A stretch of DNA of 64,000 nucleotides, from IMG/VR virus record IMGVR_UViG_3300044701_003953, positions 143,521 to 207,520 of that record; one strand, given 5' to 3'. How positions within the stretch are numbered: the stretch's first letter is position 1; the number at the start of each line of letters is the position of its first letter. Shown in pieces: positions 1-64,000 of the stretch. Under the pieces are notes generated by a model. It was not told the DNA's origin. It saw nothing but the letters and a program-made list of their open reading frames with translations, and did no database searches. The position numbers were made by a program, and so were the translations under genes.

Positions 1-116
1 CAGAAACGCTTGTTATCACGTTTCATCTTGAAGCGGATAGCATCGCCTAAGTATGCTTCTTTGTAACCACTGTCGCCTGCCATCGCATCAAGTGCTGTTT
101 GTTGTTTATCTGTCAA
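1..116 (-). CDS. folE: N-terminus of a probable GTP cyclohydrolase I (runs off the window edge)
   Basis: Manual translation from TTG at 116 with a GGAG SD: MTDKQQTALDAMAGDSGYKEAYLGDAIRFKMKRDNKRF. It resembles the N-terminus of phage FolE as I recall it and sits downstream of dpdA/queD-like genes. The catalytic part is outside the window. Confidence 0.55.
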   Translation of the reverse strand, partial: MTDKQQTALDAMAGDSGYKEAYLGDAIRFKMKRDNKRF

Positions 117-149
117 TTTTATTTCTCCGAGTTATTGTCGTGGATGACG

Positions 150-728
150 TTAGATTATTCTTATTTTCCTGAGGTCAGGATACATTTTAGCACGAGGCTC
201 TTCATTATGCGAGCCCAACATTACCAAACCTTTTTCTGCTTCTTCGGGTGTGGGTCTGTAATGATATCCCACTTCGAATACTTGCTGTTCCTGCCATGGT
301 GATATATTTAGGTCGCGGCCGTCATATCGTTGGCGGATCACTTTATTATAGAACTGTTCGTCGTCTGTGAGGATAGCACCACCACGGCCGATCTCGAGTG
401 GTTTGTCGAAACCAAAGCTCAGGCATTGTAACATACCCGGACGATACATATCACGTCTGAGCAAGCGAGCCGAATCCCATACACGTGAAGAACGGAAGCG
501 ATACTCTCCTACCCATTCTTCGTCAATGAGCTGATACTCTATTCCTAATCTTTTAAAAATCATAGGGACAGACAGATAAGTGAATGCTGTGAACTCTACT
601 TTGCTGGGCTGGTCGTAGCGGAAACAAAGTTCGAGAGCGTGTGTACAACAGTCAGTCATGATAACATAAGGCGCCCCGGTGTAGTGCGCCAATGCTTGTT
701 CGAAATCTGCTATGCTCTTAAACGACAT
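150..728 (-). CDS. Short DegT/DnrJ/EryC1/StrS-like PLP-dependent aminotransferase
   Basis: Motifs FEQALAHYTG..CTHALEL, DSA and CLSFGFDKPLEIGRGGAILTDD (SF-x3-K PLP lysine). Only 192 aa, so the C-terminal domain is missing. Confidence 0.75.
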   Translation of the reverse strand: MSFKSIADFEQALAHYTGAPYVIMTDCCTHALELCFRYDQPSKVEFTAFTYLSVPMIFKRLGIEYQLIDEEWVGEYRFRSSRVWDSARLLRRDMYRPGMLQCLSFGFDKPLEIGRGGAILTDDEQFYNKVIRQRYDGRDLNISPWQEQQVFEVGYHYRPTPEEAEKGLVMLGSHNEEPRAKMYPDLRKIRII

Positions 729-1689
729 CTCGGCGATACCATTCCCATGCGTGTTCGATCATTTCATATAGATCGTATTTAGGCCGCCAACTGCTGGCAC
801 TCATCAACTTGTCAGCACTGGCCGTCAGCAAAGCAGGATCGCCGGCACGCCGATCTCCATACTTTTCAGGCCAGCGTGTGCCAGTGACTTGTTCAGCAGT
901 CCTGACCACTTCTAAGTTGCTGGCACCACGATTGGTGCCGATGTTGTAGACACCATCGAGATCTTCTTCGATAGCCACACGGATGGCCGACGCGATATCT
1001 GCTACATGGATGTAGTCACGGACGCAAGTGCCGTCGGGCGTGTCAAAGTCAGTGCCATTGATCACGAATTCTTTTTCGTGTAGCACGGCTTCTAGGTATC
1101 TCGCGATGATGTGCGTGGCTTCTTTTTCTTGACCATGCCTGCTTCCAGGATCGGCACCACATACATTGAAGAAACGGAATGCGGTATACTTGAGCCCATA
1201 CGCCATCTTGTAGTCGGCGAGTATCTGTTCAAACATTAGCTTGCTCCAACCATAGGGAGAGATGGGCACAGTGGGTCCATCTTCCTTTAGCGGGACGATG
1301 CTGGGGTCGGGATTACCATATGTGGCCGCTGAACTAGCGAAAACGATCCTGGTCTCTGGACTGTGTTTACGGACCATATCCAAGAAACGGATGGAACGTG
1401 CCACGTTGTTTTCGTAATATTCGCCGGGGTCGGTCATGGAAGGACCTACTAGGCTAGTTCCAGCACAATGCACGATAGCACGTGGTCTATGTTCTTTAAT
1501 AGCATGTTCAACAGCCGCACTATCAAACCCATCCACGATGGTCTGGTGCCAGTTATTGGACACCGGGCGGCTGCGTCGATCTACACCGATGACCCAGTAT
1601 TTTTTCTGGTCCGCTAGTTCCAACCCAACCTGGCCACCGATGTATCCACCGGCGCCAGTGACTAGGATAGTATCAATACTTTGATTCAC
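718..1689 (-). CDS. galE: UDP-glucose 4-epimerase
   Basis: TGAGGYIG, SSAATYG, YGWSK (YxxxK), RFFNVCGA, DTPDGTCVRDYIHV, RRAGDP. Confidence 0.9.
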   Translation of the reverse strand: MNQSIDTILVTGAGGYIGGQVGLELADQKKYWVIGVDRRSRPVSNNWHQTIVDGFDSAAVEHAIKEHRPRAIVHCAGTSLVGPSMTDPGEYYENNVARSIRFLDMVRKHSPETRIVFASSAATYGNPDPSIVPLKEDGPTVPISPYGWSKLMFEQILADYKMAYGLKYTAFRFFNVCGADPGSRHGQEKEATHIIARYLEAVLHEKEFVINGTDFDTPDGTCVRDYIHVADIASAIRVAIEEDLDGVYNIGTNRGASNLEVVRTAEQVTGTRWPEKYGDRRAGDPALLTASADKLMSASSWRPKYDLYEMIEHAWEWYRRDVV

Positions 1690-2872
1690 TAGTATGCTTT
1701 CTGTAGTCTACGGTGTTGCGTAACCACTGCTCGCCTTGTCCTTCCAAGATGTCACAGATGCGATCGATGGTGCCATCGTTATAGTCTGAAATCTTGCCCA
1801 TGTCTGGATGGGGTGCTTCTAACAATGGCTTCAGTTTGTTGATAGCATCATCTAGGCTCCATGGAACGTAAAGTCGGCTAGCATCATTTGAAAAAGTTTC
1901 AGGAAAGCTACGATATGCAGGGTAAAGAACATTACACCCCAGAGTGTCGGCTTCGGATACAGTGTTAGATACCCAGTCTTGAAGAGCACAATTAAAGAGA
2001 ACACGACTATCATTAAGAAGGGCATAGTAATCATTTTTTTCCAAGTCCTCGTGTAATGACAGCAATCCGCGGGCCTGTAGGTCTCGTGTCCGCTTCATGT
2101 ATGAATCGTTGTTGCTACGCAATTTAGCGCCCGAGAAGATGGCAAACTCCACACCCGAATCGGGATAACGGCGATGCCATTCTTCGATGAGATCCATGTA
2201 AAAGTCAGGTTGCTTTTCTTGGTCCCAGCGAGCGGCAAAGCCAACCCGTAAGGCACGGTCCTGGAAAGGTTTCAATTCACCTGGCACACGGCCACGCACT
2301 TCGTCCTTGCCAAAAGCAAGTCCGGAGATGTTGTAGATTGGGGCTTCCCAGCCAGCGATTTTCATGTGTGCCACCATCTCTTCGTTGGTAGCCAGGACCG
2401 TGTCTACGAATGAGTCCACCATCTTTTCATAAGTTGACATCCACTTCTGCATGCCCCAGACATGAACGAAATCATCGGGGTCAATAGTTTGTGCAAGACA
2501 ACGAACGGCGATACGAGGGCGAAGAGCAGGATCGATTTGATCCATAATGTAAGGCAAGCTCTCGATACCGGGCTGGAACATATCTTCAAAATAGATGACA
2601 TCTTCTCCATTGACTTCTCCTGCTTTCATCTTTTTAACGAGATTCATGAGTTGGCTCATACCAAAGTAGGTTCTGCCATGAGCATCCAGGACCTGGCCAG
2701 TGACGATGGCCTTGTCGTTACTGAGTGTTTCACCTTCGACGATTTCGTAATCGATACCTCGACGCTCAAACACCGCACGATTCCACTCTTGTAACTGTAG
2801 AGTGTAACGTGCCTTGTAGGGCTCTAGGCCCATGTACCATAACTTACGCATTGTTTTTCCTGTAATTTCCAA
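1673..2872 (-). CDS. GT-B fold glycosyltransferase (start probably at MRKLWY)
   Basis: FAARWDQEKQP and QDWVSNTVSEADTLGC (E-x7-E-like GT4 signature region); directly upstream of galE. Confidence 0.75.
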   Translation of the reverse strand: MEITGKTMRKLWYMGLEPYKARYTLQLQEWNRAVFERRGIDYEIVEGETLSNDKAIVTGQVLDAHGRTYFGMSQLMNLVKKMKAGEVNGEDVIYFEDMFQPGIESLPYIMDQIDPALRPRIAVRCLAQTIDPDDFVHVWGMQKWMSTYEKMVDSFVDTVLATNEEMVAHMKIAGWEAPIYNISGLAFGKDEVRGRVPGELKPFQDRALRVGFAARWDQEKQPDFYMDLIEEWHRRYPDSGVEFAIFSGAKLRSNNDSYMKRTRDLQARGLLSLHEDLEKNDYYALLNDSRVLFNCALQDWVSNTVSEADTLGCNVLYPAYRSFPETFSNDASRLYVPWSLDDAINKLKPLLEAPHPDMGKISDYNDGTIDRICDILEGQGEQWLRNTVDYRKHTSESKY

Positions 2873-3419
2873 TGGTTAATTGCCTTACCACAAAAGGTTG
2901 ATCCAACACCGAATGCACGATGTATTTGGCCATCTTGTCGGAGTCGATCTTTGAAAGTCTAATACGATCATCAGTTGTCCTGGGAGTATCAACCAGTCCA
3001 GGCTTCACTAAGACCACATCACATCTTGCTTCGAGATCGTTCCACGCCCATTGTGATGCCATTTCTAGAGCAGCTTTTTCGGAAGCATAATGAGCCCGCC
3101 CTAAAGGGTGTTGTGGACTGTCGGGGCCCGATCTCATGTCGTTAACTATGCTGCCAATATTAACGATCTTCTTCGGCTGGTCTCTCCAACTACGCCAGAG
3201 CCTAGTAAAAATCTCAACCTGGAAAAAACGTTCATGGGCATTGTTAACGAACATGTCAGCATCGGCTGACATTTCCACGATTCTTTTTTGGGTTTCAACA
3301 TCTGATATATTAAACCCAGCACTCCGAGAGATACCGACCACGTCGTGACCGCGCTTACAAAATTCTTCAGATAAAGATTTTCCAATCCCCGAAGTATTTC
3401 CGGTCACGATGATTTTCAT
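2844..3419 (-). CDS. Short-chain dehydrogenase/reductase
   Basis: IIVTGNTSGIG, FVNNA, YASEK (YxxxK), PGLVDT. Confidence 0.85.
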   Translation of the reverse strand: MKIIVTGNTSGIGKSLSEEFCKRGHDVVGISRSAGFNISDVETQKRIVEMSADADMFVNNAHERFFQVEIFTRLWRSWRDQPKKIVNIGSIVNDMRSGPDSPQHPLGRAHYASEKAALEMASQWAWNDLEARCDVVLVKPGLVDTPRTTDDRIRLSKIDSDKMAKYIVHSVLDQPFVVRQLTIGNYRKNNA

Positions 3420-3670
3420 CTCGGTTTCCTCTCAAAACGAGGTTTGTTAGGATCACGTGGCTTCCAGTACCACATATCGCGGGCCCAGCCTTTGCCACCA
3501 ATCTTGCGCTGGAACTCGCCCCAGGGACCAAACTCTTTGTAGAGCTTGGCTTCGTCGAACGGGTGGCCGTGCTCCACACAAAACGCACGGTATTGGTCGA
3601 GATCGTCAAAGATCTGGCTGACCTCAGGTTTCATCTTAAGGTATTTTTCCAACCACTTAGGATTAGACAT
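3416..3670 (-). CDS. Hypothetical phage protein
   Basis: ORF packed between neighbours, with an AAGGA SD. Confidence 0.65.
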   Translation of the reverse strand: MSNPKWLEKYLKMKPEVSQIFDDLDQYRAFCVEHGHPFDEAKLYKEFGPWGEFQRKIGGKGWARDMWYWKPRDPNKPRFERKPR

Positions 3671-3687
3671 GCTACTTTCCTTTATAT

Positions 3688-4182
3688 TTAGACAGAAAGG
3701 GTTTGTGGACGGTGAGTTTCATATTTGATGAGGGCGCCGTTCTCACCATCTTCGGCAACCTCAATCCAGACGCTACGGCCAGGATACTTTTGTGCGATCT
3801 GGAGATACAGATCGTCAGCGATCATTTCACAGGATTTGTAGTTAAGGCTTAGAACTCCACCCTTATTATCGGGATTGGAGGGATTTCCCTGGGTATACAG
3901 GTTCTCCAGCCATCTTTTGAACTGGATGAACTCGATGTCTCGGTCGTTGTGGAACACATCGATCCACACCCTGAAATGGAAGATATGACGATGAGGATAA
4001 CCAAGGAACGAAACATCATATTCATCTCCGGTAGCGAGTTGTGGATCTTCGAGTGCCGCTGGGTATTTATGTATGCCTTCTCGGCGGAAAGTGACCCAGA
4101 TTTTGCGATCTGCTCGATCCATGATGCGTTCTACTGTGGCTCTTTGTTCTTGATTCATTTTGTTTCCGTTGGGAACGGCCAT
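3688..4182 (-). CDS. QueD/PTPS-like T-fold protein, DpdL-like (LxxxHRHxF)
   Basis: EGIH..LGYPHRHIFHF..DRDIEFI..SCEMIA..EVAEDGEN. The QueD CxxxHGH motif is replaced by LGYPHRHIF. Confidence 0.7.
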   Translation of the reverse strand: MAVPNGNKMNQEQRATVERIMDRADRKIWVTFRREGIHKYPAALEDPQLATGDEYDVSFLGYPHRHIFHFRVWIDVFHNDRDIEFIQFKRWLENLYTQGNPSNPDNKGGVLSLNYKSCEMIADDLYLQIAQKYPGRSVWIEVAEDGENGALIKYETHRPQTLSV

Positions 4183-4664
4183 CCGTTGTTGGGTTTATGT
4201 TGATAGGGTTTGATGTTTTCTTCTATAACTGTATTGTATGAATCTGCATCTACGATGTCAATCTTTACTGGACCCAAAATGTAGACACAGTCGTCTTCGA
4301 TCTCCCAATCGTGTTCTCCATCAAACAACCAGGCTGTGCCCCAACGCCCATCTTCATCTTCTACACCATCCCAGAGGCTTTGGATCTCGGCCTTTTCTTC
4401 TTCGGTGAAATCACCAAACCAAGAAAAATATACACTACACAGATCATCTAGCTCGCAACCCCACCCTACCCCGGGATCACATCTCACACGATCCACTTCG
4501 TTCGCCCAGACTTCGTCGTCCATGTCGCGGAAGCCTTGCCCCCAACGATAGGTCTCTGTGACATCAAATCCGCGCACGGTGCCATCGGGTAGGGTTTCGT
4601 AGACATCCACGAAGAACTCTACGCTTTTCTTTTCTAAAGGAGTGATGCGATATAGTTGTGCCAT
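4155..4664 (-). CDS. Acidic hypothetical protein
   Basis: 169-aa ORF tightly packed in the operon. Confidence 0.65.
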   Translation of the reverse strand: MAQLYRITPLEKKSVEFFVDVYETLPDGTVRGFDVTETYRWGQGFRDMDDEVWANEVDRVRCDPGVGWGCELDDLCSVYFSWFGDFTEEEKAEIQSLWDGVEDEDGRWGTAWLFDGEHDWEIEDDCVYILGPVKIDIVDADSYNTVIEENIKPYQHKPNNGWPFPTETK

Positions 4665-5185
4665 TATTCTGAGACTTTGTCGTCTTGATATTTAGACCAC
4701 GGCGTGAACACCGCACGATTTTTCAAGTCATGTAGGCTGTGGCACCACACACCAGGATTGGTGGCCTGGAAATCTCGGTCATCGATCTTGATGGTGGTGT
4801 TGTAATTCCAGAGTTTGGCGTAAGGCAGTTTCACGGAGATCATGGGGATGAACAAGTCATGTTCGGTGAGTTTGCCCTCCAGCAAGCCCTCGGCACAACG
4901 AAGATCGAGATCTAATGTGCAGTAGTAACCTTCTTCCAAGAAAGGCCAGATCATGTTTTCCCAATCTTCCCAGGTCTGGAAATCGTCGAATTCGGGATTG
5001 GGGAAACTCTGATTGGCACCAAAGTAGATGTGCTTGATCTCGCGCTCAGCCATGGCCACTTGCACAGTGATCTCGCTAGTTGGCCGCAAGCCAACCACGA
5101 ATAGTGTCTCCATGCCCAAGGCAGGTGTGTGTTCTACTTCGCGACCATAAAAGTAAGTCGCTGTTTCGTGTCCTGGTCTATCCAT
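4664..5185 (-). CDS. Conserved hypothetical phage protein
   Basis: 173-aa ORF whose stop overlaps the next start. Confidence 0.65.
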   Translation of the reverse strand: MDRPGHETATYFYGREVEHTPALGMETLFVVGLRPTSEITVQVAMAEREIKHIYFGANQSFPNPEFDDFQTWEDWENMIWPFLEEGYYCTLDLDLRCAEGLLEGKLTEHDLFIPMISVKLPYAKLWNYNTTIKIDDRDFQATNPGVWCHSLHDLKNRAVFTPWSKYQDDKVSE

Positions 5186-5188
5186 TTT

Positions 5189-5395
5189 TTACTCTTCGTC
5201 GAAGTTGACTCGTTCGTGCTCTTCTTCCCATTGCTTCTTCTTCATTTTAGCGATTTCGTCTTTTAAGAGCAACTTCTTTTTCTTCAGAGTCTGGAGATGT
5301 TCGTCCGAAAAGTTTCCAGACGTCTCAAGTTTAACAATTTGTTCGTCCAAAAGGCGGTGTGCTTCTTCTAGATGGGCGATCCGATTTTCATACAT
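5189..5395 (-). CDS. YdcH/DUF465-like small coiled-coil protein
   Basis: MYENRIAHLEEAHRLLDEQI..LKKKKLLLKDEI. Start moved to ATG 5395, which has a GAGGAG SD. Confidence 0.7.
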   Translation of the reverse strand: MYENRIAHLEEAHRLLDEQIVKLETSGNFSDEHLQTLKKKKLLLKDEIAKMKKKQWEEEHERVNFDEE

Positions 5396-6944
5396 TTGGG
5401 TTCTCCTCGAGTTGATCAAGTTTCGATTCGTCAAGTTCGGGTTCTTCGGAAACCTCTTCTTCTACAGTCTCAAATAAAGCGTTAAACATGGTCATGGAGT
5501 TCTTGGCTTTCTTTCCAGAGAAGCCGCGTGTGCCTACGATCTCCATCCAATATTTGTCATACTTTTCGATTATAGCTTCGCTGGTAGCGCGATCCGGTGC
5601 AGTGAAGATCTCTTCTACGATGTCTTGGAAACGATCATGGCTGGGACCTGAGTAACGCATCATGGCAGGATATTCGCCGGCGTCAAAGCGTCTATTGGCT
5701 TCTTGGACGGCAGTGATATGCTGATAGACATTATGTCCCATGAGCAAAGCATACGAGAAACTATCCCAGGATGTCTTACCTTCTTTGCCCACTTTGTTGA
5801 GATCACCGGGCTTGTAGATACAGATGTCTTTCATGCGCAACAGGTCGCTGACTGGACTGTCTTGCCATATGGGATAGATGCCGTCAGCTATCACTCCTTG
5901 CCGCCACTGTCGGGTGTCGGTGGCGTATTTTTTGTCATCGGCTGAAGGAGCCATGCGGTACGACCATTTGGAGTCGTGTTCGAAGACGTTTTCGAAGTAG
6001 ACTTGTCCGTTCGCTGTTGCGAGGAATGGACTGGCGCAGTCAAAAGAGATGGTAAACGATGGGTTGACATATTTCCTCACGGCACGTTGTAAGATAGTGA
6101 GCAAGACTGCCCACTCCAATTTTGATGTTCCCAAGAAGTGCATCCAGTCATGTTTGCCCTCCTGTAGGAGTCCATCGTAGCGCAATGCCACCAAGCGTCG
6201 TAATACTAAGTGGACATCACACATATTCTGACCACCCATAGCCCAACCGTTGAAATGCGTGTCGGGATACTTTGCGGGATCACAATATTCTTTCATCGTT
6301 TCATACCAATCATCTGCTTCAGCGTGATTAGCACCTTGTAGCACGTTGAGGAATTTCACTCCACCGTTCTTGACACCCCGACGGTGGGTCATGAAATACT
6401 CGTTGTTGTATTTTGTAGCGTTGACTGCTTCTTCGTGTGTGGTGATACCACAGGCCCGAGATGCTTTTTCATCATGCACTACCCAGGTCGGGATATCAAG
6501 GATCATGCCGTAGTCGGCGATGCCATCCAACCATTTCAGCACCGCTTCTCGTTTCTTCTGCGCTTTGGGACAACCAGAACCGGCCTTCCAATCGCCTTCC
6601 CAGAGTCCTTTAGCGATCTGGAATCCACCCGAGTCACCTAGGATCAATGTGCCAGGATCACGGTTACGCACCATGTCCTCCGACCAGTCCTGCTTGTTGA
6701 GATCTAAGTTAGCGTGTCCACCCGAGTATAGACTCCACTTATAAGGGAAAAGTCCTTTGGCATCGTTGAGCCAGTTCAACTCTTCCATGTCCTTCATGCC
6801 CGGCGGGAAACGAGCAGGATCTACATAAGGGCCGTTTACAGGGTCGCGTTGCTTGCCTATGAACGTGGCATAGAAGCCCGAGATAGCCGGCAAAAACACA
6901 GCATAGTCATTTTGTTTGGAAGTCAGGTTATCTCGGTTTGTCAT
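5388..6944 (-). CDS. dpdA: TGT-fold transglycosylase, DpdA-like (probable DNA 7-deazaguanine insertion)
   Basis: GDSGGFQ, MILDIP, VLQG, GWAMGG, HFLG, SFDCASP. Lies in an operon with FolE- and QueD-like genes. No canonical C-terminal CxCxxC zinc site is seen. Confidence 0.75.
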   Translation of the reverse strand: MTNRDNLTSKQNDYAVFLPAISGFYATFIGKQRDPVNGPYVDPARFPPGMKDMEELNWLNDAKGLFPYKWSLYSGGHANLDLNKQDWSEDMVRNRDPGTLILGDSGGFQIAKGLWEGDWKAGSGCPKAQKKREAVLKWLDGIADYGMILDIPTWVVHDEKASRACGITTHEEAVNATKYNNEYFMTHRRGVKNGGVKFLNVLQGANHAEADDWYETMKEYCDPAKYPDTHFNGWAMGGQNMCDVHLVLRRLVALRYDGLLQEGKHDWMHFLGTSKLEWAVLLTILQRAVRKYVNPSFTISFDCASPFLATANGQVYFENVFEHDSKWSYRMAPSADDKKYATDTRQWRQGVIADGIYPIWQDSPVSDLLRMKDICIYKPGDLNKVGKEGKTSWDSFSYALLMGHNVYQHITAVQEANRRFDAGEYPAMMRYSGPSHDRFQDIVEEIFTAPDRATSEAIIEKYDKYWMEIVGTRGFSGKKAKNSMTMFNALFETVEEEVSEEPELDESKLDQLEENPNV

Positions 6945-7554
6945 AGAAATGTGTAGAATTTATTAGTTCATAATCGATCGAAAAAGCATTTACTAATTTT
7001 GCCACCAATGGCGGATTCTGTTGTAACCGCTCTTTCATGAATTTTGAAATCTGTTTCGTGTCATAGTTATTCTCCGAAACATTATCCTCGACGCTGATAT
7101 CATTGATCTCGACACCAAGAAGCCATCGTATCTGATCGAGTAAGTTATGATTATACTTGAGTAATATCGGGTCAGTCAACTGTGATATATAGATGCTTTG
7201 TGGCGCGGTATGATCATCAAAGTATACGGTGTCAAAGATGATCCTTTCAGTGAGATCCGTGTAGTCTTCAACGAAGTGGTCACTACCGAAGTTCTGGCTA
7301 CATAAGTGTAAGGTAGCATATGTGGCGAAACCACTGACCCAGCGATCTACAGGATCTCTCACGAAGGCGAACATTTTTTCAAAGTGATCGCTGTCCTTGA
7401 GTATATGTAGTTCCCACCCGTTCGCTAACAAAACATTCGTGAGATAAGTGCTGGCATTCTTAGGTATGTTAAGACAAAAGGCCTTCCCATCGGGCGATCT
7501 CATCCCTCCTCCGGGCTGATAGCCTTTAGTCTTTAACCAATCGAATGATATCAC
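6928..7554 (-). CDS. Sulfotransferase-like protein
   Basis: IPKNAST (5'-PSB loop) and VRDPVDRWVSG (3'-PB motif). Confidence 0.7.
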   Translation of the reverse strand: MISFDWLKTKGYQPGGGMRSPDGKAFCLNIPKNASTYLTNVLLANGWELHILKDSDHFEKMFAFVRDPVDRWVSGFATYATLHLCSQNFGSDHFVEDYTDLTERIIFDTVYFDDHTAPQSIYISQLTDPILLKYNHNLLDQIRWLLGVEINDISVEDNVSENNYDTKQISKFMKERLQQNPPLVAKLVNAFSIDYELINSTHFYDKPR

Positions 7555-8282
7555 TTAGTTTGGGCTGGGATGATGTAAGAGTAGTCAGCGATACCAGAAT
7601 CTACAGTGATCATGGCAGCACCTTCGTCGCTGATTTTGAAAGTCTTGTCTCCGGGCAAGCTCAGGATAGCAATCACCGCCGACACAGGCCAGCTCCATGC
7701 TTTGGTCAATGAGCCCGACACACCTTGTTCAAACACGAATTCACCAGCGTGGCTGGCAGCATCGCCAAAGTAGAACTTGAGCTTGTCACCGTCGGTCTTG
7801 GCCACGAATGTGGTCTCCTCGCTGTTGGCTTGTGCCTGGAACTTGAGACGTTGGATGGATGCGGCACTGGGAACGATGTCTACGTTCCACTTCACGCCAC
7901 GGAATTTCACTGCCTTGAGTTTTTCGTTGATGATCTCAGCAGTCATGAAACGATAGTCGTTCTTGAAGTCACCGGCTTTGTTTTCAAAGTGGATACCAAC
8001 AGGAACTTTTTCTCCGTTACGATCCTGGCGCGTCACAGAGATACTGGCGTCTTCGCGATACTCGCTGATGTTGAGAACTGTGTTGAGTTTGGCCAAGTTG
8101 GGCATGCCGAATGTGCCTACGAATTCGGCCACAGGCTGTTTGAAACTGGCTTCCAGTATTACGCTACGATCTTCTGCGATAGCGTTGATGGCAGTACCAG
8201 CAGAGTCGCCGGTGACTTTGACCAGGTCGATGTTGCCTAAGCCATGTGTGTGTTGAACGATGTCTTGTAAAAAGTCTTTCAT
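7551..8282 (-). CDS. Sliding clamp (gp45-like)
   Basis: 243 aa with a beta-rich clamp-like pattern ending YIIPAQ; close to polB, with a clamp loader elsewhere in the window. Confidence 0.65.
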   Translation of the reverse strand: MKDFLQDIVQHTHGLGNIDLVKVTGDSAGTAINAIAEDRSVILEASFKQPVAEFVGTFGMPNLAKLNTVLNISEYREDASISVTRQDRNGEKVPVGIHFENKAGDFKNDYRFMTAEIINEKLKAVKFRGVKWNVDIVPSAASIQRLKFQAQANSEETTFVAKTDGDKLKFYFGDAASHAGEFVFEQGVSGSLTKAWSWPVSAVIAILSLPGDKTFKISDEGAAMITVDSGIADYSYIIPAQTK

Positions 8283-8305
8283 ATAGAGCCTCCAGTGATA
8301 GTTAG

Positions 8306-8335
8306 ATTATAGATGATTGTATTTAGATTTGTCAA
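8306..8335 (-). promoter_or_regulatory. Sigma70-like promoter
   Basis: TTGACA-18nt-TATAAT upstream of the clamp gene. Confidence 0.7.
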
Positions 8336-8338
8336 TGA

Positions 8339-9442
8339 TTATACCAATAAAATTCTTCGTTTGGCGAAATTTTGGACTTCTTTGGGCAATAGATCAAACA
8401 TTCGATCTCCTCGTAGTTTATCCATCATCAACGTATGTGCAATGGTATGGTGGAACAGATCTTCTGTGTTGCCTATCATTGATCGAGCCTGCTGATAGAC
8501 ACGTCGATTGTGATTTTGATTTCTGTCCGGCGCAAAATCAATTTCAGGCAGGAGGTCCTTTAACTCATAGGGCAAAGTCGACAAAGAAAGGAAATCCGGT
8601 CCTTCTAATACTGATGTATTTAGAGTTATAGATTTATCTCGGCACCAATCTACCAATTCTTGTAGGAACCATATATTCAGTAGTCCCAGTGTGCAAAAAA
8701 CAAATATTTCTGTGTCGGGTCTTTGCTTCCGATATGCCAGTAGAGATTCTATATTTTTTTCTGCACGATCCCAGTCTAATCCCGATCTTACCATCTGCCC
8801 GGGCTCTCCGATAGCTTCCAGACTGGCATAGACTCTTGTCTTCTTAAAATGTTTCCAAAGTTCGGTGACTTCTTTTCCTCGGTAGTTTAAAGTAGTGAGG
8901 TTGGTATTGTATCTCAATGAAATGTTTCTGCTCCGACCATTTTCGATCAATGTATCTAACAATTTCCAATGATCGGGGTTTAGCATAGGTTCGCCGCCAG
9001 TGAAATAGATTTCTGTAAGTTCTTCGTTAGTGATTCCCTCTAACATAGGCCATACATTGAATCTTTCAAATTCGAGATCTCCGACCAAACTAGTCCAACT
9101 GCTACTGAAGTTGGGACTACAGATACGGCAAGTGAGATTGCAGGTGTTGTTGTTTCTGAGGTCGAGATATTTTATCGAATCTCTTTGCCCAACATCGTCA
9201 CCATAGTTTTTCCTGTAGGATTCTAAACCATTTTGCTCGTCTTCCCAACAACCTCGACAGCCTTGGGGACATGACCCCGATAACATCTCTTGCTGTAGAT
9301 CCTTAAAAGTATCTACCCCTTGGAAATTTTCCCCAGATCTGGCTAACTTGTAATCATAGATACAGCAAGGAGCAATCTTACCGTCGGGGTAGACAGTGAT
9401 GCTATTCCAAACGGCATTACAGATAAAAGGCTTGCCTGTCAT
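8339..9442 (-). CDS. Radical SAM protein with N-terminal SPASM/twitch domain
   Basis: CNLTCRIC (CxxxCxxC), FTGGEP; N-terminal C..PDGKIAPCC..CRGC. Confidence 0.85.
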   Translation of the reverse strand: MTGKPFICNAVWNSITVYPDGKIAPCCIYDYKLARSGENFQGVDTFKDLQQEMLSGSCPQGCRGCWEDEQNGLESYRKNYGDDVGQRDSIKYLDLRNNNTCNLTCRICSPNFSSSWTSLVGDLEFERFNVWPMLEGITNEELTEIYFTGGEPMLNPDHWKLLDTLIENGRSRNISLRYNTNLTTLNYRGKEVTELWKHFKKTRVYASLEAIGEPGQMVRSGLDWDRAEKNIESLLAYRKQRPDTEIFVFCTLGLLNIWFLQELVDWCRDKSITLNTSVLEGPDFLSLSTLPYELKDLLPEIDFAPDRNQNHNRRVYQQARSMIGNTEDLFHHTIAHTLMMDKLRGDRMFDLLPKEVQNFAKRRILLV

Positions 9443-10375
9443 TTAATTGTTAGGTTTGATTGTACCCAAGACTTGGTGTGCTTTAACAGTAGTAAGTTCG
9501 CCGGGTCGTTTAAGTTCTATCCAACTTACAGCCGGTTCGAAGTCTTGGTGATTGATGATCTCAAAACCCAACATCTCGCACATAGGTATCAGCAGACTTT
9601 TTGGCATATATGTCATGTAGTATCTTTCGGCATATTCGGCCGCGGCCGGTAAGTCTCCGTTGTTGTAACTGAACAAGACCTTACCACCCGGCTTTAGCAA
9701 GTTGTATATCTGTTGTAGATAATGCTTGATGGTGTCGAGACTAAGATAGTTAAAATGGTTCCAACTAAATACGAACCCAAACTGTTCCTGTGGTAACATA
9801 GAAAAATTTTGATCCTTAATTAGATATGGGCGTATGCGACGCTGATAATCCGTGTTAAACGCTTTGACGGTAGAGTCAAGGAATTCTTGGTGAACATCTG
9901 TGACATACAAAGGGTCTCCAGCCACCAGATGTTTAGTGAACTCTCCGTCTCTGCATCCAATCTCTAGAGTGGCATATCTCCAATCAAGGTTAGCATCGAT
10001 TCTGCTCATCAATATGGGCTCAGCATGTTGCGGTATATAAAGAATACGAGCTTGCCTTACACCTTCTGCTTCGTTGTAAACAAATTCAGTTTCGTAGTTA
10101 GCGGCAAAAAACTTTTTAGTGAGTTCTTCGATATCCTGCAAGAGATTATTTGTCAGCAGGGTTTTTCTTGATTCAATGATATCAAGTTCAGCAAGTTTGA
10201 TATCAATAAGCTGTATGGTGTTATTGACTATGCTAGAATAATTTTCAGTGAGTTCATATCGATCGATGATCAATTCTAGTTTCTTTCGCAGATCTGCCAT
10301 GGCAGCAACGACTTTGCTAACATCAAAAGCTAGATCGGCGTCGTTTTTTAGTGAGACTAGTTTATTGAGTTTCAT
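9443..10375 (-). CDS. Class I SAM-dependent methyltransferase with N-terminal coiled coil
   Basis: LEIGCRDG, LLKPGG. Confidence 0.75.
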   Translation of the reverse strand: MKLNKLVSLKNDADLAFDVSKVVAAMADLRKKLELIIDRYELTENYSSIVNNTIQLIDIKLAELDIIESRKTLLTNNLLQDIEELTKKFFAANYETEFVYNEAEGVRQARILYIPQHAEPILMSRIDANLDWRYATLEIGCRDGEFTKHLVAGDPLYVTDVHQEFLDSTVKAFNTDYQRRIRPYLIKDQNFSMLPQEQFGFVFSWNHFNYLSLDTIKHYLQQIYNLLKPGGKVLFSYNNGDLPAAAEYAERYYMTYMPKSLLIPMCEMLGFEIINHQDFEPAVSWIELKRPGELTTVKAHQVLGTIKPNN

Positions 10376-10390
10376 AATATACGCCGTTAT

Positions 10391-13051
10391 TTATTGCCAC
10401 TCAAACAAGCTGTCGAAAGTTGTTTTAATCTGTGTGTGTTCTTCTATCTTCCAATCTAGCACACCTAGCAGATTCTCTACCTTTTGATCCACGATAGTGG
10501 ACTCCATGTTATCGTCGTCGAAGGGCAATTCTTTGAACCAATTTGGGATATGTAACTCGTCGGTAGGGTAAGCTACGGAAGTATATCCGAGTGGATTATC
10601 TCGGAGTTTACAGACGATGACTTTCATGCCGTCCACGATCTGCATGGAATAATTGTCTCCGTGCATTCTCTTGAGGTTATTCCAATTCATACCGGCTCTC
10701 ACGTGTCCTGGCATGTTGGCTTTGCCCAGGCGTGCTTCTTCGGCTGTGTATTTGGTCAAGTTGTTGACACGCTTGGGTGTACCTTTTTCCCAAGCCGGCC
10801 TTTCTGTGAATAACAGTTTAAAGTCCCGGACCTTCTCAATGATCTCGTCCCTGCCGGATCCTGTTAGGACCATAGTGAGCAATTCGCTGAGGAACTCTTG
10901 TACCACCTTGGGGGTGTCTGAACGCTTGAGGTCCAAGCCCATGGCCTTGACCTTGCCGGGTTTGCCGTGCGTATCCAGTCGCACACCTTCGAGATCGTAG
11001 ATCAGAACAGCGTAGCGTTTTTTCTTGATGAACAAGCCCTTGGATGCCACTAGTTCACGACCGGCAGCGATGATGGCCCCCATGTCTCTGGGACAATGGC
11101 AGGCACGTTCCATGAACGCCGGGAACGAAGCGTTTACAGAATCGGCGATAGTGTCATACAGTTGTACGCAGATCTCGCGATTCCATTCCATGCGCCCGGC
11201 CTCGACCTCGTCCTTGATAGCGGGCCAAGCAGAGAAGTACACCGAGTCGGTGTCTCCGTAGATCACGCTCTTGCCCACGTGGTCATATTCGCCAGTGATA
11301 CATTCATTGACGAACGAGTCCATGTGCTTGGCGATGATACGGCCTGTCAGTGTCGTTGATTGTCCGATACGATGGTCGAAAAAGCGACAGCCCGGATTCA
11401 AGATAGCGCCGTATAGCGAGTTCAAGTTAATCTTCTTGACTAACTGACGCTTGTCCCAGAACGCTTTGTCTTCGGGAGTCTCGGCATCTTTTTTCTTGGC
11501 TTGTAGTTCTTTGCGTTCAGCATACCATCTTTCTAGCAAACCGGGGACGATACCTTTAGCATCGTACTTGAAAATAGTGCCGTTGGCACTGAGAGTCCAG
11601 GGCTGATTACTGTCGAATACCAAGCGCCATACATTGGCTGCCGATGTGACATCCGTGGTCCCATCCTCCCAGTCGATGGTGATCTCGGTGCCAGGCTCCA
11701 TATTCATGACTGATTGATATTCGAGACTTCCGAACATGTTTTCCCAGGCGTCTGCGAAACTGCTGCCGCCAGCCATCTTGTCCTTGATATATCGATCCGT
11801 CATGATAGGCCGCAGTTGGCCCACGATGGTCTCGGGTCCCATGTTTAAAGCACGGATGGTAGAAGGATACAGACTGTTCAAGTCGATGGCGCCGATGTAT
11901 TCGTGTATGCCACGCTTGGGGTAGGCCACATAAGCACCCGCGGCTTGTGTCTCACCTTGGTCATCACGGCTGCGACGATTGGGCACCACCATGCCGCGTT
12001 GGTGTGCTTCATTGATGATGGCTTGTTCTGTGACTGCCACTGCGCCCATGGTAGTGGGCAGTAACACGGTGTTGTCGTGTGCTAGTTCGTTGGCTAGATC
12101 CAGGAACCGGAGCTTCTTGTCGATTTTGACCAAGAGCATGACGTCTTGTCGGTTGTAGTCGATGAACTTGGGGAAGTCTTTGTTGTAGAGTTGGTCCAGA
12201 GTTCCTTCATAGGCCACCTTTGATTCACCGACTTCGTATTCTCCGATGGCATCCAGACTATAGGAGTGTCGTTCTTCATAAGTGTATTTACGATACAGTT
12301 GCATATAGTCCATATGTACTCGACCGATGATGTCAAAGGTCAAGTTCTCAGCACCAAAACGTTCGAAGGTACGTTGCTTAGGATACTGTCCCCACAAGCA
12401 GAATCGTCGCGTGTCGTCTTTGCTGAGAACACGATTCACTCGCATTACGGTATACGGGATATCAAAGCCTTCTGAGTTCCACCCTGTCAGGATATCTGCG
12501 TCTTCGATGAGATCAAGGAATGTATCTAACATATCCTCTTCTCGCTCAAACAAGAAGCAATTATCAAACCCATCACAGATCTCTTGCGCCGTCTCCCAGG
12601 AATAACTCTTAGGCGGGACCACTAGCGTGACGAGTCGGTCCAACCAGTCTAAGTAAACCGTGATGGATGTGATAGGATTGAAAGGATCTTCGGGTTTGGA
12701 ATATCCGCGTTCGGGGTCGAAGTCGACCTCGATGTCGAAGAAACAAGTCTGTAGTTTAGGAGATGTCGCTCCTAGATAGTTTTCTTCGAGGCAGCGGAAG
12801 ATGGGATTGATATCTGATTCCCAGAGACGTTTTCCGGAGTTGATCCGCATCTCTTTGTGGAACTCTTTGCTGTTGCGTGTGGAAAATCTACTGACAGGAG
12901 TGCCGTAGATAGTACGGAACTTGCCTTTGTTATCGTCGTAATAGAACACATACTTGGCCGGGAACTCGCGATATTCGCGGCTACCGTTTATACGTTCCAC
13001 GACATGGATAGTATCACGCTCTCTATCAAAGAGCGCATCAATATAACTCAT
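10391..13051 (-). CDS. Family B DNA polymerase (gp43-like)
   Basis: Exonuclease motifs DIE, NSEGFD and YNRQD; polymerase motifs DLNSLYPS, KKINLNSLYG, YGDTDS and KKRY. Confidence 0.97.
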   Translation of the reverse strand: MSYIDALFDRERDTIHVVERINGSREYREFPAKYVFYYDDNKGKFRTIYGTPVSRFSTRNSKEFHKEMRINSGKRLWESDINPIFRCLEENYLGATSPKLQTCFFDIEVDFDPERGYSKPEDPFNPITSITVYLDWLDRLVTLVVPPKSYSWETAQEICDGFDNCFLFEREEDMLDTFLDLIEDADILTGWNSEGFDIPYTVMRVNRVLSKDDTRRFCLWGQYPKQRTFERFGAENLTFDIIGRVHMDYMQLYRKYTYEERHSYSLDAIGEYEVGESKVAYEGTLDQLYNKDFPKFIDYNRQDVMLLVKIDKKLRFLDLANELAHDNTVLLPTTMGAVAVTEQAIINEAHQRGMVVPNRRSRDDQGETQAAGAYVAYPKRGIHEYIGAIDLNSLYPSTIRALNMGPETIVGQLRPIMTDRYIKDKMAGGSSFADAWENMFGSLEYQSVMNMEPGTEITIDWEDGTTDVTSAANVWRLVFDSNQPWTLSANGTIFKYDAKGIVPGLLERWYAERKELQAKKKDAETPEDKAFWDKRQLVKKINLNSLYGAILNPGCRFFDHRIGQSTTLTGRIIAKHMDSFVNECITGEYDHVGKSVIYGDTDSVYFSAWPAIKDEVEAGRMEWNREICVQLYDTIADSVNASFPAFMERACHCPRDMGAIIAAGRELVASKGLFIKKKRYAVLIYDLEGVRLDTHGKPGKVKAMGLDLKRSDTPKVVQEFLSELLTMVLTGSGRDEIIEKVRDFKLLFTERPAWEKGTPKRVNNLTKYTAEEARLGKANMPGHVRAGMNWNNLKRMHGDNYSMQIVDGMKVIVCKLRDNPLGYTSVAYPTDELHIPNWFKELPFDDDNMESTIVDQKVENLLGVLDWKIEEHTQIKTTFDSLFEWQ

Positions 13052-13127
13052 AGTCCTCCTGTGGTTTATGGCCCACTGGCCGTTCTACATGCTGGTTGAG
13101 CCAGCGACTCTATTATAACAGGATCGT

Positions 13128-13388
13128 TTACAGCGTACGACCAACAGTCTCAAGGATGGTGGTCAACTCTTCGTGTTCGTGAGTGGTTTCACCGAACTTG
13201 CTCTTTTGTGCGATCTTGATCGCTTTTTTCAAGATAGCAGGTTTGACTTCTAGTTCTTCTGCGATGGCCTTGATGGTGTCATTGAGGCCGGCGCTGAGGT
13301 CTTCGACTTCTTGTAGCACAGCGATGCCTTCATTGATGAGTTGTGTGAGCTTGGCTTTCTGTTCGCCGGAAAACATTCTTGAGGACAT
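13128..13388 (-). CDS. Small DNA-binding protein (T4 DsbA/GapR-like)
   Basis: 86-aa helical protein with IKAIAEELEVKPAILKKAIK, upstream of polB. Confidence 0.5.
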   Translation of the reverse strand: MSSRMFSGEQKAKLTQLINEGIAVLQEVEDLSAGLNDTIKAIAEELEVKPAILKKAIKIAQKSKFGETTHEHEELTTILETVGRTL

Positions 13389-13412
13389 TCAAATCTCCTT
13401 GATAAAAAACAC

Positions 13413-13441
13413 AGTATAGATACTTATTTTAAGATAGTCAA
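13413..13441 (-). promoter_or_regulatory. Sigma70-like promoter
   Basis: TTGACT-17nt-TATACT; the -35 overlaps the stop codon of the upstream gene. Confidence 0.7.
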
Positions 13442-14607
13442 CCCTGGAAACTTTCTAATAGTTCCATAGCCGCTTCAGTGACTCCGGGTTCCCAGGTATG
13501 GTATCCTACCCAATCATGATCGTAATACATCGGGGAGATCCACACTATTCTGCGCTCGAAATCGGGACTTTTAGATGCCACTTTGATTTTTTGGTCGGCA
13601 TAAGAACGATTGCCATCAAACTCGAAAATATATCGTTTAGCTTCGAGTTTCACACCGGCACGGCCCTTGTGTACATGTTCGAAATGATGCTGTAAATTAC
13701 TGTAACTCCATTGCACGAATTCGTCTGTATTAAAATAACTGTACTGTGCATAATCACTATGGTGTTTTCTGTCGATCGGCTTCTTGAAATCTTTGCGAAG
13801 GTGCATAAATGGTCTCACTATTGCGGTAGCCCATTTAAAATTTACATAATGCCACCACCACCAATCTGAGATAGTCTTGACATTTTCGGGATTGACTTCT
13901 ATGAGGTTTTCGGTGATCCTTCTTACATACCATTGACCGAATTCTGGATCGGCATTGATGCTTTGATCACGATCAAAGAAACTAGCGATGAGATGCTGAT
14001 TGTCTTTAAATGGTAGGAGATGTTGATCGTTATTGACCAGATGCTTGAACGCCGGAAGAGTTGGCCCAAACACAGCGTCGCCTGGATCGCCATGTATGAG
14101 TATGTATTTTTCTAAGGTTTCATTGCACATCTCAAAATCTAACAGTTGTATGTATCGGAATCTTCCTGATATATATTTTCTAAAAAAGTCAAAGTTTTCG
14201 ATGATCGATTCGGTGCTCATGACTATATCAATGATCCCTAAATCGGATTCGGAAAGATTCTTTAAGAATGAAACTAATACAGCAGTAGAATCAATTCCGC
14301 CGCTCCACATCAGTGCTATTCTTTTGTTTGCCTTTTTAGCGTAGTTAAAGACTTCTATAGCTCGTTGATCAAACAAGTCGTGTAACTTATAGTCGACAAA
14401 TTTAAGTTCAGGCATAGGATAATGATGATCGTATGGTGCTTGCCATGGAGTGGAAAAATTTCCAGTCCTGGCACGCAGATCTTTAGCGCCTATCACCAAG
14501 TGCGCAAACTTTGACCATAGGTGCCCGCTTCGGTGCTTGATATCAAGTTCGGCTACTAGATGATTGTCAACAGCTAGGCTGTTTTTTATACCTTCAACAT
14601 GGTTCAT
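13438..14607 (-). CDS. AsnB synthetase-domain-like PP-loop ATP pyrophosphatase (copy 2)
   Basis: WSGGIDST; IHGDPGDAVFG (equivalent to the GEGADELFG motif); SDWWWW. No glutaminase domain. Confidence 0.7.
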   Translation of the reverse strand: MNHVEGIKNSLAVDNHLVAELDIKHRSGHLWSKFAHLVIGAKDLRARTGNFSTPWQAPYDHHYPMPELKFVDYKLHDLFDQRAIEVFNYAKKANKRIALMWSGGIDSTAVLVSFLKNLSESDLGIIDIVMSTESIIENFDFFRKYISGRFRYIQLLDFEMCNETLEKYILIHGDPGDAVFGPTLPAFKHLVNNDQHLLPFKDNQHLIASFFDRDQSINADPEFGQWYVRRITENLIEVNPENVKTISDWWWWHYVNFKWATAIVRPFMHLRKDFKKPIDRKHHSDYAQYSYFNTDEFVQWSYSNLQHHFEHVHKGRAGVKLEAKRYIFEFDGNRSYADQKIKVASKSPDFERRIVWISPMYYDHDWVGYHTWEPGVTEAAMELLESFQG

Positions 14608-15277
14608 TTTTTAGAAGTTCAATTGATTTATTGATCGATTCGGTGAAATAGTATGCACTAATAGGTATCAGTCTGATCTTTTTCTCGATGTCTGCTTTAA
14701 TCTCATTGAGAGGACGACTATAATCTAGATCCGATAAAATGCGAAAAAGTATGCCTTGGAATTCTTCGAGTATTTTTTTCGGTACATCTTTGTTGATTAT
14801 TTCTCGATCGACAAACTCTTGTACAGCGACATCATTGGGCACTGTCAAGGATATAAACTTTTTAAACACTCTTAGACCTTTTTTGAGAGTCTCGACCTGT
14901 CGTAGATCCCTATCAAGTATATGATAGTTATGATCTCTAGATTTTTGTATAAAATCAAAAAGGAAATGCATTTTTTCTTTATACTCTATATCGTCCTGCG
15001 TGAACTTAGTCCTTGCTGGCACGAGCCTATATGAAGGATTTGTAAAATACATGTCGATCTCTATCCGTATTTTTTCTCCATTGGCTATAGTGACGTTCAT
15101 GCATCGATCATTGTTCAGGAGATTTGGTCGGTAGTTAACGATGCCGTTTAAATCTACTAGATACAGCAATTCATGGTTCATGGTTATCAACTGCAAATAT
15201 TTTAAACTTTCGTAATCACTGTTAACCATAATGAATCTATTACGAAACGTATTGAACAATGCATATTCATTTGACAT
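14594..15277 (-). CDS. Partner protein of the PP-loop enzyme (copy 2)
   Basis: Start moved to MSNEYALF (AAGGA SD). Paralog of 16442..17179: LTVPND..FVDREI vs LTIPND..FVDWEI. Confidence 0.65.
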   Translation of the reverse strand: MSNEYALFNTFRNRFIMVNSDYESLKYLQLITMNHELLYLVDLNGIVNYRPNLLNNDRCMNVTIANGEKIRIEIDMYFTNPSYRLVPARTKFTQDDIEYKEKMHFLFDFIQKSRDHNYHILDRDLRQVETLKKGLRVFKKFISLTVPNDVAVQEFVDREIINKDVPKKILEEFQGILFRILSDLDYSRPLNEIKADIEKKIRLIPISAYYFTESINKSIELLKNEPC

Positions 15278-15284
15278 AAAACTA

Positions 15285-16445
15285 TTATCCTTTAAAAGTT
15301 TCAAGTCGATAACAAACTTGCTCATTGAGATAGTCTTCCCAACGAAAGTAGCCTTTCCAATTTCGATCAAAGCATATCGGGTTGTCGGATGAAGTGCGAG
15401 TAATGACGTCGGGTGGGGCACCGGCTAACTTTGGTTTATTCTCAAAATAGAATTCATTTTTATCGAGCTCGAAAATATATCGTTTGGCTTCGATCTTGTG
15501 AGACTTCATGCCGTCCTTTAAAAGATTTTTGAGATTGCTATAACTCCAATGCTGGAAGTATTCGGTGTTATAGAAAGTATTTTCTGCGAACGTTTTTTGA
15601 TTTTCGATGCTGATGCCTTTTTTTACATCTTTTTGGGAAAAGATAAAAGGTCTCTGGCAGCTGAATTCCCATTTGTAATTGTAATATGTCCACCACCACC
15701 AATCACTGACGGTAGTCACGTTGTCGGGGTTCACTTCTTCGATGTTATCGGTTATTTTTTTGACTATCCAATTTCCAAAATTTGGAACAGAGTACGGCAG
15801 ATGTTTACCGGGCTGACAGAGATCAATGAGTTTTTTAAAATGTTTTTTATAACTTTCTTTATGTTCGCCACTGATTATCAACTCTCGATATGCAACAGTA
15901 GTTGGGCCGTAGAGACAATCTGCTGGGTCGCCATGCACTAAAATATTTTTATCAAGAAAATCGTCATTAAGGTCTAACAACGAGTAATGGAAACATTTTA
16001 TTTTATTAGAAATAAATTTCATATAAAATTCAAAATTTTCCACCATTGAGCCAGTGTTCATCACCACAGTCAATAATTCGAGATCTGTGCTACTTAGATT
16101 TTTAATAAAAGACGCCAAGACTGCGGTAGAGTCAATACCACCACTCCAAAGTACAAATATTTTTTTATTTGTTTTTTTGGCCACAGAAAATATTTCTAAT
16201 GCTCTTCGATCTAATAGATCTGAGAGAGAATCGTTGATGAATTTGAACTCGGGCGCAGAATAAAAACTATTGCTAGGAGCATTCCACGGAGTAGTGAAAG
16301 TACCCAATCGTGCTCTTAGGTCGTGTACTCCGATAAAACTATCTAGAGTCGATTTCCACATTTTTCCGTAGGGATTTTTTAGGTTGCCGGCAATGTTGAA
16401 GTTGCGCACGTCAACCATGATGGAATCTTCTATTTTTATAGTCAT
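15285..16445 (-). CDS. AsnB synthetase-domain-like PP-loop ATP pyrophosphatase (copy 1)
   Basis: WSGGIDST; VHGDPADCLYG; SDWWWW; clear paralog of 13438..14607. Confidence 0.7.
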   Translation of the reverse strand: MTIKIEDSIMVDVRNFNIAGNLKNPYGKMWKSTLDSFIGVHDLRARLGTFTTPWNAPSNSFYSAPEFKFINDSLSDLLDRRALEIFSVAKKTNKKIFVLWSGGIDSTAVLASFIKNLSSTDLELLTVVMNTGSMVENFEFYMKFISNKIKCFHYSLLDLNDDFLDKNILVHGDPADCLYGPTTVAYRELIISGEHKESYKKHFKKLIDLCQPGKHLPYSVPNFGNWIVKKITDNIEEVNPDNVTTVSDWWWWTYYNYKWEFSCQRPFIFSQKDVKKGISIENQKTFAENTFYNTEYFQHWSYSNLKNLLKDGMKSHKIEAKRYIFELDKNEFYFENKPKLAGAPPDVITRTSSDNPICFDRNWKGYFRWEDYLNEQVCYRLETFKG

Positions 16446-17179
16446 TGTTCTTTTAACACTGATAGTAAGGTTTTTTTAAAAACATCAGATAAGAATATTT
16501 TTTTCCAATTGGTATTGACGTAGTCCAACTTACCAAATTCCAATGAGTTTATTTTTTCTTCGATGATTTTTTTTGCATCGTCTTTTCGATAGTTTACGTT
16601 AATCAATAAATTTATTATATCTGATTTAAATGGTCTTGCTCGTCGAATAGCGTTGTTTCTAATTTCAATTTCCCAGTCAACAAAGTTATCGATGTTTTCG
16701 TCGTTTGGTATAGTGAGTTTTACAAACTCTTTTAACTCGATAAACCCGTTGATTTCATCGCGGAACCTTCTTTTTTCTTGTTCCTCAAATTCGTCGACGA
16801 TTTTTTCCAGGACGTGCAAAATTTTCTGCAATAACAATAAGTTGGATCTCAATATAGGGTCTGGAGGCGAATGCGAGTCCACGATTTTAGTTAGATGCAT
16901 ACCGGGGTCGGCGTCGAGTTTGATGTGTTTTACTGCTTTTGGTATACAGCCGAACTCATGACAGTTGTTATTGTCTATATTGGAAGTATCTTTTTCAGAT
17001 TCGAATTTTGATATGTTGATACAGAAAAAAAACTTCTGTTTCATAAGCACGAACTGTAACAGCTTCATGACTTTATGATTATCATCTATTAGATAAAAGC
17101 AATTTTCGGGCAACCCAAGAAGACCATATACGTCGGCATCGGATTCGAATCTTCTAAAAAAGGGAAAATGTGCTGTCAT
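16442..17179 (-). CDS. Partner protein of the PP-loop enzyme (copy 1)
   Basis: ATGA overlap with the downstream PP-loop gene; paralog of 14594..15277. Confidence 0.65.
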   Translation of the reverse strand: MTAHFPFFRRFESDADVYGLLGLPENCFYLIDDNHKVMKLLQFVLMKQKFFFCINISKFESEKDTSNIDNNNCHEFGCIPKAVKHIKLDADPGMHLTKIVDSHSPPDPILRSNLLLLQKILHVLEKIVDEFEEQEKRRFRDEINGFIELKEFVKLTIPNDENIDNFVDWEIEIRNNAIRRARPFKSDIINLLINVNYRKDDAKKIIEEKINSLEFGKLDYVNTNWKKIFLSDVFKKTLLSVLKEQ

Positions 17180-17207
17180 TTAATTTCTAACTCAACGGTA
17201 GTTTTCT

Positions 17208-17236
17208 ATTTTACTATCTTTTAAAAGATTAGTCAA
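17208..17236 (-). promoter_or_regulatory. Sigma70-like promoter of the PP-loop island
   Basis: TTGACT-17nt-TAAAAT. Confidence 0.7.
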
Positions 17237-17256
17237 TAGACTTATGGTAGATTGTG

Positions 17257-17274
17257 CTGGGCCCGAGGGCCCAG
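17257..17274 (-). terminator. GC-rich hairpin downstream of aceA
   Basis: CTGGGCC-CTCG-GGCCCAG; the U-tract is weak. Confidence 0.45.
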
Positions 17275-17308
17275 GTTATGCTAAAATGGTTTTTCTAATA
17301 CGACTTGT

Positions 17309-18592
17309 TCAGTGGAACTGCTCTTCCTCTGTGGAACCTTTGAGGGCTTGTGTGGATGCGTCAGCTTCGATGGTCGTAGTGACAGCGTCGAAGTAACCTG
17401 TGCCTACTTCCCTTTGATGCTTAACAGCTTCAAAACCACGGCTCGCATCCGCGAACTCACGTTCTTGTAACTCCACGAAAGCAGACATACCGTTCCTAGC
17501 ATAACCATGAGCAAGGTCAAACATGCCATGATTAAGAGCATGGAATCCAGCAAGTGTGATGAATTGAAAACGGTAGCCCATTGCTCCAAGTTCACGTTGG
17601 AAACGGCTAATTGTGTCTGCATCTAAGTTCTTCCTCCAGTTGAATGATGGCGAGCAGTTGTAGGCTAACATCTTACCTGGATGGTGCTTGTGTACTTGCT
17701 CTGCGAATTCCTTCGCGAATTGTAAGTCGGGCTTTCCTGTTTCACACCACACGAGGTCTGCGTAAGGTGCGTAGGCGACGGCTCTGCTGACTGCTTGATC
17801 GATTCCGTTACGGGTTCTGTAGAATCCTTCAACAGTTCTTTCACCAGTAAGGAAAGGCTTGTCGTTGTCATCAATATCGCTAGTGATAAGGTCACCGGCT
17901 TCGGCATCAGTTCGTGCAATAACAAGAGTAGGCACGCCCATAACATCACTAGCGAGGCGAGCGGCAACAAGTTTATTGATGGCTTCTCTGGTTGGTACAA
18001 GGACTTTTCCTCCCATGTGTCCGCATTTTTTAGCAGACGCTAATTGGTCTTCGAAGTGTACACCAGCGGCACCAGCTTCGATCATGGCCTTCATCAGTTC
18101 AAATGCGTTTAACACGCCACCAAAGCCGGCTTCGGCATCAGCTACGATGGGTGCGAAGAAGTCGTGATCATCTTTACCTTCCATCCACTGTATCTGATCG
18201 GCACGACGAAACGTGTTGTTGATCTTGCGGACCACGGCGGGCACAGAGTTCACTGGATACAAGCTCTGATCAGGATACATCTCTCCGGCCAAGTTGGCAT
18301 CACCTGCCACTTGCCAACCGCTTAGGTATATGGCTTTGAGTCCTGCTTTGACTTGCTGTAACGCCTGCATGCCTGTCAACGCACCCAAGGTGTTGACATA
18401 GTCCTCAGTGGTCAGTAGGTTCCATAATTTCTTGGCTTGGTCTATCGCGAACTGATCGGGATATACACGACTGCCTTGCAAGCGAACTACATCATCGGCG
18501 GTGTAGTCTCGTTTGATGCCCAACCACCTTGGGTTGGTACTCCAATCCTGTTGTATCTGATAGGCTTTCCAGCTACGAGTGTTTTCAGACAT
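17309..18592 (-). CDS. aceA: Isocitrate lyase
   Basis: KKCGHMGGK signature, [24 protein letters not shown]-terminal STEEEQFH. Confidence 0.97.
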
Positions 18593-18618
18593 TAGTTGAT
18601 CTCCTCAGTGTTCTTAGA

Positions 18619-18626
18619 TATTTATA
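18619..18626 (-). promoter_or_regulatory. T4-like late promoter upstream of aceA
   Basis: Exact TATAAATA followed by a GAGGAG SD. Confidence 0.6.
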
Positions 18627-18710
18627 TTGCTCTGCAATAGCAAATTTCAATGTTGGCCGTACGGGTTTTTTCCGAACCCAGGAGCAGGCCATACCAAATA
18701 TAGATCAGGG

Positions 18711-18863
18711 TTACTGTTCTGCTGATTCTCGGCAGCTAGGACACCCGCATTCTGTACAGGAGTCGCAGTCGAGGCAACTGTGTCCGCAGTGTTTTGTGCA
18801 TCCACAGGGGCATTTTGGCAAGAGTCGTTGGTAGGCTTCGATATCATCGATGTAATTCTCCAT
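18711..18863 (-). CDS. Cys-rich metallothionein-like peptide (50 aa, not in the ORF track)
   Basis: MENYIDDIEAYQRLLPKCPCGCTKHCGHSCLDCDSCTECGCPSCRESAEQ; AAAAAGGAG SD and a TAAATA element upstream. Confidence 0.7.
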   Translation of the reverse strand: MENYIDDIEAYQRLLPKCPCGCTKHCGHSCLDCDSCTECGCPSCRESAEQ

Positions 18864-18903
18864 GTCCGGCTCCTTTTTGTTTATTTACCGGGACACTGGA
18901 CTA

Positions 18904-19443
18904 TTACTCGACTTTACCCCAACCCGTTTTGGCACGGATGGCAAAGGCCAACTCTCGCATACGACCATATTCGGGACTGCCCTTGGGATGTGGCCCTGAC
19001 TTTTTAAGTGCGTTGTAGGCTTTGACAAGTTCCGATTTGGTCTTGCCAGCATACTTGCCACGCTCTTCGGGGCCGACTTGTGTGTCTGTGCCCCATTTTT
19101 CTGCTAATGCCTTAGGGTTCTTGGCTAGAGCGATGCGATCGGCGAAAGTGACACGATCCTTGGGCGGGGCCAGTTTCGCGAGTTGTTCGCGGTCTAAGGC
19201 TTCTTGGGGTTTCTTTTCAGGGAGACCTTTATGTGGTGTCTTGGCGAAATCCTTGACATCACTTTTCTTCATGGTGCGAGCAGTTTGTTTGAGTTCCTTG
19301 CTGGCGCCTGGAATACGCTCGCCTTTTTGCATGGCATGCACCATGCCCATGTAACGCTGTTGGGCTTTGCTGACAGCACGCTCGGCCAGAGCGATTGCAG
19401 CACGCAGTTCGCGTGCCTCGTTGATGAATTCTTGGCTTTTCAT
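18904..19443 (-). CDS. Basic modular protein, probable internal head protein
   Basis: N-terminus MKSQEFINE resembles the T4 capsid-targeting sequence; contains a DUF3008-like AVSKAQQRYMGMV module; GGAGG SD. Confidence 0.6.
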   Translation of the reverse strand: MKSQEFINEARELRAAIALAERAVSKAQQRYMGMVHAMQKGERIPGASKELKQTARTMKKSDVKDFAKTPHKGLPEKKPQEALDREQLAKLAPPKDRVTFADRIALAKNPKALAEKWGTDTQVGPEERGKYAGKTKSELVKAYNALKKSGPHPKGSPEYGRMRELAFAIRAKTGWGKVE

Positions 19444-19461
19444 TACGCCCTCCTTGGCGTG

Positions 19462-19896
19462 TTATTTGAGACTTGCTCTCAACATCCAGGAGTGTTTGCG
19501 GTGTGCGTCCATGCGCTCGGCCAGGAAGTTGGCAAGACCGTCTTCCCCAGCTTCAGTGGCCATGTCAAATACACGCTTAAGGATCTTGACCATCTTGTCA
19601 GAATCTTCTAGCAGTTCTTGGCACATGTCTTCAGCGGCTAGGATAGCAGTCTCGTCATCGACCATGCTGAGCATGGAGAAGCGGGTGAACGAGCCCGGGG
19701 TATAAGAATCTAGCTTGCGTATGTTTTCCGCGAACAGATCGATGCTACCGTATACTTCTTCGTAGATACCTCCAAACAGTTCGTGGAACTGTGCGAAGTG
19801 TATGCCTTCCACGTTCCAGTGGAAGTTGTGTGCTTTTAGATAAAACGCGAACTCGGATGAGAACGCGATCTTCATGGCTTTTTTAAGCTCGTCCAT
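19462..19896 (-). CDS. dps: Dps / ferritin-like DNA protection protein
   Basis: KAHNFHWNVEG..FHELF..YEE..D..AE, HRKHSWML. Confidence 0.92.
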   Translation of the reverse strand: MDELKKAMKIAFSSEFAFYLKAHNFHWNVEGIHFAQFHELFGGIYEEVYGSIDLFAENIRKLDSYTPGSFTRFSMLSMVDDETAILAAEDMCQELLEDSDKMVKILKRVFDMATEAGEDGLANFLAERMDAHRKHSWMLRASLK

Positions 19897-19908
19897 AGTA
19901 ATCAGTCC

Positions 19909-20697
19909 TTAGATGTCGTAGCCGGATTCTTTCATCTCGGCCAAGTATTTACTGACCTCTTCAGCTGTGACACTACGGCTTTCGTTGGATCGTACTGACC
20001 AGTCTACTTTGATGTCTTTGACAGTCTTGCCTTGTTTGGCGAAATGCTGTTTGATCATGTCTGTGTAGCCTTCGTCACTGCGAAGTCTCACTGTGACTTT
20101 GCTACCATCGTCGAAAGTGACTTCGGCTTCATGATGTTCACCGGGGCGCAGGCTTTCGTTGGTTTCGATGTCACCCTCGCTATATTCGTCTACGATTTTA
20201 TCCCAAAGTATCTCGATCATCTTGTCGTGGTCGTTGATGACATCCGTCATGCCTTTTGCGGCCAACTCGTCTTTGAGTTCTTCCATCATGTTTTGTAGGA
20301 CATCTGCTGTACCTGGTCCTAAGTCACCTTCGAGAGCAGCGATCAGATCTTCTTCATCACCGCGTGTAGCCAAGGCATGTAGATCGATATCGATTTCGCT
20401 CATAAAGCCTTCCGCTACACCTTGCTCTGCGCTTTCCCTTGGGCCCATGCTCTGTAGTGTGCGTTCCACTTGTTTGACCCATCCGCTGACGTCGGAGGTG
20501 CCGATCTCTTCAGTGTCACCCACGAAGTCTGCTACGTCGTCGATGGCAGCGATCACTTTGTCGACGCCATAGGTCTTGATGAGGTCAAGGTGTTGACCCA
20601 TGATGCGACGTGCTACAGCACCGGCTACAGCATCACGGTCTTCCTTGACCACTACTCGAGTCTTGAGTCTGAATGGTCCAAATTCATCTAAAAGCAT
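19909..20697 (-). CDS. Acidic modular protein, probable internal head protein
   Basis: MLLDEF start; repeated hydrophobic-x-E|S/G sites (GVAE|G, TNE|S, SNE|S). Confidence 0.55.
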   Translation of the reverse strand: MLLDEFGPFRLKTRVVVKEDRDAVAGAVARRIMGQHLDLIKTYGVDKVIAAIDDVADFVGDTEEIGTSDVSGWVKQVERTLQSMGPRESAEQGVAEGFMSEIDIDLHALATRGDEEDLIAALEGDLGPGTADVLQNMMEELKDELAAKGMTDVINDHDKMIEILWDKIVDEYSEGDIETNESLRPGEHHEAEVTFDDGSKVTVRLRSDEGYTDMIKQHFAKQGKTVKDIKVDWSVRSNESRSVTAEEVSKYLAEMKESGYDI

Positions 20698-20699
20698 TT

Positions 20700-21044
20700 T
20701 TATTGTCCTGTCTTCTGTTGTGCTTTTTGTAGTGTATTCTTGATCTGTGGAGCAAGGGTAGGATCGGCTAATGCTTTTTCTACCGCCCCAGCGATACCTG
20801 CGGCATTGGCGGGATCTTCAGCATCTTTGTTGGGATCGATTTCGACACCAGCTCCTTTGAGTTGGTTGAGATTTTGTTTGAGTTTCTGTGCTTGCTGTGC
20901 AGCCTGCGCGGGATCAGAAGTCGTAGTTTGAGCATTGTCTGCTCCAAACTCACGCACACGCTTGATGGGTTTCTTGAATAAAGGTGTGGCTACTGTAGCG
21001 ATAGCGCCGGAAGTTGTTTCTTTGATGATGTCGGTGATTTTCAT
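20700..21044 (-). CDS. Hypothetical late protein (start moved to MKITDIIKE)
   Basis: ATG at 21044 lies 5 nt downstream of TATAAATA; N-terminus resembles a capsid-targeting sequence. Confidence 0.6.
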   Translation of the reverse strand: MKITDIIKETTSGAIATVATPLFKKPIKRVREFGADNAQTTTSDPAQAAQQAQKLKQNLNQLKGAGVEIDPNKDAEDPANAAGIAGAVEKALADPTLAPQIKNTLQKAQQKTGQ

Positions 21045-21049
21045 AACAA

Positions 21050-21057
21050 TATTTATA
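21050..21057 (-). promoter_or_regulatory. T4-like late promoter
   Basis: Exact TATAAATA. Confidence 0.65.
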
Positions 21058-21066
21058 ATCCCAGAA

Positions 21067-21372
21067 TTAAATAGAAAACTCGAAATTTGCTGGTTGATCA
21101 TTGATACGCACATTACTGATTCTCAGCATATCTCGTGGATCATTAAGTTTTTCTACCTTTAAGCGATGCGCCCCTGGCCCCAGCTTTACTGTGATCAGTT
21201 CTTCAACATAAGTGTCTTCGTGTTGCCAGACATAGGTACGTTCAGTCAAAAGATCCGAGTCCACATATATGCGATAGGCAGGTCGATACACATAAGCACC
21301 AGTTAACCCATGGGGTATATCTTCGCCGGACCAGCGTACATCAATACGTATCTCTATCTGCCGGTCATTCAT
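21067..21372 (-). CDS. Hypothetical protein
   Basis: 101-aa ORF overlapping the upstream stop. Confidence 0.6.
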   Translation of the reverse strand: MNDRQIEIRIDVRWSGEDIPHGLTGAYVYRPAYRIYVDSDLLTERTYVWQHEDTYVEELITVKLGPGAHRLKVEKLNDPRDMLRISNVRINDQPANFEFSI

Positions 21373-22702
21373 CGCTGAAAATCCCTGGTGGGATTCCTCG
21401 TGCTCCTACTCCGCCTTTTTTCCTAAGAGCGGATAGGTCTCTGTAAGCCTTTAGCAAAGCATCGAGCATGACGGGCATCGGAGATTTCTGTAACAGATAT
21501 TGTGCCTGACGAACTTGGTCGGCATCCATGCTAGACATCCTGTCTGACAGATCTTTAAAGTTATTTGCCAGTTTTTTATGTAATGTCGCGATAGTCAGGC
21601 GTCCGTACCCGGGTATCAATACTTCACTGTCGGACATTGGATTTGTGGGATCCTTAGCGTATAAACTTTCGATAAGGTTGAACGCTTTCATCATCTTTTT
21701 CAATGTATTTGTTTTTACATCAACAGTCATCGAAGTGCTGTATCTTGGATCGCGGGCCATCTTTTTATTTGATGCTACGACACCGACTCCGGCCGCATCT
21801 TCATTAGAATGACGTCGATTTAGCCAATCTTTTTCTTGGTGGGCATCTCGACCGTTTCTTCCTAATATCCTGCTGGCATTCCGGTCCCCGCGAGCTATGG
21901 CCCGGATTTCTTGATCTATCTCGCCCTTTACTGAGTCTTTGCTGATATTTTGAATATTTTTCGCTGTGCGTAACGCGATTAATGCATCACGTGCTGTACC
22001 GGCATCAGTGGTGGCACAGCCCGGAGTTCCTGCGACGCATGCGGCCACTGCCGCGGCACCGAGAGCTTGCTTCCATCCTTCGGTAACGACCAGTTTCTGG
22101 TCCATGATGTGCTTTGCTTCTTCACTATAGCGTCCAAACAAGTCGGCGATTATCTGCTTACGAGTCGCAGGGTCGGCATCTTTGTACTGCTGTCGCACTT
22201 CTGTTGCTGACCGCATAGGCGCCCCAAGAACGGTGAAGTCCACCGTAGGTACCGTTAGGATATAGCCCGTCTTGTCGAATGTATCGGCATCTTTTAGATC
22301 TGCGGGCAGAGGCTGGAAATATGTTGGGCTACCGTCTTTTTTAGTTCCCATACGGAAACGAGGATCTTCGGCCATGTCTTTTTCGCTGACCGCGAAGATC
22401 AATATAGTCGATTCTGCTGGATAATTTGCTGTTAGCTCAGGGACCTTGTAGGGTTCACGGCTTTCGATCACACGATCCATTGGCACCCCTGTGAGCGCCA
22501 TGAACACGGATTTGTCTGAAAAGTTGAAAGGACTCTTGGGGGGATCTACTTTGTTGCTGGTAGCGATGTAGACGCGATCTCGGCCAAATTTCTTGACGAG
22601 ATAGTCATACACCGCTTTATGCCCTTTGTGGAAGGGTTGGAAGCGTCCGGGGTAGACTACGACAAGATTTTGCGTGTCTTCAAATAAATCAGCAACAAAC
22701 AT
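21365..22702 (-). CDS. HxGH nucleotidyltransferase (NMNAT/PPAT-like) fused to further modules
   Basis: YPGRFQPFHKGH, SPF and RSATEVR in the first ~205 aa; unrelated modules follow LVVTE|G. Confidence 0.75.
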   Translation of the reverse strand: MFVADLFEDTQNLVVVYPGRFQPFHKGHKAVYDYLVKKFGRDRVYIATSNKVDPPKSPFNFSDKSVFMALTGVPMDRVIESREPYKVPELTANYPAESTILIFAVSEKDMAEDPRFRMGTKKDGSPTYFQPLPADLKDADTFDKTGYILTVPTVDFTVLGAPMRSATEVRQQYKDADPATRKQIIADLFGRYSEEAKHIMDQKLVVTEGWKQALGAAAVAACVAGTPGCATTDAGTARDALIALRTAKNIQNISKDSVKGEIDQEIRAIARGDRNASRILGRNGRDAHQEKDWLNRRHSNEDAAGVGVVASNKKMARDPRYSTSMTVDVKTNTLKKMMKAFNLIESLYAKDPTNPMSDSEVLIPGYGRLTIATLHKKLANNFKDLSDRMSSMDADQVRQAQYLLQKSPMPVMLDALLKAYRDLSALRKKGGVGARGIPPGIFSDE

Positions 22703-22723
22703 GTGGATTCCATTTCGTTGCTG

Positions 22724-22731
22724 TATTTATG
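22724..22731 (-). promoter_or_regulatory. Late promoter (CATAAATA)
   Basis: TAAATA core in the intergenic gap upstream of 22702. Confidence 0.55.
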
Positions 22732-22732
22732 G

Positions 22733-23245
22733 TTAGAGATTCTCTAGCAACCAGATATAAAAAGGGCTACCGAACTTGATATCGTACGATCCGTTCCATC
22801 CCATATGCCGTATACCGGGTATTTCTGTGACTCCGGATTCACCTTTGTAAGTGACTGGCTGATCGAGTTTGTAGATGCCATATCTTGCTTCGTCACCGTA
22901 ATCTGCACCAATTGGAATATCAACGGTATCTATTTCAAGATTTTCAACGACTAATAACATGTCTTTGGCTATAGACATATTTTCTTCGGTGTAGTCATCG
23001 GCTTTAACTGTTTGATCGGGAGTTTTATTTAAAAAACGTATCGATAAAATATGATCAGTTGATTCCCGGAATTCTTTTGCAAATTCGTGATATTCAACTT
23101 CCCCACTGGGCGCAGTTATTTCTGATTCCTTGATAACTTCACCGTTAACGAGTATCTGGAAGAGTGGCTTTTTATCCCAGTATATACCCGATAAACCTAT
23201 TTTTATTAAAAGTTTTTCTGAAAATTCTTTTGACATTTTTCTCAA
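22733..23245 (-). CDS. Hypothetical protein
   Basis: 170-aa ORF packed between neighbours. Confidence 0.6.
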   Translation of the reverse strand: MRKMSKEFSEKLLIKIGLSGIYWDKKPLFQILVNGEVIKESEITAPSGEVEYHEFAKEFRESTDHILSIRFLNKTPDQTVKADDYTEENMSIAKDMLLVVENLEIDTVDIPIGADYGDEARYGIYKLDQPVTYKGESGVTEIPGIRHMGWNGSYDIKFGSPFYIWLLENL

Positions 23246-24063
23246 TCCTTGGTATTTTGCTGCGACATAGTCATGGCTAGTGCTGCCGGTAAAGATACGT
23301 TATCGGGGTTCTGAGACGCATCAATTTTTTGGAATTTAGGCATCTGGTCGAGATTTCCGGCGAATTCGTGATGCCCGATATGATTCAACAACACTTTTCC
23401 GTGTGCCCATATTTCTCCACCTAGGGCTTGCCAACGACGACAAAAAGTCCAATCCTCACTGAGATAGTGTCCTTTTTCGTCGATGATAGTATCGAAGATA
23501 GAATACATGTAAGGCTCGTACTGTTTGCCCAGATTCACATCGTCAACGTATTTACATTCGGGGTGTGCGGAGCAAAGTTTTTCATAAACATGACGTTTGA
23601 ATAGCAAGAACCCGGTGCCGGCGGTATCTACAGTAAACATATCTCCGGATACTTTAGTGGTCTCGGCAAGATTGATCACATAGTTGGACGGAAGACTTTT
23701 CTTGGGATATAATCCTGCGACGACGTCGCGATCCTGTATTATCATCTGGAATATCGACTCGGGCTGGAATCTGATATCGGCGTCAATGAACATGAAATGG
23801 GTCGCTTCTGTGTTGGACATCATTTTCGCCATGAGATTGTTCCGGGCTCTCGTGACCAGACTCTCATTAACCATAGTATCAAGACTCCATCGCATGCCGA
23901 TGTTCTGGGCGAACAACACAAATTTCAAAAAACTTGTGAATGTGGGTTCGCTAATTTGCCCACCATAGCACGGTATTCCAACATGGAGATTTATTTTTGA
24001 AAAATCAAAGTTGGGGGTATTGGGCACAGCCGCAGGTTTGCTAGATTTACTCTTTTTAGACAT
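23242..24063 (-). CDS. GT-A fold glycosyltransferase-like protein
   Basis: IPCYGG, ESLVTRARN, FIDAD (DxD), GTGFLL, LSEDWTFC. Confidence 0.8.
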   Translation of the reverse strand: MSKKSKSSKPAAVPNTPNFDFSKINLHVGIPCYGGQISEPTFTSFLKFVLFAQNIGMRWSLDTMVNESLVTRARNNLMAKMMSNTEATHFMFIDADIRFQPESIFQMIIQDRDVVAGLYPKKSLPSNYVINLAETTKVSGDMFTVDTAGTGFLLFKRHVYEKLCSAHPECKYVDDVNLGKQYEPYMYSIFDTIIDEKGHYLSEDWTFCRRWQALGGEIWAHGKVLLNHIGHHEFAGNLDQMPKFQKIDASQNPDNVSLPAALAMTMSQQNTKD

Positions 24064-24080
24064 TCGGTGACTTTGGGGTA

Positions 24081-24245
24081 TTAAGCGATTTGTAGTTCGA
24101 CCAATGATCTTTCACCGGCGAGCTCTTGGACCACTTGTTCCAAGCTCCTTAGATCTGGGTTGCCCAATAAAGGATGCTCTTCTTCGGTGTCTTTGAGTAG
24201 TCGGCTGATTTTAATCACCAACACTTGTTCTTGGAGTTTTGCCAT
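24081..24245 (-). CDS. Small hypothetical protein (54 aa, not in the ORF track)
   Basis: MAKLQEQVLVIKISRLLKD...; AAGGA SD and AATAAATA upstream. Confidence 0.6.
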   Translation of the reverse strand: MAKLQEQVLVIKISRLLKDTEEEHPLLGNPDLRSLEQVVQELAGERSLVELQIA

Positions 24246-24272
24246 TTTGCGTTCCTTGAATAATAGTAGTAT

Positions 24273-25019
24273 TTATTCTACCGTCACGATCTCGTGGACA
24301 TTTGTGATTATGCCCGGGCTGATCAACTCAACGAATGTGTTTATCGAAATATCGTTGGTGTAATAATATACTCCCCAAAATGAAGAGTAAGACGAAGACA
24401 GCATTTTCCTTGGTGCCGCGGGCAGGCTGACAAGGTCCTCCATCGAAAGCAGGTAATTCAATAAGCTAGATTTCGATGCGGTATCTAATCTACCATCTCG
24501 TAACAATACTTTATAACGGTATTGGTTCCTTCGTGATTTCCTGAGTATCTTGTTTTCTTGTAACATCGGGATATGTTCAGGGCGTGGCACGCTGATAGAA
24601 AACACTCGCGACTGATCGACAGCAGTAAAATGCTCGATCACTTTTTTCAATGAGGTTTCATCCTCTGCGTAGACTTGTATGTACGGTTCTTCGACCCTTA
24701 ACTTGATAGTGTCATCTTTGAGCAGATCCTTGAACACTTCAAGCTGTGCGAGACTAGATTGGTCGAGCGATTTATTGTTACGATATATCCAGCTACCGCC
24801 ATGGTTCCTATGTACCACTCGTGTGTTTATAGATGATGATATATCCTCGTCGTGGATGGCCCTGCCGCCGGGGCAAAACACCCTCATGCGGCACAGATAT
24901 TTTTTAAAAAATATTTTCCGTGTCTCTTCGAAGACGACGACGGAGTTAAGATTGATCCAGTACAATATATCCATTGTTGTCCACGGCTGGTTGTAGTTTA
25001 TAGTCGCCTTTAACATCAA
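24273..25019 (-). CDS. Hypothetical protein (start uncertain)
   Basis: Long ORF filling the gap downstream of clpA. Confidence 0.55.
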   Translation of the reverse strand: MMLKATINYNQPWTTMDILYWINLNSVVVFEETRKIFFKKYLCRMRVFCPGGRAIHDEDISSSINTRVVHRNHGGSWIYRNNKSLDQSSLAQLEVFKDLLKDDTIKLRVEEPYIQVYAEDETSLKKVIEHFTAVDQSRVFSISVPRPEHIPMLQENKILRKSRRNQYRYKVLLRDGRLDTASKSSLLNYLLSMEDLVSLPAAPRKMLSSSYSSFWGVYYYTNDISINTFVELISPGIITNVHEIVTVE

Positions 25020-27231
25020 AGACTACTTCATGATCGACGACACTAACTACTACTGTTGATCCCGGCGATAGCTTTTCAAACAAGATCTTCTTGCTAAGTG
25101 GGACCTTCACCATTTCGTTGATTTTGCGAGCTAACGGACGAGCACCCAACTTGGGATCATACCCAACCTCTGCGAAATAATTAACCGCGGTCTCTGTGAA
25201 ATGCACACGCAGATTCTTATCACTGAGCAGTTCATTCATTTCCGACATGAGCTTGATCACGATCTTCTTCATGCTGAGATGATCCAATTTGCCGAATTTA
25301 CAGATGCCGTCGAGTCGATTGCGGAACTCTGGCTTGAAAAAGTCTTTGACTGCTTTATCATCTTCGCCGACTTTCTGGAAATTCCTACCTATACCGATGG
25401 CATTCTTTTCTGAGTCTGCGGCACCCAGGTTGGAAGTCAATATCACGATAGTGTTGCGGCAATCGGCTTTCTTACCATTGCTGGAAGTGATCATACCCTC
25501 ATCCATGAGGTTCAGTAAGACATTAGTGACATCGGGGTGTGCTTTTTCGATCTCATCAAACAGGATAACAGAGTTAGGATTCTTCTCTACATCGCTGATC
25601 AAGAGTCCGCCACCGAGATTACTATCGTCGTAGCCTACATAGCCCGGGGGAGCACCAATCAGCTTAGATGCCGAATGCTTCTCTTGATATTCGCTCATGT
25701 CATAGCGTAATAATTTCATGCCCAAGTTATCAGCCAGGGCTTTCGCTAGTTCTGTCTTACCTGTGCCAGTGGGGCCGATAAACAGGAAATTGCCAATTGG
25801 TTTGTTGATAGCCTTGAGTCCGGCTTTGCTGACATAGATCTTTTCCAATACTTGGTCAACCACCGAATCTTGTCCAAATACACGATCTTTAATACGATTT
25901 TCAAAATCATCGACGTCCTTGATCTCGTCGCTATCTCCGATCTGATCTGCAGGAATCTTGGTAAACTTGCTGATGGCTTCTACGATCTGGCTCTTGCCCA
26001 CGATCCAATCATTGAGATGTATCTTGGATTTGGCGCAGGCTGTGTCAATAAGATCGATAGCCTTGTCTGGTAGTTTCTTGTCAGTCTGGTATCTCACGCT
26101 GAGATCTACAGCGGCATCGATAGCTTCGTCGGTAATCTTACCTCCGTGAAATTCTTCAAAGTAATTACGCAATCCTCGTAATATGTCTTTGGCCACAACC
26201 GGACTTGGCTCCTCGATCGCCAACCTATGGAATCTGCGCATAAGAGCTCGATCTTTCTCGAAACTCTGTGTGAATTCTTCCCAGGTAGTAGATGCGATTA
26301 CTTTGATGTGACCTTTGCTTAGGGCCGGCTTAATCATGTTAGCAAAGTCTACGCTGGAGTTAGATCCCGAACCGGCACCTCTCATCTGATGCGCTTCGTC
26401 AATGAATAGTATGCACTTACCGATAGCATGTAAAGCCGCGATTACTTCTTTGAGTTTTTCTTCGAATTCGCCACGATATTTGCTGCCGGCTAGTAGTCCG
26501 CCGATGTCGAGATTGTAAACAGTGAAGTCTTTGAGATAATCAGGCACTTCACCGTTGATGATGTTTAATGCTAACCCTTCGGCTATCGCGGTTTTGCCTA
26601 CACCAGGATCGCCCACCATCAAGACATTGCTCTTGTTGCGCTTGGCTAGGATTTGTGTAATTTCGGCTATCTCGACTTCGCGACCAATCACGGGATCGAT
26701 CTTGCCTTTTTCTGCCATCTCATTGAGATTGTCACAGAACTCCTTTAGTATTTCTGCTGCCTTGGCCTTGTTTGATGCCCCGGCTTCTTTTCGTTTGTCT
26801 TGCCAATTTTCGTTGTAATAGTCGACTAATCCGCTGCGGTCGATGCCGTACTTCATCAGAAAATAAGTAGCATGGCTGTTGCCTTCTTGCCATATGCTCA
26901 ACACCAAATCGATGACTTGTATATGAGTGCGTCCCGAGAATAACACCTGAGTGAATGCTCGATTAAACACACGCTCGAGCGCATGTGTTTTTTTAGGAAC
27001 ATCGTCTTTGTCTGCCGAAGCTAGATGCTCTTGTGTTGTCAAGTACATCAACAACTCGTTGGACATGCCCTCGACGTTTACACCATAATTGTTTAGAAAT
27101 TCATTAAAAGGTTTATAGGTCAAAAGACCCTGTAATAGATGCTCTACAGTCACGTATTTGTGTCGTAGTTGGCGTGCTGCTGTAGTGGCATATTCTACGA
27201 TCATTTCTATTTCAGGATTGGGTTGTATCAT
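24946..27231 (-). CDS. clpA: ClpA-type AAA+ chaperone/unfoldase
   Basis: ClpN domain (HKYVTVEHLL), GDPGVGKT, FIDEAH, GPTGTGKT, DMSEYQEKHS, FDEIEKAHP, IGI loop (ClpP-docking type), GARPL. Confidence 0.92.
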   Translation of the reverse strand: MIQPNPEIEMIVEYATTAARQLRHKYVTVEHLLQGLLTYKPFNEFLNNYGVNVEGMSNELLMYLTTQEHLASADKDDVPKKTHALERVFNRAFTQVLFSGRTHIQVIDLVLSIWQEGNSHATYFLMKYGIDRSGLVDYYNENWQDKRKEAGASNKAKAAEILKEFCDNLNEMAEKGKIDPVIGREVEIAEITQILAKRNKSNVLMVGDPGVGKTAIAEGLALNIINGEVPDYLKDFTVYNLDIGGLLAGSKYRGEFEEKLKEVIAALHAIGKCILFIDEAHQMRGAGSGSNSSVDFANMIKPALSKGHIKVIASTTWEEFTQSFEKDRALMRRFHRLAIEEPSPVVAKDILRGLRNYFEEFHGGKITDEAIDAAVDLSVRYQTDKKLPDKAIDLIDTACAKSKIHLNDWIVGKSQIVEAISKFTKIPADQIGDSDEIKDVDDFENRIKDRVFGQDSVVDQVLEKIYVSKAGLKAINKPIGNFLFIGPTGTGKTELAKALADNLGMKLLRYDMSEYQEKHSASKLIGAPPGYVGYDDSNLGGGLLISDVEKNPNSVILFDEIEKAHPDVTNVLLNLMDEGMITSSNGKKADCRNTIVILTSNLGAADSEKNAIGIGRNFQKVGEDDKAVKDFFKPEFRNRLDGICKFGKLDHLSMKKIVIKLMSEMNELLSDKNLRVHFTETAVNYFAEVGYDPKLGARPLARKINEMVKVPLSKKILFEKLSPGSTVVVSVVDHEVVFDVKGDYKLQPAVDNNGYIVLDQS

Positions 27232-27313
27232 TGGGTTCCTATTCCGTTGAAAATTTAAGATAGCGTTGATTGATTTTACGACAAATCAAAAAAATACACA
27301 ACCTTTGTGATAT

Positions 27314-28162
27314 TTATTGACCTTTTTTGAGTTCTTCTAACAATTCTTTCCGGTGGTGATCGGTCTCTTTGGGAATATAGACTTCGACTTCAACTAAGAG
27401 ATTCCCCCGCGCCCCATTAGTTGAGTATAGTCCTTGATCTTTGATCCTTAATTTAGTTCCGTATTGTGTGCCCGGTGGCACTGTTAATAAAAAAGTCTTG
27501 TTTTCGAGATTGGTTATTTCTCTCTGTGTGCCCAGGATCGCATCGTAGGCTGATATTTTAAGCGAGCAAACGATGTCTGAGTGATGTACTCGGAACCTTG
27601 GGTGCGGAATTAGGCGCACCAATACATAGAGATCTCCGCGCGGCAAGGTACTAAAAAAGTTGTCGCCTAACCCGGGATATTTGATCATTGATCCGTCTTC
27701 GACACCGCGGGGGATATTGATGTTGATTGTTTCTCGGTAACCATTGGTAGTTTGTATCTGTATGGTTTTTCCGACGGGATTTAAAGTTTCCTCAAGACCC
27801 AATCCCATTTCTATCCTGATGTCTTTGTTGCGCCGCGGCTGACGCATGCGTTCAAAGGGATCTTCAGAACGATTCCGGAACCCGAAGTTAAATTGAGTGA
27901 ATATGTCGTCGAGATCGGGCATACCGTCGGTGTCTTGATTCCAACGAAATTGCGGACCGCCGCCAAAACCTTTTCTTTCGAGATCGTATCGTTGTCGAGA
28001 TTCGGGATTACTAAGCACACGATATGCTTCTTCGATACGCTGGAACTCATCCGTATTACCACCTTTATCGGGGTGATGTTTGGACGCTAGGCGGCGATAG
28101 GCTTTTTTAATCTCTTCGGGCGTAGCCGTTTCGGTTACTTTAAGGGTGTCGTAGTGAGACAT
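27314..28162 (-). CDS. DnaJ/CbpA-type co-chaperone without zinc finger
   Basis: J-domain HHPDK; C-terminal RGDLYV..PHPRF. Confidence 0.9.
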
Positions 28163-28168
28163 CCATGT

Positions 28169-28198
28169 ATTTTATGACAAAAGATGTGCGGAAGTCAA
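28169..28198 (-). promoter_or_regulatory. Sigma70-like promoter of dnaJ, overlapping a terminator
   Basis: TTGACT-18nt-TAAAAT ending 6 nt before the ATG. Confidence 0.55.
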
Positions 28199-28211
28199 CA
28201 AACTTCCGCAC
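28186..28211 (-). terminator. Rho-independent terminator after the holin gene
   Basis: GTGCGGAAGT-6nt-ACTTCCGCAC followed by ATCTTTT. Confidence 0.65.
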
Positions 28212-28220
28212 GATCTTGAT

Positions 28221-28688
28221 TTACTTGATACCAAAATCCATTGGCGCTGGCTTAGCGACTGGTGGAATCGTTGGTGCTGGGTCTGCCGCTGGCATTGGTG
28301 CTGGCGCTGGTGCTGTGCTCGCCGTGTTGCCACCTAGCGGTGCGCTACCACTACCAAAGCTGGGTTTAGGCATAGCTGGTGCGTCTGTGGCTGATGAACC
28401 ACCGGTGACTCCGGCCATCTTCTCTTGACCGCGGCTCCAAGCAGTGATACCAAGTACGGCACCCATAGCCATATGGAATAGACCTGCGCCTTGTAGCGTC
28501 AGTGGCTGCCATTGGCGGAATGCGTCGTTGGCCGCTTGTGTCTCCCAGAATTGGACGATGGTGAACATAACTGGAAATACTATGAAGTCGAAAGCGCAGA
28601 CTGTCATGTACATCATGGCCATCATTGGACGCCATTTTTTCTGCATCCAGTCTTCGGTTTTCTTGTCGGGTTTTGCTTGATCGCTCAT
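28221..28688 (-). CDS. Holin (GTA 3TM-holin-like)
   Basis: KWRPMMAMMY..FDFIVFP.., LGITAWSRGQEK; hydrophobic segments; in the lysis region. Confidence 0.7.
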   Translation of the reverse strand: MSDQAKPDKKTEDWMQKKWRPMMAMMYMTVCAFDFIVFPVMFTIVQFWETQAANDAFRQWQPLTLQGAGLFHMAMGAVLGITAWSRGQEKMAGVTGGSSATDAPAMPKPSFGSGSAPLGGNTASTAPAPAPMPAADPAPTIPPVAKPAPMDFGIK

Positions 28689-28725
28689 TGAATAGCTCCT
28701 TTTTTTAGTATTTACTAAAAATGGG

Positions 28726-28968
28726 CTATTTGTCGCTCGTGAGGGTGTAAGTTATGGGGCGATCGCTTTTGATGATAGTGGCTTTTTTAGTGCCATAATC
28801 TTGGTATATTATACAGTTATCGGCCTTTTCTTTGAACGCCGACACCCATACTGTGTAGAGCTCTCCGTTGAGCCAATACTGTAGCAAGAAGCGACTGCGG
28901 AACAGTTTCGCTAACCATCCCAACTCGGGGATCTCTGGGATGCTGATCGCTTCTTGATTGTCGCTCAT
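28726..28968 (-). CDS. Hypothetical protein
   Basis: 80-aa ORF with ATGA coupling. Confidence 0.55.
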   Translation of the reverse strand: MSDNQEAISIPEIPELGWLAKLFRSRFLLQYWLNGELYTVWVSAFKEKADNCIIYQDYGTKKATIIKSDRPITYTLTSDK

Positions 28969-29213
28969 AGTAGTGCTGGTAAATTAGTGACCAATTGGAA
29001 TATCTTGGCTACTTGATACTCTTCGTCGGCGGTACGGCACATGCCTTTGAGAGTCTCGATGTCTGCCATCAAGTCGTTGTATTCGTTTTGCGAGATTTCG
29101 CGATTAGCCAATGCTTGACCATAGATTATAGCCTTCCCGGCGAATTCAGCGATAGCTGAATTTTCATGTGCGCAGAATATGTTGAGTTCTGCGATAGTCT
29201 GTTCAAAGCTCAT
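28965..29213 (-). CDS. Hypothetical protein
   Basis: 82-aa ORF with ATGA coupling. Confidence 0.55.
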   Translation of the reverse strand: MSFEQTIAELNIFCAHENSAIAEFAGKAIIYGQALANREISQNEYNDLMADIETLKGMCRTADEEYQVAKIFQLVTNLPALL

Positions 29214-29611
29214 TCTCTTTTCTCCCCACTAGATGATCGCAGTATCTCTGCGGCCTTGACTATGTTCTTGCTACGCTCTTTACAAAAGAATGCTGACATG
29301 GTTTCTCGCTTGGCTGTGTCCTCGACCATGCTCAATAACTTGCCATTGAGTTCTAAGGTGCGTTTGTTATAAGGACGACCTTCTAAGTATGCTTGGTGAT
29401 ACTTTAACTGGGAAGCCATGTGTGTGATAGTGGCTTTATAATCACCGGGCGTCGAGCATTTGGCTTCTAGTCCACGGGCTGTGACTAACTGTGCTACCGC
29501 ACGATCATACTCGATGGGATCATAGTTGTGATAGTTGCCCATGATACCATCGATCAATGTTGAGCAACCTGTCAGTACTACGAATATTGGGACGATCAAC
29601 AGCTTTTTCAT
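29210..29611 (-). CDS. Lipoprotein
   Basis: MKKLLIVPIFVVLTGC lipobox. Confidence 0.7.
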   Translation of the reverse strand: MKKLLIVPIFVVLTGCSTLIDGIMGNYHNYDPIEYDRAVAQLVTARGLEAKCSTPGDYKATITHMASQLKYHQAYLEGRPYNKRTLELNGKLLSMVEDTAKRETMSAFFCKERSKNIVKAAEILRSSSGEKRE

Positions 29612-29621
29612 TTTTCTCTCC

Positions 29622-29780
29622 CTACCAATGTCTTATAACACCAGCGATAATAAAAATATTAGTAACAATATAGAATAGAACGATAACAGTTCGTACCAGC
29701 GCCACCCTGTCTGCTTCTTGTTCGTCCTTGCCACTCTTTTCTCCTAGAGCCTTGGCCCACACACGCCAGAGAGATTTCAT
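29622..29780 (-). CDS. Small membrane protein (52 aa, not in the ORF track)
   Basis: MKSLWRVWAKALGEKSG..RTVIVLFYIVTNIFIIAGVIRHW. Confidence 0.6.
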   Translation of the reverse strand: MKSLWRVWAKALGEKSGKDEQEADRVALVRTVIVLFYIVTNIFIIAGVIRHW

Positions 29781-30199
29781 TTCTTGGAGTCGTCTTTTTT
29801 AGGCTCGTAATATTCTTTGTATTTGATGATGATAGCTCTTTGTGTGTTAATCAGATTCCTGAGGTCACCGATCGTCATCGCTAATTGCTGATAACCATCA
29901 CTGGTTATAGCGAATAACACTACATCTTGGCCTTTTTCTTCGAGTTTCTTGAAAACGGCATCTGCGTTCTCCGGTGTGACTACCATCCATTCGATCGGCT
30001 TGGTCTTGATCGGATCAGGAAGAGGAATATCTAGGTTGGTTCTTTCGACCGGCTTGGTCGTTATCTCAATAGGCTTTTCTCTCTTACCGAAGAGATCAAA
30101 ACTGGCGCATCCGCTGAGACTACTGACCAGAAACAGGCTGGTAGTTAGGATTAGCCAACGAGGGACATTCTTTGTTGATTTCACTTGGTTTAGTTGCAT
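29777..30199 (-). CDS. o-spanin (Rz1-like lipoprotein)
   Basis: LSGC lipobox, Pro-rich segment, overlaps the 3' end of the i-spanin gene. Confidence 0.7.
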   Translation of the reverse strand: MQLNQVKSTKNVPRWLILTTSLFLVSSLSGCASFDLFGKREKPIEITTKPVERTNLDIPLPDPIKTKPIEWMVVTPENADAVFKKLEEKGQDVVLFAITSDGYQQLAMTIGDLRNLINTQRAIIIKYKEYYEPKKDDSKK

Positions 30200-30620
30200 T
30201 TTTCTCTGTGTCCGTTAAAGGTGCGCCGCTGGCTATTTCTAGACAACGGAGTGCGTTTACGGTACCTCGGTTGATAGCACGTTCTAGACTAGACGGCTTG
30301 GCCGCGGCTGTCTTTCCGAAGTCTCGTTTTTGACCATTGGCACTAGTATTGAATCTGTCAGAGAGATTCTGTAGATCCTTGTTCTGTAACTTTATGGTCG
30401 TGTTGAGTTCGGAGTTGATATCTTTTATTTTTTGTGCGTCTGCCTGGACTTGTTTGATCGCTTCTTGCTGTTGCTGTACAGCCTCGGTGAGTTTTTTAGT
30501 GTTCTCTTGGCTGATGGCCAGATCCGCACGAAGTCCAGTGACGTACCACAAACCACCGGCGCATACTAGCACGATGACTAGTGCGACGATGGCTTTGACG
30601 ACGGCACTTATCCCGAACAT
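30120..30620 (-). CDS. i-spanin (Rz-like)
   Basis: N-terminal TM helix, coiled coil and C-terminal Cys; directly after the endolysin. Confidence 0.7.
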   Translation of the reverse strand: MFGISAVVKAIVALVIVLVCAGGLWYVTGLRADLAISQENTKKLTEAVQQQQEAIKQVQADAQKIKDINSELNTTIKLQNKDLQNLSDRFNTSANGQKRDFGKTAAAKPSSLERAINRGTVNALRCLEIASGAPLTDTEKNATKPSEINKECPSLANPNYQPVSGQ

Positions 30621-30622
30621 GA

Positions 30623-31252
30623 TCAGACGTTATCGTAAAGTATGTTCAAGCAATGGATCAGATGCTGTTTGCGATCTTCCAAGCCAATGGTGCCACCGTT
30701 GATTCGTTTGGTCATCTTGGTGTTGTCACGCTCGTCGGCCATAGCATTGAGACCGTTCTTGTACCAGAACCAGCAAGCAGATTCTACGGCACCACGTAAT
30801 GTCTCTAGATACTCGACTACGCTGTCGATGTCTGCTCCGATGTCGGCAGCAAATCTTGCGTAATTGTCATGACCAGTCAATTGGATAGCACCACGTCCGC
30901 GATACTTCCAACCATCACCGGACGCTTCGTCGCCGTTGCCCATGCGGTTAGCATAAGCGCGGTTAGCGATAGCTTCTGGATTGCGATTATATTGATCCTT
31001 GTTGGATTCATTGAAGTAACGTGGCCATACGCGGCAAAGCGAATCACCAGAGTAGTTCAAGTTTTCTTTAAGGATAGTGAAGTCGGCACTCTCGTGCCCG
31101 CATTGTGCCAAGAAGGCGGCTACGCGGTCGCGTGTGACGATTTCGTATTTAGGGAGCAGTTCGCACATGACGGCATAGAGTTCTGTGACGTCGGGGTTAC
31201 GATGTAAGCATTCTGTTAGTTTTTCTTGGGTAAAGTCAAAATCGAAGCTCAT
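30623..31252 (-). CDS. GH19 chitinase-like endolysin
   Basis: AAFLAQCGHES, ENLNYS, YRGRGAIQLTG, TKRINGG. Confidence 0.9.
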   Translation of the reverse strand: MSFDFDFTQEKLTECLHRNPDVTELYAVMCELLPKYEIVTRDRVAAFLAQCGHESADFTILKENLNYSGDSLCRVWPRYFNESNKDQYNRNPEAIANRAYANRMGNGDEASGDGWKYRGRGAIQLTGHDNYARFAADIGADIDSVVEYLETLRGAVESACWFWYKNGLNAMADERDNTKMTKRINGGTIGLEDRKQHLIHCLNILYDNV

Positions 31253-31280
31253 GTTTGTATACCTCAGGTTAAAATTTTGA

Positions 31281-32093
31281 TTAAGTATTTAGCCCTTTTG
31301 TTGCGAGCCAATGTTTCCAACGATCGAATTGGTCAGCCGTGATGAGTTTGCGGGCTTCTCGGTGTATGCTGACAGTCAGCGTATCTTCGCGTTTCATTTC
31401 CTCAAATAATCTTTCAAAATCGTGTTCTTCGCCATGTGTGATATTGACCGGGCGGAATCGCTGTGTCTGGCTATAAGGGCTGTAATCTTTGTGTATCATC
31501 AATACCATGGCAGAATAGAGATTAAACTCAGTTATGAAGTTTGGCTCCATGACGTTTTCGCAGAAAAATTCTACCAAGTTGGGTTTGGCGTAATGTCCGA
31601 TGGTGTTCACGACCCGCCGATCCATGAGATACGGGACACCGCCCGGGCCGACTATCTGATCGATATAAGGTAACCCAAAGTGCTCGAGCAAAAACCTCCA
31701 ACCATGCTCAAACACTGGCTGTATTTTTTGTGTCCTTATGTCGATCTTGCCATCGGGCCCGATGAAGGTATCTAAAGAAAATTCTCGCACGAACCAAGTC
31801 TTGGTGTCTAATACCAACGCCCACTCAGTCGATTCTTTAGCGGCCATGATCTTAGAGATCTGTTGTTGATCCCAGCCAGATGACATTTTAGGTATGCCGT
31901 AATATGTGTAATGCTTTATGTCTACGCGGTCTTGATATCTACCCCACCATGCGGGGTCTATCACGTAATCGTCGTCGTCATTGATGACCACACGTATGCG
32001 ATTTATATCACGTGCGTATAAGTGTATGCTTTGTGCTTGTGTTTTTAATAGATCTAGTTCGTCACGGAATACTACCGTGACTAGGTCCATCAT
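31281..32093 (-). CDS. Glycosyltransferase-like (DUF6492-like) protein
   Basis: GWDQQQISK, LVLDTK, TEFNLY. Confidence 0.5.
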   Translation of the reverse strand: MMDLVTVVFRDELDLLKTQAQSIHLYARDINRIRVVINDDDDYVIDPAWWGRYQDRVDIKHYTYYGIPKMSSGWDQQQISKIMAAKESTEWALVLDTKTWFVREFSLDTFIGPDGKIDIRTQKIQPVFEHGWRFLLEHFGLPYIDQIVGPGGVPYLMDRRVVNTIGHYAKPNLVEFFCENVMEPNFITEFNLYSAMVLMIHKDYSPYSQTQRFRPVNITHGEEHDFERLFEEMKREDTLTVSIHREARKLITADQFDRWKHWLATKGLNT

Positions 32094-32764
32094 CGGATAC
32101 CGGCGGCGATCCTTAGACTCTCGGTATATTCGTTTTTAGGAGCTTGAGATTCTACAGGTAGGCCGGCCGCCAGCTTGATGTCATTGATTTCTTTTTCTCC
32201 AACGCGACTAGCGTATTCGTCAGCGGTAGTTGGCACCACTTTAGAGATTTCTTCGCTAGTGACAGCGAATTCGCCGGGAACTCGATGATAATGGAAATGC
32301 CATTCGCTGATGTCTTGGGATGTGAGATTAACGAGATCATTGAGCAGGCTCACGATGTTGTCGGGCAAGTCTGCGTCTCGCTCGATCTCAACGAATACCA
32401 AGTAGTCACCGTCGTCCATCTCACCAGAGCTGACATCGGCGTCGATGACCCAGCTGTAGCCTTTTTCCACGAATGATGCCAGATCCTGTGCGGGGTCTTT
32501 GCCTGAGACTTTGAAACTGAGCACACAGACATCTTCGTCGCGGCCCATCTTGCTGCGGAACTCGTCGATGTGCAGTTCGGGATGGACTAGTCGAGCTAGG
32601 TCGCCTTGCTCGTTGCCTTCGGTGATGATGTTAGGCTGCTGGTTGTTGCTCGGCATTTTCCTGACCTTCTTCACTTTGATAGACATCCTCGTCGGCACCA
32701 GTTTCGTAGGCCTGCTCGATGTCCTCGGCGTCGATGCTTTCGCCTTCGAGCTCGAGGCTACCAC
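32090..32764 (-). CDS. Conserved hypothetical phage protein (start probably MPSNNQ)
   Basis: Long ORF with HIDEFRSKMG and DADVSSGE. Confidence 0.55.
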   Translation of the reverse strand: MVASSSKAKASTPRTSSRPTKLVPTRMSIKVKKVRKMPSNNQQPNIITEGNEQGDLARLVHPELHIDEFRSKMGRDEDVCVLSFKVSGKDPAQDLASFVEKGYSWVIDADVSSGEMDDGDYLVFVEIERDADLPDNIVSLLNDLVNLTSQDISEWHFHYHRVPGEFAVTSEEISKVVPTTADEYASRVGEKEINDIKLAAGLPVESQAPKNEYTESLRIAAGIR

Positions 32765-33170
32765 GGTGTATCTCTTGCATGAGACGCTTGGGCATGACTA
32801 TCTCGACCAGCCACACAGGAACGTGCTTCATCTTGGGCATCTTGGTGCCGGCTTCGAAATCGTCGAGGGATTCTATTTTTTGTGGCACTTCCAGCTGATC
32901 TTTTTTGTAAAACACTTCGCAGCCGTACTCTAAGAGACGCTCGCCGCCCCTGGGGTCGGGCATCATCTTGTAGGGCCACATGAACACACAAGTCACGAAA
33001 TACTTTTCGTAGTGTGGTCCCTGTACCAGCTCACCTTTTTTCCAGTTGTCAAAAACATAGATGTCGAGCTCGTCGATCACACGCTCAAAATCTAGGAGCG
33101 TGTTGAGACTGCTGTCGGTGAGATAGATCTCTCGGGTGTTTTCAATGATGTCTGCGATACTTTGTGCCAT
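32631..33170 (-). CDS. Conserved hypothetical late protein
   Basis: 179-aa ORF; CATAAATA at 33178-33185 ends 7 nt before the ATG. Confidence 0.65.
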   Translation of the reverse strand: MAQSIADIIENTREIYLTDSSLNTLLDFERVIDELDIYVFDNWKKGELVQGPHYEKYFVTCVFMWPYKMMPDPRGGERLLEYGCEVFYKKDQLEVPQKIESLDDFEAGTKMPKMKHVPVWLVEIVMPKRLMQEIHRGSLELEGESIDAEDIEQAYETGADEDVYQSEEGQENAEQQPAA

Positions 33171-33208
33171 AGTACTGTATTTATGCTGATCTAGTTTTTG
33201 TCAAGCAT

Positions 33209-33236
33209 AAAAAAATGCCCCTTGCGGGGCATTTTT
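33209..33236. terminator. Rho-independent terminator at the end of the TTT island
   Basis: AAAATGCCCC-GCAA-GGGGCATTTTTTT on the minus strand. Confidence 0.85.
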
Positions 33237-34071
33237 ATTTGGCGACATAACTCTTGATATATCGATCAATCCACACTTCGACACGATCTAGCAGTGCTTT
33301 ATCGCTGGTGGTGGTTCTTGCTACATAATTTCCTTGGTCTAGTAGACCCACAAATCCCTTGGACTCTAGTGCCGACTTGACTCGAGCACGTTGATCTGCG
33401 CTGTCAACGCCATTGACTAATACCGTGACAGGGATACGCAAATCGGGAATTTTCATCTTAAGCTGTTTTCCGATGTAGTTTTGATCCACAGGATTGGTAC
33501 TGGCCACACATTCAATGGCACCCGAGGACTCTTGTTTCTGCGCAGCAGAAGCACCCAATAGGCCTAGGTCAAGGTCGCCGCTCATGATCTGCAGCAAGAC
33601 ATCCTTGCTGCCTGAAAATGGTAGAGCTTTGATGCTGGTGCCATTTTGTGCATTGATGTCAGCCACGATGGGTCCGGGTTGCATCACTGATGGAATACCA
33701 AAAGTGGCATTGGCAGAACGGAAATTCTTGCCGGATCCTTTTTTGGTGCAGATCTTGAAAAATTGTTCGCCGTAAAACACGATGTTCTTTTCTGTGATCT
33801 GTGGTTTGCAAATCTGCCCTTTGGCAACAGATGCAAAAGCCAGGCTGGTGCCATACACCAGAACACTGTCCTTGGTATCCTGGAACTTCTTGACGCCGTC
33901 GAGACAACTATCAGCTTGGTAAAACTTCGAGCCCGCAAGATTTTCTTGAAGAGTCATAGCAACAGTAGTGGTTGGACTGTTCCTTGATGAAGTAGAAATC
34001 ACTGTGATGTCGGAGGCTTGAGCCATCAAGGGCATAAAGGCAGCAATTACAGCCAATTTGATTTTTTTCAT
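33235..34071 (-). CDS. TctC/Bug-like periplasmic solute-binding protein (copy 2)
   Basis: Signal peptide (AQA|S); PFSGSKDVLLQIMSGDLDLG matches the Bug PYxG...GxxD motif. Confidence 0.65.
   Translation of the reverse strand: MKKIKLAVIAAFMPLMAQASDITVISTSSRNSPTTTVAMTLQENLAGSKFYQADSCLDGVKKFQDTKDSVLVYGTSLAFASVAKGQICKPQITEKNIVFYGEQFFKICTKKGSGKNFRSANATFGIPSVMQPGPIVADINAQNGTSIKALPFSGSKDVLLQIMSGDLDLGLLGASAAQKQESSGAIECVASTNPVDQNYIGKQLKMKIPDLRIPVTVLVNGVDSADQRARVKSALESKGFVGLLDQGNYVARTTTSDKALLDRVEVWIDRYIKSYVAK
33698..33755. repeat. 58-bp exact repeat shared by the two SBP genes (other copy 34532..34589)
   Basis: Direct comparison. A second 41-bp exact block lies at 33569..33609 and 34403..34443. Confidence 0.9.
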
Positions 34072-34074
34072 TTA

Positions 34075-34902
34075 TTATTTCCCGTAGTTTGAATGAGATC
34101 GTTGGATATATGCATTTACATTCTTTACCAGTTCCTCGGAACCTTGGTAAGTCACATTTGCATACTCACCTTTATTTAATAGAGTTTTTACGTCGTTGGA
34201 AATAATTCCTTGTTGTACCAGAGACAGAGCCTTGCTATCTTTGATGTTGTGAAGTATCAAAGTTTGTATGCGGATATCGGGCTGTTTCATTTTCAAAGCA
34301 CTACCTAAAAACTTCGAGCTTTTGGGATCTGTGGATGCGATACACTCGATGGTGCCTAGTTTTTCCTGGGAGGCTGCGGTGCTGGTTCCGATCAGACCGA
34401 GATCAAGGTCGCCGCTCATGATCTGCAGCAAGACATCCTTGCTCCCGGCAAAAGGCACAGGGCGTAGCGTAGTGGCGTTTTGTGCATTGATGTCGGCCAC
34501 GATGGCGTCTACAGGTTGCACAGAGGCCATCCCAAAAGTGGCATTGGCAGAACGGAAATTCTTGCCGGATCCTTTTTTGGTGCAGATCTGATAGTACTGC
34601 TCGCCATAGAACAAGATATTATTGGCTCGGATACTGGTGTCACAGGGTTTGTTTTTTCTCAAACCCGTGATGGCCAAATTGGTTCCATAGACTAGTAGAC
34701 TGTTGTTGGTGCTTTCATATTTGGCCACAGCAGCCTGGCAGCTTTCGCCCTGATGGTACGCACTACCAGGGATATTTTTTTGCACAGTCATGGCCAAAGT
34801 GGCCACCGGCGATGTTTTTGCTTGTGGATTGATTACAAGGGTTTCAGCAGCTACCGAGACCAGCGGCAGGCATGCTAGAGCGGATAAGATGATTTTTTTC
34901 AT
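34075..34902 (-). CDS. TctC/Bug-like periplasmic solute-binding protein (copy 1)
   Basis: Signal peptide; PVPFAGSKDVLLQIMSGDLDLG; paralog of 33235..34071. Confidence 0.65.
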   Translation of the reverse strand: MKKIILSALACLPLVSVAAETLVINPQAKTSPVATLAMTVQKNIPGSAYHQGESCQAAVAKYESTNNSLLVYGTNLAITGLRKNKPCDTSIRANNILFYGEQYYQICTKKGSGKNFRSANATFGMASVQPVDAIVADINAQNATTLRPVPFAGSKDVLLQIMSGDLDLGLIGTSTAASQEKLGTIECIASTDPKSSKFLGSALKMKQPDIRIQTLILHNIKDSKALSLVQQGIISNDVKTLLNKGEYANVTYQGSEELVKNVNAYIQRSHSNYGK

Positions 34903-34920
34903 GGTATTTTTCCTTTTGAA

Positions 34921-36207
34921 TCAGATAGTGGAGATGACCTGTAGAGCAGTCCATATGACTTTGTCCCCCAGGATAAACGCGAATAGCATGGGAATAGGAT
35001 CGATGTTCTTTTTATCTAGTGCATAACCGATCGCGCTAAAAAACAAGAACAAGCAAACATATTTCAATGCTCCCAACTCTGAATAGTAGAAATCTATCAA
35101 CCCCAGGCCTGCTATCAACAACAACAGTATGAATCTAAATCTCGACTGTAGAAACAACAGGGCACGAGCATAGACGTCCAACAAACTGGTACTCAGGAAG
35201 TAGTAGATCACAGCCAGCAACACACAGGCCAGTTGTATGGTCAACAACATACGACCCACTTCTTCGAGATTGGCCAGGTCCGGCCAGTCAATGAGTTTGG
35301 TCTGCAGGATCTGTAACACTATGACTTCACCCACAGTGATGGGTATGCCCACGATCAACAACGGTAACATGCTAGTGATCATGGCCGAGTTGTTGGCCGA
35401 TTCTGCCGAAGTGACTTTTTTACTCAAATCTTTTTCGGTGTGGAACGCCAAGTTGCTGCTCAAAGTCGCCGACGGTCCTGGTATGAGCCCGATCATGCTG
35501 CCAATGACGCCGCCTTTGACAGCACTGGTCCATGGCATATCACCAATCACAGATTCAGCATTACGAGATTGCCATATTTCACTGTCATATTTTTTAAACA
35601 GCTCGGGCACGATCAACAAGCCCAAGGCCATGGAAAAAAACGTGGTGTTCTGGAAAGTCTCTTGTAAGTGATACCAGGCTTCTGGCAAAGCATAATTGTT
35701 TTTTGGGCCCAGTAGAATACCAAACATCACTAACACCAATGCCACCGGTCTGTTTTTACTGAGTAATACAAAAAACAACAATGCGAATCCGAAGATCACG
35801 GCCTTGACCCAGATTTTGTTGAACCAAAACATGAAATCGTACGACCCCAGCACAAACACAGCCACACATGCCACTGATGCAGCCACAGATGCTACCACTG
35901 ATCCACGTGCGGTGTATTTGATCAGTTTGATACGATCTTTGATGCCCAAGGGTTTGATCGAATTCAAGTAGATCAAACTCGACGTTTCGCCAGGTACACC
36001 AGTGGTTATGGCAGCCACGCTGCCAAAATACTGCGACCCAATGATCACGGCTGCCCAGTATAGGAATATGTCAAACACCGACATGAATTCCACAAACGGG
36101 AACATCAACATCATGCCCAAAGCAATAGGCATGGCCGGGAAAAGTCCTACCAACATCCCGGCCATGATTCCTGAAACAAAAGTTATGATTGTTGAAAGTT
36201 CGATCAA
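34921..36207 (-). CDS. TctA-family tripartite tricarboxylate transporter membrane subunit
   Basis: GMLVGLFP, YFGSVAAITTGVPGETSS, IGLIPG, SAESANNSA, PLLIVGIP; many TM segments. Confidence 0.85.
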   Translation of the reverse strand: MIELSTIITFVSGIMAGMLVGLFPAMPIALGMMLMFPFVEFMSVFDIFLYWAAVIIGSQYFGSVAAITTGVPGETSSLIYLNSIKPLGIKDRIKLIKYTARGSVVASVAASVACVAVFVLGSYDFMFWFNKIWVKAVIFGFALLFFVLLSKNRPVALVLVMFGILLGPKNNYALPEAWYHLQETFQNTTFFSMALGLLIVPELFKKYDSEIWQSRNAESVIGDMPWTSAVKGGVIGSMIGLIPGPSATLSSNLAFHTEKDLSKKVTSAESANNSAMITSMLPLLIVGIPITVGEVIVLQILQTKLIDWPDLANLEEVGRMLLTIQLACVLLAVIYYFLSTSLLDVYARALLFLQSRFRFILLLLIAGLGLIDFYYSELGALKYVCLFLFFSAIGYALDKKNIDPIPMLFAFILGDKVIWTALQVISTI

Positions 36208-36265
36208 TTGATTTCTCTATTCGATGTAAAAATTTATCAATGGAAAATCACTGGTGCGCCCCACT

Positions 36266-36955
36266 TCAGTGGGTGGGTTTGAGAGCGCCGGTCTTGCTGG
36301 CCAAGATGAGTTGTGTGCGGTTCTGCACACCGTATCGTCGAATGATGGCCGATACATGACCTTTGACGGTGTCTTCGCTGACCTGTAAGATCTCAGCTAT
36401 CTTGCGATTGGGCAGGCCGCGTTGTGTGATCAACTTGAACACTTCGGCCTGGCGATCCGTGAGACCGATCTCTCGCTTGCGCACCACTGCTCGCTGGAGT
36501 TCGGGTTTGACCACGATGCTGGGCCAGTGGCTTTCACCGCGGGCCAGAGTCTGATATGCTGTCACTGAATGTTCAGCATCAAAGAATCGCATGCCCGGAA
36601 TCACGCCTAGAACATCGTTGCGTTTGAGTTTGGCCAAGAGATCGGCGTCCAGGAGTTCGGGTACTACCACAGCGATGTCCACCCGCTGGCGCTCGGCCAC
36701 GAAGCGCGACAACGATGACAGCATGCTCAACACTTCGTCGATCATCATGTCATTGCGTTCCAGACAGTCCAAGCGGAACACCACCAAGGCGTCCTCGGGC
36801 TCTTCGAGCTGGCGCATGAGATTGGGCCAGCCGGCTGTGATGGTTATGGCGATGCCTACCGCGGCATGATGGTCGACCACACGCTGGATAGACTCCAACT
36901 CGACCTCAGAATCGGTGCTGGGCGAGAAGTAAATGATTTTTCGGGATTTGGCCAT
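36266..36955 (-). CDS. LuxR/NarL-type HTH regulator with divergent N-terminal domain
   Basis: LTDRQAEV..GLPNRKIAEILQVSEDTVKGHVSAI..VQNRTQL. Confidence 0.85.
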   Translation of the reverse strand: MAKSRKIIYFSPSTDSEVELESIQRVVDHHAAVGIAITITAGWPNLMRQLEEPEDALVVFRLDCLERNDMMIDEVLSMLSSLSRFVAERQRVDIAVVVPELLDADLLAKLKRNDVLGVIPGMRFFDAEHSVTAYQTLARGESHWPSIVVKPELQRAVVRKREIGLTDRQAEVFKLITQRGLPNRKIAEILQVSEDTVKGHVSAIIRRYGVQNRTQLILASKTGALKPTH

Positions 36956-37126
36956 TTTGTTGATTTTACTATGACCTGGTGTTGCCTGTCAAGGCCGTAA
37001 ATGCGGGTATGGAGGAATTTGGTTAGCCAAATATTTAGTAGTCAGTGACAAAAAAGAACTCTTCTGTTTTTATACGAGCATATGGGTACCTAAATATCTG
37101 TGTCACTTCCGCCAAAGGAGGCACAC

Positions 37127-37870
37127 TTGACCAAAAGAAAACATCGCGACTCATATTCGCATCATCCGCAAGCCCTTCAACAACAGCACATAGACTACGA
37201 ACATTATCGATCAAATCGACAAAATATACAGCTCATCCCTAAGAGTCTTGGGCAAGAGAGGTATATAGAGTTGCTGACCGACCCAGCACGAACGATCATA
37301 TTCGCCACAGGCCCAGCCGGTACTGGCAAGACCATGTTGGCGGTGTTGGCAGCACTGCGAGCACTCAAGAATGGCGAGTGCAAGAAGATAGTGATCACTA
37401 GACCGGCAGTGGGTGTAGATGACGAGAAGCACGGTTTCCTACCCGGAGACTTGAACCAAAAGATGGAACCCTGGACCCGTCCCATATTCGACTACATGGG
37501 CGAATATATGAGACCCCAGGAAATCGCAAGGATGCTAGACGAACAGATCGTGGAAATTTCCCCACTGGCATTCATGAGAGGACGCACATTTAAAAATGCG
37601 TGGATCATCGCAGACGAAATGCAGAATGCCACGCCCTCGCAGATGAAGATGCTGCTTACGCGACTCGGCGAAGGTTCCCGTATGGTAGTAACTGGTGACA
37701 CGAAACAAGCAGATCGCCAGGACCCTGACAACGGACTACTTGATTTCAAGAAAATAGTAGCAGATTATGATGGAAAATTACTACATATTTCCGGTGTAGA
37801 GTTTGATTATCGTGATATAAAGCGCCACCCAGCGGTGTCAGAAGTACTAAAACTTTACGGTGAAATCTAA
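37127..37870 (+). CDS. phoH: PhoH-family ATPase
   Basis: GPAGTGKT, RPAV, GFLPG, FMRGRT, DEMQN, TGD..Q.D, RH. Start set at TTG 37127 after AGGAGG. Confidence 0.93.
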   Translation: MTKRKHRDSYSHHPQALQQQHIDYEHYRSNRQNIQLIPKSLGQERYIELLTDPARTIIFATGPAGTGKTMLAVLAALRALKNGECKKIVITRPAVGVDDEKHGFLPGDLNQKMEPWTRPIFDYMGEYMRPQEIARMLDEQIVEISPLAFMRGRTFKNAWIIADEMQNATPSQMKMLLTRLGEGSRMVVTGDTKQADRQDPDNGLLDFKKIVADYDGKLLHISGVEFDYRDIKRHPAVSEVLKLYGEI

Positions 37871-37912
37871 AGGTTTTTGCCATAATCATAAATAAAGTTA
37901 TCATATCACTCA

Positions 37913-39016
37913 ATGGAGACTTCCCCAATGACACAATTAACTGGAAAAAATGGACGTAGAAAAGTCCGTTGGATCATAGCTCACTTCCCACTAGAACTGT
38001 TTGTTCGTGCGGCCAAGGCATTTCAGCTCGAAATTGAAAAACTTTGCCCCGGGCAGTTCGACATCGAGATCCATACTATCGGTTCTTATCTAAGAGCTTA
38101 CGGTAACGAACTCACTGAAGAACAGAAAAAGAATCTTGGATTCGTGGCCCCACGTATTCCTGGACTCGAAGATCCCAAGAACACAGTTGCAACTAAAAAC
38201 CCAGACAGCCTAGTTTTTGCTAAAGACTTCAACCAACTCAAAGTTTGGTGGAAGACATTGTTTGAGGTGATGAAAGAGCAGAAGTTTGAGATGAGCCAGA
38301 CACAGGTCAACATCGTTGGTAGCCATCTGCACACCAACTTCCATGCCATCGATCTTCCTTACCTTTTCAAAGATCACGATCACGTAGCTAAAGTACTCGA
38401 CGGCGAAGTCGGACAAAAGATCAGCGACCAAGTAGCAAAAGACACTGGTGTAAAAGCACTGGGTTACACATACTCGGGCGGATATCGAATCATCGGTAGT
38501 ACCGAGGGTATTACAAAACTTGATGATCTTAAAGAAAAGAAATTCATCAGCTTTACTGCACCTAGCAATATGTTGTTCAGACTCGCAGACGTACCACGTC
38601 TTCCACGTTACCTCACAACAGCAGAAGACCTCGGTGATATCGCTGAGCAAGGTGGTGCCATTGAGACCACATATCTGCGCTTTGCTGGTAAGAATGTTCT
38701 TAAAACAAACCACAGCATGTTCATGACATCGATCCTGACCAGCGAAAACTTCATAAATTCGTTAACAGAAGACCAGCGTGCCGCTTTTACAGAAGCTGCA
38801 CATCGTGTTGCCAAAATCGAAAGACTTTGGTCTGTTGAAGATGCCGCCAAGTATGAGCAGGATGCTGAAAGCCGTGGCGTTACTATCGTTCCAGTTAACG
38901 AAGAAGACGACACAAGACTCAGAACAGCAGCCAAGGAAATTTACAAGAAAGAAAATCTTGAGAAGATTGGTATCGACTACACATTAGTAGAAGAAATCAT
39001 CAAACTCGGTAAGTAA
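37913..39016 (+). CDS. TRAP transporter DctP-like solute-binding protein without signal peptide (start probably ATG 37928)
   Basis: DLPYLFKDHDHV..VLDGEVG, GYTYSGGYRII, TNHS; CATAAATA at 37887-37894. Confidence 0.75.
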   Translation: METSPMTQLTGKNGRRKVRWIIAHFPLELFVRAAKAFQLEIEKLCPGQFDIEIHTIGSYLRAYGNELTEEQKKNLGFVAPRIPGLEDPKNTVATKNPDSLVFAKDFNQLKVWWKTLFEVMKEQKFEMSQTQVNIVGSHLHTNFHAIDLPYLFKDHDHVAKVLDGEVGQKISDQVAKDTGVKALGYTYSGGYRIIGSTEGITKLDDLKEKKFISFTAPSNMLFRLADVPRLPRYLTTAEDLGDIAEQGGAIETTYLRFAGKNVLKTNHSMFMTSILTSENFINSLTEDQRAAFTEAAHRVAKIERLWSVEDAAKYEQDAESRGVTIVPVNEEDDTRLRTAAKEIYKKENLEKIGIDYTLVEEIIKLGK

Positions 39017-39028
39017 TATTCTTGCACT

Positions 39029-39060
39029 AATAAAAAACCGCCTCCGGGCGGTTTTTTATT
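39029..39060. terminator. Bidirectional terminator between convergent genes
   Basis: AATAAAAAACCGCC-TCCG-GGCGGTTTTTTATT. Confidence 0.9.
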
Positions 39061-39643
39061 GGCCGACTACTAGCTCGTATATCTCTCGCCAGTCCTTGAC
39101 TTTAGGAATGTCTTCGTGATAGTAGTGCATATTATGACCGTGCTCGACTAGTATCGGTTTAAGTCCTAACATCCAGCCCAATTCGGCATTTGTGACTTTG
39201 TCCTCGATCCACCACAGCCCGGTCTTGCGATAAGGTGCCAGTGCTTCGTCTTTGTCAGCACCAGTATCCAAGCACACTATCTTTTCGAAAACAGTCTCCC
39301 CAAACAGTTTGGCGAGATTCATCTCGCGGAGTCTCTGTGCGTTCCTGTCTAAGCTCAATGACGTGATACAGTGGAATACGAATCCGTGTTCTTCGTGTAG
39401 CCTCTTCACGTAATACATAGCATCACGGAGTGGTGGGAGGAACCCAATAGCGGCACTTTCGTTGAACATCTTGATCAGCTTCTTGCCTTGTGTTTTCGTG
39501 ATGCCGTAACGTTCGCCGATGTCATAGTTGAGTTCTCCACCGGGCACCATCTCGAAGCCATGGTCCTCCATCCAAACAGAAAAGGCATACTCCCAGTTAA
39601 GGAGCACGCCGTCGCAGTCAGTTAAAATAATCCTATTCGTCAT
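39056..39643 (-). CDS. HAD-family phosphatase / 5'-nucleotidase-like
   Basis: DCDGVL, ITSL, K, IEDK. Confidence 0.8.
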   Translation of the reverse strand: MTNRIILTDCDGVLLNWEYAFSVWMEDHGFEMVPGGELNYDIGERYGITKTQGKKLIKMFNESAAIGFLPPLRDAMYYVKRLHEEHGFVFHCITSLSLDRNAQRLREMNLAKLFGETVFEKIVCLDTGADKDEALAPYRKTGLWWIEDKVTNAELGWMLGLKPILVEHGHNMHYYHEDIPKVKDWREIYELVVGQ

Positions 39644-40395
39644 AACACCTTTACACGATTGAGTTGGGTTGAGTCGTCACGATGTGCTTTCACCGTGCCT
39701 TGTATTTTAAGTTTCGCTCCAGCGGCCAGTTGCTCGCGGTAGCTGAAGAAAATCATTTTGCCATCGCCGGTGATAGCATTGTTGAACCATACGTTCCACT
39801 TCTGGCTGTAATTGCTACGAATCACTTCCACATCCAGCGACACCTTGTCACCTTCGGCACCGATGTGCCCACCGGTGCTACGCTCACGGGCATCTTCTTC
39901 CCGGCGTCCGTGCGTATACGAACGGATCTGGCTGGGCACCAGGCTCAGGGCATAGCGATCAGCACGGGTGTCAAAGTTGTCAAGATTGATCATATCCATC
40001 ATGGAGCGATCAAAGTCTGACAGATTGCCTTTGAGGCTCTTGAGCGTGAGATTCTTCTGGTGCCACTCGCGCACGGCACGACCTTCGGCCTGGTCTGCTT
40101 CTGACACACCGGTGTTCAGGGCATCTAGCATGAGATCTCGGTTGGTACGATTTTTGGTCACATACTGATCGTTCTCGATCTGTACATTGGGCACCTTGTA
40201 ATAGTTGCCACCATTAACCCTATCAGCCACTACTGCCGCACCCCAGACTTGATCCGCGGTGTAGAGAACGCTCACGGGCTTAGCCGATGCTCGACGGCTT
40301 CTTTTTTCTGTGGGAGTATCTTCGTCGTCGTCCATCTGCCCGAGACGTTTGATCTCGAGCGAAGTCCAACCAGTCACGTCAACGAATCCAGACAT
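39640..40395 (-). CDS. Hypothetical early protein with C-terminal OB-like domain
   Basis: C-terminal KIQGTVKAH..TQLNRVK; AAGGAG SD. Confidence 0.55.
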   Translation of the reverse strand: MSGFVDVTGWTSLEIKRLGQMDDDEDTPTEKRSRRASAKPVSVLYTADQVWGAAVVADRVNGGNYYKVPNVQIENDQYVTKNRTNRDLMLDALNTGVSEADQAEGRAVREWHQKNLTLKSLKGNLSDFDRSMMDMINLDNFDTRADRYALSLVPSQIRSYTHGRREEDARERSTGGHIGAEGDKVSLDVEVIRSNYSQKWNVWFNNAITGDGKMIFFSYREQLAAGAKLKIQGTVKAHRDDSTQLNRVKVL

Positions 40396-40408
40396 AGTTG
40401 CTCCTTGA

Positions 40409-40765
40409 TTAATCTAAACGGCTACCAGCATAAGCACGGAAACCATATTTCTCGAATACCTTCTGGGCCGCGTATGCGCCAGCCTCTTTGGTATCGACAT
40501 TCTGTACTGGCATACCACTCGGGTCCCAGATCGAAAAACATTTTTTATAGTCTGAGCGGTCAACACCAGCGGCTTTCAACATCTTGCCTAATCGGGTGTT
40601 GCCTTTGATGCCATAGATATCAACCCAGGCGAAACCACAGGCATATTGATCTTGGCCGTTCAATTTCTCTTGGAAGAATCGATCAGCGGCTTTACGTGCG
40701 GCCACTTTGGCCTCGGCTACTATATCGTTGATTTGCTCTTGTGTATATTCCATAATCTGCTCCAA
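40409..40765 (-). CDS. Conserved hypothetical early protein (start probably 40753)
   Basis: CGFAWV..SRLD; immediately after an early promoter. Confidence 0.6.
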   Translation of the reverse strand: MEQIMEYTQEQINDIVAEAKVAARKAADRFFQEKLNGQDQYACGFAWVDIYGIKGNTRLGKMLKAAGVDRSDYKKCFSIWDPSGMPVQNVDTKEAGAYAAQKVFEKYGFRAYAGSRLD

Positions 40766-40784
40766 TCTTTTACTGTATGCTTAT

Positions 40785-40813
40785 ATTGTAGCAAAATGGA
40801 AATTTCTGGTCAA
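40785..40813 (-). promoter_or_regulatory. Early sigma70-like promoter
   Basis: TTGACC-17nt-TACAAT; flanks closely match the 45479..45507 promoter. Confidence 0.8.
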
Positions 40814-40818
40814 CCGGG

Positions 40819-41988
40819 CTATTTTTTGGTGAAAATATAGATTCCTTCGTGCTTGAAACCATTGGATTTTTTATTATTACCTTGCCCTGGGCGCACATTC
40901 AACATCATCTTGATTTCACGTTGATACTGAAATCCACACTTTTCGCTTAATTCACGCCAGCGATCTACTATTTCAAACTTTTCTTTACCAGTACGATAAT
41001 CTGCTATGTTTACAGCATATACACCATCATCATCAAGAGCACGATGGATCATATTAAGAGTGGGTTCTACATAGAGTTCAAACCAAGCGTCAAGATTGCT
41101 ACAACGATTCATACACTGGGTAGGTTCGTCGCTATAGGTTTCAAGATTAAAATAAGGTGGGCTACTGAAAGCGGCCTGATAAAATCCTGGTTCGGGATCA
41201 AAATCTTCGCTAGGCATGCAATTCATATCATATCCGTTGCCCTGCCCGCATTCGGTTAGAAGTTCTCCTAACGCTACCAGACCTTCATAGGTTTTGGTAT
41301 TTGGGTCGATACCTGTGTAATGGTATCTCATGCGGCTAGTCATGGCTCCCATCATACGACCGCCATATCCTGAACTGAAGTCTAATAGATTTCCAAACAA
41401 TGTAGGACAGATATATTCCCACACCGCCCGAGCATTCATAGGTTTGAAATTCTGTATACTACCGCCTGATACCAAATCAAAGGCTCGACGCAGATTTTTC
41501 GGCACTACCGCCAAATCTCCTTCATCTCTATGTTTGTAACAGAGATTGATAGCACGACGTAGTTTATTGTCATTCATGAATCTACCACGCAGACTGACCT
41601 CTGTATTGTCTCTGGTATATGCATCTTGAATGTTTTCGAACCAGAACCTGCCCAAGGTTAGTCCTTCATTGTTACCAACCTGCAGGATGCCATTGTCTAT
41701 CCTTTTTTGTTGTCGGGCTAGATCAAATATGGCCTCCTGGCAACCTTCGAGATTGAAGTAATATATGGGAAGGATGTTCTTGTTGCGATAGATATCAAAA
41801 ACTTCTTGTTCGATATCCTCCTTGCCAGCATCGTCTGCAGCCAGCCATGCTTCTTTGCTCAACTGATGCAATCTCGGCATTTCAACTTCGTAGCCGGTAC
41901 ATATCTTATCCGTGGGAGTATAACCCCATCGTTGGCACAGTTGGTTGTAATAATCTAGTATTTTTTGATTAGTTGTAATACTTGTCAT
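40819..41988 (-). CDS. Amino (N4C/N6A) DNA methyltransferase
   Basis: Motif I LDFSSGYGG precedes motif IV FSSPPYF. Start moved to MTSITT. Confidence 0.85.
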   Translation of the reverse strand: MTSITTNQKILDYYNQLCQRWGYTPTDKICTGYEVEMPRLHQLSKEAWLAADDAGKEDIEQEVFDIYRNKNILPIYYFNLEGCQEAIFDLARQQKRIDNGILQVGNNEGLTLGRFWFENIQDAYTRDNTEVSLRGRFMNDNKLRRAINLCYKHRDEGDLAVVPKNLRRAFDLVSGGSIQNFKPMNARAVWEYICPTLFGNLLDFSSGYGGRMMGAMTSRMRYHYTGIDPNTKTYEGLVALGELLTECGQGNGYDMNCMPSEDFDPEPGFYQAAFSSPPYFNLETYSDEPTQCMNRCSNLDAWFELYVEPTLNMIHRALDDDGVYAVNIADYRTGKEKFEIVDRWRELSEKCGFQYQREIKMMLNVRPGQGNNKKSNGFKHEGIYIFTKK

Positions 41989-43171
41989 ATATCTCTTTGA
42001 CTTTGGCAAGATACTTAATGTTAGGTATCTTGCTCCAAAAATCTTTGGTATGGGTTTTGACCAACACAGTTTTGAACAGTATATTGTAGCACAGTTCGTT
42101 GTTGATTGCATCCGTCAGTTTGTCGAATTCTCTTTTACTCATAGCGACCCAGGGTACTTGAGCACTACAAGCTAGTTCTCCTTTGGCATCATAATAAAAG
42201 TTTGGAATACGACCGGGATTTCCATTTTTTGGTACCATGAGTTTAGGAACACCATACCCCATCCTATCAGTGACATCACGTTTACTGATCATCATGATTT
42301 TGACTTTGTGCTGTTTGTTATAAGTAGTTTTTAGTTTTTTACCACTAATAACATCATCTAACCATTCACGAAATACTAATGGAACAGATCCCGCTGCGGG
42401 ATTGAATTTTGAGTTATCTTCAGGGCCTGATTCAGAACGATAACCTTCAAACCCTGTCTGTAAAACTTCTTGAACAAACTCGAATCCAGCAGCATCTTCA
42501 GTGGGCACTGTTTTTGGATTATCGATTACCAGAGAATTTTTTCCGCAGATGAATTTTACTTTTTTATTCTTTTTAATGGCAGGTACATGGATCAGGCACA
42601 TAGGAGTCATTTTGACTCGACGAAGAAACTGATAGGTGTTGATTTCAGTTAATTTGCTTTCGACATATCGATGCGAATTTGATTTTGTGATTACGATAAC
42701 ATGTTCACTTAAATTTTTATAGTGTTCAATAAATTCATTTGTTGTGTCAAAATCGATGGATCCAAATGTATAAGTGGTTTTCTTTTCATTTTGGAAACAA
42801 TCTTGTACCTCGATATTAGGCTCAAAAGACATATCGCCCACCGCATGCTTGATATTGGCTCGGGCGATCCTGGCCTGGATAGGTTCTTTATCGCCCAAGA
42901 AAATCTGATTCTTGAAAATATGCCATAACCTATCCTGTTCATCGGGGATGGCATCCTGGAGATCGATCATCAATTGTTCGGCTAAGATCAGGGCATCAAG
43001 ACCCGTGCCGCATTGACTGTCCTGGTATGTAGTAGCAAGATTCCGTCGATCCTTCACTGGAATCATCGCCACTAGTTTACGAGCATCACCTTCGTTGGTG
43101 ATGCTCTGTGCACCGGACCTGTTGAAGTACGGAATCTTTTCGATCTGCCGAGAAATCTTGTTAGATAGCAT
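41969..43171 (-). CDS. Eco57I-like N6-methyltransferase homolog with degenerate catalytic motif
   Basis: DSQCGTG (motif I-like) and RLWHIFKNQIF; the expected NPPY position reads FGSIDF. Confidence 0.55.
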   Translation of the reverse strand: MLSNKISRQIEKIPYFNRSGAQSITNEGDARKLVAMIPVKDRRNLATTYQDSQCGTGLDALILAEQLMIDLQDAIPDEQDRLWHIFKNQIFLGDKEPIQARIARANIKHAVGDMSFEPNIEVQDCFQNEKKTTYTFGSIDFDTTNEFIEHYKNLSEHVIVITKSNSHRYVESKLTEINTYQFLRRVKMTPMCLIHVPAIKKNKKVKFICGKNSLVIDNPKTVPTEDAAGFEFVQEVLQTGFEGYRSESGPEDNSKFNPAAGSVPLVFREWLDDVISGKKLKTTYNKQHKVKIMMISKRDVTDRMGYGVPKLMVPKNGNPGRIPNFYYDAKGELACSAQVPWVAMSKREFDKLTDAINNELCYNILFKTVLVKTHTKDFWSKIPNIKYLAKVKEIYDKYYN

Positions 43172-45449
43172 TGAATTGTCCTAACGCAAGATCCATACCG
43201 ATCACATCAATAGCAGGCAAAATCGTCTTCCATTCTCTGGGCATCAATCCTGTGATCGCTACTACCAGTCCGGGATCCTTGAAGTTCACGACATCATACA
43301 TGGATCCTATTTTTAATCCATCGCCTTGCGCTATCTGAGATAGCTCATAGACTTGTTTCAATGCGTAGCGTATCCTGAGTTCGGTGAGATCTTGTTCTTC
43401 TTGTGTTGTGGTGCCACCGGGTTTGTTCTTTTTGCCTTTCTTTTGATTGGAGCCCCGTACGAGATCATTTTCATTGAGCTGTGTGGTAGCTGACACAGAA
43501 TTTGAGTCTTTGTTCTTATCGGCCATCAATTGTTTGATCTCGTCGGTGATGCAGGCGGATTTCACGAAACTACCGATTCGTTCTATGTAATTTCCTATGT
43601 TACTGAGGAATCTCTGCTTGAGATCAACACCGTCGACAATGTTCCAACCATTGTCAGTGTAGTCATAGATGTCACTGCATTCGCCAAACTCAGCGGCCAC
43701 TTGCTCGGGATCACGACCGGTTGCGTCGGCCTTTCGTTGTATATGCTGATACATCACGCTCACGAAGCGTTCGGGGTTGTAGTCAAACACGATGACTTCT
43801 TGTTTGTCGCCGTCGGACCATGGAGTCTTGCAACGGAACGAACCTTGGAAATAGTCTTCGGCGCTCTTGGCATCATTGATCTGATGTACAGCCCACCATT
43901 GCTTAATGCTGGTGCCTTCCAGGAAACGTCCACAGGTAAGTGTGATGGTCCCGATGAAGTCGCTCTTACCTGATTCTACAGCATCGATACGGGTCTGTAC
44001 GTCACCGATATCACTTACACTTGCTATATTGTCTTTGTTGCCTTTATCTGTGGCCAGAATGATGTCATACTTCTTGAAGTAAGGGTGTTCCTGTAGCATC
44101 CGAGCCACTGCTTTGATAGCCTTTACATTTTTAGGCAGGACCCATAGCGTGTGCTTGGTGACTTTTTCCACAATGTTTTCAAACTTTGGTGGCAGATTTT
44201 TATAACCACGTAGCCGGACATGATTGATGAGTTCGTTTACCGCGTCTCGATATACCAGCTGATCGCCTTGGGTAGAAAAGATACCACGGGCGCCGAGATT
44301 GAAGTTCTCGTCATTGACCAGAGATCGGATCTTTGCAGGTACAGAGATCAAGGCCCAATTGATACGAGACTTGTAACGGAACTGTCGAGTCTGTTCGTCA
44401 TCAAGGTCATTGACAGCCAGTAACTCATCACGGATTTTCTGCTCGTCGATGTAATCAAAACTGTAGATGGATTCTTCTGGGAAACGATTGCTCAGCAGGG
44501 TTTTGTAAGGTGTGCCGCTGAGTTCGATCCAGAATTTGGATGTGAGATTGTCCCAAAACTTTTTGGTCTTTTCGGTGTTGGTGGCAAAGTGTTGCTCATC
44601 AAAGATCACTAGATCCCAGTCCGTAGACACGATCTGTTTCAGCAGATCGCTGGTGTTGGTTTCTAGATGCTTGGCGGCAAACTGCAGACTGATGGCCACA
44701 AGATCACATTCACCTGTACCAAACTCAATCTTGGATTTTTTGAGATCATCGTAGTTGTGGAAGATGTAGTCACAGTAGTCCACATGCTCTTCCTCTCCGC
44801 CGCGGGCCAGCACAGTCCAACTGGGGATAGCACCGGGTTTACCCGTGACGATCAATACCTTTTTGAACCCCAATGCCTTGACGATGGCATGGGAGATCAG
44901 GCATTTGCCTGCCCGCATGATGGCGTTGATCAGTATGGCTCGATCGCCAGCTTTGAAACGTTCGCCGGCCCAATCAATGATCTTGCGCTGATAGTCAAAT
45001 AAGAGATAATTGGTGATGGCGGATTTACCGGTGAGGATTTTGTTGATCAAACGATCCATAATTTCCATTGCTTCTTCACTGGTCTTGCAATCAGTGAAGT
45101 AAATCCACTCACGATCTTTGTCATCTCGATTTTTCGGATAACCGAGTTTTTTCAATTGAGCATGAAGGTACTTGTCGCGGTATTGCACAGGAATATGCCA
45201 TTGTTTGAGAACAACCGGAGTTTCTGCTACACCGGTGGTGTCTGTCTGCGCGATGCGAACCTCGGCACGATATTCCTTAGTTTCGCCGACCTTGGCAAGT
45301 ACTGGAAAAATCTTACCGTCTTTAGTACGACGTGTTTCGTCCTTGTACCGCTCAGTACTCCACATATAGATGGTGTGCATCTTGCCTGCGTTAGGTTGCT
45401 TAGAAAATTGACGTTTGGCAGATAGTGCCCGATCGGTGAGTTTTGCCAT
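43161..45449 (-). CDS. SF2 helicase (Res-like) with N-terminal GIY-YIG/T5orf172-like nuclease domain
   Basis: KVGET..RI..REW; Walker A-like NAIMRAGKC; DEQH; LSGTP; EGTS; Q..FR. Confidence 0.75.
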   Translation of the reverse strand: MAKLTDRALSAKRQFSKQPNAGKMHTIYMWSTERYKDETRRTKDGKIFPVLAKVGETKEYRAEVRIAQTDTTGVAETPVVLKQWHIPVQYRDKYLHAQLKKLGYPKNRDDKDREWIYFTDCKTSEEAMEIMDRLINKILTGKSAITNYLLFDYQRKIIDWAGERFKAGDRAILINAIMRAGKCLISHAIVKALGFKKVLIVTGKPGAIPSWTVLARGGEEEHVDYCDYIFHNYDDLKKSKIEFGTGECDLVAISLQFAAKHLETNTSDLLKQIVSTDWDLVIFDEQHFATNTEKTKKFWDNLTSKFWIELSGTPYKTLLSNRFPEESIYSFDYIDEQKIRDELLAVNDLDDEQTRQFRYKSRINWALISVPAKIRSLVNDENFNLGARGIFSTQGDQLVYRDAVNELINHVRLRGYKNLPPKFENIVEKVTKHTLWVLPKNVKAIKAVARMLQEHPYFKKYDIILATDKGNKDNIASVSDIGDVQTRIDAVESGKSDFIGTITLTCGRFLEGTSIKQWWAVHQINDAKSAEDYFQGSFRCKTPWSDGDKQEVIVFDYNPERFVSVMYQHIQRKADATGRDPEQVAAEFGECSDIYDYTDNGWNIVDGVDLKQRFLSNIGNYIERIGSFVKSACITDEIKQLMADKNKDSNSVSATTQLNENDLVRGSNQKKGKKNKPGGTTTQEEQDLTELRIRYALKQVYELSQIAQGDGLKIGSMYDVVNFKDPGLVVAITGLMPREWKTILPAIDVIGMDLALGQFNAI

Positions 45450-45478
45450 TGTTGTTTGTTTTGATTACTATATCTTAT

Positions 45479-45507
45479 ATTATAACCGAAATGCGATTAC
45501 TGGTCAA
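45479..45507 (-). promoter_or_regulatory. Early sigma70-like promoter
   Basis: TTGACC-17nt-TATAAT. Confidence 0.8.
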
Positions 45508-45529
45508 CTAATAGAAAAGTTAGTATACA

Positions 45530-46084
45530 CTAACCTATCACTAAGTGCCGGAAATAGTCAAAATGCTGTTCTAGGGTCCAGGCATCGGGATCAATGGCTC
45601 GTCCATCGTAGGTCTCGAACTGGGCTTCGAACACTTGTGTATACCTCCGGAATGGAAACCAAACATCCGGGGTGTGGCTGGCCCACCCCGCTTCTTTGAG
45701 TGCGTGATGTTTGGTACGGCTCAGCGTCACAGTAGGACAATTGAGTGCTTCGTCTATGGTGATTACTCCGGCGATCATCATATCTCTGATACGAGCCGCC
45801 GGGATCAAGTGCTCAAAGTCTGCGTCCTGATCCACGCCCACTTCTCGATAGTGTGCGCCGATGTTTTCCTTGATGGCGTAGCCGTGATAACGTCTCAGCA
45901 AGTTGTCCATGTCGTCGCGTACTAATCTCAGGGTTTGTTGGTCGTTGGTGGAGTTGCGATAGATCTCCAGTATCTCGGACAACCTACCCGAACAGTAGCG
46001 GTAGGTAGCACGATAACTCTCGGAGTTCCTGGGTGTGCGCCCATATACTGGCGCCACGAAGTTCTCGACTAGATTGCGATCCAT
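45530..46084 (-). CDS. Hypothetical protein, possibly HNH-like
   Basis: DFEHLIP..P..H pattern. Confidence 0.5.
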   Translation of the reverse strand: MDRNLVENFVAPVYGRTPRNSESYRATYRYCSGRLSEILEIYRNSTNDQQTLRLVRDDMDNLLRRYHGYAIKENIGAHYREVGVDQDADFEHLIPAARIRDMMIAGVITIDEALNCPTVTLSRTKHHALKEAGWASHTPDVWFPFRRYTQVFEAQFETYDGRAIDPDAWTLEQHFDYFRHLVIG

Positions 46085-46497
46085 TATTTTACTTCCTCGA
46101 AATGTTTATAAAACATGGGATTGACTATCCGATATCTTTGCGTATTGTCTTTAAAAATCTTGGTTTTTTTGTTGTGACAATTGGCACACAATACTACTAG
46201 ATTATCCTGATTGTCGTTGTGTTTATTACCATCCCAATGGTCAATAGTAAGACTGTCTGTATTTGGATCACCGCATACCCAACCAAGTCTACCATCTTGA
46301 TTTTCACAACCGCCACGACTCTTCATGAACATGTCACGACTGATTTTTTTAACCGTGCGGTGTGGATCACAAAAAGTTTTCCATTTAACGCCGATCGTGC
46401 CATCTGCTTTGATCCATTTCTTGTGATAACCAACATGATCGTTACAATCAGGCATAGCGCACTTCGGCGCCCAATTTTTTATGATATTGTGTTTCAT
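46084..46497 (-). CDS. HNH endonuclease-like protein
   Basis: LTIDHWDGNKHNDNQDNLVVLCANCH. Confidence 0.85.
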   Translation of the reverse strand: MKHNIIKNWAPKCAMPDCNDHVGYHKKWIKADGTIGVKWKTFCDPHRTVKKISRDMFMKSRGGCENQDGRLGWVCGDPNTDSLTIDHWDGNKHNDNQDNLVVLCANCHNKKTKIFKDNTQRYRIVNPMFYKHFEEVK

Positions 46498-47561
46498 CAG
46501 AACAACCCCGGGGCGATCACGCCCTCTTCGATGCCCATCTTAGAGCCATCGCCATGGAATGGTAACTTCAATGACCCACCTTTGACCATGTGTACTTCGC
46601 GCAAGAAGTTGCTCATAGCAGTAGGGGCGGTCCATGTAGAACCATCGCCTTTGTAGTAGGCCCATTGTGCTCGACCTTTGGCGTGTACGACAGAACTGTC
46701 CGACCATACACTGGAGATGCTCTTGAGCAGAGTATCCATCCAGTCATCGGGCAGTATCAAGCCAGCAGTACCAGCCAGTCGGCGCAGTTCGTAGAGTCCG
46801 ATGAACACACCTTGATCGATCTCTTCGTTGTTGGGAAAGTTGTCGCGGATGGCTTTCAGGATGCGATACAGCACCTTGCCCGACACATCAGCATCGATGG
46901 CTTTTTGGGCGTACTTGAAGTGGCTGAAGAAATACTTGTTGTCGCCACGTAGTGCTTCGCTCTTCCGGGTGTTCTTGTCTTCCAAGTCGATGCCCAGATT
47001 GTTGAACTGTTCTTGGGTGTTCCATGCTTTGACGTTCTTGATGTCGCGGCTACCGTTCTTATAACGCACCAATGCGTTACGATGTAAGTCGCCAGGACCC
47101 AGACGCTTGACGCCAGTGTCGTTGAGCATCTCGAAAGCATAGGAAGGAAAGTTGGGATCATCCGTGGGCACGATAGCGCAAGGCACTTCAGTGAAGCCCA
47201 ATATTGCCGCGGCCAGGGTACGATGTTGTCCGTCGTATGTATCCACCGTATCGCGCCCTGTGACACGACAAGCCGACACAGGCGAACAGATGCGTGGGTC
47301 CCACTTTTTCATGATCCGCATCACGTGCTTATGGATCACGTCACGCTGGACTTCGTAGTCGATCCACAATAAGTCGATGGGCGCCATCGTGGATTCGGGG
47401 AATGATTGGGGGAGGTTACGAGCTCGGTGTCGCCAGGAATCTAGTTCTCGGTCCGAGACTTCGAATTCTCGTTTGATAGTGGCTTCTACTTCTTTAGCCA
47501 CATCTGTGAGTTTACGGGTAAGACGCTTCGACATACTTTTCTCCTTTCGATGCCCGTACAA
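46497..47561 (-). CDS. ParB/Srx-like (DGQHR) domain protein (start probably MSKRLT)
   Basis: IDYEVQR, YDGQHR. Confidence 0.7.
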   Translation of the reverse strand: MYGHRKEKSMSKRLTRKLTDVAKEVEATIKREFEVSDRELDSWRHRARNLPQSFPESTMAPIDLLWIDYEVQRDVIHKHVMRIMKKWDPRICSPVSACRVTGRDTVDTYDGQHRTLAAAILGFTEVPCAIVPTDDPNFPSYAFEMLNDTGVKRLGPGDLHRNALVRYKNGSRDIKNVKAWNTQEQFNNLGIDLEDKNTRKSEALRGDNKYFFSHFKYAQKAIDADVSGKVLYRILKAIRDNFPNNEEIDQGVFIGLYELRRLAGTAGLILPDDWMDTLLKSISSVWSDSSVVHAKGRAQWAYYKGDGSTWTAPTAMSNFLREVHMVKGGSLKLPFHGDGSKMGIEEGVIAPGLF

Positions 47562-47589
47562 TACGGGATTAGTTTCAGTATGAGTATGT

Positions 47590-47618
47590 ATATTAACAGG
47601 AAATGATTTTTATGTCAA
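47590..47618 (-). promoter_or_regulatory. Sigma70-like promoter
   Basis: TTGACA-17nt-TAATAT. Confidence 0.6.
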
Positions 47619-47687
47619 CCTAATACTTTCGTATAACTTTTTCGGAACGGGACTTATTGGCATCGCCCGTTACGCACACGGCAGGGG

Positions 47688-47930
47688 TTATTTGCTGTCG
47701 CCACGCATGTGGGTCATGTAATTACGGATACCGTCCACGTAATCGCCCAGACGACGGAGACGAGATTCTTGTTCCTGTATACGTCTTTCCAGGATAGCGA
47801 TCTTTTCTTCTTGGGTCTTGATTGTGGTCTGTGTTTCTTTGATGGTCTTTTCGTGGCTAAGGAGATTGGGCCGCGGTGGTGCGTTTGGATCGACCGGTCT
47901 CTTTAGTTTACGGATATACATGCTTTTCAT
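47688..47930 (-). CDS. Small coiled-coil protein
   Basis: 80-aa ORF with heptad pattern. Confidence 0.55.
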   Translation of the reverse strand: MKSMYIRKLKRPVDPNAPPRPNLLSHEKTIKETQTTIKTQEEKIAILERRIQEQESRLRRLGDYVDGIRNYMTHMRGDSK

Positions 47931-48334
47931 GACTCGGCCTTTTCAGTCTCCGCAGGTGGCGGAGTGCCTACTTCCGACTCGGTGGCGGTTTCTTCTTCCT
48001 GCGAATACTTCTCGATGAACGCTTTGAGGAACTCGGGGTTAGCGATAGACATGGCCTTGGTCATATACTCGTTGTAGTTCTCAAGGAAGTAGCCAAACAG
48101 TTTATCGAACTCACGTTCCCCAGTCCAGCCATTCTGTTCTACTACGGCTTTCGACAAATTAAGGATCACTTTAGCCTGGCGGTCGCGATTCTTCAATCCA
48201 GCGACGACAGCGATGTTCTCATCGTACTGGATGTTGGCCGGATTAGTCATCCAACCAGCTTTAGCTGTGCGAACATGTTGTTTGGGTCGCATCACGTAAT
48301 GCGCCACTAAGTAAATATCCTTGGGTCTGCTCAT
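47927..48334 (-). CDS. Hypothetical protein
   Basis: Directly follows the clamp loader gene. Confidence 0.6.
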   Translation of the reverse strand: MSRPKDIYLVAHYVMRPKQHVRTAKAGWMTNPANIQYDENIAVVAGLKNRDRQAKVILNLSKAVVEQNGWTGEREFDKLFGYFLENYNEYMTKAMSIANPEFLKAFIEKYSQEEETATESEVGTPPPAETEKAES

Positions 48335-49258
48335 TTATTTTCCGATCTGTGTGAGTTCTACCAGCGTGGCTGATAAGTTGATTTCTGGATCTGCTACTTG
48401 GCTGTGGTTGACCATGCCTTTGCGGATGGCCAAGATGGCTTCGTCCTGCCCTTCAGGCTTGGCGCTCCATAGTTCTAGATTGTCATACATCCAACGGAAG
48501 ATCTCTTCCATGTCGTCGATCGATGCTTGGCTGCAGATCAGTTGCCGCCCTTCTCGGATCTTGCCAGTCTTGAACATGTTTACGGCGTCTAGTTTCCAGT
48601 CCCTTACAGCGACATCTCCTTCGCCGGGTGCTTTCAGCGAGCCCGACGTCGAATTCGCTTGTACGAGATTCAAGCATTTGCGTAGATCCGGATAAGTGGC
48701 CTTGACGTAGCTGTCTAAGGTATCAAGGTCAAACTCGACTCCTTCGGTGACCAGGATAGTAGCGACACGAGCAGTGAACTCAGTGAGGTCTGTGCGATCG
48801 ATATGGAAACCCTGGCAACGACTGTGTAGGGCTGGCATGATCTTGTGCGGCATGTTACAGGTCAGGATGAATCGACATTGTGCGTGATACGTCTCCATGA
48901 GTCCACGCATGATGGCCTGTGCGTTGTGTGACAAGTAATCAGCCTCGTCCATGAGCACTACTTTGAATTCGCCAAACGGTAGTGTGCTGGCGAACCCTTC
49001 TACTTTGCTTTTAAGGAAGTCCACACCGTTATCTCGGCTGGCGTTGATCTGTAAGACATCATAGTCCTGGATACCGAGCTCGTTGATCAATACCTTGGCT
49101 AGTGTGGTTTTGCCGGTCCCAGGGGAACCGCTTAACAAGATATGAGGGATTGACCCCTCACGCACCCAAGACTCAATCTGTTCGCGTTGCCGCTCATCAG
49201 TGAAGACATAGTCTCCTAGTTTCTTTGGGCGGTATTTTTCAGTCCAGAGTTCTTTCAT
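48335..49258 (-). CDS. Clamp loader AAA+ subunit (gp44/RFC-like)
   Basis: WTEKYRP, GSPGTGKT, INAS, DEAD, SRC. Confidence 0.93.
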   Translation of the reverse strand: MKELWTEKYRPKKLGDYVFTDERQREQIESWVREGSIPHILLSGSPGTGKTTLAKVLINELGIQDYDVLQINASRDNGVDFLKSKVEGFASTLPFGEFKVVLMDEADYLSHNAQAIMRGLMETYHAQCRFILTCNMPHKIMPALHSRCQGFHIDRTDLTEFTARVATILVTEGVEFDLDTLDSYVKATYPDLRKCLNLVQANSTSGSLKAPGEGDVAVRDWKLDAVNMFKTGKIREGRQLICSQASIDDMEEIFRWMYDNLELWSAKPEGQDEAILAIRKGMVNHSQVADPEINLSATLVELTQIGK

Positions 49259-49521
49259 TTAGTACCTTTGTTGGATCGTTGATTACGGATTTTTTCTAGA
49301 TGTTCTCTTAGTTCTTGGTATTCACTGTCAGTGATGTCTGTTAGCATATCGGGGCCATGGCCAGTGAATAGAGTGAAGCTATCCTTGGAAAAGATAGTAG
49401 TTGGCTTCCAGTACTTGTTGAAAAGATTATTGATGGCTAACACGCCAATCGCTAACGCCACGACCGCCAATGCGAATAAGATCGATCCCGACAAGAATGC
49501 GGATGCTTGGTCTAGATTCAT
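49255..49521 (-). CDS. Small membrane protein
   Basis: N-terminal TM helix. Confidence 0.55.
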   Translation of the reverse strand: MNLDQASAFLSGSILFALAVVALAIGVLAINNLFNKYWKPTTIFSKDSFTLFTGHGPDMLTDITDSEYQELREHLEKIRNQRSNKGTK

Positions 49522-49685
49522 ACCATCTCCTCTACGATTCCTAGTACTTCCGCGGCGACGATCAGTCCGCCGGCTAATGCGAAATGAGAAAAGCCTAGTG
49601 CTAAGCCGGCGAGCATGCGCACACCACTCTTTACGAGGCTGACATAAAAATGACCTTTGCTAGGGTCTTTTGGTTGTATTTCCAC
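49518..49685 (-). CDS. Small membrane protein (55 aa, not in the ORF track)
   Basis: GTG start; MEIQPKDPSKGHFYVSLVKSGVR..AEVLGIVEEMV; ATGA coupling. Confidence 0.55.
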   Translation of the reverse strand: MEIQPKDPSKGHFYVSLVKSGVRMLAGLALGFSHFALAGGLIVAAEVLGIVEEMV

Positions 49686-49830
49686 GATTGAACCATCCTT
49701 TGATTGTTTTCAATAGATTATAGAATCTTAGGCTGTGCGTGTCAAGCCAAGCGGGATGATTCGGGCATCTGCCTTGCCGCCAATCGCAAGTCACAGAATA
49801 CTCTTTGCCGCATGTATTACAGTTTGCCAT
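49660..49830 (-). CDS. Small Cys-containing protein
   Basis: MANCNTCG..CDWRQGRCPNH. Confidence 0.5.
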   Translation of the reverse strand: MANCNTCGKEYSVTCDWRQGRCPNHPAWLDTHSLRFYNLLKTIKGWFNRGNTTKRP

Positions 49831-50062
49831 GTGGATCTCTTTTGAGTAATTGTAAAGTCCGTTCTTTGTACCACTCATCTTCGATCTGTCCGAAATTTGG
49901 ACATTTCGCTATCTGATCTTCGATATACCATTTGAGTTTGACTAGATCTTCTTTGTAACGGCAAGAGACGAATCCGGTGTCGTAAGTGTCGTTAGCTTTG
50001 TGAGTGAGATATCGTATGTGGTCATGGACCACGTTGATATCATTGTGTACTTTTTTCAACAT
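49817..50062 (-). CDS. Hypothetical protein
   Basis: Start moved to MLKKVH, overlapping the groES stop. Confidence 0.5.
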   Translation of the reverse strand: MLKKVHNDINVVHDHIRYLTHKANDTYDTGFVSCRYKEDLVKLKWYIEDQIAKCPNFGQIEDEWYKERTLQLLKRDPHGKL

Positions 50063-50415
50063 CAGACAGCGTCGCTGATGGTCTCGTCGGCTGGTGGTGC
50101 TTCGTCGCTGGCTATCATAATATCTTTGCTGTCTACCCGACGTATAGTCATTTCTTCGCCGTCGATTTCTACCTTCGTGCCACGTGACCATCGACCGTGC
50201 GCGACCAAGATCCATTGTCCTTCTTGTATATCTTTCTGTTCGGGCCCCACAGCGAATACTTTGGCCCAGCGTGGACGGATACCGGAGCTCTTACCGTCGT
50301 CACTAGGAAGGATGAGTCCGTATTGTAGCTTACGTTCACCGAAGTTCATGTCGCGCACTAATACGTGATCACGGATAGGGCGTATTGATTTTAGTTTGAT
50401 AGGGTCGAAACTCAT
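50062..50415 (-). CDS. groES: GroES-like co-chaperonin
   Basis: IRPIRDHVLV, GLILP mobile loop, V.AVGP. Confidence 0.85.
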   Translation of the reverse strand: MSFDPIKLKSIRPIRDHVLVRDMNFGERKLQYGLILPSDDGKSSGIRPRWAKVFAVGPEQKDIQEGQWILVAHGRWSRGTKVEIDGEEMTIRRVDSKDIMIASDEAPPADETISDAV

Positions 50416-50417
50416 CT

Positions 50418-50903
50418 TTAGATTCTCGTCGGTCCTTTTGGTCTACGGGGGTCTGGCATCTTTTCTTGTACCACAGTAGTTTCTTTAGCCATAGAATCAG
50501 CTAGATTACCACGTAATTTTTTATCGGGCGGCACAAAAGTTTCCGTTTCCGCTTCGTTGGTGGTAGTCGGATCTTGATTGTTTGAAAGGGAGGGTTGATC
50601 ATTTTCTTTTTGCATAAACATATCTTCCGTCGGATTAGATTTTTTTACTGCTTTCGATCGTGAAGTTTTTGCCCCAGCGATCTGTTGTCTTTTTAACTTG
50701 TCTTCCCTTGATTCTGTGCCACCAATCTGGTAATGATCGGCGATAGCTGAATTCCGTGGGTTTTGTATGGTACCACCGGGTCCCAGTTGATCTCCACGAG
50801 CATTGACCTTCATATTGCCGACAGCGATAGTTTCCTCACCGACTGCTTTGAGTCCTTCAAAATCAATTTGTTTGCCCATGGCTGTAGTATACATTTTTTT
50901 CAT
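50418..50903 (-). CDS. Conserved hypothetical protein
   Basis: AVGNMKVNARGDQLGPGG. Confidence 0.6.
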   Translation of the reverse strand: MKKMYTTAMGKQIDFEGLKAVGEETIAVGNMKVNARGDQLGPGGTIQNPRNSAIADHYQIGGTESREDKLKRQQIAGAKTSRSKAVKKSNPTEDMFMQKENDQPSLSNNQDPTTTNEAETETFVPPDKKLRGNLADSMAKETTVVQEKMPDPRRPKGPTRI

Positions 50904-50912
50904 ATTCGTCCT

Positions 50913-51425
50913 TTACTTCAAGAATTCTTTTATATCAAGATCGTAATACATGCTATCAATGAGGTGCACCTCCATGAGATACAACACATAACTGGCTACA
51001 CTGGAGCCTCTTCCTACACCACAAACTACTCCATTTGATTTCATGGTATCTGCGAAATATTTAAGATATTTTAAAAGAGGCATGAGATTTCTTTCCTGGT
51101 ACAACAGCAGTTCTTCGCCACACCTTTGTAGTTGTTCTTGTGTGCGGCACTGGGATAGTATCCATGCCGCGATGTCCAAGTCTTGATATTCTTTGGGCAT
51201 GTACCAGTTGCTCTGACATATCTCGTCGAATTCTTCTGGGCTAACCGACAAAGGCTGATACTTTTGCAGATCTGAAAATTCTCTCCAGTATTTTTCATTG
51301 CTGGAATTAAACTTCTCCGGATCGTCAATCAGCAAGTTAGACATGTCTATGTCGGGGATCTGATATATCAGATCAACGACGTCTTTTTCGTCGAATACCT
51401 TGCGTCCGTATTGATCTTTGATCAT
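50913..51425 (-). CDS. Stand-alone fragment of DNA polymerase III alpha (DnaE)
   Basis: R..EEL, GVGRGSSVASYVLYL.EVH.ID; stops just before the catalytic PDID region. Confidence 0.75.
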   Translation of the reverse strand: MIKDQYGRKVFDEKDVVDLIYQIPDIDMSNLLIDDPEKFNSSNEKYWREFSDLQKYQPLSVSPEEFDEICQSNWYMPKEYQDLDIAAWILSQCRTQEQLQRCGEELLLYQERNLMPLLKYLKYFADTMKSNGVVCGVGRGSSVASYVLYLMEVHLIDSMYYDLDIKEFLK

Positions 51426-51670
51426 TGTATGTCAATTATGCCCTTGAATCCCCGTCCCGATTGCTCGGCACGCTTTTCCATCTCTTCCATTTTGCGTCGA
51501 TTGCGCTCATTGATTTCCCACTGGTAATCCTCGATTATCATCTGTATCTGCGGCACGATTTCAAAAGGCCCAAATCGAGAAGCCTGCAGGAGTTTTCGTT
51601 GCAGTTCTCCCAATTTCTTCTGCAATTCGTCGTCTCCGATGCCGGTAAGGTCTTGTCCCAATGGATGCAT
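51422..51670 (-). CDS. Hypothetical coiled-coil protein (start MHPLGQD)
   Basis: ORF packed between neighbours. Confidence 0.55.
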   Translation of the reverse strand: MHPLGQDLTGIGDDELQKKLGELQRKLLQASRFGPFEIVPQIQMIIEDYQWEINERNRRKMEEMEKRAEQSGRGFKGIIDIQ

Positions 51671-51741
51671 ATATTTGTTAGTATAGACGAAAACGCCAGT
51701 GGGTGTCAATGCCACTGGCGATATTTTGGTTGAAATAACTG

Positions 51742-52659
51742 TTAAGCGAAAGTGGCGCCGTTATTACCGATGCAATACCATTTTCCGGTCACAAACTGTA
51801 GTTGACAGGCTTGTCCTACTTCAGTGAATGTTATCGTACCTAATTGCGGCACGGCAGGAGTTCCTTGGCTTTCTTTCCAACCTGCGCTGTCTACAGCAAT
51901 AGACATGGTGCCGGATTCGCTGGTCATGATGAAAGTTTTAGTTTGCCCTTCGTTGCCGTCGGCCAATGATGAATTTTCTGTGGGCAATGAAGTAGCAAAT
52001 GTAGTCACGGAAGTCGTGCCACTGGCAGATTCGCCATCGTCGATGTCATCGCGCGAAAATTCGTTGGAGTTACGAGACAAGTCAGCGATGTAAAAAACGC
52101 TACCGTTATAAGAGCTCACTTCTAGTAGATAATCGCCTATTTGATCGAATATCACAGTATCAATACCGTCGTAGCCTTTGATCTTAGTGATTCCACGCAC
52201 GATATCTCGTGGAAATTTAACGGCATGTCCCGGTGAAGTGACTTCAACTAGCAGACAGATAGTGGCCCAACCTGCGTTCGTTCCGATTGGGAAACCAGAA
52301 AAAGTCAAACTCACTAATTCTTCGCTGGTTTTAATGTGATGGAAATTTCCCGCGGTAAAATCAGCATTAACGCTGTCGCCGGCTGGGATATGTGGAACTA
52401 TACGCTGATACCAAGCCTTGAGTTGTGGGTTAGAAAGTATAGTTCCCGCGAGATCGTTGTAAGTGGGATCGTTGACAGATCCGCCACTGAGTGGGCGTTT
52501 CAGCAAAACTTTGTTTTGCAGGTCTTCGATTTCACTCTTCGTGAACACCAGATTATTACGAGTGTTGGTAAAGTTATCTCGAAACCCTTGGCTGTCATTG
52601 TCTTGTCCGGCAATGGGGTAATTACCGTTGATATTGTATGGGTTAATGGAACTTGGCAT
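51742..52659 (-). CDS. Virion structural protein
   Basis: YPIAGQDNDSQGFRDNF N-terminus; GATAAATA late element at 52694-52701. Confidence 0.6.
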   Translation of the reverse strand: MPSSINPYNINGNYPIAGQDNDSQGFRDNFTNTRNNLVFTKSEIEDLQNKVLLKRPLSGGSVNDPTYNDLAGTILSNPQLKAWYQRIVPHIPAGDSVNADFTAGNFHHIKTSEELVSLTFSGFPIGTNAGWATICLLVEVTSPGHAVKFPRDIVRGITKIKGYDGIDTVIFDQIGDYLLEVSSYNGSVFYIADLSRNSNEFSRDDIDDGESASGTTSVTTFATSLPTENSSLADGNEGQTKTFIMTSESGTMSIAVDSAGWKESQGTPAVPQLGTITFTEVGQACQLQFVTGKWYCIGNNGATFA

Positions 52660-55600
52660 TTATTCAAATACTCCAATTTGTGGGAATTTCAAGTATTTAT
52701 CATCTGTTTCGGGCCCTTGATAGTTATCCCGATTATCAAAGAATCGTGTACCATTTCTGTCAAATACGGTGTATCCGCCACTGGTCTCCACGTCTGTTTT
52801 CCAGCGTCGGTAAGTGGGTACAGTCTGGCTTCCGCTGATATTGGTGTCGTAGACCATGAATGTAAAACCATTGGTGACTCCGTTTAATACCTTGATTTTT
52901 TCACCGAACACTACTTCGCGAACAAATTCCAGCGTGACTAAATCTTCGTCGCTGATGTTTATCCTCCAGATTCCCCCTCGCTGGTTATCTATCTCGTAAC
53001 TGATTACTGTGCCCGGGGACACCGCTGATAAGTCATTGTTAGTGATTAATATGTTGTCCCTGACATCAACTACATAGGTATTTGCAGGAATCTTTGGCCC
53101 AAATAATCTCATACCATTAGAAATTCCCAATGGTATCCGGTCAACGGCTACGCCATATGTTATTGTTTCGGCATCGAGGTCATAATTTTCATCAAAAGAT
53201 ACCGATGTCACCGTAGATCTTAGTAAAATCGTTATGCCCGGGCTGACGCTTTTTACAAGTGGTTTGTTCAGAGTCACTGAGACTTCGTTGTTTTCATAGT
53301 TTATCGACTGTGCGATTATTTGTGTCCCGTCGGCGATTCCTAGCGCCGATACAGACTTACCGAGATAAGATACTCCTAATAACCAAGGTAGCACGAGTTC
53401 TGTGTCGCCAGCATTGGCACCGGCTCTTAGCATTTGACTTTCGACCGTCAGAGCTTTATTTTTTATTCCGGGTATCACACTATAAGCATCAAATCCAAAT
53501 TTAGTATCGGTCCCTTCAGAGTCTTGCCCAACGGCTTCGATGTCGCTGCCGTCATTGGGTATATCTCCAATATAAAAGTTTTGATAATCAACCCAGCCAT
53601 CAAAAGGTCCAGTGGGGTTATCATATTCTTCTTGCCTCGCGAATACCAAAAGTTCTCCATGCTCGAAACTCTTGATGCCATCGATTCCGCCGTTATCTTT
53701 TATATATTGCACGGTTCGTTTGTTGATAGAATCGAATGATTGCTCGACAGCATACTCAACGATTCCTCCGCCATGTACTCCCGGGCCCAGTGTAAGTCTG
53801 TCAAACGTGGTCTCTTTGCTGTTCTTGAATTCTCCGATGCTAGGCACAAAATACTTACTAAGAGCACTATCGAGTTGATATCTATCAATGGTGAATTCGA
53901 CTTCGTCAAACCTAATGCCTTTGTTCTTGAGTCGATAAGCGATGAGTTTAGCCGCACCGGGTACAGTATAGGCCAATACCACTGCACGACGGAATCCTAA
54001 CACAGTTCTATCGGGTTGCACCGACGTCATCCAGTCTGGGAATACGCCACGAGCTTGATAACCGAGAGCGTTGATCAGATTATTGTTCATGTTAGCGAAA
54101 GTACTGGGGTAAATCGTCTGATTTTCGAATTGATAAGTTAAATTGGTTTTAGATGTAAAGGTTGGCACAGGACGGCTCACTGTTACCAAACTTTCAGAGA
54201 CTGATAATATTTTAGTCCCTGGCAATATGCCCGGTCCTGTTAAAGTTGCACCAACGATGTCTTCGGAGGGGGATCTATAAAGATTGATCTGTGACCCCGA
54301 CGACGACTGGGCCACGAGTATACCGTTATGTCCGATGTAAGGTTTCCCTCTCAACTCAACTTGTTCGCTAACGGGGGCTTCGGATAGATTGTTGGGGTCA
54401 ATGATTTCTATGTATACTACTTCATATTTGGTATTATAGAATTCATCGACAGCCACAGCAGTTTTGATCTCGCCGAAGTTAATTTGTTTCCAGTAATGAT
54501 TTTTCTCGATAGCAGCGATATAATCGTTTAGATCGCTGGCATTGATTCCGGCCGCCGACAAGAATTTAATAGTAGTCGCCTTGCCAAACCATGGATCCGA
54601 TCTTCTATAGATCAATTCGTCGGGGAATATATCTTGATCATTGATAATCTCAAAAAACTTTTGTCTTTGTTCCAGCGTCGGAAATGCTTTGAAGTAGAGA
54701 TTTTCAAAAGGTTTCTTGTGTACTGGGTCGAGTCGAAGCTTAAATCTCTTGACCGACGAAACCACACCGTCAAGTATATAAACCAAATCTCCTTCCCTGA
54801 TTTCGCCTAACAACAATTGATTTAAAATTAGTTCAGTATAAACTGCTCCGTTGTCGTCGATTTTCTTAAACTGACCTACAATAATAGTGTTTGGAGAAAT
54901 GTTTTTTCCACTAATTTCTTTCAGTCGGAAATCGCTAGATCCCGAATAGGCCAAAAAGATTTTATTAGGATAGGATACTTCTGTCCAGCTAACTGTAGAC
55001 GTGTAGCCATCGAGGCTGATTGTTTCGGATACTTTCTTGGGCGACACGTTCAGGCCCGAAGATTTATAGATTTTCTTAATATTAGCTGTTTCGGCTTTGA
55101 CATCAAATTGATAAAGATTATCAAATCTAGTGCGATTTTTGTCAAAGGTGGTGTTATCTTTATCTAATTGGAAATATCGGAAAGTAGCCCGGCCCGATAT
55201 GATACCATCGTTGATGAGTTGCAAACTCAATGCCTGTGGTAGACGACTCTCGGGGCCCGAAACAAGGCTGTATTTTACTGTCTGCCCTAGTTCACTGACA
55301 GCTTCGATCTTGAGTTCGCTGATTGATCCATTGACGACCGAACCGAGATTTTCGGGAGTTTTCCATATTATACGATCAGTGAGACTTCCTAACACAGTCA
55401 GGCTATACTGTATAGGTTCACTACGATATAAACCTTCGGCAGTGGAAGATCTCAAGATAACGATATCGCCAACTCCGATATCAGAAATCAGTGCTTGGTC
55501 AAGGACGACCCGGGTGATCATTGCTGGATCATCGATCGTGCCGGTATTGACGATCTCTTCTCTGAGGATCTTAGTGCCTTCTGGTATACCGCCTACAATG

Positions 55601-57432
55601 ATAGATCGTCCAACCGTTGATGTACCCGGTACATAAGAAAGATCGAGTATAAAACTCTCTGCTTGAGCAGGAGATAACACTTTTCTCTGCGAAATTAATT
55701 TCTTTTCCGCTGTAATGATAAATTCATATGTTTTGATTTCTTCTTGCTGTGGTTCAAGGTACCCGTGCAACCAACCGTTTTCATCTAACGACAACGCCGG
55801 AGGCAATTTACTTTCTCCTTCGTCGAATACGGTACCGTCACGATCAAAACCTATTCCTGTTTCGTTTGCTGGATCTATCTCGGGGTAGGTCAAAGTCAAC
55901 CCAACAAAATATTTCCCTTGGGGCAACGGATCTGTAAATTTGAGTTGCTGTCCGCGATCCAGCACAACATAGTCAACATCGACGTCGAGCTCAACGATAT
56001 CGGGATCTTGGTCATCGTCCTCTTCGCTGTCGGGTTTAAATAATCCAAAAATATTAAATTCTGCGACTTCGGGAAAATTAGAATAAATGTTAACCGATGT
56101 GTTTCCGAGGTTCTTTAATGTGTAATTGGAACTGACATCAGGAGGATAATTTAGCAAGGAAACGTGATCTTGATTGACTTGATAAATTATTTCTCGATGG
56201 CTGATTATTTCACCTTCCTTGTAGTTCTTTGCTGGAGTCCATTCGGGTATACCAGCCAACAAAAGATTGTCGGTGCTACCATCAGAATAAAATTCTACGT
56301 ATGTGTCTTGGGAAAACCCAATTGATCTTACTGCGTTTTTATCGAAACCGGATCCGCCACTAGTAGAGATCGACCAAGTCAAATCGTCTCCATTGAAATC
56401 AATGGCATCAAATTTAAAAGCAAAATTGTTTTCTTGCCGAAGAGTTGGTAAATTTCCGGCTGGCGTAATGATCACTGGTAAGTAACGATTATCGTGGTCG
56501 ACAGTGAGAGAATTGTTATCGGCGGTGATAGCGATTTTTTGTATCTGATACAAACGATAGATCGACGATGTATCGGGCGTGATATCTTCACGCGATAGCA
56601 CATCTTCGTTAGCGACATAAAGCAGATCTTGATATCTTAATATCGTACCACGTGTGTATGGCGTGTTAGGTCTCCACTTGTAGATCACTCCGTTAATAAA
56701 GTGATCTTGGTCGGCTGTAAATAGACCTTTTGATGCTACGCTGATGACGTAATTCAAGGAGTCGACGTTAGCACCGTCTGAAACTTCGACAGTAAAAGTA
56801 TAGGCTCGGTTTCTAGATTTCCCCAATGAATCGTATGGTACATCATCGAAGAAAGTCCTCACCGACGCATTGTTAGGATTATAGGTATCGTAGCCCGGTG
56901 TTATCGAGGCATATTCGTCGGTTTCTCTTAGTATGTAACCTGAGATGAGCCCCGAGCTCGACATGATTACTCCGGGTGGCAACTGTCCTTTTGTGATTTT
57001 CCATTTTAAGTCGGCATTAGGATTCTCTTCTACCGCACGTAATTGCTTTTGGAAATAAGTCCCGTCGAATACATTGCCAAGGTTGTTTATCCTGGGAGTA
57101 ATCACCGGAGGAAAAACATTATTGACTGAAAGGAAAAATGTTCGATCGACTACGGTGCCTTGTTGTGTGGTTGCACGGATAGTGAAACGATATTCTCTTG
57201 TTTCGTCGACTTCGATGGGATCAAGTACTACTGGTACACCCTGTAGCATTCCGGAGCGCACTATTTGTATACCGGGAGGTAGTTCTCCAGATTGGAATGT
57301 AAATCTCACAGATTCATCGGCTGTTGACGATCCGTCGGTACTTACTTCTAATCGTTTTTCATAGAAAAACAACTCGGGTATTGATCCCAAGTTTCCCGCG
57401 GCGGTGATCCAACGGGGTCTAGACATTACCAA
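52660..57432 (-). CDS. Large baseplate wedge-like protein with Ig-like repeats
   Basis: Repeated GxLPPG..SG.ISG Ig/cadherin-like modules; 1590 aa; structural gene context. Confidence 0.65.
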   Translation of the reverse strand: MVMSRPRWITAAGNLGSIPELFFYEKRLEVSTDGSSTADESVRFTFQSGELPPGIQIVRSGMLQGVPVVLDPIEVDETREYRFTIRATTQQGTVVDRTFFLSVNNVFPPVITPRINNLGNVFDGTYFQKQLRAVEENPNADLKWKITKGQLPPGVIMSSSGLISGYILRETDEYASITPGYDTYNPNNASVRTFFDDVPYDSLGKSRNRAYTFTVEVSDGANVDSLNYVISVASKGLFTADQDHFINGVIYKWRPNTPYTRGTILRYQDLLYVANEDVLSREDITPDTSSIYRLYQIQKIAITADNNSLTVDHDNRYLPVIITPAGNLPTLRQENNFAFKFDAIDFNGDDLTWSISTSGGSGFDKNAVRSIGFSQDTYVEFYSDGSTDNLLLAGIPEWTPAKNYKEGEIISHREIIYQVNQDHVSLLNYPPDVSSNYTLKNLGNTSVNIYSNFPEVAEFNIFGLFKPDSEEDDDQDPDIVELDVDVDYVVLDRGQQLKFTDPLPQGKYFVGLTLTYPEIDPANETGIGFDRDGTVFDEGESKLPPALSLDENGWLHGYLEPQQEEIKTYEFIITAEKKLISQRKVLSPAQAESFILDLSYVPGTSTVGRSIIVGGIPEGTKILREEIVNTGTIDDPAMITRVVLDQALISDIGVGDIVILRSSTAEGLYRSEPIQYSLTVLGSLTDRIIWKTPENLGSVVNGSISELKIEAVSELGQTVKYSLVSGPESRLPQALSLQLINDGIISGRATFRYFQLDKDNTTFDKNRTRFDNLYQFDVKAETANIKKIYKSSGLNVSPKKVSETISLDGYTSTVSWTEVSYPNKIFLAYSGSSDFRLKEISGKNISPNTIIVGQFKKIDDNGAVYTELILNQLLLGEIREGDLVYILDGVVSSVKRFKLRLDPVHKKPFENLYFKAFPTLEQRQKFFEIINDQDIFPDELIYRRSDPWFGKATTIKFLSAAGINASDLNDYIAAIEKNHYWKQINFGEIKTAVAVDEFYNTKYEVVYIEIIDPNNLSEAPVSEQVELRGKPYIGHNGILVAQSSSGSQINLYRSPSEDIVGATLTGPGILPGTKILSVSESLVTVSRPVPTFTSKTNLTYQFENQTIYPSTFANMNNNLINALGYQARGVFPDWMTSVQPDRTVLGFRRAVVLAYTVPGAAKLIAYRLKNKGIRFDEVEFTIDRYQLDSALSKYFVPSIGEFKNSKETTFDRLTLGPGVHGGGIVEYAVEQSFDSINKRTVQYIKDNGGIDGIKSFEHGELLVFARQEEYDNPTGPFDGWVDYQNFYIGDIPNDGSDIEAVGQDSEGTDTKFGFDAYSVIPGIKNKALTVESQMLRAGANAGDTELVLPWLLGVSYLGKSVSALGIADGTQIIAQSINYENNEVSVTLNKPLVKSVSPGITILLRSTVTSVSFDENYDLDAETITYGVAVDRIPLGISNGMRLFGPKIPANTYVVDVRDNILITNNDLSAVSPGTVISYEIDNQRGGIWRINISDEDLVTLEFVREVVFGEKIKVLNGVTNGFTFMVYDTNISGSQTVPTYRRWKTDVETSGGYTVFDRNGTRFFDNRDNYQGPETDDKYLKFPQIGVFE

Positions 57433-58322
57433 CTCCCAGTGTCTTTGGGAAATCTAATCCATTGAGTGTCGGCATAGATGTAAAAATAATTTTCGTCCCA
57501 AGATAATTGTCCAGGTGTGCCGCTGTCTGACGATGAGGACGGTATATAAAAATTTGCCACAGATACATTAGACAAAAACTTGGCTGTGCCGCCAATGTTT
57601 AAATTCCCAGTGATACCAGCACCGCCACGCACTTGTAAGGACCCAGAGTTAATATCAGTTGATGGACTGTTTCCTGAACCGACGATAGTACCGCCTATCA
57701 ATCGACTGGCTTGATTGATGCCATATCCTGGCTCCATCACGATATTTCCGTTAAACCATCTTGTAGTTCCGTTGATCAATCCAGTTAAATTTATATCAGT
57801 AGTATCTAATGTACCAACAAACACGCTTCCTGCAGCCGACAGATTACCCTCAAGGATTGTATCGACGTCAATAGTCAATGAAGCGTCGGATGTAATTTTT
57901 TCTATGCTTATCAATCTCGCAGAGATTTCATCTGATGTGGCCAAGGTTGATGTAATCGTTCCAGTATCAACACTGGCTGTGGTCACTTTCTGTACGGAAA
58001 CATTTCCACCAATAGTAAGGTTTCCGGAGATTGTCGCAGATCCGCCAATATTGAGGTTTCCAGCTATACCGGTTCCGCCGTTAACGATCAATGCTCCGCT
58101 ATTAACATCGGTACTGGCGCTGGGATCTAGTATTTCAACGGCACTGGTCACAGTCCCGCCGGAAAATGTTGCTTCGATATCTCTCACAGATTCGCTGATT
58201 TGCTCAATGATATAGGTATCATAGAGTTCGGTAAAATTGCTGTTGACTGCATCAAAGGCTTCCTTGATGCTCATACCAGCGCCCGAGTTAGATGGTGTGT
58301 TTCTAATTACTATTCTTGCCAT
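57426..58322 (-). CDS. Tail fibre/spike-like protein
   Basis: AF..VNSNFTELY N-terminus (gp9/gp10-like), repeated SGAL.V.GG.GI.GNLNIGG, C-terminal G..GQ..WD..Y.Y module. Confidence 0.65.
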   Translation of the reverse strand: MARIVIRNTPSNSGAGMSIKEAFDAVNSNFTELYDTYIIEQISESVRDIEATFSGGTVTSAVEILDPSASTDVNSGALIVNGGTGIAGNLNIGGSATISGNLTIGGNVSVQKVTTASVDTGTITSTLATSDEISARLISIEKITSDASLTIDVDTILEGNLSAAGSVFVGTLDTTDINLTGLINGTTRWFNGNIVMEPGYGINQASRLIGGTIVGSGNSPSTDINSGSLQVRGGAGITGNLNIGGTAKFLSNVSVANFYIPSSSSDSGTPGQLSWDENYFYIYADTQWIRFPKDTGSW

Positions 58323-58352
58323 GTTTATGTCATCCGTTTTTGATATTTATGG

Positions 58353-61352
58353 TTACCAAGTATCGCTTCCCCATGCCACACGCCGCCAGATATCGGTGAC
58401 ACCATCGTAGTCAGAGGTACAGTAGTAGTGATAGTTGGCGTCATTTGCGATCATACCTGTGACATCACCTGCTTGTCCTAGGCTGGTCACGGGAACAGTT
58501 GTTACTTTAGAAACTTGATCGATTAGTGCTACAGCAGTACCAGATACCAAGAGTTCTCCAGTGGATGTGACTGCTAATGCGTTGGCAGGGGCGTCTTGGT
58601 CAAACGTCAACCATGCATGACCGAGAGCGTCGTTCTTGAAGATACCAAATCGTGCATGTTCGGTGGTGTCGCTGGTATTGCTGCCAGCACCAATGCCGTC
58701 GTTCCAATCCCATTGCAGAGAAGCAGTTCCAGAAATATTGTCGTTGCCATACGTGATAGCGACACCAACAGTGGGTTCGCTGTCATTGACTGATCCGATA
58801 TGTAGAGTCAAACCTGGGTTGCTTTGTTTGATACCGACTCGATCGTTCATGACGATTTCGCCTGCACCATTGGCATCAATGGTGATGCTACTATCCGTAG
58901 TGGATACACCAATGGTGTTGTTGGCGAAGGTAAAATTGCTGGTAGGCTTGTTGACGAGATCGTTGTAGTCACCGCTGGTGGCTACGGTTGCTAAGACTGG
59001 AGCACCAGCGAGACTGGAATACTGACCATCAAAGGCATCGGTGATTCCATAGCCATCAAGAGTGGATGGCAAACCAGTGAGTTTTGCGAAGGCCAATTCT
59101 GAATCTGCGGTGAGATATGATCCCAGATCTGAGATCTGGCTTTCTGTGATAGAGATGTTGGCCTGATGTTGCGTGACGCTAGAAGAACTGACGTAAGAGT
59201 CAGGTACGGTAGCCCAAGTCACTGCGGCTGTGAGATCATTGGTTTCTGTATAGGATGTGAGATAGTTAGCGTCGTTGACAAAAGAACTTACATTAGTCGG
59301 CAGATCTTCGAGATCGAGGTAACTGCCCGAAGTGGCGACTGGCGCTAAAGATACAGCATCGACCTTGCCAGCGACGTCGCTGGCTACTAGATAACCTGCA
59401 TCGTTGCTGAACACACTGACTACCGAAGGGATAGTCGGTATCGTGGGAAGATTATTTAGATCATTATAGTTATTAGTTGTAGCAACAAGAGATAAATCGG
59501 CTATGTTGGCTTTGAGTGCTAATCCACTGGTCGCGGATGCAGAAAGATTAGTGATGGCATTGTTGAGGTTGCTGTCGGCTCCCTGGAATGCAGCTACTAT
59601 TTCTGCTAGTGAATCGAGTGCGGCCGGATCGACATTGTTGGTAATATTATCAATCTGATCTTGTAGCTCTTGGTCAGCCGAGGATCTCTGTGACGCTTCG
59701 TCATCTAACGACGATTGTGTCACCAAATCCTGTGGAATTTCTTTGAGTTGGTTATAATATCCTGAAAATGCCTGTCCATCACCAAAAATGATGCTTTGCC
59801 CGACGATCAATGAGTTGTTAGTCGTTATGTCACCGGCATTGTAAAGAATAGCAGTAGGATCTTCAGAGAGTATGCTGTAACGATTTTCGATCACAGAAGT
59901 ACCCAATGATCTCGCCCACGAATTTGAACTATTGCTACGATAAGGCAGATAAAGTCCTGCGGCATTTTTTACCGTAGCTGCACCGGTGGAGTTGTCAGTC
60001 AATATAGATGGTACAAATCCAGCAGCAACATCCACTATGGAATCCTCGTCGCTGGTTGACATCAACTGGGCTCCAGCGATAAATCCCACTAGCATTCCTT
60101 TGTCGGTGTCGGTGTCTCCGGTGGTCGTGGTGTCGATTACATCTAGCGCACCAGTGGTAGGTTTAGCGAATGCGAAAGATGAACCTCCCGATAGTTGGCT
60201 GATCGTACCTTTTCCGATGGCACTAGCTGAAAATGCTGTTCCTGATATCGTAGCAAACTTAGTCCATGCGTCCCAAGTTTGGCCATCTAGTATAATGTCA
60301 ACTGTTGAGTTGAAACCTCTTAGTCTGTCATACTTAGTAAGATCTTCAGTGACACGCACTTGCGTGACGAAACTATGACCAATTTCGGTATAGTTTTGTG
60401 TATTTGTAGAACCGTTGCTGACTAAATCTTTAGCTGTTACAAATAATGCACCAACAGGATCGTAGGTCTTGAAAAAAGTATCGCTGTAAGATGTTCCTTC
60501 GCTAGAGACATCAAGAGAGGCTCCGTTGGTTATCACCAACCGACCTTGCTGATCGATCGTGACGAAATTTCCCTGTTGGGCGATTATATCTTCGACTTCA
60601 GTTCGATCAACTTTGTCTGCGAGCGCCTGATCAATGGCCTCTACTGTTGATATGCTGGCCTTGGTCGCAAGTTCGTCGATTATGTCATTGACTGTTGATG
60701 TGTTGGCCTTGGTCGCAAGTTCGTCGATTATGTCATTGACTGTTGACACATCGGCCTTGTTGTTTTCTAATAGAGTGTCATTAGCCTGCAAAGATGCAAC
60801 ATTGGCAGATATAGCAGTTATTTGTATTTGTAAATCAGTGTCGCTAGAAATCCTAGCGGAAATTTCTTCATCAAGGCCAGAACTGGTTCCGATACTCAAG
60901 GACTCGATGCTGCTTTCAACGGCATAAATTCGGCTGGAAATATTGGCTGCGAATCCAGCATCGTCATTTAATGCCTCTGCTAGTTCTCTGAGGCTGTTTA
61001 GGTTGCTGGGTGCTGAGTCGATCAGATTGCTGATCGATGTTCCGATCTTGTCATCGATCACAGACGATAGCAGAGATACTTTATTATCGGTGTAGTTCCT
61101 TGATGCAGCGATAGCGTACTCGGCTTTGGTGTCTGCGTATCCTTGAGATGCCGCCCCAGTGATATCCGATACTGTGAGTAAAACATCGCCAACTTGGTCG
61201 TTTACGCTCATCACCGCAGAATTAACAGTGATTTCAAATCTGCTTTCTGCTATGTTAGCGAAATTCTGGTTGATCTTTTCAAAGGCCCTACGCAGAGAAT
61301 CGCCGTCCCCGGTACTGTTACCTGAACCGATGTTTACGTTCGAAAATGACAT
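58353..61352 (-). CDS. Long tail fibre-like protein
   Basis: GDGDSLRRAFEKINQNF, SVN..VGDV.L, AP..LD.L.E.A, repeated VATSG.Y.DL and S.F.NDAGYL. Confidence 0.75.
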   Translation of the reverse strand: MSFSNVNIGSGNSTGDGDSLRRAFEKINQNFANIAESRFEITVNSAVMSVNDQVGDVLLTVSDITGAASQGYADTKAEYAIAASRNYTDNKVSLLSSVIDDKIGTSISNLIDSAPSNLNSLRELAEALNDDAGFAANISSRIYAVESSIESLSIGTSSGLDEEISARISSDTDLQIQITAISANVASLQANDTLLENNKADVSTVNDIIDELATKANTSTVNDIIDELATKASISTVEAIDQALADKVDRTEVEDIIAQQGNFVTIDQQGRLVITNGASLDVSSEGTSYSDTFFKTYDPVGALFVTAKDLVSNGSTNTQNYTEIGHSFVTQVRVTEDLTKYDRLRGFNSTVDIILDGQTWDAWTKFATISGTAFSASAIGKGTISQLSGGSSFAFAKPTTGALDVIDTTTTGDTDTDKGMLVGFIAGAQLMSTSDEDSIVDVAAGFVPSILTDNSTGAATVKNAAGLYLPYRSNSSNSWARSLGTSVIENRYSILSEDPTAILYNAGDITTNNSLIVGQSIIFGDGQAFSGYYNQLKEIPQDLVTQSSLDDEASQRSSADQELQDQIDNITNNVDPAALDSLAEIVAAFQGADSNLNNAITNLSASATSGLALKANIADLSLVATTNNYNDLNNLPTIPTIPSVVSVFSNDAGYLVASDVAGKVDAVSLAPVATSGSYLDLEDLPTNVSSFVNDANYLTSYTETNDLTAAVTWATVPDSYVSSSSVTQHQANISITESQISDLGSYLTADSELAFAKLTGLPSTLDGYGITDAFDGQYSSLAGAPVLATVATSGDYNDLVNKPTSNFTFANNTIGVSTTDSSITIDANGAGEIVMNDRVGIKQSNPGLTLHIGSVNDSEPTVGVAITYGNDNISGTASLQWDWNDGIGAGSNTSDTTEHARFGIFKNDALGHAWLTFDQDAPANALAVTSTGELLVSGTAVALIDQVSKVTTVPVTSLGQAGDVTGMIANDANYHYYCTSDYDGVTDIWRRVAWGSDTW
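60656..60746. repeat. In-frame tandem duplication, 48-bp period (43 bp identical)
   Basis: STVNDIIDELATKA is encoded twice. Confidence 0.9.
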
Positions 61353-61355
61353 ATT

Positions 61356-61391
61356 ACCATCCTTTTATATACTATTTATCGAAAGGATGGT
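61356..61391 (-). promoter_or_regulatory. Hairpin covering the SD, with a late promoter in its loop
   Basis: ACCATCCTTT-cGATAAATAgtatata-AAAGGATGGT-aat-ATG. Confidence 0.7.
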
Positions 61392-61436
61392 GGTTCGTGG
61401 AATTGGTGGGATTTAAACTGGGTGTTTAATGAGCTA

Positions 61437-61988
61437 TCAAGTACGTTGATTGATCACGGACCAATCCATGATCTTCCAGAGTGAATCGATATATTTTTTC
61501 TTGTCGCTGTGATAATCCATCTGGAAAGCGTGTTCCCACATGTCGATGATGATGACTATGCCGTCGCTGGGAATACGATGATTCTTGATTTGTTTGAGCT
61601 TGCCTTGACGATTCACATACACCCAGCCCGACCCTTGTACTTTCATGCACTCTTCAGTGATGGCTTTTTTGAAAGTGACAAAATCACCATACTCCCTGTT
61701 GATCATGTCTAGGATTCGCCCAGTGGGGCGATTACTGGCTGAACGTGTTTTGAACTGGCTAAAATAAAGATCGTGTAAGCGGGCCCCGGCTTCGTTGAAA
61801 GTGCAATCACCTTCCTTGGCATTGTAGCGGGTGACATAGCCCTTGTAGAGTTTTCCATAATGCAGTTGCATCAAGGCCGAACTCAATACAGGAGTGAAAC
61901 TGTTCATGCCCCCAGGCAGTTTGACCATTTCCAGGGTTTGGGAGTTCTTTGATTCTAGTAGATCAATGATTTCACGTATTTCATTCAT
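61437..61988 (-). CDS. Fe/Mn superoxide dismutase
   Basis: HYGK..Y, FNEAG..LH, GSGW, DMWEHAF; all four metal ligands appear present. Confidence 0.85.
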   Translation of the reverse strand: MNEIREIIDLLESKNSQTLEMVKLPGGMNSFTPVLSSALMQLHYGKLYKGYVTRYNAKEGDCTFNEAGARLHDLYFSQFKTRSASNRPTGRILDMINREYGDFVTFKKAITEECMKVQGSGWVYVNRQGKLKQIKNHRIPSDGIVIIIDMWEHAFQMDYHSDKKKYIDSLWKIMDWSVINQRT

Positions 61989-61994
61989 GATCTA

Positions 61995-62213
61995 TTATTT
62001 ATTGCGATATGTTATACGTCCTCGATTGAGATCGTAAGTACTCATCTCAACGTCAACTGTATCGCCCATGAGTATCTTGATGTTATGCTGTCTTAGTTTG
62101 CCGCCCAAATATGCGACTATGACGTGTTTGTTTTCTAATTCCACCTTGAACGTAGCATTAGGTAGTAGTTCAAGAACAGTACCAGTTACTGTGAGAGTGT
62201 CATCTCTTGCCAT
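61995..62213 (-). CDS. infA: Translation initiation factor IF-1
   Basis: [21 protein letters not shown]...I.I..GD.V.VEMS.YDL.RGRI.YR. Confidence 0.95.
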
Positions 62214-62246
62214 GTGTTAGTTTTAATCTCCTGATAAAGTATGTAT

Positions 62247-63065
62247 TTAATCTAACTCTATTAATTTGGGCTGGAAAGTCTGGGCTTGTGACTCATATCC
62301 CATATAACCGCGCGGATTACACACGATACGGGTATCTCCGATCATGTAATCGAAATCAAAATGGGTATGACCGTGTGTCCACAGCGCGATGTCGGGTCGG
62401 TCTAGGATGAACTCGTCCATGTCGCTGTGGAACGCACCGTTCATGACTTTGTCATGGCGATACAGATCGTGGATGCTCTGTAGGCTAGGGCTATGGTGTG
62501 TGACTACCACTACACGACGGTCGATGATGCCCCAGCCATGTCGCTCTTCGATCACATGCTTGATGTAGGCTCGCATCTGGCGATGGTCTTCTGCGGTATG
62601 TCGTGGCAGTAGTTTCCACACGTTCGTGTCGTTGGTATTCTTACACGCACGATAGTCGTTCATCAATGCTTCTACGGAATGTACGGTGATGGGGTCGCCG
62701 CGGTTCAGGTCAGTCCAGAGAGTGCCACCGATGAAGGTATAGCCCCCGATGTCCACGGAGCTTTTTTCTAGCAAATGGATGTTCCGCAATTCTAGCTGAT
62801 CGAATATATCTTGTAGTTGGCTCTGGCTTTTAGCGAAGTCACCGGAGTAATGTTCATGGTTGCCCATGACATAGATCACGTGGGGGAAGTCCCGGGAGAC
62901 ACGCTGGAAGAAATTCCTGTAGCGTTCGCCACGCTCGGAATCTTTGTTGATGTGATGTGCCGTACAGATATCGCCGCCAAGGATGAGCACATCCACTCCA
63001 TCGCGGTTTTCAATGTTTAAGTCTGCGAACTCAAGGTGTAGGTCGCTGGTTTGATACAGTTTCAT
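62247..63065 (-). CDS. Calcineurin-like metallophosphoesterase
   Basis: SDLH, GD, GNHE, THH, HGHTH, NPRGY. Confidence 0.9.
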   Translation of the reverse strand: MKLYQTSDLHLEFADLNIENRDGVDVLILGGDICTAHHINKDSERGERYRNFFQRVSRDFPHVIYVMGNHEHYSGDFAKSQSQLQDIFDQLELRNIHLLEKSSVDIGGYTFIGGTLWTDLNRGDPITVHSVEALMNDYRACKNTNDTNVWKLLPRHTAEDHRQMRAYIKHVIEERHGWGIIDRRVVVVTHHSPSLQSIHDLYRHDKVMNGAFHSDMDEFILDRPDIALWTHGHTHFDFDYMIGDTRIVCNPRGYMGYESQAQTFQPKLIELD

Positions 63066-63306
63066 TTTTTTCCATCTCTTGTTTCATCTTGTTCATCATC
63101 GAAGCCATCTTGGATATCGCTTGGTCGATGTCTACTTCGGCCCGGACGTTCTCGGGCATACACACCGCACGTCCCAGTGACGAATTTGAGCTATTAAACG
63201 TCTTCGCGAAAGATTCGCATTGTGTCTGTGTTTTGAACTGTGCGAAGTGCTGGATCTTGCCATCGTTGGTAAACAACACCAACACGAAAATGAGTTTAGT
63301 CATCAT
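63031..63306 (-). CDS. Hypothetical protein
   Basis: AAGGAG SD; hydrophobic N-terminus and two Cys. Confidence 0.55.
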   Translation of the reverse strand: MMTKLIFVLVLFTNDGKIQHFAQFKTQTQCESFAKTFNSSNSSLGRAVCMPENVRAEVDIDQAISKMASMMNKMKQEMEKNETVSNQRPTP

Positions 63307-63316
63307 GTCAGTCTCC

Positions 63317-63448
63317 TTAACCGAACCATTTGCGACAACCCGGGAAACGATCTTTCACTGGTTCCCAGATATGCCTTTCTACTCGGCCGAACACAGCGGG
63401 CCTGGGGATCAACCAACCTACAGCGATACCTACGATCAATGTAAACAT
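63317..63448 (-). CDS. Small membrane protein (43 aa, not in the ORF track)
   Basis: MFTLIVGIAVGWLIPRP..; GAGGAG SD. Confidence 0.5.
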   Translation of the reverse strand: MFTLIVGIAVGWLIPRPAVFGRVERHIWEPVKDRFPGCRKWFG

Positions 63449-63450
63449 CG

Positions 63451-63861
63451 TTATCTCCTCATGTGTGCGATGGCTACCGCTTCTTCGTCAGAAAAGATAG
63501 GTACCGCGTTGGATTTATGTAGAGTGCCGATACCTTTGATCTTGTCGCCGGTATAGACTTTCTGTGGGGGTAATGCCGCTACACCACCACCCGAATCACG
63601 ACTAGGTATGACTTGTGGCTCACGTCCAGGCGGATACTTAGGCCCGGACTGTAATGGGCGGAACGCACCGCGTGGCATCTGTTGTGCTGGCGACTTGTTC
63701 GAAAAGCGTGGAGCGAGTTTATCCCACGACTTCTGTAGTTCTTCCCACTCACGAGCTTCGCGCTCGGCCTTTTGCTTGGATTCCGAAGATGCCCACTTCT
63801 TGTGTGCCTTCTTAGAATACTTGGTGGTGGTCATCCAAGGGCCTTCAAGATGCATCGTCAT
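63451..63861 (-). CDS. Conserved T4-like hypothetical protein
   Basis: YTG..I.GIGTLHKSNAVPIFS..A. Confidence 0.7.
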   Translation of the reverse strand: MTMHLEGPWMTTTKYSKKAHKKWASSESKQKAEREAREWEELQKSWDKLAPRFSNKSPAQQMPRGAFRPLQSGPKYPPGREPQVIPSRDSGGGVAALPPQKVYTGDKIKGIGTLHKSNAVPIFSDEEAVAIAHMRR

Positions 63862-64000
63862 GCTTCTTCTCCTCTTCGTACTGTCGGATCATACGGTAAA
63901 CAGGTTCCATGCGTTCGGCGAACACTTCGGGAACCGCGTCTGACGCTCTTTGCATATCCCACTCTGTTGGGTAGTGTCGCAACAGTCGTCGGGCTTCGCC
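63845..64000 (-). CDS. C-terminal part of a hypothetical protein (BPSL0761-like)
   Basis: ..EARRLLRHYPTEWDM..; starts outside the window. Confidence 0.45.
   Translation of the reverse strand, partial: GEARRLLRHYPTEWDMQRASDAVPEVFAERMEPVYRMIRQYEEEKKHDDAS

Follow-up and report, generated by a model that had tools for sequence, protein, structure and literature searches.

We analyzed a window of 64,000 nucleotides from a roughly 340-kb freshwater jumbo phage. On the minus strand, 13 consecutive genes run from a putative sliding clamp to FolE, and they overlap or are separated by gaps of at most 33 nt according to the gene calls. The only sizeable intergenic gap upstream of this run contains a promoter-like site (8306-8335, minus strand) consisting of TTGACA, 18 nt and TATAAT, with 12 of 12 matches. 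However, the total number of promoter-like sites in the region was not above chance, so only the position and the perfect match are notable. All of the features described below lie on the minus strand. The preliminary description had listed a TGT-like DpdA, a QueD paralog, an SDR, a GT-B glycosyltransferase, GalE, a DegT-like aminotransferase and a probable folE in one tightly packed run behind the sliding clamp, and our analysis confirmed that this observation is real.

The upstream edge of the run is marked by the putative sliding clamp (7551-8282, 243 aa). It is 31% identical to a gene of phage Phosso annotated as sliding clamp and 36% identical to PA5oct EST35_0314, and it follows PolB in 127 of 160 loci. 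Because Pfam, PDB and PHROGs gave no functional support, this assignment rests only on its position after PolB and on the homology to the Phosso gene. The next gene (6928-7554, 208 aa) encodes a carbohydrate-sulfotransferase-like protein, which matched Pfam Sulfotransfer_2 (E = 3e-5, 24.7 bits against a cut-off of 22) and a PHROG named "Galactose-3-O-sulfotransferase" (E = 2e-6). It is an accessory gene, present in 18 of 80 close relatives, and it co-varies with a methyltransferase, GalE and the DegT-like gene.

The gene at 5388-6944 encodes a DpdA-like protein of 518 aa, which is the presumed 7-deazaguanine DNA transglycosylase and a core member of the module. No Pfam, NCBIfam or PDB sequence hit was found for it. 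However, its AlphaFold model (AF2, pLDDT 90.8) has a predicted TGT fold, and the six best PDB matches are all tRNA-guanine transglycosylases (E = 8e-7 to 1e-4). The DSGG motif is invariant, with D104, S105, G107, H269 and D302 all invariant. Profile comparison by hhalign gave 96.6% to the DpdA-like gene of ACP17, 93.3% to BUCT-ZZ01 UTS52034 and 71% to DpdA3 of phiST, and the protein is 35% identical to PA5oct EST35_0316. It is followed by a small DUF465 protein (5189-5395; Pfam PF04325, E = 2.4e-13), whose 68-aa gene call was taken from the identical contig described below.

Protein Y (4664-5185, 173 aa) is a conserved protein without assigned function and a homolog of ACP17 ASD50402. It is a frequent member between the DpdA-like gene and DpdL, present in 31 of 80 loci of the window's clade and 57 of 80 loci of the ACP17-like clade. 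Fifteen of its columns are invariant, but no PDB or Pfam similarity was found, even with a profile. The next protein (4155-4664, 169 aa) had no family hit and is rare, with homologs in 5 of 80 close relatives. The QueD paralog (3688-4182) is DpdL, a QueD-like T-fold protein that is proposed to decarboxylate 7-carboxy-7-deazaguanine, and it is a core member. It carries the motif LGYPHRHIF, which fits the published LxxxHRHxF signature, and that motif is present in 150 of 150 homologs. A tblastn search matched the DpdL genes of phiST, ACP17, PA5oct and Phosso, and hhalign of the DpdL profile against a QueD profile gave a probability of 73.5% (E = 3e-5). A conserved 84-aa protein (3416-3670) is usually found between DpdL and the glycosyltransferase. 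It had no family hit, but homologs are present in that position in 73 of 80 loci of the window's clade and 22 of 80 loci of the ACP17-like clade. The short classical SDR (2844-3419, 191 aa) matched Pfam adh_short (E = 2.9e-9) and shows the TGxxxGIG, NNAH and YxxxK motifs. It is a strain-specific insert, since a homolog occurs in only 1 of 80 close relatives.

The glycosyltransferase, which we call X (1673-2851, 392 aa), starts at the ATG at 2851 and is a core member of the module. Although X falls below the Pfam gathering thresholds, its AF2 model (pLDDT 85.5) gave 423 PDB matches led by retaining GT-B/GT4 enzymes. A Foldseek search found glycogen synthase, SenB, MshA, BshA and PimA at E-values down to 5e-13. 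The best viral matches are its own family, including the "glycosyl transferase family 1" protein of ACP17 at TM 0.73-0.82. R208, E212, K213 and E300 are invariant across 42 sequences that fall to 19% identity, and the motifs align to the GRLxxxK and EX7E donor-binding motifs of GT4 enzymes.

Downstream of X lies GalE, a UDP-hexose 4-epimerase (718-1689, 323 aa), which scored 284 bits against TIGR01179 (cut-off 262) and E = 1e-53 against Pfam Epimerase. It is an accessory gene, present near X in 48 of 80 loci of the window's clade and 30 of 80 loci of the ACP17-like clade. The DegT/DnrJ/EryC1-like protein (150-728) is real but shortened, with 192 aa against about 370. It matched Pfam PF01041 (E = 6.6e-12) in two short stretches and aligned to residues 35-98 and 177-236 of a 382-aa aminotransferase. 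It keeps the SFxxxK motif of the PLP-lysine, but lacks an internal segment and the C-terminal domain. This accessory gene was found in 19 of 80 close relatives, always together with GalE. Only the first 38 codons of FolE (GTP cyclohydrolase I) lie in the window (1-116). A JGI contig that is 100% identical to positions 1-16944 continues them into a 248-aa protein with a PF01227 hit, which is 57% identical to Phosso FolE. On this contig QueD and QueE follow, and no QueC was found.

We then explored the linkage between X and the deazaguanine genes, which is the new point of this analysis. X homologs at 20-94% identity lie beside DpdL and the DpdA-like gene in about 190 loci, which include the cultured phages PA5oct, ACP17, X1, BCSR5, Phosso and BUCT-ZZ01 as well as bacterial genomic islands. 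DpdL lies within 1.5 kb of X in 132 of 143 viral loci, and the DpdA-like gene lies within 5 kb in 126 of 131. Among cultured phages (50,697 phage records), 18 of the 23 records with an X homolog also carry DpdL, against 0.013 expected (Fisher p = 6e-58), so the linkage is far beyond chance. However, many of the loci are related phages, and part of the synteny is therefore inherited rather than independently maintained. The association survives several rearrangements, with the order DpdA-X-DpdL in ACP17 and PA5oct, X-DpdA-DpdL in X1, DpdA..DpdL-X in the present phage, and X-DpdL-DpdA in Magnetospirillum. Every one of the 28 hits among genome contigs carries a DpdA-like gene, DpdL or another deazaguanine gene (FolE) beside X. 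Some of them are islands on isolate chromosomes that also hold an Mrr-type nuclease, integrases and a YhhQ-like transporter.

The preliminary description had proposed a comparison of whether the glycosyltransferase tracks with dpdA or with hmC/hmU enzymes and virion genes, and the outcome favored its view. X tracks with the DpdA-like gene and DpdL, and not with ThyA-type hydroxymethylases or structural genes. A ThyA-family gene was absent from the window and occurred in only 1 of 160 viral loci. The cluster sits in the replication module, between PolB and RNase H. Sugar genes recur around X: GalE is present in 78 of 160 loci, and a second group-1 glycosyltransferase with a GalE-like gene occurs in 22 of 80. 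A distant X relative in PhiXhv-15 lies next to a Gat-QueC-like gene and an LmbE-like deacetylase. However, about half of the close relatives have no sugar-nucleotide gene next to X.

The preliminary description inferred that the phage may carry a glycosylated or amino-sugar 7-deazaguanine, and this interpretation is only partly supported by our results. The gene identifications hold, but three points must be corrected. The cluster belongs to the QueC-less DpdL branch, whose product in phage phiST, which has no glycosyltransferase, is plain 7-deazaguanine (PMC10516641). This base has no hydroxyl or amine side chain, so it is not obvious where a sugar would attach. The sugar-nucleotide part (GalE, DegT-like and SDR), which had been regarded as a module together with the glycosyltransferase, is accessory, and only the glycosyltransferase is core. 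Finally, glycosylated 7-deazaguanines are not known only from eukaryotic tRNA, as had been stated. Huimycin and the dapiramicins carry sugars on the 2-amino group of a 7-deazaguanine-derived aglycone, and in huimycin the sugar is attached by a glycosyltransferase, HuiG (PMC7439116).

Our preferred explanation, which we consider about as likely as not, is a DpdL-type 7-deazaguanine DNA-modification cluster in which X is an integral and conserved member. FolE, QueD and QueE would make 7-carboxy-7-deazaguanine from GTP. Here the presence of the genes is shown by our analysis, whereas the chemistry follows from the established pathway. DpdL would then convert that product, probably by decarboxylation to 7-deazaguanine, as proposed but not validated in the literature. 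The exchange of guanine in phage DNA for the deazapurine by the DpdA-like enzyme is inferred from the predicted fold, the motifs and analogy with DpdA. The transfer of a sugar from a UDP-sugar onto the deazaguanine moiety by X is inferred from the linkage and the conserved donor-binding residues alone, without chemical data for any phage that carries X. X could act on the free base before insertion or on the base once it is in DNA, and the candidate attachment atoms are C7, N2, or the carboxyl if decarboxylation does not occur. Some published results are in accord with this view. PA5oct, which carries this module, has an unidentified modified G in its DNA. This DNA resists five G-containing restriction enzymes, and PA5oct is targeted by nucleases that sense hypermodified bases (PMC12191111). 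Co-expression of ACP17 dpdL and dpdA alone gave no dDG in Escherichia coli, and those authors suggested that other enzymes are missing (PMC10516641). HuiG is a precedent for a glycosyltransferase acting on a 7-deazaguanine aglycone.

However, other explanations should be considered. The DNA might end up as plain 2'-deoxy-7-deazaguanosine (dDG), while X glycosylates a phage or host protein, a lipid carrier or the cell envelope and sits in the cluster only because of shared early expression in the replication module. The DNA of phiST, which has DpdL and DpdA3 without X, is fully dDG, the same product is reported for vibriophage VP1, and 7-deazaguanine offers no obvious acceptor group. The X family is acidic (median pI 5.35), which is not expected of a DNA-binding glycosyltransferase. 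Its fold is that of ordinary GT4 enzymes, which act on small molecules, lipids or proteins, and it is no closer to the phage DNA alpha-glucosyltransferase than to those enzymes. The "DNA alpha-GT" of S-TIM5 ranked 35th among viral matches. Nevertheless, we consider this explanation unlikely. Shared timing does not explain why X stays within about 300 bp of DpdL (median) across 20-94% identity and several rearrangements, or why the X, DpdL and DpdA-like genes travel together onto bacterial genomic islands that have no other phage replication genes. In addition, the N-terminal acceptor domain has its own invariant residues, which are specific to this family.

A somewhat more doubtful possibility is that X is needed to make or insert the deazapurine but that no sugar stays in the final DNA. 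X might transiently activate the carboxylate of 7-carboxy-7-deazaguanine as a glycosyl ester, or act as a non-catalytic or base-presenting partner of the DpdA-like enzyme. This would fit the inactivity of ACP17 DpdL plus DpdA in E. coli, the position of X, which nearly always lies directly beside DpdL or the DpdA-like gene, and the much larger size of the DpdA proteins associated with X (417-540 aa) compared with phiST DpdA3 (259 aa). However, phiST DpdL and DpdA3 were also inactive in E. coli although phiST has no X, so that failure does not point to X in particular. The invariant donor-binding residues argue for real NDP-sugar use, and the recurring GalE, second glycosyltransferase, deacetylase and sulfotransferase-like genes make more sense if a sugar is kept and elaborated. 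It is very unlikely that X glycosylates a different base, such as 5-hydroxymethyl-cytosine or -uracil in the T4 manner, with the deazaguanine pathway as a separate, parallel modification. Phage DNA glycosylation has so far been described on hydroxymethyl- or hydroxy-pyrimidines, and X has the same overall GT-B fold as those enzymes. However, no ThyA-family hydroxymethylase was detectable in the window, which covers 64 kb of the 340-kb genome. The single copy among the 160 viral X loci is 47% identical to E. coli ThyA and is probably a plain thymidylate synthase. The bacterial islands also carry X, DpdL and the DpdA-like gene without any pyrimidine-modifying gene in view.

If our preferred explanation is right, the result would be virion DNA carrying a glycosyl-7-deazaguanine that blocks restriction enzymes. 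In the subclade of this phage, GalE, the sulfotransferase-like gene, a methyltransferase and the shortened DegT-like gene are optional additions, which probably supply or tailor the sugar. The occurrence of the same linkage in many other phages and in some bacteria suggests that an undescribed sugar-bearing purine may exist in DNA.

Positions 1-13051 of the window are coded entirely on the minus strand. In the direction of transcription, the genes are PolB (10391-13051), a methyltransferase (9443-10375), a radical SAM/SPASM protein (8339-9442), a putative clamp of 243 aa (7551-8282), a sulfotransferase-like protein (6928-7554), a 518-aa DpdA-like protein (5388-6944), a DUF465 protein (5189-5395), protein Y of 173 aa (4664-5185), a 169-aa protein (4155-4664), DpdL of 164 aa (3688-4182), an 84-aa protein (3416-3670), an SDR (2844-3419), the predicted glycosyltransferase X of 392 aa (1673-2851), GalE (718-1689), a DegT-like protein (150-728) and the start of FolE (1-116). 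From the clamp to FolE, neighbouring genes overlap or are at most 33 nt apart. The only real gap, 8283-8338, holds a perfect TTGACA-18-TATAAT site. The window belongs to a jumbo phage of about 338-340 kb from a JGI metagenome, and contig Ga0485299_0000003 is 100% identical over 16,944 bases. No cultured phage is close at the DNA level; a megablast of the region against the phage collection found nothing.

The clamp, named as a sliding clamp in the preliminary description, had no Pfam, PDB or functional PHROG support, and its PA5oct homolog is annotated as a structural protein detected by mass spectrometry. The label rests on the position after PolB and on the annotation in phage Phosso. Of the two genes between PolB and the clamp, the radical SAM protein has homologs in only 5 of 160 related loci, and the class I methyltransferase in 26 of 160. 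We considered whether the radical SAM protein was the QueE and rejected this, because it has no BLAST similarity to phage QueEs and the real QueE lies beyond the window.

The 518-aa protein could not be identified from sequence alone. Pfam, NCBIfam, PHROGs, phmmer against PDB and a 51-sequence profile against PDB gave nothing. Only structure prediction with Foldseek, and hhalign to the proteins of phages ACP17 and BUCT-ZZ01, were informative. The protein belongs to a large family with 964 representative clusters at 50% identity. A model built from 51 diverse members was confident (pLDDT 90.8, pTM 0.91) and showed a TGT-type (beta/alpha)8 barrel; its only PDB matches with E <= 1e-3 were six bacterial and archaeal tRNA-guanine transglycosylases, with target-normalised TM-score up to 0.53. 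The window protein reads GDSGGFQ at the DSGG(F/Y)Q motif, which contains the catalytic aspartate of TGT as in the Z. mobilis enzyme. In the 51 sequences, which fall to 27% identity, D104, S105 and G107 are invariant and G106 and Q109 are at least 90% conserved, and the same motif aligns in the ACP17 and BUCT-ZZ01 DpdA-like proteins. D302 in SFDCASP is also invariant and, by sequence comparison only, resembles the MFDCV motif of TGT that holds the second aspartate, the nucleophile. However, no cysteine is invariant or nearly invariant in this alignment, although canonical TGT has a structural zinc site formed by a Cys/His cluster, a site that may or may not be required in DpdA3-like proteins.

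At the sequence level, the BCSR5 homolog reached only E = 0.041 to PF01702. Profile comparison by hhalign linked the family to ACP17 ASD50403 (96.6%), to BUCT-ZZ01 UTS52034 (93.3%) and, weakly, to phiST DpdA3 (71%). ASD50403 is the only DpdA-like gene we saw in the ACP17 cluster, so we take it to be the dpdA that Cui et al. cloned. We therefore placed the protein in the TGT/DpdA superfamily of 7-deazaguanine transglycosylases, near the DpdA3 group but distinct from it; it is about twice the size of phiST DpdA3. A 545-aa protein of Xanthomonas phage PhiXhv-15 was not DpdA-like. BUCT-ZZ01 UTS52035 (locus L003:6010-7353), which we first grouped with the DpdA-like proteins, was rejected by hhalign (probability 0.3%), and Pfam indicated a second group-1 glycosyltransferase.

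The 164-aa QueD paralog is DpdL. It carries LGYPHRHIF, which fits the LxxxHRHxF signature, in place of the CxxxHGH of QueD, that Cui et al. used to separate DpdL, their proposed 7-carboxy-7-deazaguanine (CDG) decarboxylase, from QueD (PMC10516641). The motif is kept in all 150 homologs of the fetched loci. The protein matches the DpdL genes of phiST, ACP17, PA5oct and Phosso, with tblastn E = 2e-15 to phiST, 2e-41 to ACP17 and 9e-55 to Phosso, and the DpdL profile aligned to a QueD profile over 103 columns (hhalign 73.5%, E = 3e-5). The DpdL domain can also be fused to other sequence. In Vibrio phage Bakedbeans gp176 (L199:5212-6363), it occupies residues 257-383 behind an N-terminal domain of about 256 aa with no detectable similarity to anything tested; this gene lies next to FolE, and no X is present.

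The identical contig shows the rest of the pathway in the same phage: FolE (PF01227), QueD (PF01242) and a 296-aa QueE that is 41% identical to the BUCT-ZZ01 QueE. In this contig (L203:8843-13841, beyond the window start), the cluster continues with a phosphoribosyltransferase, a HIT protein, a peptidase S11/beta-lactamase-like protein, QueD, a MazG-like PRA-PH protein, a 140-aa HhH-GPD (DNA-glycosylase superfamily) protein without an explained role, a cupin and QueE, and an RNase H-like gene follows. E. coli QueC found nothing at E <= 0.1 in the 64-kb window or in the X loci of this family. This is therefore the QueC-less DpdL branch, whose only chemically characterised member, phiST, has all of its G replaced by dDG.

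For X, Pfam gave only a sub-threshold hit to Glyco_trans_1_2 (E = 0.009, 16.4 bits against a cut-off of 25), although two close homologs carry a precomputed PF00534 hit. A model from 42 sequences taken from IMG/VR loci, some only 19% identical, had pLDDT 85.5 and the two Rossmann-like domains of the GT-B architecture. Foldseek returned 423 PDB matches at E <= 1e-3, led by retaining GT-B enzymes: glycogen synthase, SenB, MshA (query-normalised TM 0.68), BshA, PimA and OtsA. Among viral models, a 370-aa protein, possibly the BCSR5 homolog, and the ACP17 homolog came first, at TM 0.81 and 0.73. R208, E212, K213 and E300 are invariant in the 42 sequences and align to the GRxxxxK (GRLxxxK) and EX7E donor motifs of GT4 enzymes, namely to 'GRLDHNKNP' of PglH/WlaC (6eji) and to the EX7E stretch of 8xsg. 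In the window's clade, the first acidic residue of EX7E is Asp. The N-terminal acceptor domain has its own invariant set (E10, R15, Y16, T17, D84, D90, D124, P125, D127, E142), which we have not seen described. On this evidence, X is a GT4-like glycosyltransferase by predicted fold and motifs. It is not specifically similar to the T4-type DNA glucosyltransferases: neither the alpha- nor the beta-glucosyltransferase appeared among the top 50 PDB matches, and a cyanophage protein annotated 'DNA alpha-GT' ranked only 35th among viral matches (TM 0.52). Overall charge did not settle whether X acts on DNA, because the DpdA-like family is also acidic.

The linkage is the main result. In cultured phages, X homologs lie inside the deazaguanine clusters of PA5oct-like Pseudomonas jumbo phages, ACP17, Xanthomonas phages X1 and BUDD, Burkholderia phage BCSR5, Sinorhizobium phage Phosso and Synechococcus phage BUCT-ZZ01. 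Of the 23 records with X, 18 have DpdL, and only 28 of 50,697 records have DpdL at all (p = 6e-58). Two scans of IMG/VR gave 160 loci, of which 80 are from the window's clade (69-94% identity to X) and 80 are ACP17-like (about 20% identity to the window's X). DpdL lies within 1.5 kb of X in 132 of 143 testable loci, and the DpdA-like gene lies within 5 kb in 126 of 131. FolE is present in about 65 of 80 loci in each set, and QueE in about 45-55 of 80. The consensus order is PolB, (methyltransferase), (GalE), clamp, DpdA-like, (Y), DpdL, (84-aa), X, (GalE, DegT-like), FolE, (QueD), (PRTase), QueE, then RNase H. The order changes between lineages while the X, DpdL and DpdA-like genes stay together.

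We also scanned 185,579 prokaryotic genomes and found 28 loci, each carrying a DpdA-like gene, DpdL or another deazaguanine gene (FolE) beside X. Several of these are probably mis-binned phage contigs. However, others lie on chromosomes of isolates, in contexts that look like mobile defence islands. In Magnetospirillum sulfuroxidans J10 (L197:8954-14672), the order is a MASE1 histidine kinase, a LuxR-type response regulator, an Mrr-type (Mrr_cat) nuclease, X, DpdL, DpdA-like, QueD and an integrase. In Shimia ponticola WX04 (L190:7664-16110), it is integrases, ABC-3C and AAA_15 defence-type genes, a Vut_1/YhhQ-like transporter, X, DpdA-like and a second glycosyltransferase. Bacterial loci L179-L182, L189, L191 and L193-L196 belong to the same observation. 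This may be a self-marking or restriction-modification-like system built on the same chemistry.

The preliminary description had named co-variation of the glycosyltransferase with hmC/hmU or virion glycan genes as evidence that would speak against its reading. A ThyA-family gene is absent from the window and present in only 1 of 160 viral loci, and the glycosyltransferase does not track with hmC/hmU or virion glycan genes. Thus, the observed grouping of the glycosyltransferase with the deazaguanine genes holds. The interpretation, a sugar-bearing deazaguanine in DNA, is partly supported, since it passes this check while the product is unproven.

DpdL can occur without X, as in phiST, Rhizobium phage RHph_I1_18 and Vibrio phage Bakedbeans. 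In this family, X essentially never occurs without the deazaguanine genes, and X thus looks like an add-on to the dDG pathway. The sugar-nucleotide genes are optional: in the window's clade, GalE occurs in 48 of 80 loci, the DegT-like gene in 19, the sulfotransferase-like gene in 18 and the SDR in 1. GalE scored 284.3 bits against the cut-off of 262.3 of the equivalog model TIGR01179, over residues 8-320. The DegT-like gene always comes with GalE, and usually with the methyltransferase, the sulfotransferase-like gene and Y. Its product is a 192-aa remnant of a fold-type I PLP enzyme of about 370 aa. It aligns to residues 35-98 and 177-236 of a 382-aa homolog, so the segment between and the C-terminal domain are missing, and all NCBIfam scores are far below their cut-offs. 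The PLP-lysine motif is kept, with 'SFGFDKPLEIGRGGAILTDD' aligning to 'SFHPRKTLTTGEGGAVVTND' of 9bgp, but aminotransferase activity is doubtful.

The sulfotransferase-like gene overlaps the start of the DpdA-like gene and matches Pfam Sulfotransfer_2 and a PHROG named 'Galactose-3-O-sulfotransferase'. Among relatives it co-varies with the methyltransferase, GalE and the DegT-like gene, which hints at a sulfated or otherwise tailored sugar in this subclade. An alternative set, found in a subclade, in 22 of the 80 loci L009-L088 (for example L036:16299-17585), and including BUCT-ZZ01 UTS52035, is a second, weakly scoring group-1 glycosyltransferase of about 448 aa after QueE, usually followed by a GalE-like gene. 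It almost never occurs together with the DegT-like gene, and may add a second sugar or an alternative one. Two conserved proteins without an assigned function also belong to the module. Y has 15 invariant columns, and neither a 40-sequence profile against PDB nor Pfam scans of all 40 members gave a credible hit; the 84-aa protein nearly always lies between DpdL and X in the window's clade.

In PhiXhv-15 (L169:5747-8981), a more distant relative of X lies next to an LmbE-like deacetylase and a gene annotated as a glutamine amidotransferase (GlmS), whose C-terminal part matches E. coli QueC (E = 4e-13), so that it looks like a Gat-QueC fusion. This would be a second, preQ0/G+-type deazaguanine context for the glycosyltransferase family, seen in one lineage only.

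Elsewhere in the window, a 386-aa protein (15285-16445, minus strand) gave a weak PHROG hit to PAPS reductase (E = 1.4e-5); phages X1 and BCSR5 carry a PAPS-reductase-family (PP-loop) gene inside their deazaguanine clusters, without an established relation to this protein. The phage also encodes an isocitrate lyase (17309-18592, minus strand; Pfam ICL, E = 8e-108), a glyoxylate-shunt enzyme that is an unusual auxiliary metabolic gene for a phage. Other cell-like genes (24946-28162, 34921-36207 and 36266-36955 on the minus strand, 37100-39016 on the plus strand) are a ClpB-type double AAA+ chaperone and a DnaJ co-chaperone, a TctA tricarboxylate-transporter subunit, a LuxR-type regulator, PhoH, and a DctP-like solute-binding protein.

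We compared the cluster with known systems. Cui et al. have described the dDG pathway of Cellulophaga phage phiST, composed of FolE, QueD, QueE, DpdL and DpdA3 (PMC10516641). It is likewise QueC-less, its DpdL carries the LxxxHRHxF signature, it has a distant TGT-like transglycosylase, and it lies next to the DNA polymerase genes with a MazG-like gene nearby. However, phiST has no X, a small P-loop ATPase sits between DpdL and DpdA3, its DpdA3 has only 259 aa, and it has no GalE, DegT-like or sulfotransferase-like gene. Its DNA product is known to be dDG, while a product here can only be inferred. The clusters of the cultured phages PA5oct (EST35_0316-0322), ACP17 (ASD50402-50406), X1, BCSR5, Phosso and BUCT-ZZ01 hold the same X, DpdL and DpdA-like genes with FolE and QueE, in or near the replication module, and BUCT-ZZ01 X is 66% identical to the window's X. 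PA5oct DNA carries a modified G of unidentified chemistry. Gene order differs among them, and none of the annotated clusters that we read shows the GalE, DegT-like, SDR and sulfotransferase set beside X.

The logic resembles that of T4-type hmC glucosylation, in that a phage-encoded, predicted GT-B enzyme lies next to base-replacement genes and would put a UDP-sugar on a non-canonical base, giving protection from restriction. However, the T4 acceptor is the hydroxyl of a hydroxymethyl-pyrimidine, and no ThyA-family hydroxymethylase was found in the window. In eukaryotic tRNA, mannosyl-queuosine and galactosyl-queuosine arise when a sugar is added to a 7-deazaguanine derivative that a TGT-family enzyme has already placed in a nucleic acid (PMC11755703). 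The mannosyltransferase is the GT4-family protein GTDC1. That system acts on RNA, and its acceptor is a hydroxyl of the cyclopentenediol side chain of queuosine, which this QueC-less pathway cannot make; Pfam and NCBIfam scans showed no detectable sequence relationship to X. In huimycin and dapiramicin biosynthesis, a glycosyltransferase, HuiG, is encoded beside FolE, QueD and QueE homologs and attaches a hexosamine directly to a 7-deazaguanine-derived base at the 2-amino group, which shows that such chemistry exists (PMC7439116; bioRxiv 10.64898/2026.04.15.718813). These compounds are actinomycete secondary metabolites made from a preQ0-derived free aglycone, with no DpdA and no DNA involved. 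In the bacterial Dpd restriction-modification system, DpdA/B/C with DpdD-K, a DpdA-family enzyme puts 7-deazaguanines into the cell's own DNA from a genomic island (PMC10164549). The Magnetospirillum and Shimia loci look similar in outline, with an Mrr-type nuclease and integrases. The Dpd system uses preQ0 and dADG and has no DpdL or glycosyltransferase; the islands found here carry X and DpdL instead.

Our analysis demonstrates the genes, their predicted folds and motifs, and their linkage, whereas everything about the reactions is drawn from elsewhere or inferred. That FolE, QueD and QueE make 7-carboxy-7-deazaguanine follows from the established pathway. That DpdL decarboxylates it, and that a DpdA3-type enzyme swaps the base into DNA after replication, has been proposed by others and remains unvalidated (PMC10516641). 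Base exchange on DNA by the 518-aa protein is likewise inferred. It is our inference that X uses a UDP-sugar to glycosylate the deazaguanine. X could act on the free base, as HuiG does on the huimycin aglycone (PMC7439116), with the enlarged DpdA-like enzyme then inserting the decorated base, or it could act on the base in DNA, as T4 glucosyltransferases do on hmC. The weak point is the acceptor, because 7-deazaguanine has no side-chain hydroxyl. The options are the nucleophilic C7 (a C-glycoside), N2, or the carboxyl if decarboxylation does not happen in these phages. A 7-hydroxymethyl-7-deazaguanine acceptor was also considered, but nothing supports it, and phiST DNA carries dDG. The phosphoribosyltransferase, HIT and MazG-like genes suggest steps at the nucleotide level and leave open a pre-replicative route for getting the base into DNA. 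Among the indirect experimental hints, ACP17 dpdL and dpdA alone gave no dDG in E. coli, which glycosylation of the deazaguanine by X would also explain. However, phiST, which has no X, failed in the same experiment.

The components belong to known kinds, and what is new is the glycosyltransferase in the DpdL-type clusters. The eight described DNA 7-deazaguanines carry no sugar, and our literature searches found no paper describing a glycosylated deazaguanine in DNA or noting the glycosyltransferase in these clusters. The module is abundant, with more than 7,000 metagenomic homologs found for each of the two proteins searched, and it occurs in phages already in culture, including the therapy candidate PA5oct.

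A bolder reading, which is possible but which we hold only tentatively, is that the X, DpdL and DpdA-like genes make a glycosylated 7-deazaguanine in DNA, which would be the first sugar-bearing purine in any genome. It might be a C-glycoside at the electron-rich C7 that decarboxylation frees, which would explain why X travels with DpdL, or an N-linked sugar, as in huimycin. The sugar would vary between lineages, with GalE, a second glycosyltransferase, a sulfotransferase-like gene or a deacetylase as the variable parts. The sugar-decorated DNA bases known so far are pyrimidines. A glycosyl-deazaguanine would extend DNA glycosylation to purines and add a new branch to the 7-deazaguanine family. 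It would also provide a glycosyltransferase that acts on deazapurines and a possible new restriction-modification-like system, in which bacteria would use the module, on mobile islands next to an Mrr-type nuclease, to mark their own DNA.

Follow-up and report, generated by a model that had tools for sequence, protein, structure and literature searches.

Gene content of the island

The window analysed here, a 64-kb stretch of DNA forming the terminal part of a 207.5-kb contig, derives from a freshwater, uncultivated jumbo myovirus related to T4; the sequencing runs that hold the sequence are DNA runs only. An island of minus-strand genes within it encodes p179, a Dps/ferritin-like protein, p262, p114, p101 and p445, and a superoxide dismutase (SOD) gene lies further along the window (Table 1). 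The N-termini that the preliminary description had likened to the targeting peptide of T4 internal proteins, namely MKSQEFINE, MLLDEF...VVVKE, MKITDIIKE, MFVADLFE and the SOD peptide MNEIREIIDLLE, were all found on this strand. The seven internal sites that it had listed also exist: E21↓R and E115↓K in p179, E96↓G and E181↓S in p262, E32↓F in p114, and E208↓G and E345↓S in p445 (arrows mark candidate points of cleavage).

TABLE 1 Positions in the window of the island genes, the SOD gene and their features
Feature	Position	Strand	Description
p179 gene	18904-19443	-	179 aa; spacer from leader to LAE↓R (E21)
p179 leader	19417-19443	-	MKSQEFINE
p179 DUF3008 module	~19204-19380	-	residues 23-78; Pfam; then LAE↓K (E115)
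p179 C-terminal module	18907-19098	-	residues 116-179
Dps/ferritin-like gene	19462-19896	-	no leader; Pfam Ferritin 2.8e-21; syntenic in 22 loci, inside island
p262 gene	19909-20697	-	262 aa; four-module polyprotein
p262 leader	20641-20697	-	residues 1-19, MLLDEF...VVVKE
p262 module A	20410-20640	-	residues 20-96
p262 module B	20155-20409	-	residues 97-181
p262 module C	19981-20154	-	residues 182-239
p262 module D	19912-19980	-	residues 240-262
Linker cassette copy CAAGGTGTAGCGGAAGGC	20407-20424	-	Q-G-V-A-E↓G; 1 mismatch to consensus 18-mer
p114 gene	20700-21044	-	114 aa; ATG at 21044; TTSGAIATV motif; candidate VRE↓F site (E32)
p114 leader	21018-21044	-	MKITDIIKE
Late-promoter box TATAAATA	21050-21057	-	5 nt 5' of p114 ATG
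p101 gene	21067-21372	-	small conserved protein, no leader; between p445 and p114; homologues in 16 loci
p445 gene	21365-22702	-	445 aa; leader, NMNAT/PPAT-like nucleotidyltransferase, two to three C-terminal modules
p445 leader	22679-22702	-	residues 1-8, MFVADLFE; homologue conservation
p445 HxGH nucleotidyltransferase domain	22079-22678	-	residues 9-208; ends VVTE↓G (E208)
p445 middle part	21668-22078	-	residues 209-345; pLDDT 40-66; ends LIE↓S (E345)
p445 C-terminal module	21368-21667	-	residues 346-445; confident fold, pLDDT 86-94; begins directly after E345
Late-promoter-like box CATAAATA	22724-22731	-	21 nt 5' of p445 ATG
Fe/Mn SOD gene	61437-61988	-	PF00081 + PF02777; PDB FeSOD 1e-27
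SOD N-terminal extension	61953-61988	-	17-19 residues, MNEIREIIDLLE↓S
TAAATA	61996-62001	-	7 nt 5' of SOD ATG

The first domain of p445 matched the Pfam family CTP_transf_like at 25.3 bits (cut-off 21) and holds the sequences PGRFQPFHKGH and RSATEVR, corresponding to (H/T)xGH and ISSTxxR-like motifs. Foldseek retrieved NaMN/NMN adenylyltransferases and PPAT (E 4.5e-5, TM by target 0.5-0.6). On these motifs and the modelled structure, the domain is assigned as an HxGH nucleotidyltransferase with a predicted NadD/NMNAT/PPAT-like Rossmann fold. Within the middle part of p445 are a hydrophobic stretch rich in Gly and Ala and a module of 50 aa (296-345).

N-terminal leaders

The T4 targeting peptide (CTS) suffices to package foreign proteins, and the motif of gp21 is L/I-x-E (PMC9026906); the CTS and its processing by gp21 (Mullaney and Black 1996) are covered in this review. 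The proteins examined here resemble IPI, IPII, IPIII and Alt of T4, which begin with a 9-19-residue peptide ending in hydrophobic-x-Glu. Among the 211 N-termini of the contig, MKSQEFINE↓A of p179 was the best match to MKTYQEFIAE↓A, the ipII/ipIII N-terminus in the T4 record (null 5e-5 per window; ~0.01 corrected); the two have QEFI-x-EA in common. MKSQEFINE lacks an equivalent of Y4, which is one of the two main residues for targeting in the T4 CTS. The proposed likeness to the T4 peptide thus exceeded chance for MKSQEFINEA, but not for the bare hydrophobic-x-Glu motif, which is present in 18% of all contig N-termini.

A looser pattern, itself enriched in the island, accommodates the other leaders. 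In relatives, leader-like N-termini were carried by 63 of 239 island ORFs compared with 2 of 189 upstream ORFs (Fisher p = 1e-15), as counted with a pattern that was chosen after inspection of the data and that yields false positives, such as a tail-tube homologue beginning MSINQFLKE. Leaders were conserved on proteins with unrelated mature parts. Those of the p114 type recur as MKISEIVIE, MKINEIITE and MKITEIIVE in relatives and as MKISEIITE at G000 25032-25319; proteins of the TTAGSVATV family are small and basic. Among the nearest homologues of p445, about 35 keep MF[VIL]x[DE]L[FA]E, and between this leader and the conserved LVVYPGRFQPFHKGH lies a linker whose length varies; distant homologues have no leader, and their first residues form the Rossmann strand. 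For SOD, residue 3 of canonical FeSOD aligned with residue 20 of the phage protein, and 117 of 119 homologues had [h][h]E at position 11-12, with A or S mostly next. Judged by these alignments, the extra 17-19 N-terminal residues are foreign to the Fe/Mn SOD family and are family-wide among the homologues found here.

Internal glutamate sites and module boundaries

Hydrophobic-x-Glu is a weak, common motif: 30-37% of random 16-aa windows contain it, and p262 alone has 13 copies. When BLAST HSP ends were compared generically with strict sites, the enrichment was only about twofold. The suggestion that the listed sites separate unrelated modules was examined in homologues, where six of the seven, those in p179, p262 and p445, coincided with module boundaries as seen from indels, gene ends, module transfers and AlphaFold linkers. 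In the p262 alignment, indel edges fall exactly at E96↓G97 and E181↓S182, and the AlphaFold segments with pLDDT below 50 (1-21, 87-99, 174-186 and 238-247) hold E19, E96, E181 and E239. Module C of this family always begins with SLRxGE directly after a Glu, and the motif flanks module A in 39 of 40 distinct windows on the upstream side and in 43 of 45 on the downstream side, against a background of 30-54%.

Gene ends mark the boundaries in p445, as the whole homologue stops at query residue 344 in four loci (L013, L017, L021 and L026) and homology stops at 344-347 in four others (L014, L016, L024 and L035). Many homologues also stop at about residue 204 or run on into unrelated sequence; E208 lies inside a helix predicted by AlphaFold with moderate confidence. 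Cyanophage DUF3008 proteins begin at the position matching R22 of p179, and the C-terminal module of p179 recurs at the end of an NMNAT fusion (L048), directly after LFE↓KW. Boundaries that do not have the linker cassette described below keep hydrophobic-x-Glu, as in VKE↓D, TNE↓S, LAE↓K, LFE↓K, SLTE↓S, TLAE↓S and FAE↓G.

The polyproteins of relatives are as long as 1,500 aa and contain as many as 6-8 joints, with QGVAE↓G repeated; G[VIL]AE[GSA] was seen 51 times versus 3.7 expected, with a maximum of 6 per ORF. The window holds a single consensus linker and two to four modules per protein (four in p262, three to four in p445). Homologues of p262 or of the polyproteins were not found among cultured phages.

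Given how common the motif is, both at N-termini and in random windows (30-54%), acidic or hydrophobic N-termini and chance x-E motifs might have been over-read. However, the CTS match, the G[VIL]AE count, the leader enrichment, the module A flanks, the SOD motif and the cassette all depart strongly from controls, and chance, contradicted by these comparative statistics in relatives, is a highly improbable explanation.

Late promoter motifs and head genes

Several of the genes had been said to follow late promoters, and TAAATA boxes were indeed located 5' of p445, p114 and SOD. A (C/A/G)TAAATA box equivalent to that of p445 is kept 5' of homologues in relatives. Across the contig, TAAATA lies at most 45 nt 5' of 48 of 211 genes, structural genes included, compared with 0.7% of in-gene windows. 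The p114 mRNA is probably leaderless. None of p262, Dps and p179 has its own box; they lie tightly downstream of p114 on the same strand. The p179 gene is not leaderless, and its Shine-Dalgarno sequence is strong.

Cleavage of the kind proposed earlier calls for a gp21-type protease, and the genome encodes one: a Peptidase_S77 (PF03420) match at G000 49073-49525, inside the protease gene at 48938-49564, scored 94.3 bits (cut-off 27), placing it in the gp21 family, and its PHROG label is head maturation protease (3.5e-56). A Gp23-type capsid protein is also encoded (PF07068, 278 bits), which is 65-70% identical to homologues of PA5oct, Vibrio phage 2.275.O and the E. coli A4 group, and the order of portal, protease, scaffold and capsid genes is T4-like. 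The protein at the scaffold position contains five [VIL][AT]E[GSA] sites versus 0.13 expected.

A linker cassette at recombination breakpoints

In relatives, QGVAEG, the most frequent of the joints, is conserved at the DNA level as the 18-nt sequence CAAGGTGTGGCGGAAGGC, which uses rare codons: GTG and GCG each occur in 73% of copies, against backgrounds of 13% and 8%, respectively. The copies number 45 on the coding strand and 2 on the opposite strand, and their flanks are unconserved; the 18-mer was detected in at least 120 viral stretches and was in frame in 100 of 101 matches. When copies were paired, 105 pairs were homologous on one side only and 1 on both sides, with examples in which 98-100% identity over 90 nt extends up to the linker and unrelated sequence lies beyond. 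Because conservation includes synonymous positions and the linker sits at breakpoints, protein-level selection alone is insufficient as an explanation. The cassette as a DNA-level joint at recombination breakpoints is new and had been missed in the preliminary description.

The same synonymous conservation and breakpoint position would suit joints that are in-frame recombination adaptors or flexible linkers, with N-termini that serve translation or stability, such that the products are intact multidomain late proteins subject to neither targeting nor proteolysis. Some genes, moreover, appear leaderless (TAAATA 5-7 nt 5' of the ATG), and their first codons could be constrained. Yet the boundaries outside the cassette retain hydrophobic-x-Glu with different codons and residues, p179 combines the best CTS match with its strong Shine-Dalgarno sequence, the P3/P1/P1' preference is also enriched in the scaffold-position protein, and the leader resembles an experimentally defined targeting peptide. 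We regard such uncut products as distinctly unlikely.

PeSL elements of T4-type genomes offer a precedent for shuffling, in that modules are exchanged at short conserved regulatory cassettes that serve as crossover points between phages. PeSL cassettes are intergenic and swap whole genes, whereas the cassette here is intra-ORF, keeps the frame and encodes a protease-type site. It is quite possible, and we put it forward tentatively, that CAAGGTGTGGCGGAAGGC is a dedicated in-frame recombination adaptor in which crossing over swaps cargo modules, as in exon shuffling but without introns, yielding chains that are packaged through the shared leader and cut into parts. Since its product, Q-G-V-A-E↓G, is a candidate site of the prohead protease, each newly formed chain would be both packaged and cut. 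If true, these phages would possess an inbuilt means of evolving injected proteins combinatorially.

Proposed packaging and relation to known systems

We consider it probable that the region is a cargo island of a T4-related jumbo phage, encoding head-targeted polyproteins that are cut by the prohead protease and most likely injected. The earlier inference of packaged polyproteins is partly supported, agreeing with the computational evidence. In the proposed sequence of events, the cargo genes would be transcribed late from TAAATA promoters, and an amphipathic leader, M-(K/R/F)-x-x-(D/E)-(F/I/L)-(F/I/V)-x-E, as the counterpart of the T4 CTS, would take the cargo into the prohead scaffolding core. 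The gp21-family serine protease would then cut after Glu (P3 V/L/I, P2 A/T, P1 E, P1' G/S/A), removing the leader and parting the modules from each other. Those released would include the NMNAT/PPAT-like nucleotidyltransferase, DUF3008, small helical and alpha/beta modules and probably SOD; they would remain in the head with the DNA and, by analogy with T4, most likely be ejected alongside it into the host, where they may act as effectors. Recombination at the QGVAE↓G cassette would exchange modules in frame, so that any new combination would still be released by the protease.

Alternatively, the targeted and cut proteins may be head-internal scaffold or inner-body material, with fragments that function in assembly or DNA condensation or, as with those of T4 gp22, are expelled, rather than injected effectors. 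T4 gp22, gp67 and gp68 are cut into many pieces by the same protease logic (PMC9026906), most modules here have no recognizable enzymatic domain, and many relatives encode small basic proteins with leaders. Hypervariability and shuffling, however, set the island apart from conserved assembly proteins; the scaffold has a conserved gene of its own, and an NMNAT/PPAT-like fold and SOD are hard to place inside a sealed head. We find a scaffold or inner-body role unlikely.

The proposed cargo has its closest parallel in the T4 internal proteins, which share the gp21-family protease and variable, non-essential-looking cargo genes, with expression that is late in T4 and predicted to be late here from the TAAATA boxes; T-even phages carry variable loci of CTS-bearing ORFs (PMC9026906). 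The present phage is a distant jumbo relative of T4, and its predicted cargo proteins differ in being multi-module polyproteins with internal sites, in including enzymes and in the DNA-level cassette. Polyvalent proteins of phages and of plasmids and other conjugative elements carry between two and fifteen unrelated domains on a single polypeptide. They are predicted to accompany the DNA and to work at an early stage, and Iyer et al. 2017 (PMC5512222) compared them to RNA-virus polyproteins. Several unrelated domains per polypeptide are likewise found in p262, p445 and relatives. Polyvalent proteins have, in addition, embedded peptidases (MPTase among others) and a repertoire of domains such as ART, MuF and ArdC; Pfam detected no embedded peptidase or domain of this repertoire in the window proteins and ten polyproteins, the matches being DUF3008 and DUF6321 and, weakly, Gly-zipper, KOW and SutA. 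Here the prohead protease would instead release the modules in trans, acting at a recurring motif; the modules are small and mostly unannotated.

The inner-body and ejection proteins of phiKZ, 201phi2-1 and SPN3US are processed by a diverged gp21-like protease at S/A-x-E, with multiple sites per propeptide (PMC9026906), and cutting after Glu in many head-internal proteins is as proposed here. That system differs in lineage, in P3, in removing propeptides rather than parting shuffled module chains, and in having no linker cassette described. Membership in the phiKZ-type inner body was rejected for the island, as its phage has a capsid and a protease of the T4/PA5oct type rather than a phiKZ-like, gp175-type protease, and P3 is V/L/I, not S/A.

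NMNAT-like or cytidylyltransferase virion proteins are present in the T4-like cyanophages S-SCSM1 and S-CBWM1, and mass spectrometry identified NMNAT-like and DUF3008 proteins in S-SCSM1 virions, which that study does not tie to a targeting peptide or processing (PMC9602691). For the packaging proposed here, these distant analogues give indirect proteomic support. The DUF3008 virion protein lacks a leader, which shows that in S-SCSM1 a protein can associate with the virion without one. The NMNAT of S-SCSM1 belongs to the same superfamily as p445 but is distant from it (pairwise E = 0.055); it begins MKSFLQFLKE↓A, and the next genes encode a 521-aa basic virion protein and the DUF3008 virion protein.

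T4-type head-assembly genes on the contig

The preliminary description had proposed that a gene cluster (the island) encodes packaged polyproteins, cut after Glu in the head, as by T4 gp21, and injected as effectors with the DNA, an idea that presupposes a T4-type head-assembly module. The window forms the final 64 kb of an IMG/VR virus contig of 207,520 bp (59% complete by CheckV), which was found to encode a Peptidase_S77 (T4 gp21) prohead protease (contig positions 48938-49564) and a gp23-family major capsid protein, with portal, small core proteins, protease, scaffold, and capsid in T4 gene order on one strand. Its capsid protein shares 65-70% identity with the counterparts in Pseudomonas phage PA5oct, Vibrio phage 2.275.O, E. 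coli A4/121Q-like phages, and Sinorhizobium phage Phosso, and the contigs of relatives reach 300-374 kb. Together, these features indicate that the source is a jumbo myovirus, so far uncultivated, whose head-assembly module is of T4 type. By eye alone, N-termini similar to those of gp55, gp46, and gp47 were also recognized. Near-identical DNA is present in freshwater metagenomes, and the sequencing runs with this sequence are DNA runs only. Against cultured phages, blastn with the island region and tblastn with p262 and a 794-aa polyprotein gave no match, and p445 gave only two, both weak; papers on PA5oct and freshwater jumbophages do not mention leaders or processing.

Coordinates of island genes, neighboring features, and polyproteins of related loci (L numbers are other contigs)
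Feature	Coordinates	Strand	Description
p445	21365-22702	-	445 aa; start MFVADLFE; HxGH nucleotidyltransferase domain and C-terminal parts
p445 residues 209-235	21998-22078	-	Gly/Ala-rich hydrophobic stretch
p101	21067-21372	-	101 aa; no leader; conserved small protein
p114	20700-21044	-	114 aa; start MKITDIIKE
p262	19909-20697	-	262 aa; start MLLDEF...VVVKE; no Pfam or PHROG match
Cassette copy	20407-20424		One synonymous base different
Dps	19462-19896	-	144 aa; no leader; Dps/ferritin
p179	18904-19443	-	179 aa; start MKSQEFINE; DUF3008 at residues 23-78
Cys-rich ORF	18711-18863	-	50 aa; between p179 and isocitrate lyase
Exact TATAAATA	18619-18626		Upstream of isocitrate lyase gene
Isocitrate lyase	17309-18592	-	Pfam ICL 8e-108; conserved in L010, L011, L015
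ClpB-like	24946-27231	-	Double AAA+ ATPase
DnaJ-like	27314-28162	-	Judged from N-terminus
Gene with short TAAATA spacing	32631-33170		
TctA-family	34921-36207	-	Tricarboxylate transporter subunit
SOD	61437-61988		Superoxide dismutase; ATG at 61988
IF-1 homologue	61995-62213	-	72 aa; infA-like S1 fold, by eye from translation; directly upstream of SOD
L030 polyprotein	8255-10639		Trp-rich motif
L039 polyprotein	8422-10401		Trp-rich motif; Gly-zipper modules
L024 polyprotein	9996-11684		Gly-zipper modules
L049 polyprotein			Trp-rich motif
L040 polyprotein			Trp-rich motif

Putative late promoters

Of the 211 contig genes, 48 have TAAATA in the 45 nt upstream, among them capsid, portal, and tail genes, compared with 0.7% of in-gene windows. 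In the island, p445 has CATAAATA 21 nt before its ATG and p114 has TATAAATA 5 nt before its ATG, while p262, Dps, and p179 follow closely behind p114 and are probably co-transcribed with it; the SOD gene has TAAATA 7 nt before its ATG. The earlier claim that several of these genes follow late promoters was borne out at the level of sequence, with TAAATA-type boxes upstream of p445, p114, and SOD. The octamer TATAAATA was rejected as an enriched promoter motif (2 matches in the window versus 2.15 expected); it is the shorter TAAATA upstream of genes that is relevant. On the contig, TAAATA stands at two kinds of distance from the start codon: 18-35 nt, where a Shine-Dalgarno sequence is present, and 5-7 nt, where there is none (13 genes of the contig; in the window p114, with ATG at 21044, SOD, and the gene at 32631-33170); the latter class suggests leaderless late mRNAs.

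Leader peptides at and downstream of the nucleotidyltransferase gene

In the T4 record, ipII and ipIII start with MKTYQEFIAE↓A and ipI with MKTFKEF...TITE↓A (arrows denote proposed cuts after Glu). The first ten residues of IPIII are enough to package foreign proteins; targeting depends most on residues 4 and 7 of this capsid targeting sequence and processing on residues 8 and 10, with gp21 cleaving after Glu in L/I-x-E (PMC9026906). When all 211 contig N-termini were scored against the T4 peptide, MKSQEFINEA of p179 ranked first; internal windows reach its score with a frequency of 5e-5, which correction raises to about 0.01. The second best was MKNFQAYFFEAG, in the structural region. The three other leaders match more loosely and are unconvincing from this genome alone.

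Relatives were examined in 80 IMG/VR loci retrieved with p445 as query. About 35 of the nearest nucleotidyltransferase homologues retain MF[VIL]x[DE]L[FA]E, followed by a linker variable in length and sequence and then an invariant LVVYPGRFQPFHKGH; more distant homologues start right at the LVVYPGRFQPFHKGH strand. Nearly all have a (C/A/G)TAAATA box upstream, and downstream lies a variable island of ORFs with the starts MK(T/S/P)x(D/E)F(I/V)xE, MKI(N/T/S)E(I/L)IxE, MFLDDIV...VKE, MDNNF...L(N/D)E, and MRLFEF...(T/L)AE. A single leader pattern, set after inspection of the data, was found in 63 of 239 non-redundant ORFs from the nucleotidyltransferase onward, compared with 2 of 189 upstream (Fisher p = 1e-15). 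Behind the leaders, the mature parts come from many families unrelated to one another. As a classifier the pattern does not suffice by itself, since a tail-tube homologue of the contig (start MSINQFLKE) also matches. Among the leader-bearing ORFs, a family of 59-71-aa basic proteins with a TT(A/S)GS(I/V)ATV motif (small ORFs in L094, L095, L099, L125, and L171; in the window p114) is reminiscent of the T4 internal proteins in size and charge.

The SOD aligns to canonical FeSOD only from its residue 20. An N-terminal extension with two hydrophobic residues and Glu at position 11-12 is present in 117 of 119 metagenomic homologues, many of them on contigs of 185-349 kb; LLE is its commonest form, Glu is followed by A, S, D, or G, and two variants start with MKTNDF...LNE↓A and MKSLTQLKQLVIE↓A. 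A related-locus search of viral contigs with SOD returned no relative, while the protein search did find homologues. The extension is a conserved trait of this phage SOD family and fits the leader logic, which suggests that the enzyme may be virion-borne. TAAATA is found 30 nt before the start of the neighboring IF-1-like gene.

Proposed cleavage sites and module boundaries

Hydrophobic-x-Glu as such occurs often, at 13 sites in p262 and in 30-37% of random windows of 16 residues; therefore, we determined whether the sites named in the preliminary description coincide with module boundaries. Most of the 100 p262 homologues share only module A (residues 20-96). In alignment A1, module B (residues 97-181) is present in some proteins and missing from others, and its indel edges fall exactly at the predicted sites GVAE↓G (E96) and TNE↓S (E181). 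Module C (from residue 182) always starts in homologues with SLRxGE straight after Glu (TNE↓S, VEE↓S, VAE↓S, VRE↓S, TSE↓S), and some homologues have an extra module ahead of the conserved C-terminal helix that follows SNE↓S (E239). In the AlphaFold model of p262, pLDDT is below 50 at residues 1-21, 87-99, 174-186, and 238-247, segments that hold E19, E96, E181, and E239, with folded modules between. Of the distinct windows flanking module A, 39 of 40 on the upstream side and 43 of 45 on the downstream side contain hydrophobic-x-Glu (background 30-54%), with a preference for V/L at P3, T/A at P2, and G/S at P1′. A search of the structure atlas with module A yielded no more than weak leads, helical and HTH-like (TM 0.4-0.6).

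Named sites in p179 and p445 were likewise found at boundaries. In p179, cyanophage DUF3008 proteins start at LAE↓R (E21↓R22; MPAVSKAQQRF versus RAVSKAQQRY), and the module following LAE↓K (E115) reappears C-terminally in a nucleotidyltransferase fusion of L048, right after LFE↓KW. In p445, whose homologues range from 202 to 1,316 aa, the enzyme domain ends at about residue 204-208, at VVTE↓G, where several homologues stop and others go on with unrelated sequence; near LIE↓S (E345), residues 343-347 are where four homologues terminate and where homology is lost in five. The AlphaFold model of p445 is confident at residues 10-205 and 346-440 and poor in between. For p114, with the named site VRE↓F, only close homologues were found. 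As a positive control, the protein at the scaffold position was found to have five [VIL][AT]E[GSA] sites versus 0.13 expected. BLAST HSP ends were about twofold enriched at these strict sites (11-13% versus 5%, p = 0.001-0.01), a result that supports coincidence with boundaries but is blunt, with the module-specific analyses being stronger. Complex prediction for the protease with p262 residues 1-110 scored 0.00, giving no answer, and bears neither way.

Directly after VVTE↓G, p445 has the hydrophobic stretch GWKQALGAAAVAACVAGTPGC, which, if the site is cut, would resemble a signal, lipoprotein-like, or membrane-inserting segment. Gly-zipper modules occur in polyproteins of relatives (Pfam matches below cut-off).

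Polyproteins of related loci and a linker cassette in their DNA

Downstream of the enzyme gene, relatives encode ORFs of 500-1,500 aa with repeated joints (QGVAE↓G, QGIAE↓G, TVTE↓G, and similar). G[VIL]AE[GSA] occurs 51 times in the 271,270 residues of locus ORFs, compared with 3.7 expected, mostly in about 15 ORFs with up to six sites each. Modules are found in differing contexts: DUF3008 has its own gene in the window and is the first module of a polyprotein in L039, and one basic module stands behind the leader in L049 and, in L030, behind a QGVAE↓A joint. Pfam recognized almost none of the modules and no peptidase domain. Several polyproteins have a Trp-rich motif, SW.....W.SEHDQWTKE or variants, just upstream of module A.

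The QGVAEG joints share a nearly identical 18-nt coding sequence, CAAGGTGTGGCGGAAGGC, a finding additional to the preliminary description. Its Val codon is GTG in 73% of copies versus 13% elsewhere in the same ORFs, and its Ala codon GCG in 73% versus 8%. Allowing up to two mismatches to the central 14-mer, 45 distinct copies were counted on the coding strand in the 80 loci, compared with 2 on the opposite strand; each position of the cassette has an information content of 1.5-2 bits, and flanking positions about 0.1 bit. The exact 18-mer was found in at least 120 IMG/VR stretches. Among the matches listed, (i) 100 of 101 18-mers read Q-G-V-A-E-G inside long ORFs; (ii) ORFs in this frame have a median of 548 aa versus 28 and 18 aa in the other frames; and (iii) 20 of 53 complete N-termini fit the leader pattern. 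In 596 Gb of prokaryote genomes, the 18-mer occurred in 56 stretches, mostly single and in high-GC actinomycetes, which we take as chance level. Short MAG contigs with one to three 18-mers (L258, CAILDT010000116.1, binned as Bacteroidetes; L223; L240; L250; L266) probably represent phage DNA that was binned with bacterial sequences, and could point to hosts.

Likeness between pairs of the 294 distinct cassette copies was one-sided: 55 pairs are alike only in the upstream 45 nt, 50 only in the downstream 45 nt, and 1 in both. In L099/L165, L101/L189, and L096/L143, identity is 98-100% over 90 nt that run into the cassette, and past it the sequences are unrelated. The cassette is thus a site of crossover in recent module exchange. 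That it is a selected recombination adaptor, and not a by-product of frequent exchange, is a serious possibility to which we give a little less than an even chance. Boundaries without the cassette retain hydrophobic-x-Glu with other residues and codons, so selection on the amino acid motif does not depend on the DNA element; thus, proteolysis is kept as the primary reading, with recombination as an added layer.

Relationship to known systems and significance

We are nearly certain that leaders and joints form an architecture that is real and under selection. That they mean head targeting plus cleavage by a gp21-type protease is likely, while the choice between injected effectors and internal structural material for the products is evenly balanced. 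A supporting analogy for packaging, though not orthology, comes from cyanophage S-SCSM1, in which a gene row annotated from virion mass spectrometry encodes an NMNAT (start MKSFLQFLKE↓A), a 521-aa basic protein, and a 69-aa DUF3008 protein; the enzyme is only distantly related to p445, and the DUF3008 protein has no leader. Virion proteomes of cyanophages repeatedly include NMNAT-like proteins (PMC9602691). The p445 domain has the fold of a NaMN/NMN adenylyltransferase or PPAT, and since phage NAD+ reconstitution pathways are known (bioRxiv 10.1101/2024.02.11.579819), a plausible guess is that p445 would act in early NAD+ supply against NAD+-depleting defences.

At the level of sequence, the island agrees with the T4 capsid targeting and internal-protein system; by analogy, its products would be present in the virion, processed, and ejected. 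Polyvalent proteins (Iyer et al., PMC5512222) are alike in concept, but the island system lacks their embedded peptidases and domain repertoire, and phiKZ-type inner-body proteins differ in phage lineage and site preference. A full-text literature search for capsid targeting sequence and cyanophage returned only the T4 review cited above, and searches on prohead-protease polyproteins and polyvalent proteins returned no description of the island system. The linker cassette is the part farthest from anything described.

If this reading is true, T4 capsid targeting and gp21 processing, so far known for a few coliphage proteins, would also apply in a large clade of uncultivated jumbo phages from freshwater and other environments, and phages could use true polyproteins that the head protease releases in trans. 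Candidate virion-delivered proteins include a nucleotidyltransferase, superoxide dismutase, DUF3008, and dozens of small modules without known function, a natural search ground for counter-defence functions. The cassette offers a concrete, testable mechanism for arsenal shuffling. A leader followed by modules separated by QGVAEG would serve as an annotation rule for cargo, and leader plus QGVAEG joints as a possible means to load several proteins into a phage head.

Neighboring genes

The island is flanked downstream by isocitrate lyase and upstream by glycosyltransferase, ClpB-like, and DnaJ-like genes, the last two syntenic with the island in most relatives. The leaderless Dps/ferritin gene occupies the same place inside the island in 22 related loci. 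With an exact TATAAATA in front of it, the isocitrate lyase gene has the appearance of a late auxiliary metabolic gene. The Cys-rich ORF (CPCGC...CGHSC..C..C..C.C..C), conserved at 70% identity in L010, may encode a metal-binding peptide.

What the first reader, a model, noticed from the sequence alone, without database searches (positions are those of the whole stretch)
33235..36955. Phage-borne LuxR + TctA + two Cys-containing TctC-like receptors
Seen: a co-oriented four-gene island ending in a strong terminator, with no TctB and no histidine kinase. Both binding proteins are secreted, highly diverged from typical Bug proteins, and share four Cys in the mature region (likely two disulfides). 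The LuxR N-terminal domain lacks a clear receiver signature. Established: TTT systems import carboxylates and can signal through the binding protein. Inference: a phage-encoded import-and-sense circuit (metabolite or communication signal to transcription), rather than plain nutrient uptake.
Basis: partly seen in the sequence, partly recalled or inferred. Interest (0 to 1): 0.72.

Follow-up and report, generated by a model that had tools for sequence, protein, structure and literature searches.

The report
Phage TctB-less tricarboxylate-type transporter operon
A freshwater jumbo phage carries an operon for an unusual two-part nutrient importer (a membrane channel plus two secreted, cysteine-bearing binding proteins) that belongs to a largely virus-specific branch of a known bacterial transporter family, and the regulator gene at its head is an optional add-on rather than a core part.

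Summary
On the minus strand, 36955..33235 carries luxR-type regulator, short TctA and two paralogous secreted binding proteins, from a near-consensus promoter to a strong terminator, inside a jumbo-phage record.

The binding proteins have no Pfam hit. Their AlphaFold model matches Bug/TctC receptors first, four Cys are near-invariant across 87 family representatives, and a complex prediction with controls supports docking on TctA (0.66 vs 0.00). No TctB or histidine kinase was found.

- **Core unit:** short TctA followed by a four-Cys binding protein recurs in all 26 non-redundant loci examined, mostly large viral contigs. It was found in none of about 800 sampled bacterial genomes apart from small phage-like contigs of one Polynucleobacter MAG. 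The nearest ESM Atlas clusters are 77-100% viral.
- **Third partner:** a signal-peptide-less DctP-like gene lies beside the cassette in 14 of 26 loci, including this window.
- **LuxR is accessory:** four relative contigs keep the same promoter but lack it. It is also missing from five other cassette-bearing phage records.
- **LuxR domain:** its N-domain is a pseudo-receiver that keeps only the Asp.

Best reading: a virus-typical, TctB-less TTT-like importer of an unknown anionic solute, with an optional regulator. The "sense circuit" idea is only weakly supported.

The parts
36963..36992 (-). Sigma-70-type promoter TTGACA-18-TAAAAT (11 of 12 matches). Its -10 element ends 7 nt before the luxR ATG, so luxR is probably leaderless or nearly so.
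   Evidence: The promoter is conserved in L012, L013 and L043. The same promoter drives tctA directly, with a leader of about 55 nt, in the LuxR-less L001 and L004.
36266..36955 (-). NarL/FixJ-architecture regulator with a pseudo-receiver N-domain and a GerE/LuxR-type HTH. It is an accessory first gene of the operon.
   Evidence: Pfam GerE E 2.7e-13. The AF2 model has pLDDT 86 and a (beta-alpha)5 fold. Foldseek top hits are LiaR, VpsT, VraR and RcsB. D63 is invariant, but there is no acidic pair after beta1, no Thr/Ser after beta4 and no Lys after beta5. dN/dS is 0.10 against L043.
34921..36207 (-). Short (428 aa) TctA-family membrane permease with a TTG start.
   Evidence: Pfam PF01970 E 5.1e-34, profile positions 3-422 of 423. 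There are many hydrophobic segments. The G-x3-G-x2-P motifs are invariant in both halves: G17, G21, P24 and G236, G240, P243, G244, P245. About 140 relatives of 424-445 aa share 31-77% identity, against 24-26% to canonical TctA of about 500 aa.
34075..34902 (-). SBP1: secreted four-Cys TctC/Bug-fold solute receptor.
   Evidence: No Pfam or NCBIfam hit. The AF2 model has pLDDT 86. The top 17 Foldseek PDB hits are all Bug/TctC proteins, TM 0.59-0.68. A complex prediction with TctA scored 0.66 against 0.00 for the best control.
33235..34071 (-). SBP2: a paralogue of SBP1 (49% identity) with the same four Cys. It diverges in the predicted domain-2 loop (GIPSVMQP against GMASVQPV).
   Evidence: SBP1-type and SBP2-type orthologues are both kept across the phage clade.
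33211..33236 (-). Intrinsic terminator AAAAATGCCCCGCAAGGGGCATTTTT followed by a T-run, closing the operon.
37913..39016 (+). DctP-family (TRAP-type) binding protein without a signal peptide, divergently transcribed downstream of PhoH. It is a probable third, cytoplasmic partner; this is inferred from co-occurrence only.
   Evidence: Pfam PF03480 E 3.5e-26. The best PDB sequence match is the DctP 4xfe at 4e-14, and the carboxylate-clamp Arg is retained. A homologue lies within about 1 kb of the cassette in 14 of 26 loci, and all 14 lack a signal peptide. The nearest Atlas clusters are 100% viral.
37100..37870 (+). PhoH-like ATPase, the divergent neighbour. It is context shared only within the window's own phage clade.
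   Evidence: Pfam PF02562 E 1.4e-68. It neighbours the cassette only in the window clade.

Best explanation
The island is one operon of a freshwater jumbo phage: a sigma-70-type promoter, a probably leaderless luxR, then tctA, sbp1, sbp2 and an intrinsic terminator.

Its functional core is tctA plus the binding-protein genes. [quoted passage not shown]

Proposed mechanism, with each step marked:
1. During infection the two SBPs are exported by Sec to the host periplasm (sequence feature).
2. They are stabilised by disulfides (inferred from four conserved Cys).
3. Each captures a small anionic solute, probably a carboxylate, and the two paralogues have different specificities (inferred).
4. They dock on the periplasmic face of the short TctA (supported by a controlled complex prediction).
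5. TctA imports the solute using an ion gradient, without a TctB subunit (inferred from family knowledge).
6. A cytoplasmic DctP-fold protein encoded next door probably binds the same or a derived carboxylate inside the cell (inferred from co-occurrence and the retained Arg clamp).

The net effect would be phage-directed acquisition of a nutrient or precursor, that is, an auxiliary metabolic module.

The LuxR-type protein is a phosphorylation-independent pseudo-receiver regulator. It is an optional, lineage-specific addition, and probably tunes this operon or host genes.
For: Shown:
- Gene order, promoter and terminator.
- TctA family membership.
- Bug/TctC fold of the SBPs: Foldseek PDB top 17 hits, AFDB clusters and Atlas structure hits.
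- A sequence bridge to TctC: the family profile hits solved TctC sequences at 3.8e-6 and 1.1e-5, and 16 of 87 family members hit PF03401.
- The short-TctA to four-Cys-SBP pair is contiguous in 26 of 26 non-redundant loci.
- Purifying selection on all four genes, dN/dS 0.07-0.14, although dS is saturated in most pairs.
- The complex prediction scored 0.66 against a best control of 0.00. That mark was reached by 58 of 80 solved complexes and 2 of 110 mismatched pairs.
- The predicted TctA contact residues 169-187 coincide with the subfamily's conserved PKNNYALP..W..Q motif.
- No TctB was found in this record or in five other cassette-bearing phage records, one of them 89% complete.
- One clearly cellular locus (L010: guaB, guaA, TctA, SBP, tadA) also has no room for a TctB gene.

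Virus bias:
- 22 IMG/VR contigs carry the cassette. Among 185,579 GTDB species genomes the pattern scan found 2 loci, both on one MAG.
- None of 400 same-family genomes and none of 400 same-phylum genomes had a match.
- Atlas clusters are 77-100% viral.

LuxR is optional.
Against: - No ligand, transport or expression data exist, and no RNA run was listed.
- TctB is poorly conserved (review PMC5812351), and the Pfam model exceeded its cut-off in only 3 of 14 control genomes. A divergent TctB, or use of a host TctB, cannot be excluded.
- The record is about 59% complete.
- The complex predictor used my own alignments, so its calibration holds only roughly.
- TctB-less archaeal TctA proteins may have a non-carboxylate role. 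They are essential for natural transformation in Methanococcus (PMC10133366).
- The role of the cytoplasmic DctP-like protein rests on co-occurrence alone.
- The Polynucleobacter host assignment rests on binning of small contigs.
Confidence: 0.6

Rival explanations
1. One reading: an import-and-sense circuit. A metabolite or communication signal is imported by TctA and the SBPs, or sensed by them, and is relayed to the LuxR-type regulator to set phage transcription. The relay might run through the cytoplasmic DctP-like protein or through direct binding to the pseudo-receiver.
For: - luxR is the first gene of the same transcription unit.
- LuxR and its promoter are the best-conserved segment between the window and L043 (89% nt against 74-76% in the flanks). 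They stayed adjacent to a swapped, 35%-identical TctA-SBP cassette.
- LuxR homologues in another phage clade flank TctC-like and DctP-like genes.
- The pseudo-receiver lacks the phosphorylation pocket, as in ligand-regulated atypical regulators such as VpsT, a top structural hit.
- No kinase was found in the record.
Against: - L001, L002, L004 and L005 keep the promoter, tctA and both SBPs without luxR or any remnant of it.
- Of 26 cassette loci, 23 have no LuxR nearby.
- Five large cassette-bearing phage records have none anywhere.
- The conserved upstream palindrome is also present, in degenerate form, in LuxR-less relatives.
- There is no evidence for ligand binding by the N-domain.
Confidence: 0.2
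2. A hybrid system that depends on host parts. The phage SBPs, the phage TctA, or both work only together with the host's TTT components (host TctB, or host TctAB for the SBPs), re-targeting the host's carboxylate uptake rather than forming a self-sufficient transporter.
For: - Canonical TTT systems have three parts (PMC5812351).
- Another phage clade carries TctC-like SBPs with no TctA within 10 kb, which implies use of host permeases there.
- The candidate host group (Burkholderiales, from the Polynucleobacter MAG hint) is known, from my own knowledge and from PMC5812351, for many orphan Bug/TctC receptors.
Against: - The four-Cys SBP always travels with its own short TctA (26 of 26 loci).
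- The pair is predicted to dock specifically.
- The cellular example L010 also lacks a linked TctB.
- The SBPs are only 10-15% identical to canonical TctC, so cross-docking on a host TctA is not expected.
Confidence: 0.1
3. A non-uptake role. The membrane protein and periplasmic proteins serve in superinfection exclusion, envelope remodelling, export, or nucleic-acid passage, by analogy with the TctB-less archaeal TctA needed for natural transformation.
For: - The archaeal TctA-like protein MMJJ_13030 is essential for transformation and lacks TctB and TctC (PMC10133366).
- The cassette sits beside virion and lysis genes.
- It is a hot spot of replacement and duplication, as is typical of host-interaction loci.
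Against: - The SBPs keep a complete two-lobe type II binding-protein fold, closest to the carboxylate receptors.
- Ser and Gly residues at helix N-termini are invariant, as expected for anion binding.
- The co-occurring DctP-like protein keeps the carboxylate-clamp Arg.
- A strong terminator separates the operon from the virion genes.
Confidence: 0.07

Closest known systems
Canonical TTT systems: Salmonella TctCBA and Bordetella BctCBA (TC 2.A.80; review PMC5812351)
   Same: Both have a TctA-family permease (PF01970) with the duplicated G-x3-G-x2-P motif, plus periplasmic type II binding proteins of the Bug/TctC fold encoded beside it. Both have a linked transcription regulator.
   Different: - There is no TctB.
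- TctA is about 70 aa shorter and only 24-26% identical to canonical TctA.
- The gene order is TctA then SBP, rather than tctC-tctB-tctA.
- The SBPs miss the Pfam TctC threshold and carry four conserved Cys at new positions.
- The regulator is a NarL-type pseudo-receiver without a kinase, not the TctD/TctE or BctD/BctE two-component pair.
- The family is predominantly viral.
Bug-family receptors with solved structures (Bug27 2qpq, BugE 2dvz, BugD 2f5x, MatC 6hke, TphC 7ndr, AdpC 5oei)
   Same: They are the best structural matches (E 1e-10 to 1e-13, TM 0.59-0.68), with the same size and two-lobe topology.
   Different: Sequence identity is 10-15%. Some Bug proteins have a single optional domain-2 disulfide (PMC5812351), whereas this family has four near-invariant Cys. 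The ligand is unknown.
Stand-alone archaeal TctA-like proteins (arCOG04469; Methanococcus MMJJ_13030)
   Same: They are TctA homologues that work without a linked TctB and have fewer predicted helices (PMC5898192, PMC10133366).
   Different: The archaeal proteins also lack TctC, whereas the phage TctA is always paired with a dedicated SBP. The only role shown for the archaeal proteins so far is in DNA uptake.
Phage-borne binding-protein and transport auxiliary genes. Cyanophage pstS is from my own knowledge. The 'tctA, domain hit only' call in SUP05 viral contigs is from PMC4164917. 'PBP2_Bug_TTT' entries of uncultured Caudovirales in BFVD are.
   Same: These are phages that carry host-type solute-uptake parts, presumably to boost acquisition during infection.
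   Different: Here a complete permease-plus-receptor cassette belongs to a virus-dominated clade. It has duplicated receptors, undergoes cassette swapping and has a cytoplasmic DctP-like companion. The papers I could search do not describe this.
Atypical NarL/FixJ-family regulators with degenerate receivers (for example Vibrio cholerae VpsT, 3kln/3klo)
   Same: Both have a receiver fold plus a GerE HTH and lack the full phosphorylation pocket. VpsT is a top structural hit.
   Different: The VpsT c-di-GMP W[F/L/M][T/S]R motif is not evident. The family here has an invariant W144-P145 instead. Any ligand is unknown, and the phospho-acceptor-position Asp is retained.
TRAP-transporter DctP receptors (PF03480)
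   Same: The neighbouring 367-aa protein matches DctP-family structures and keeps the conserved Arg.
   Different: It has no signal peptide in any of the 14 phage homologues. No DctQ or DctM gene was found. It is associated with a TTT-type permease rather than a TRAP permease.

Membership tests
Tripartite tricarboxylate transporter (TTT, TC 2.A.80) | Large membrane subunit of the TctA family (PF01970) with repeated G-x3-G-x3-G-x2-P-G motifs in both halves | tested here: met
   PF01970 E 5.1e-34 covering profile positions 3-422 of 423. G17, G21, P24 and G236, G240, P243, G244, P245 are invariant in 30 subfamily members. The motif definition is from PMC5812351.
Tripartite tricarboxylate transporter (TTT, TC 2.A.80) | Small 4-5-helix membrane subunit TctB (PF07331), separate or fused | tested here: not met
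   There is no PF07331 match at E<=10 in the 207.5-kb record, or at E<=1 in five other cassette-bearing phage records. The intergenic gaps of 58, 18 and 3 nt leave no room, and TctA is shorter than canonical rather than fused. Caveats: TctB is poorly conserved, and the record is about 59% complete.
Tripartite tricarboxylate transporter (TTT, TC 2.A.80) | Periplasmic receptor recognisable by sequence as TctC/Bug (PF03401) | tested here: not met
   Neither SBP gave a Pfam or NCBIfam hit at E<=0.01 or E<=1 respectively. Only an indirect bridge exists: 16 of 87 family representatives hit PF03401 weakly, and the family profile hits solved TctC sequences at 3.8e-6.
Tripartite tricarboxylate transporter (TTT, TC 2.A.80) | Periplasmic receptor with the Bug/TctC type II binding-protein fold and a signal peptide | tested here: met
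   The AF2 model has pLDDT 86. The top 17 Foldseek PDB hits are all Bug/TctC proteins, and AFDB and Atlas hits are TctC clusters. Sec-type N-termini are conserved in alignment A1.
Tripartite tricarboxylate transporter (TTT, TC 2.A.80) | The receptor docks on the permease | tested here: inconclusive
   The complex prediction scored 0.66 against a best control of 0.00. That mark was reached by 58 of 80 solved complexes and 2 of 110 mismatched pairs. This supports binding but does not show it, and my own alignments were used.
Tripartite tricarboxylate transporter (TTT, TC 2.A.80) | Ion-gradient-driven uptake of a carboxylate | not testable with these tools
   This needs ligand-binding and uptake assays.
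NarL/FixJ-type two-component response regulator | C-terminal GerE/LuxR-type HTH | tested here: met
   PF00196 E 2.7e-13. The family profile hits VraR and NarL at 1.6e-15 and 3.4e-14.
NarL/FixJ-type two-component response regulator | N-terminal (beta-alpha)5 receiver fold | tested here: met
   The AF2 secondary-structure order is b1-a1 through b5-a5 over residues 6-138. Foldseek hits are full-length LiaR, VpsT, VraR and RcsB.
NarL/FixJ-type two-component response regulator | Complete phosphorylation pocket: acidic pair after beta1, Asp after beta3, Thr/Ser after beta4 and Lys after beta5 | tested here: not met
   Only D63, after beta3, is present and invariant. Beta1 is followed by YFSP or YFCP, beta4 ends in VVVP, and beta5 ends in IPG.
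NarL/FixJ-type two-component response regulator | Cognate histidine kinase | tested here: not met
   There is no HATPase_c match at E<=1 in the record. A host kinase cannot be excluded.
LuxR-type quorum-sensing receptor (autoinducer-binding domain) | N-terminal autoinducer-binding domain (PF03472) | tested here: not met
   No such Pfam hit was found. The N-domain is a receiver fold. SdiA, LasR and RhlR match only over the HTH.
TRAP transporter DctP receptor (for the neighbouring gene at 37913..39016) | DctP domain, export signal, and DctQ/DctM permease partners | tested here: not met
   The domain is present (PF03480 E 3.5e-26). There is no signal peptide in this protein or in 13 phage homologues, and no DctM in the record. 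The fold and sequence membership hold, but the system membership does not.

The most novel reading that the evidence does not exclude
A virus-specific, three-compartment 'catch, pass and hold' uptake system. A disulfide-braced periplasmic TctC-like receptor hands an organic anion to a TctB-less TctA. On the inside, a cytoplasmic DctP-fold protein takes it over, as a sink, a chaperone or a sensor. In some phages the loaded cytoplasmic binder or the solute itself controls the LuxR pseudo-receiver. This would be the first secondary transporter with binding proteins on both sides of the membrane, and a phage-made nutrient or signal input to transcription.
Probability: 0.15. Interest if true: 0.85.

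Novelty: new variant of a known kind. Interest (0 to 1): 0.62.

Why it matters
TTT transporters are among the least understood solute-uptake families. The role of TctB is unknown, and at the time of the 2018 review (PMC5812351) no structure of the TctA or TctB membrane subunits had been solved.

- **A natural test case for TctB.** This is a compact, two-gene branch that works without a linked TctB and recurs in many large phages. It offers a way to ask whether TctA plus a receptor is sufficient for transport.
- **A widespread phage module.** It suggests that freshwater jumbo phages systematically bring their own high-affinity uptake machinery. That machinery is diversified by duplication and cassette swapping, which bears on how phages reprogram carbon or precursor acquisition in oligotrophic bacteria.
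- **An unexplained third component.** The consistently signal-less DctP-like companion fits no known transporter scheme.
- **A correction for annotation.** The result also argues against reading the adjacent LuxR gene as a core sensing element.

Tried and rejected
- **GenBank phages.** Megablast of the 6.1-kb region and tblastn of SBP1 found nothing. TctA gave only four weak partial hits. No cultured close relative is available.
- **NCBIfam.** No hit for TctA or either SBP.
- **A1 profile against PDB sequences.** Only a chance-level HisG-like hit. The broader A2 profile was needed to reach TctC.
- **The search for related loci with A2.** It failed because the alignment was too divergent. A1 found only one other IMG/VR contig. 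The TctA alignment A4 was used instead.
- **Is the 266-aa ORF beside TctA in L008 a second SBP?** No (hhalign probability 0.1). It is weakly 2OG-oxygenase-like.
- **Rfam scan of 32900-39200.** Nothing credible, so no riboswitch was found. The window has no tRNAs.
- **Is TTTACGGYCTTGACA a general phage promoter motif?** It occurs only once in the window.
- **Is the palindrome ATTTGGTTAGCCAAAT a LuxR operator?** Rejected as LuxR-specific, because a degenerate copy also sits in LuxR-less relatives.
- **RNA runs for expression.** None was listed.
- **Disulfide pairing.** Not checkable, because model coordinates are not exposed.
- **Misassembled bacterial DNA.** Rejected. The island is flanked on both sides by phage genes, and the same synteny recurs in independent assemblies.
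- **Literature searches.** Searches for phage TTT, TctC or DctP modules returned only the SUP05 'domain hit only' note.

Full report
**What is there.**
- The window is the last 64 kb of a single 207,520-bp IMG/VR virus record that CheckV rates about 59% complete.
- Four ORFs on the minus strand fill the reported coordinates exactly:
  - a 229-aa regulator at 36955..36266;
  - a 428-aa TctA at 36207..34921;
  - binding proteins of 275 aa (34902..34075) and 278 aa (34071..33235).
- Pfam confirms a GerE/LuxR HTH (2.7e-13) and a full-length TctA domain (5.1e-34). It gives nothing for either binding protein. NCBIfam also gives nothing for TctA or the SBPs.
- The flanks are phage genes. Downstream lie two virion-protein PHROGs, a DUF6492 protein and a GH19 endolysin. 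Upstream, in divergent orientation, lie PhoH and a DctP-family protein.
- A virion protein ties the phage distantly to PA5oct, Atu_ph07 and Vibrio 2.275.O-type jumbo phages.
- GC content across the island matches the rest of the window.
- Runs holding the sequence are freshwater metagenomes.

**Operon structure.**
- A near-consensus promoter (TTGACA-18-TAAAAT, 36992..36963) ends 7 nt before the luxR ATG, so the luxR message is probably leaderless.
- The operon ends in an 11-pair hairpin with a T-run at 33236..33211, overlapping the SBP2 stop.
- The promoter is conserved in related contigs. In relatives without luxR the same promoter sits about 55 nt upstream of tctA. luxR is therefore an insertion or deletion between a fixed promoter and tctA.

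**The binding proteins.**
- SBP1 and SBP2 are 49% identical and have Sec-type signal peptides.
- A word-indexed search of 5.8 billion proteins found only 16 close relatives, all unannotated. C55, C87, C107 and C187 are invariant among them.
- A full HMM search of 1.84 billion cluster representatives found 110 representatives. In an alignment of 87 of them, the same four Cys are the only columns at least 90% conserved.
- The AlphaFold model (pLDDT 86) matches Bug/TctC receptors first. The top 17 PDB hits are Bug27, BugE, BugD, MatC, TphC, TBP, AdpC and a Polaromonas TctC, at TM 0.59-0.68 and 10-15% identity. Phosphonate and molybdate binders come lower. AFDB and ESM Atlas agree.
- Two results bridge the family to TctC by sequence. 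Sixteen of the 87 members hit Pfam TctC weakly, and the family profile hits solved TctC sequences at 3.8e-6 and 1.1e-5.
- The proteins are therefore a diverged, four-Cys subfamily of TctC-fold receptors. I could not verify the disulfide pairing.

**The permease and the missing TctB.**
- The phage TctA belongs to a subfamily of 424-445 aa that shares 31-77% identity with it. Canonical TctA of about 500 aa is only 24-26% identical.
- The duplicated Gly/Pro motif described for TTT permeases (PMC5812351) is invariant in both halves.
- No TctB was detected in this record or in five other large cassette-bearing phage records, one of them 89% complete. The operon has no room for one.
- A cellular example lies between guaA and tadA and likewise has only TctA and an SBP.
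- A complex prediction with controls supports docking of mature SBP1 on TctA. The score was 0.66 against a best control of 0.00, a mark reached by 58 of 80 solved complexes and 2 of 110 mismatched pairs. It used my own alignments, so those counts hold only roughly.
- The predicted TctA contacts (169-187) fall on the subfamily's conserved PKNNYALP..W..Q segment. The SBP contacts include or adjoin three of the four Cys positions.

**Distribution.**
- A pattern-plus-tblastn scan found the short TctA in 22 IMG/VR contigs, several of 110-317 kb.
- In 185,579 species-representative bacterial and archaeal genomes, the same scan found it on only two small contigs of one uncultured Polynucleobacter MAG.
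- In my own hmmsearch of all fetched loci, every short TctA is followed directly by a four-Cys SBP, in 26 of 26 non-redundant loci.
- The SBP profile found no match in 400 sampled genomes of that MAG's family or in 400 of its phylum.
- The nearest ESM Atlas clusters are viral for all three proteins: SBP 100%, TctA 77-94%, DctP-like 100%.
- BFVD already lists 'PBP2_Bug_TTT' proteins of uncultured Caudovirales.
- The only literature trace I found is a 'tctA, domain hit only' auxiliary-gene call in SUP05 viral contigs (PMC4164917).

**A third partner.**
- A DctP-family gene lies within about 1 kb of the cassette in 14 of 26 loci, including this window at 37913..39016.
- All 14 start directly at the mature domain, with no signal peptide and no Tat motif.
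- The window's copy aligns to solved DctP receptors and retains the carboxylate-clamp Arg.
- No DctM is present in the record.
- A cytoplasmic DctP-fold protein travelling with a TTT-type cassette is unexplained. I infer that it binds the imported solute inside the cell.

**LuxR.**
- The model (pLDDT 86) shows a (beta-alpha)5 receiver fold joined to the HTH. The best structural matches are LiaR, VpsT, VraR and RcsB.
- Among 24 homologues, D63 at the phospho-acceptor position is invariant. The acidic pair, the Thr/Ser and the Lys of the phosphorylation pocket are all absent.
- No kinase is encoded in the record. This is a pseudo-receiver regulator, not an autoinducer-type LuxR.
- LuxR sits upstream of tctA in the window, L006, L012, L013 and L043.
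- It is absent without remnant from L001, L002, L004 and L005.
- It is absent near the other 20 or so cassettes, and absent from five whole cassette-bearing records.
- Two observations keep a functional link alive:
  - L043 is the same phage lineage (LuxR 92% aa identical, 89% nt; flanks 74-76% nt), yet its TctA-SBP cassette is a different one (35% identity, one SBP). It was swapped exactly between the luxR stop and the virion gene.
  - LuxR homologues in another phage clade lie next to secreted, canonical-looking TctC-like genes and signal-less DctP-like genes, with no TctA within 10 kb.

**Selection and dynamics.**
- All four genes show dN/dS of about 0.07-0.14, although dS is saturated except for LuxR against L043.
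- The locus varies by luxR presence or absence, SBP copy number (one, two or three), tandem cassettes (L040) and whole-cassette replacement. This behaviour is typical of accessory host-interaction loci.

**Verdict.**
- The best-supported reading is a virus-typical, TctB-less TTT-like importer for an unknown anionic solute. It has two receptors of probably different specificity, a probable cytoplasmic DctP-fold companion, and an optional pseudo-receiver regulator.
- The import-and-sense reading is possible but is not what the comparative data favour.
- Host assignment to Polynucleobacter is only a hint. It rests on MAG binning, the freshwater source and similar GC.

Noticed in passing
window 37913..39016 (+): A DctP-family (TRAP-type) binding protein with no signal peptide and a retained carboxylate-clamp Arg. 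Signal-less homologues accompany the short-TctA cassette in 14 of 26 loci, and the nearest Atlas clusters are 100% viral. No DctQ or DctM was found. A cytoplasmic DctP-fold partner of a TTT-type cassette is unexplained.
   Followed up: partly
window 24946..27231 (-) and 27314..28162 (-): A phage-borne ClpB-like disaggregase (761 aa: Clp_N, two AAA modules, ClpB_D2-small) lies next to a DnaJ (J-domain plus DnaJ_C). The pair is conserved in relatives L001, L003 and L004.
   Followed up: partly
L043 (uncultured Polynucleobacter MAG contig CAYVBV010000091.1) against window 33187..36259: L043 is the same phage lineage: LuxR is 92% aa identical and the flanks are 74-89% nt identical. Its TctA-SBP cassette has been replaced by a 35%-identical one with a single SBP, bounded by the luxR stop and the virion gene. 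Two further contigs of the same MAG (C94, containing L042, and C45) carry strong SBP-family matches, so three of its contigs in all carry them. This is a possible host hint or a binning artefact.
   Followed up: partly
L012:4431-7021 and L040:3790-8121: The cassette expands by duplication. L012 has three SBP genes in a row, and L040 has two tandem TctA-SBP cassettes.
   Followed up: no
window 36963..36992 (-) and 36260..36273 (-): The promoter's -10 element ends 7 nt before the luxR ATG, and no Shine-Dalgarno sequence is evident, so the message is probably leaderless. A short hairpin, CCCAC-TGAA-GTGGG, has the luxR stop codon in its loop. It is conserved in L006 and L043 and imperfect in L012. 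It could be a processing or attenuation site between luxR and tctA.
   Followed up: partly
window 37017..37032: A perfect palindrome, ATTTGGTTAGCCAAAT, lies in the PhoH/luxR divergent promoter region and is unique in the window. Degenerate copies are present in both LuxR-plus and LuxR-less relatives, so it is probably not a LuxR-specific operator.
   Followed up: partly
L014:4953-8684; L016:7821-10945 and L016:15105-16539: Another phage clade carries two secreted, canonical-looking TctC-like proteins (with the PGAGG motif but without the four-Cys pattern) and a signal-less DctP-like protein. One or two LuxR-family homologues lie beside them or about 4 kb away. No TctA lies within 10 kb.
   Followed up: partly
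window 31281..32093 (-): A DUF6492 protein sits between the virion-protein genes and the endolysin. It is present in most relatives of the clade but appears to be missing in L043.
   Followed up: no
window 52660..57432 (-): A 1590-aa protein with a He_PIG Ig-like domain and a CBM_5_12 carbohydrate-binding module. It is probably a tail fibre or host-recognition protein.
   Followed up: no
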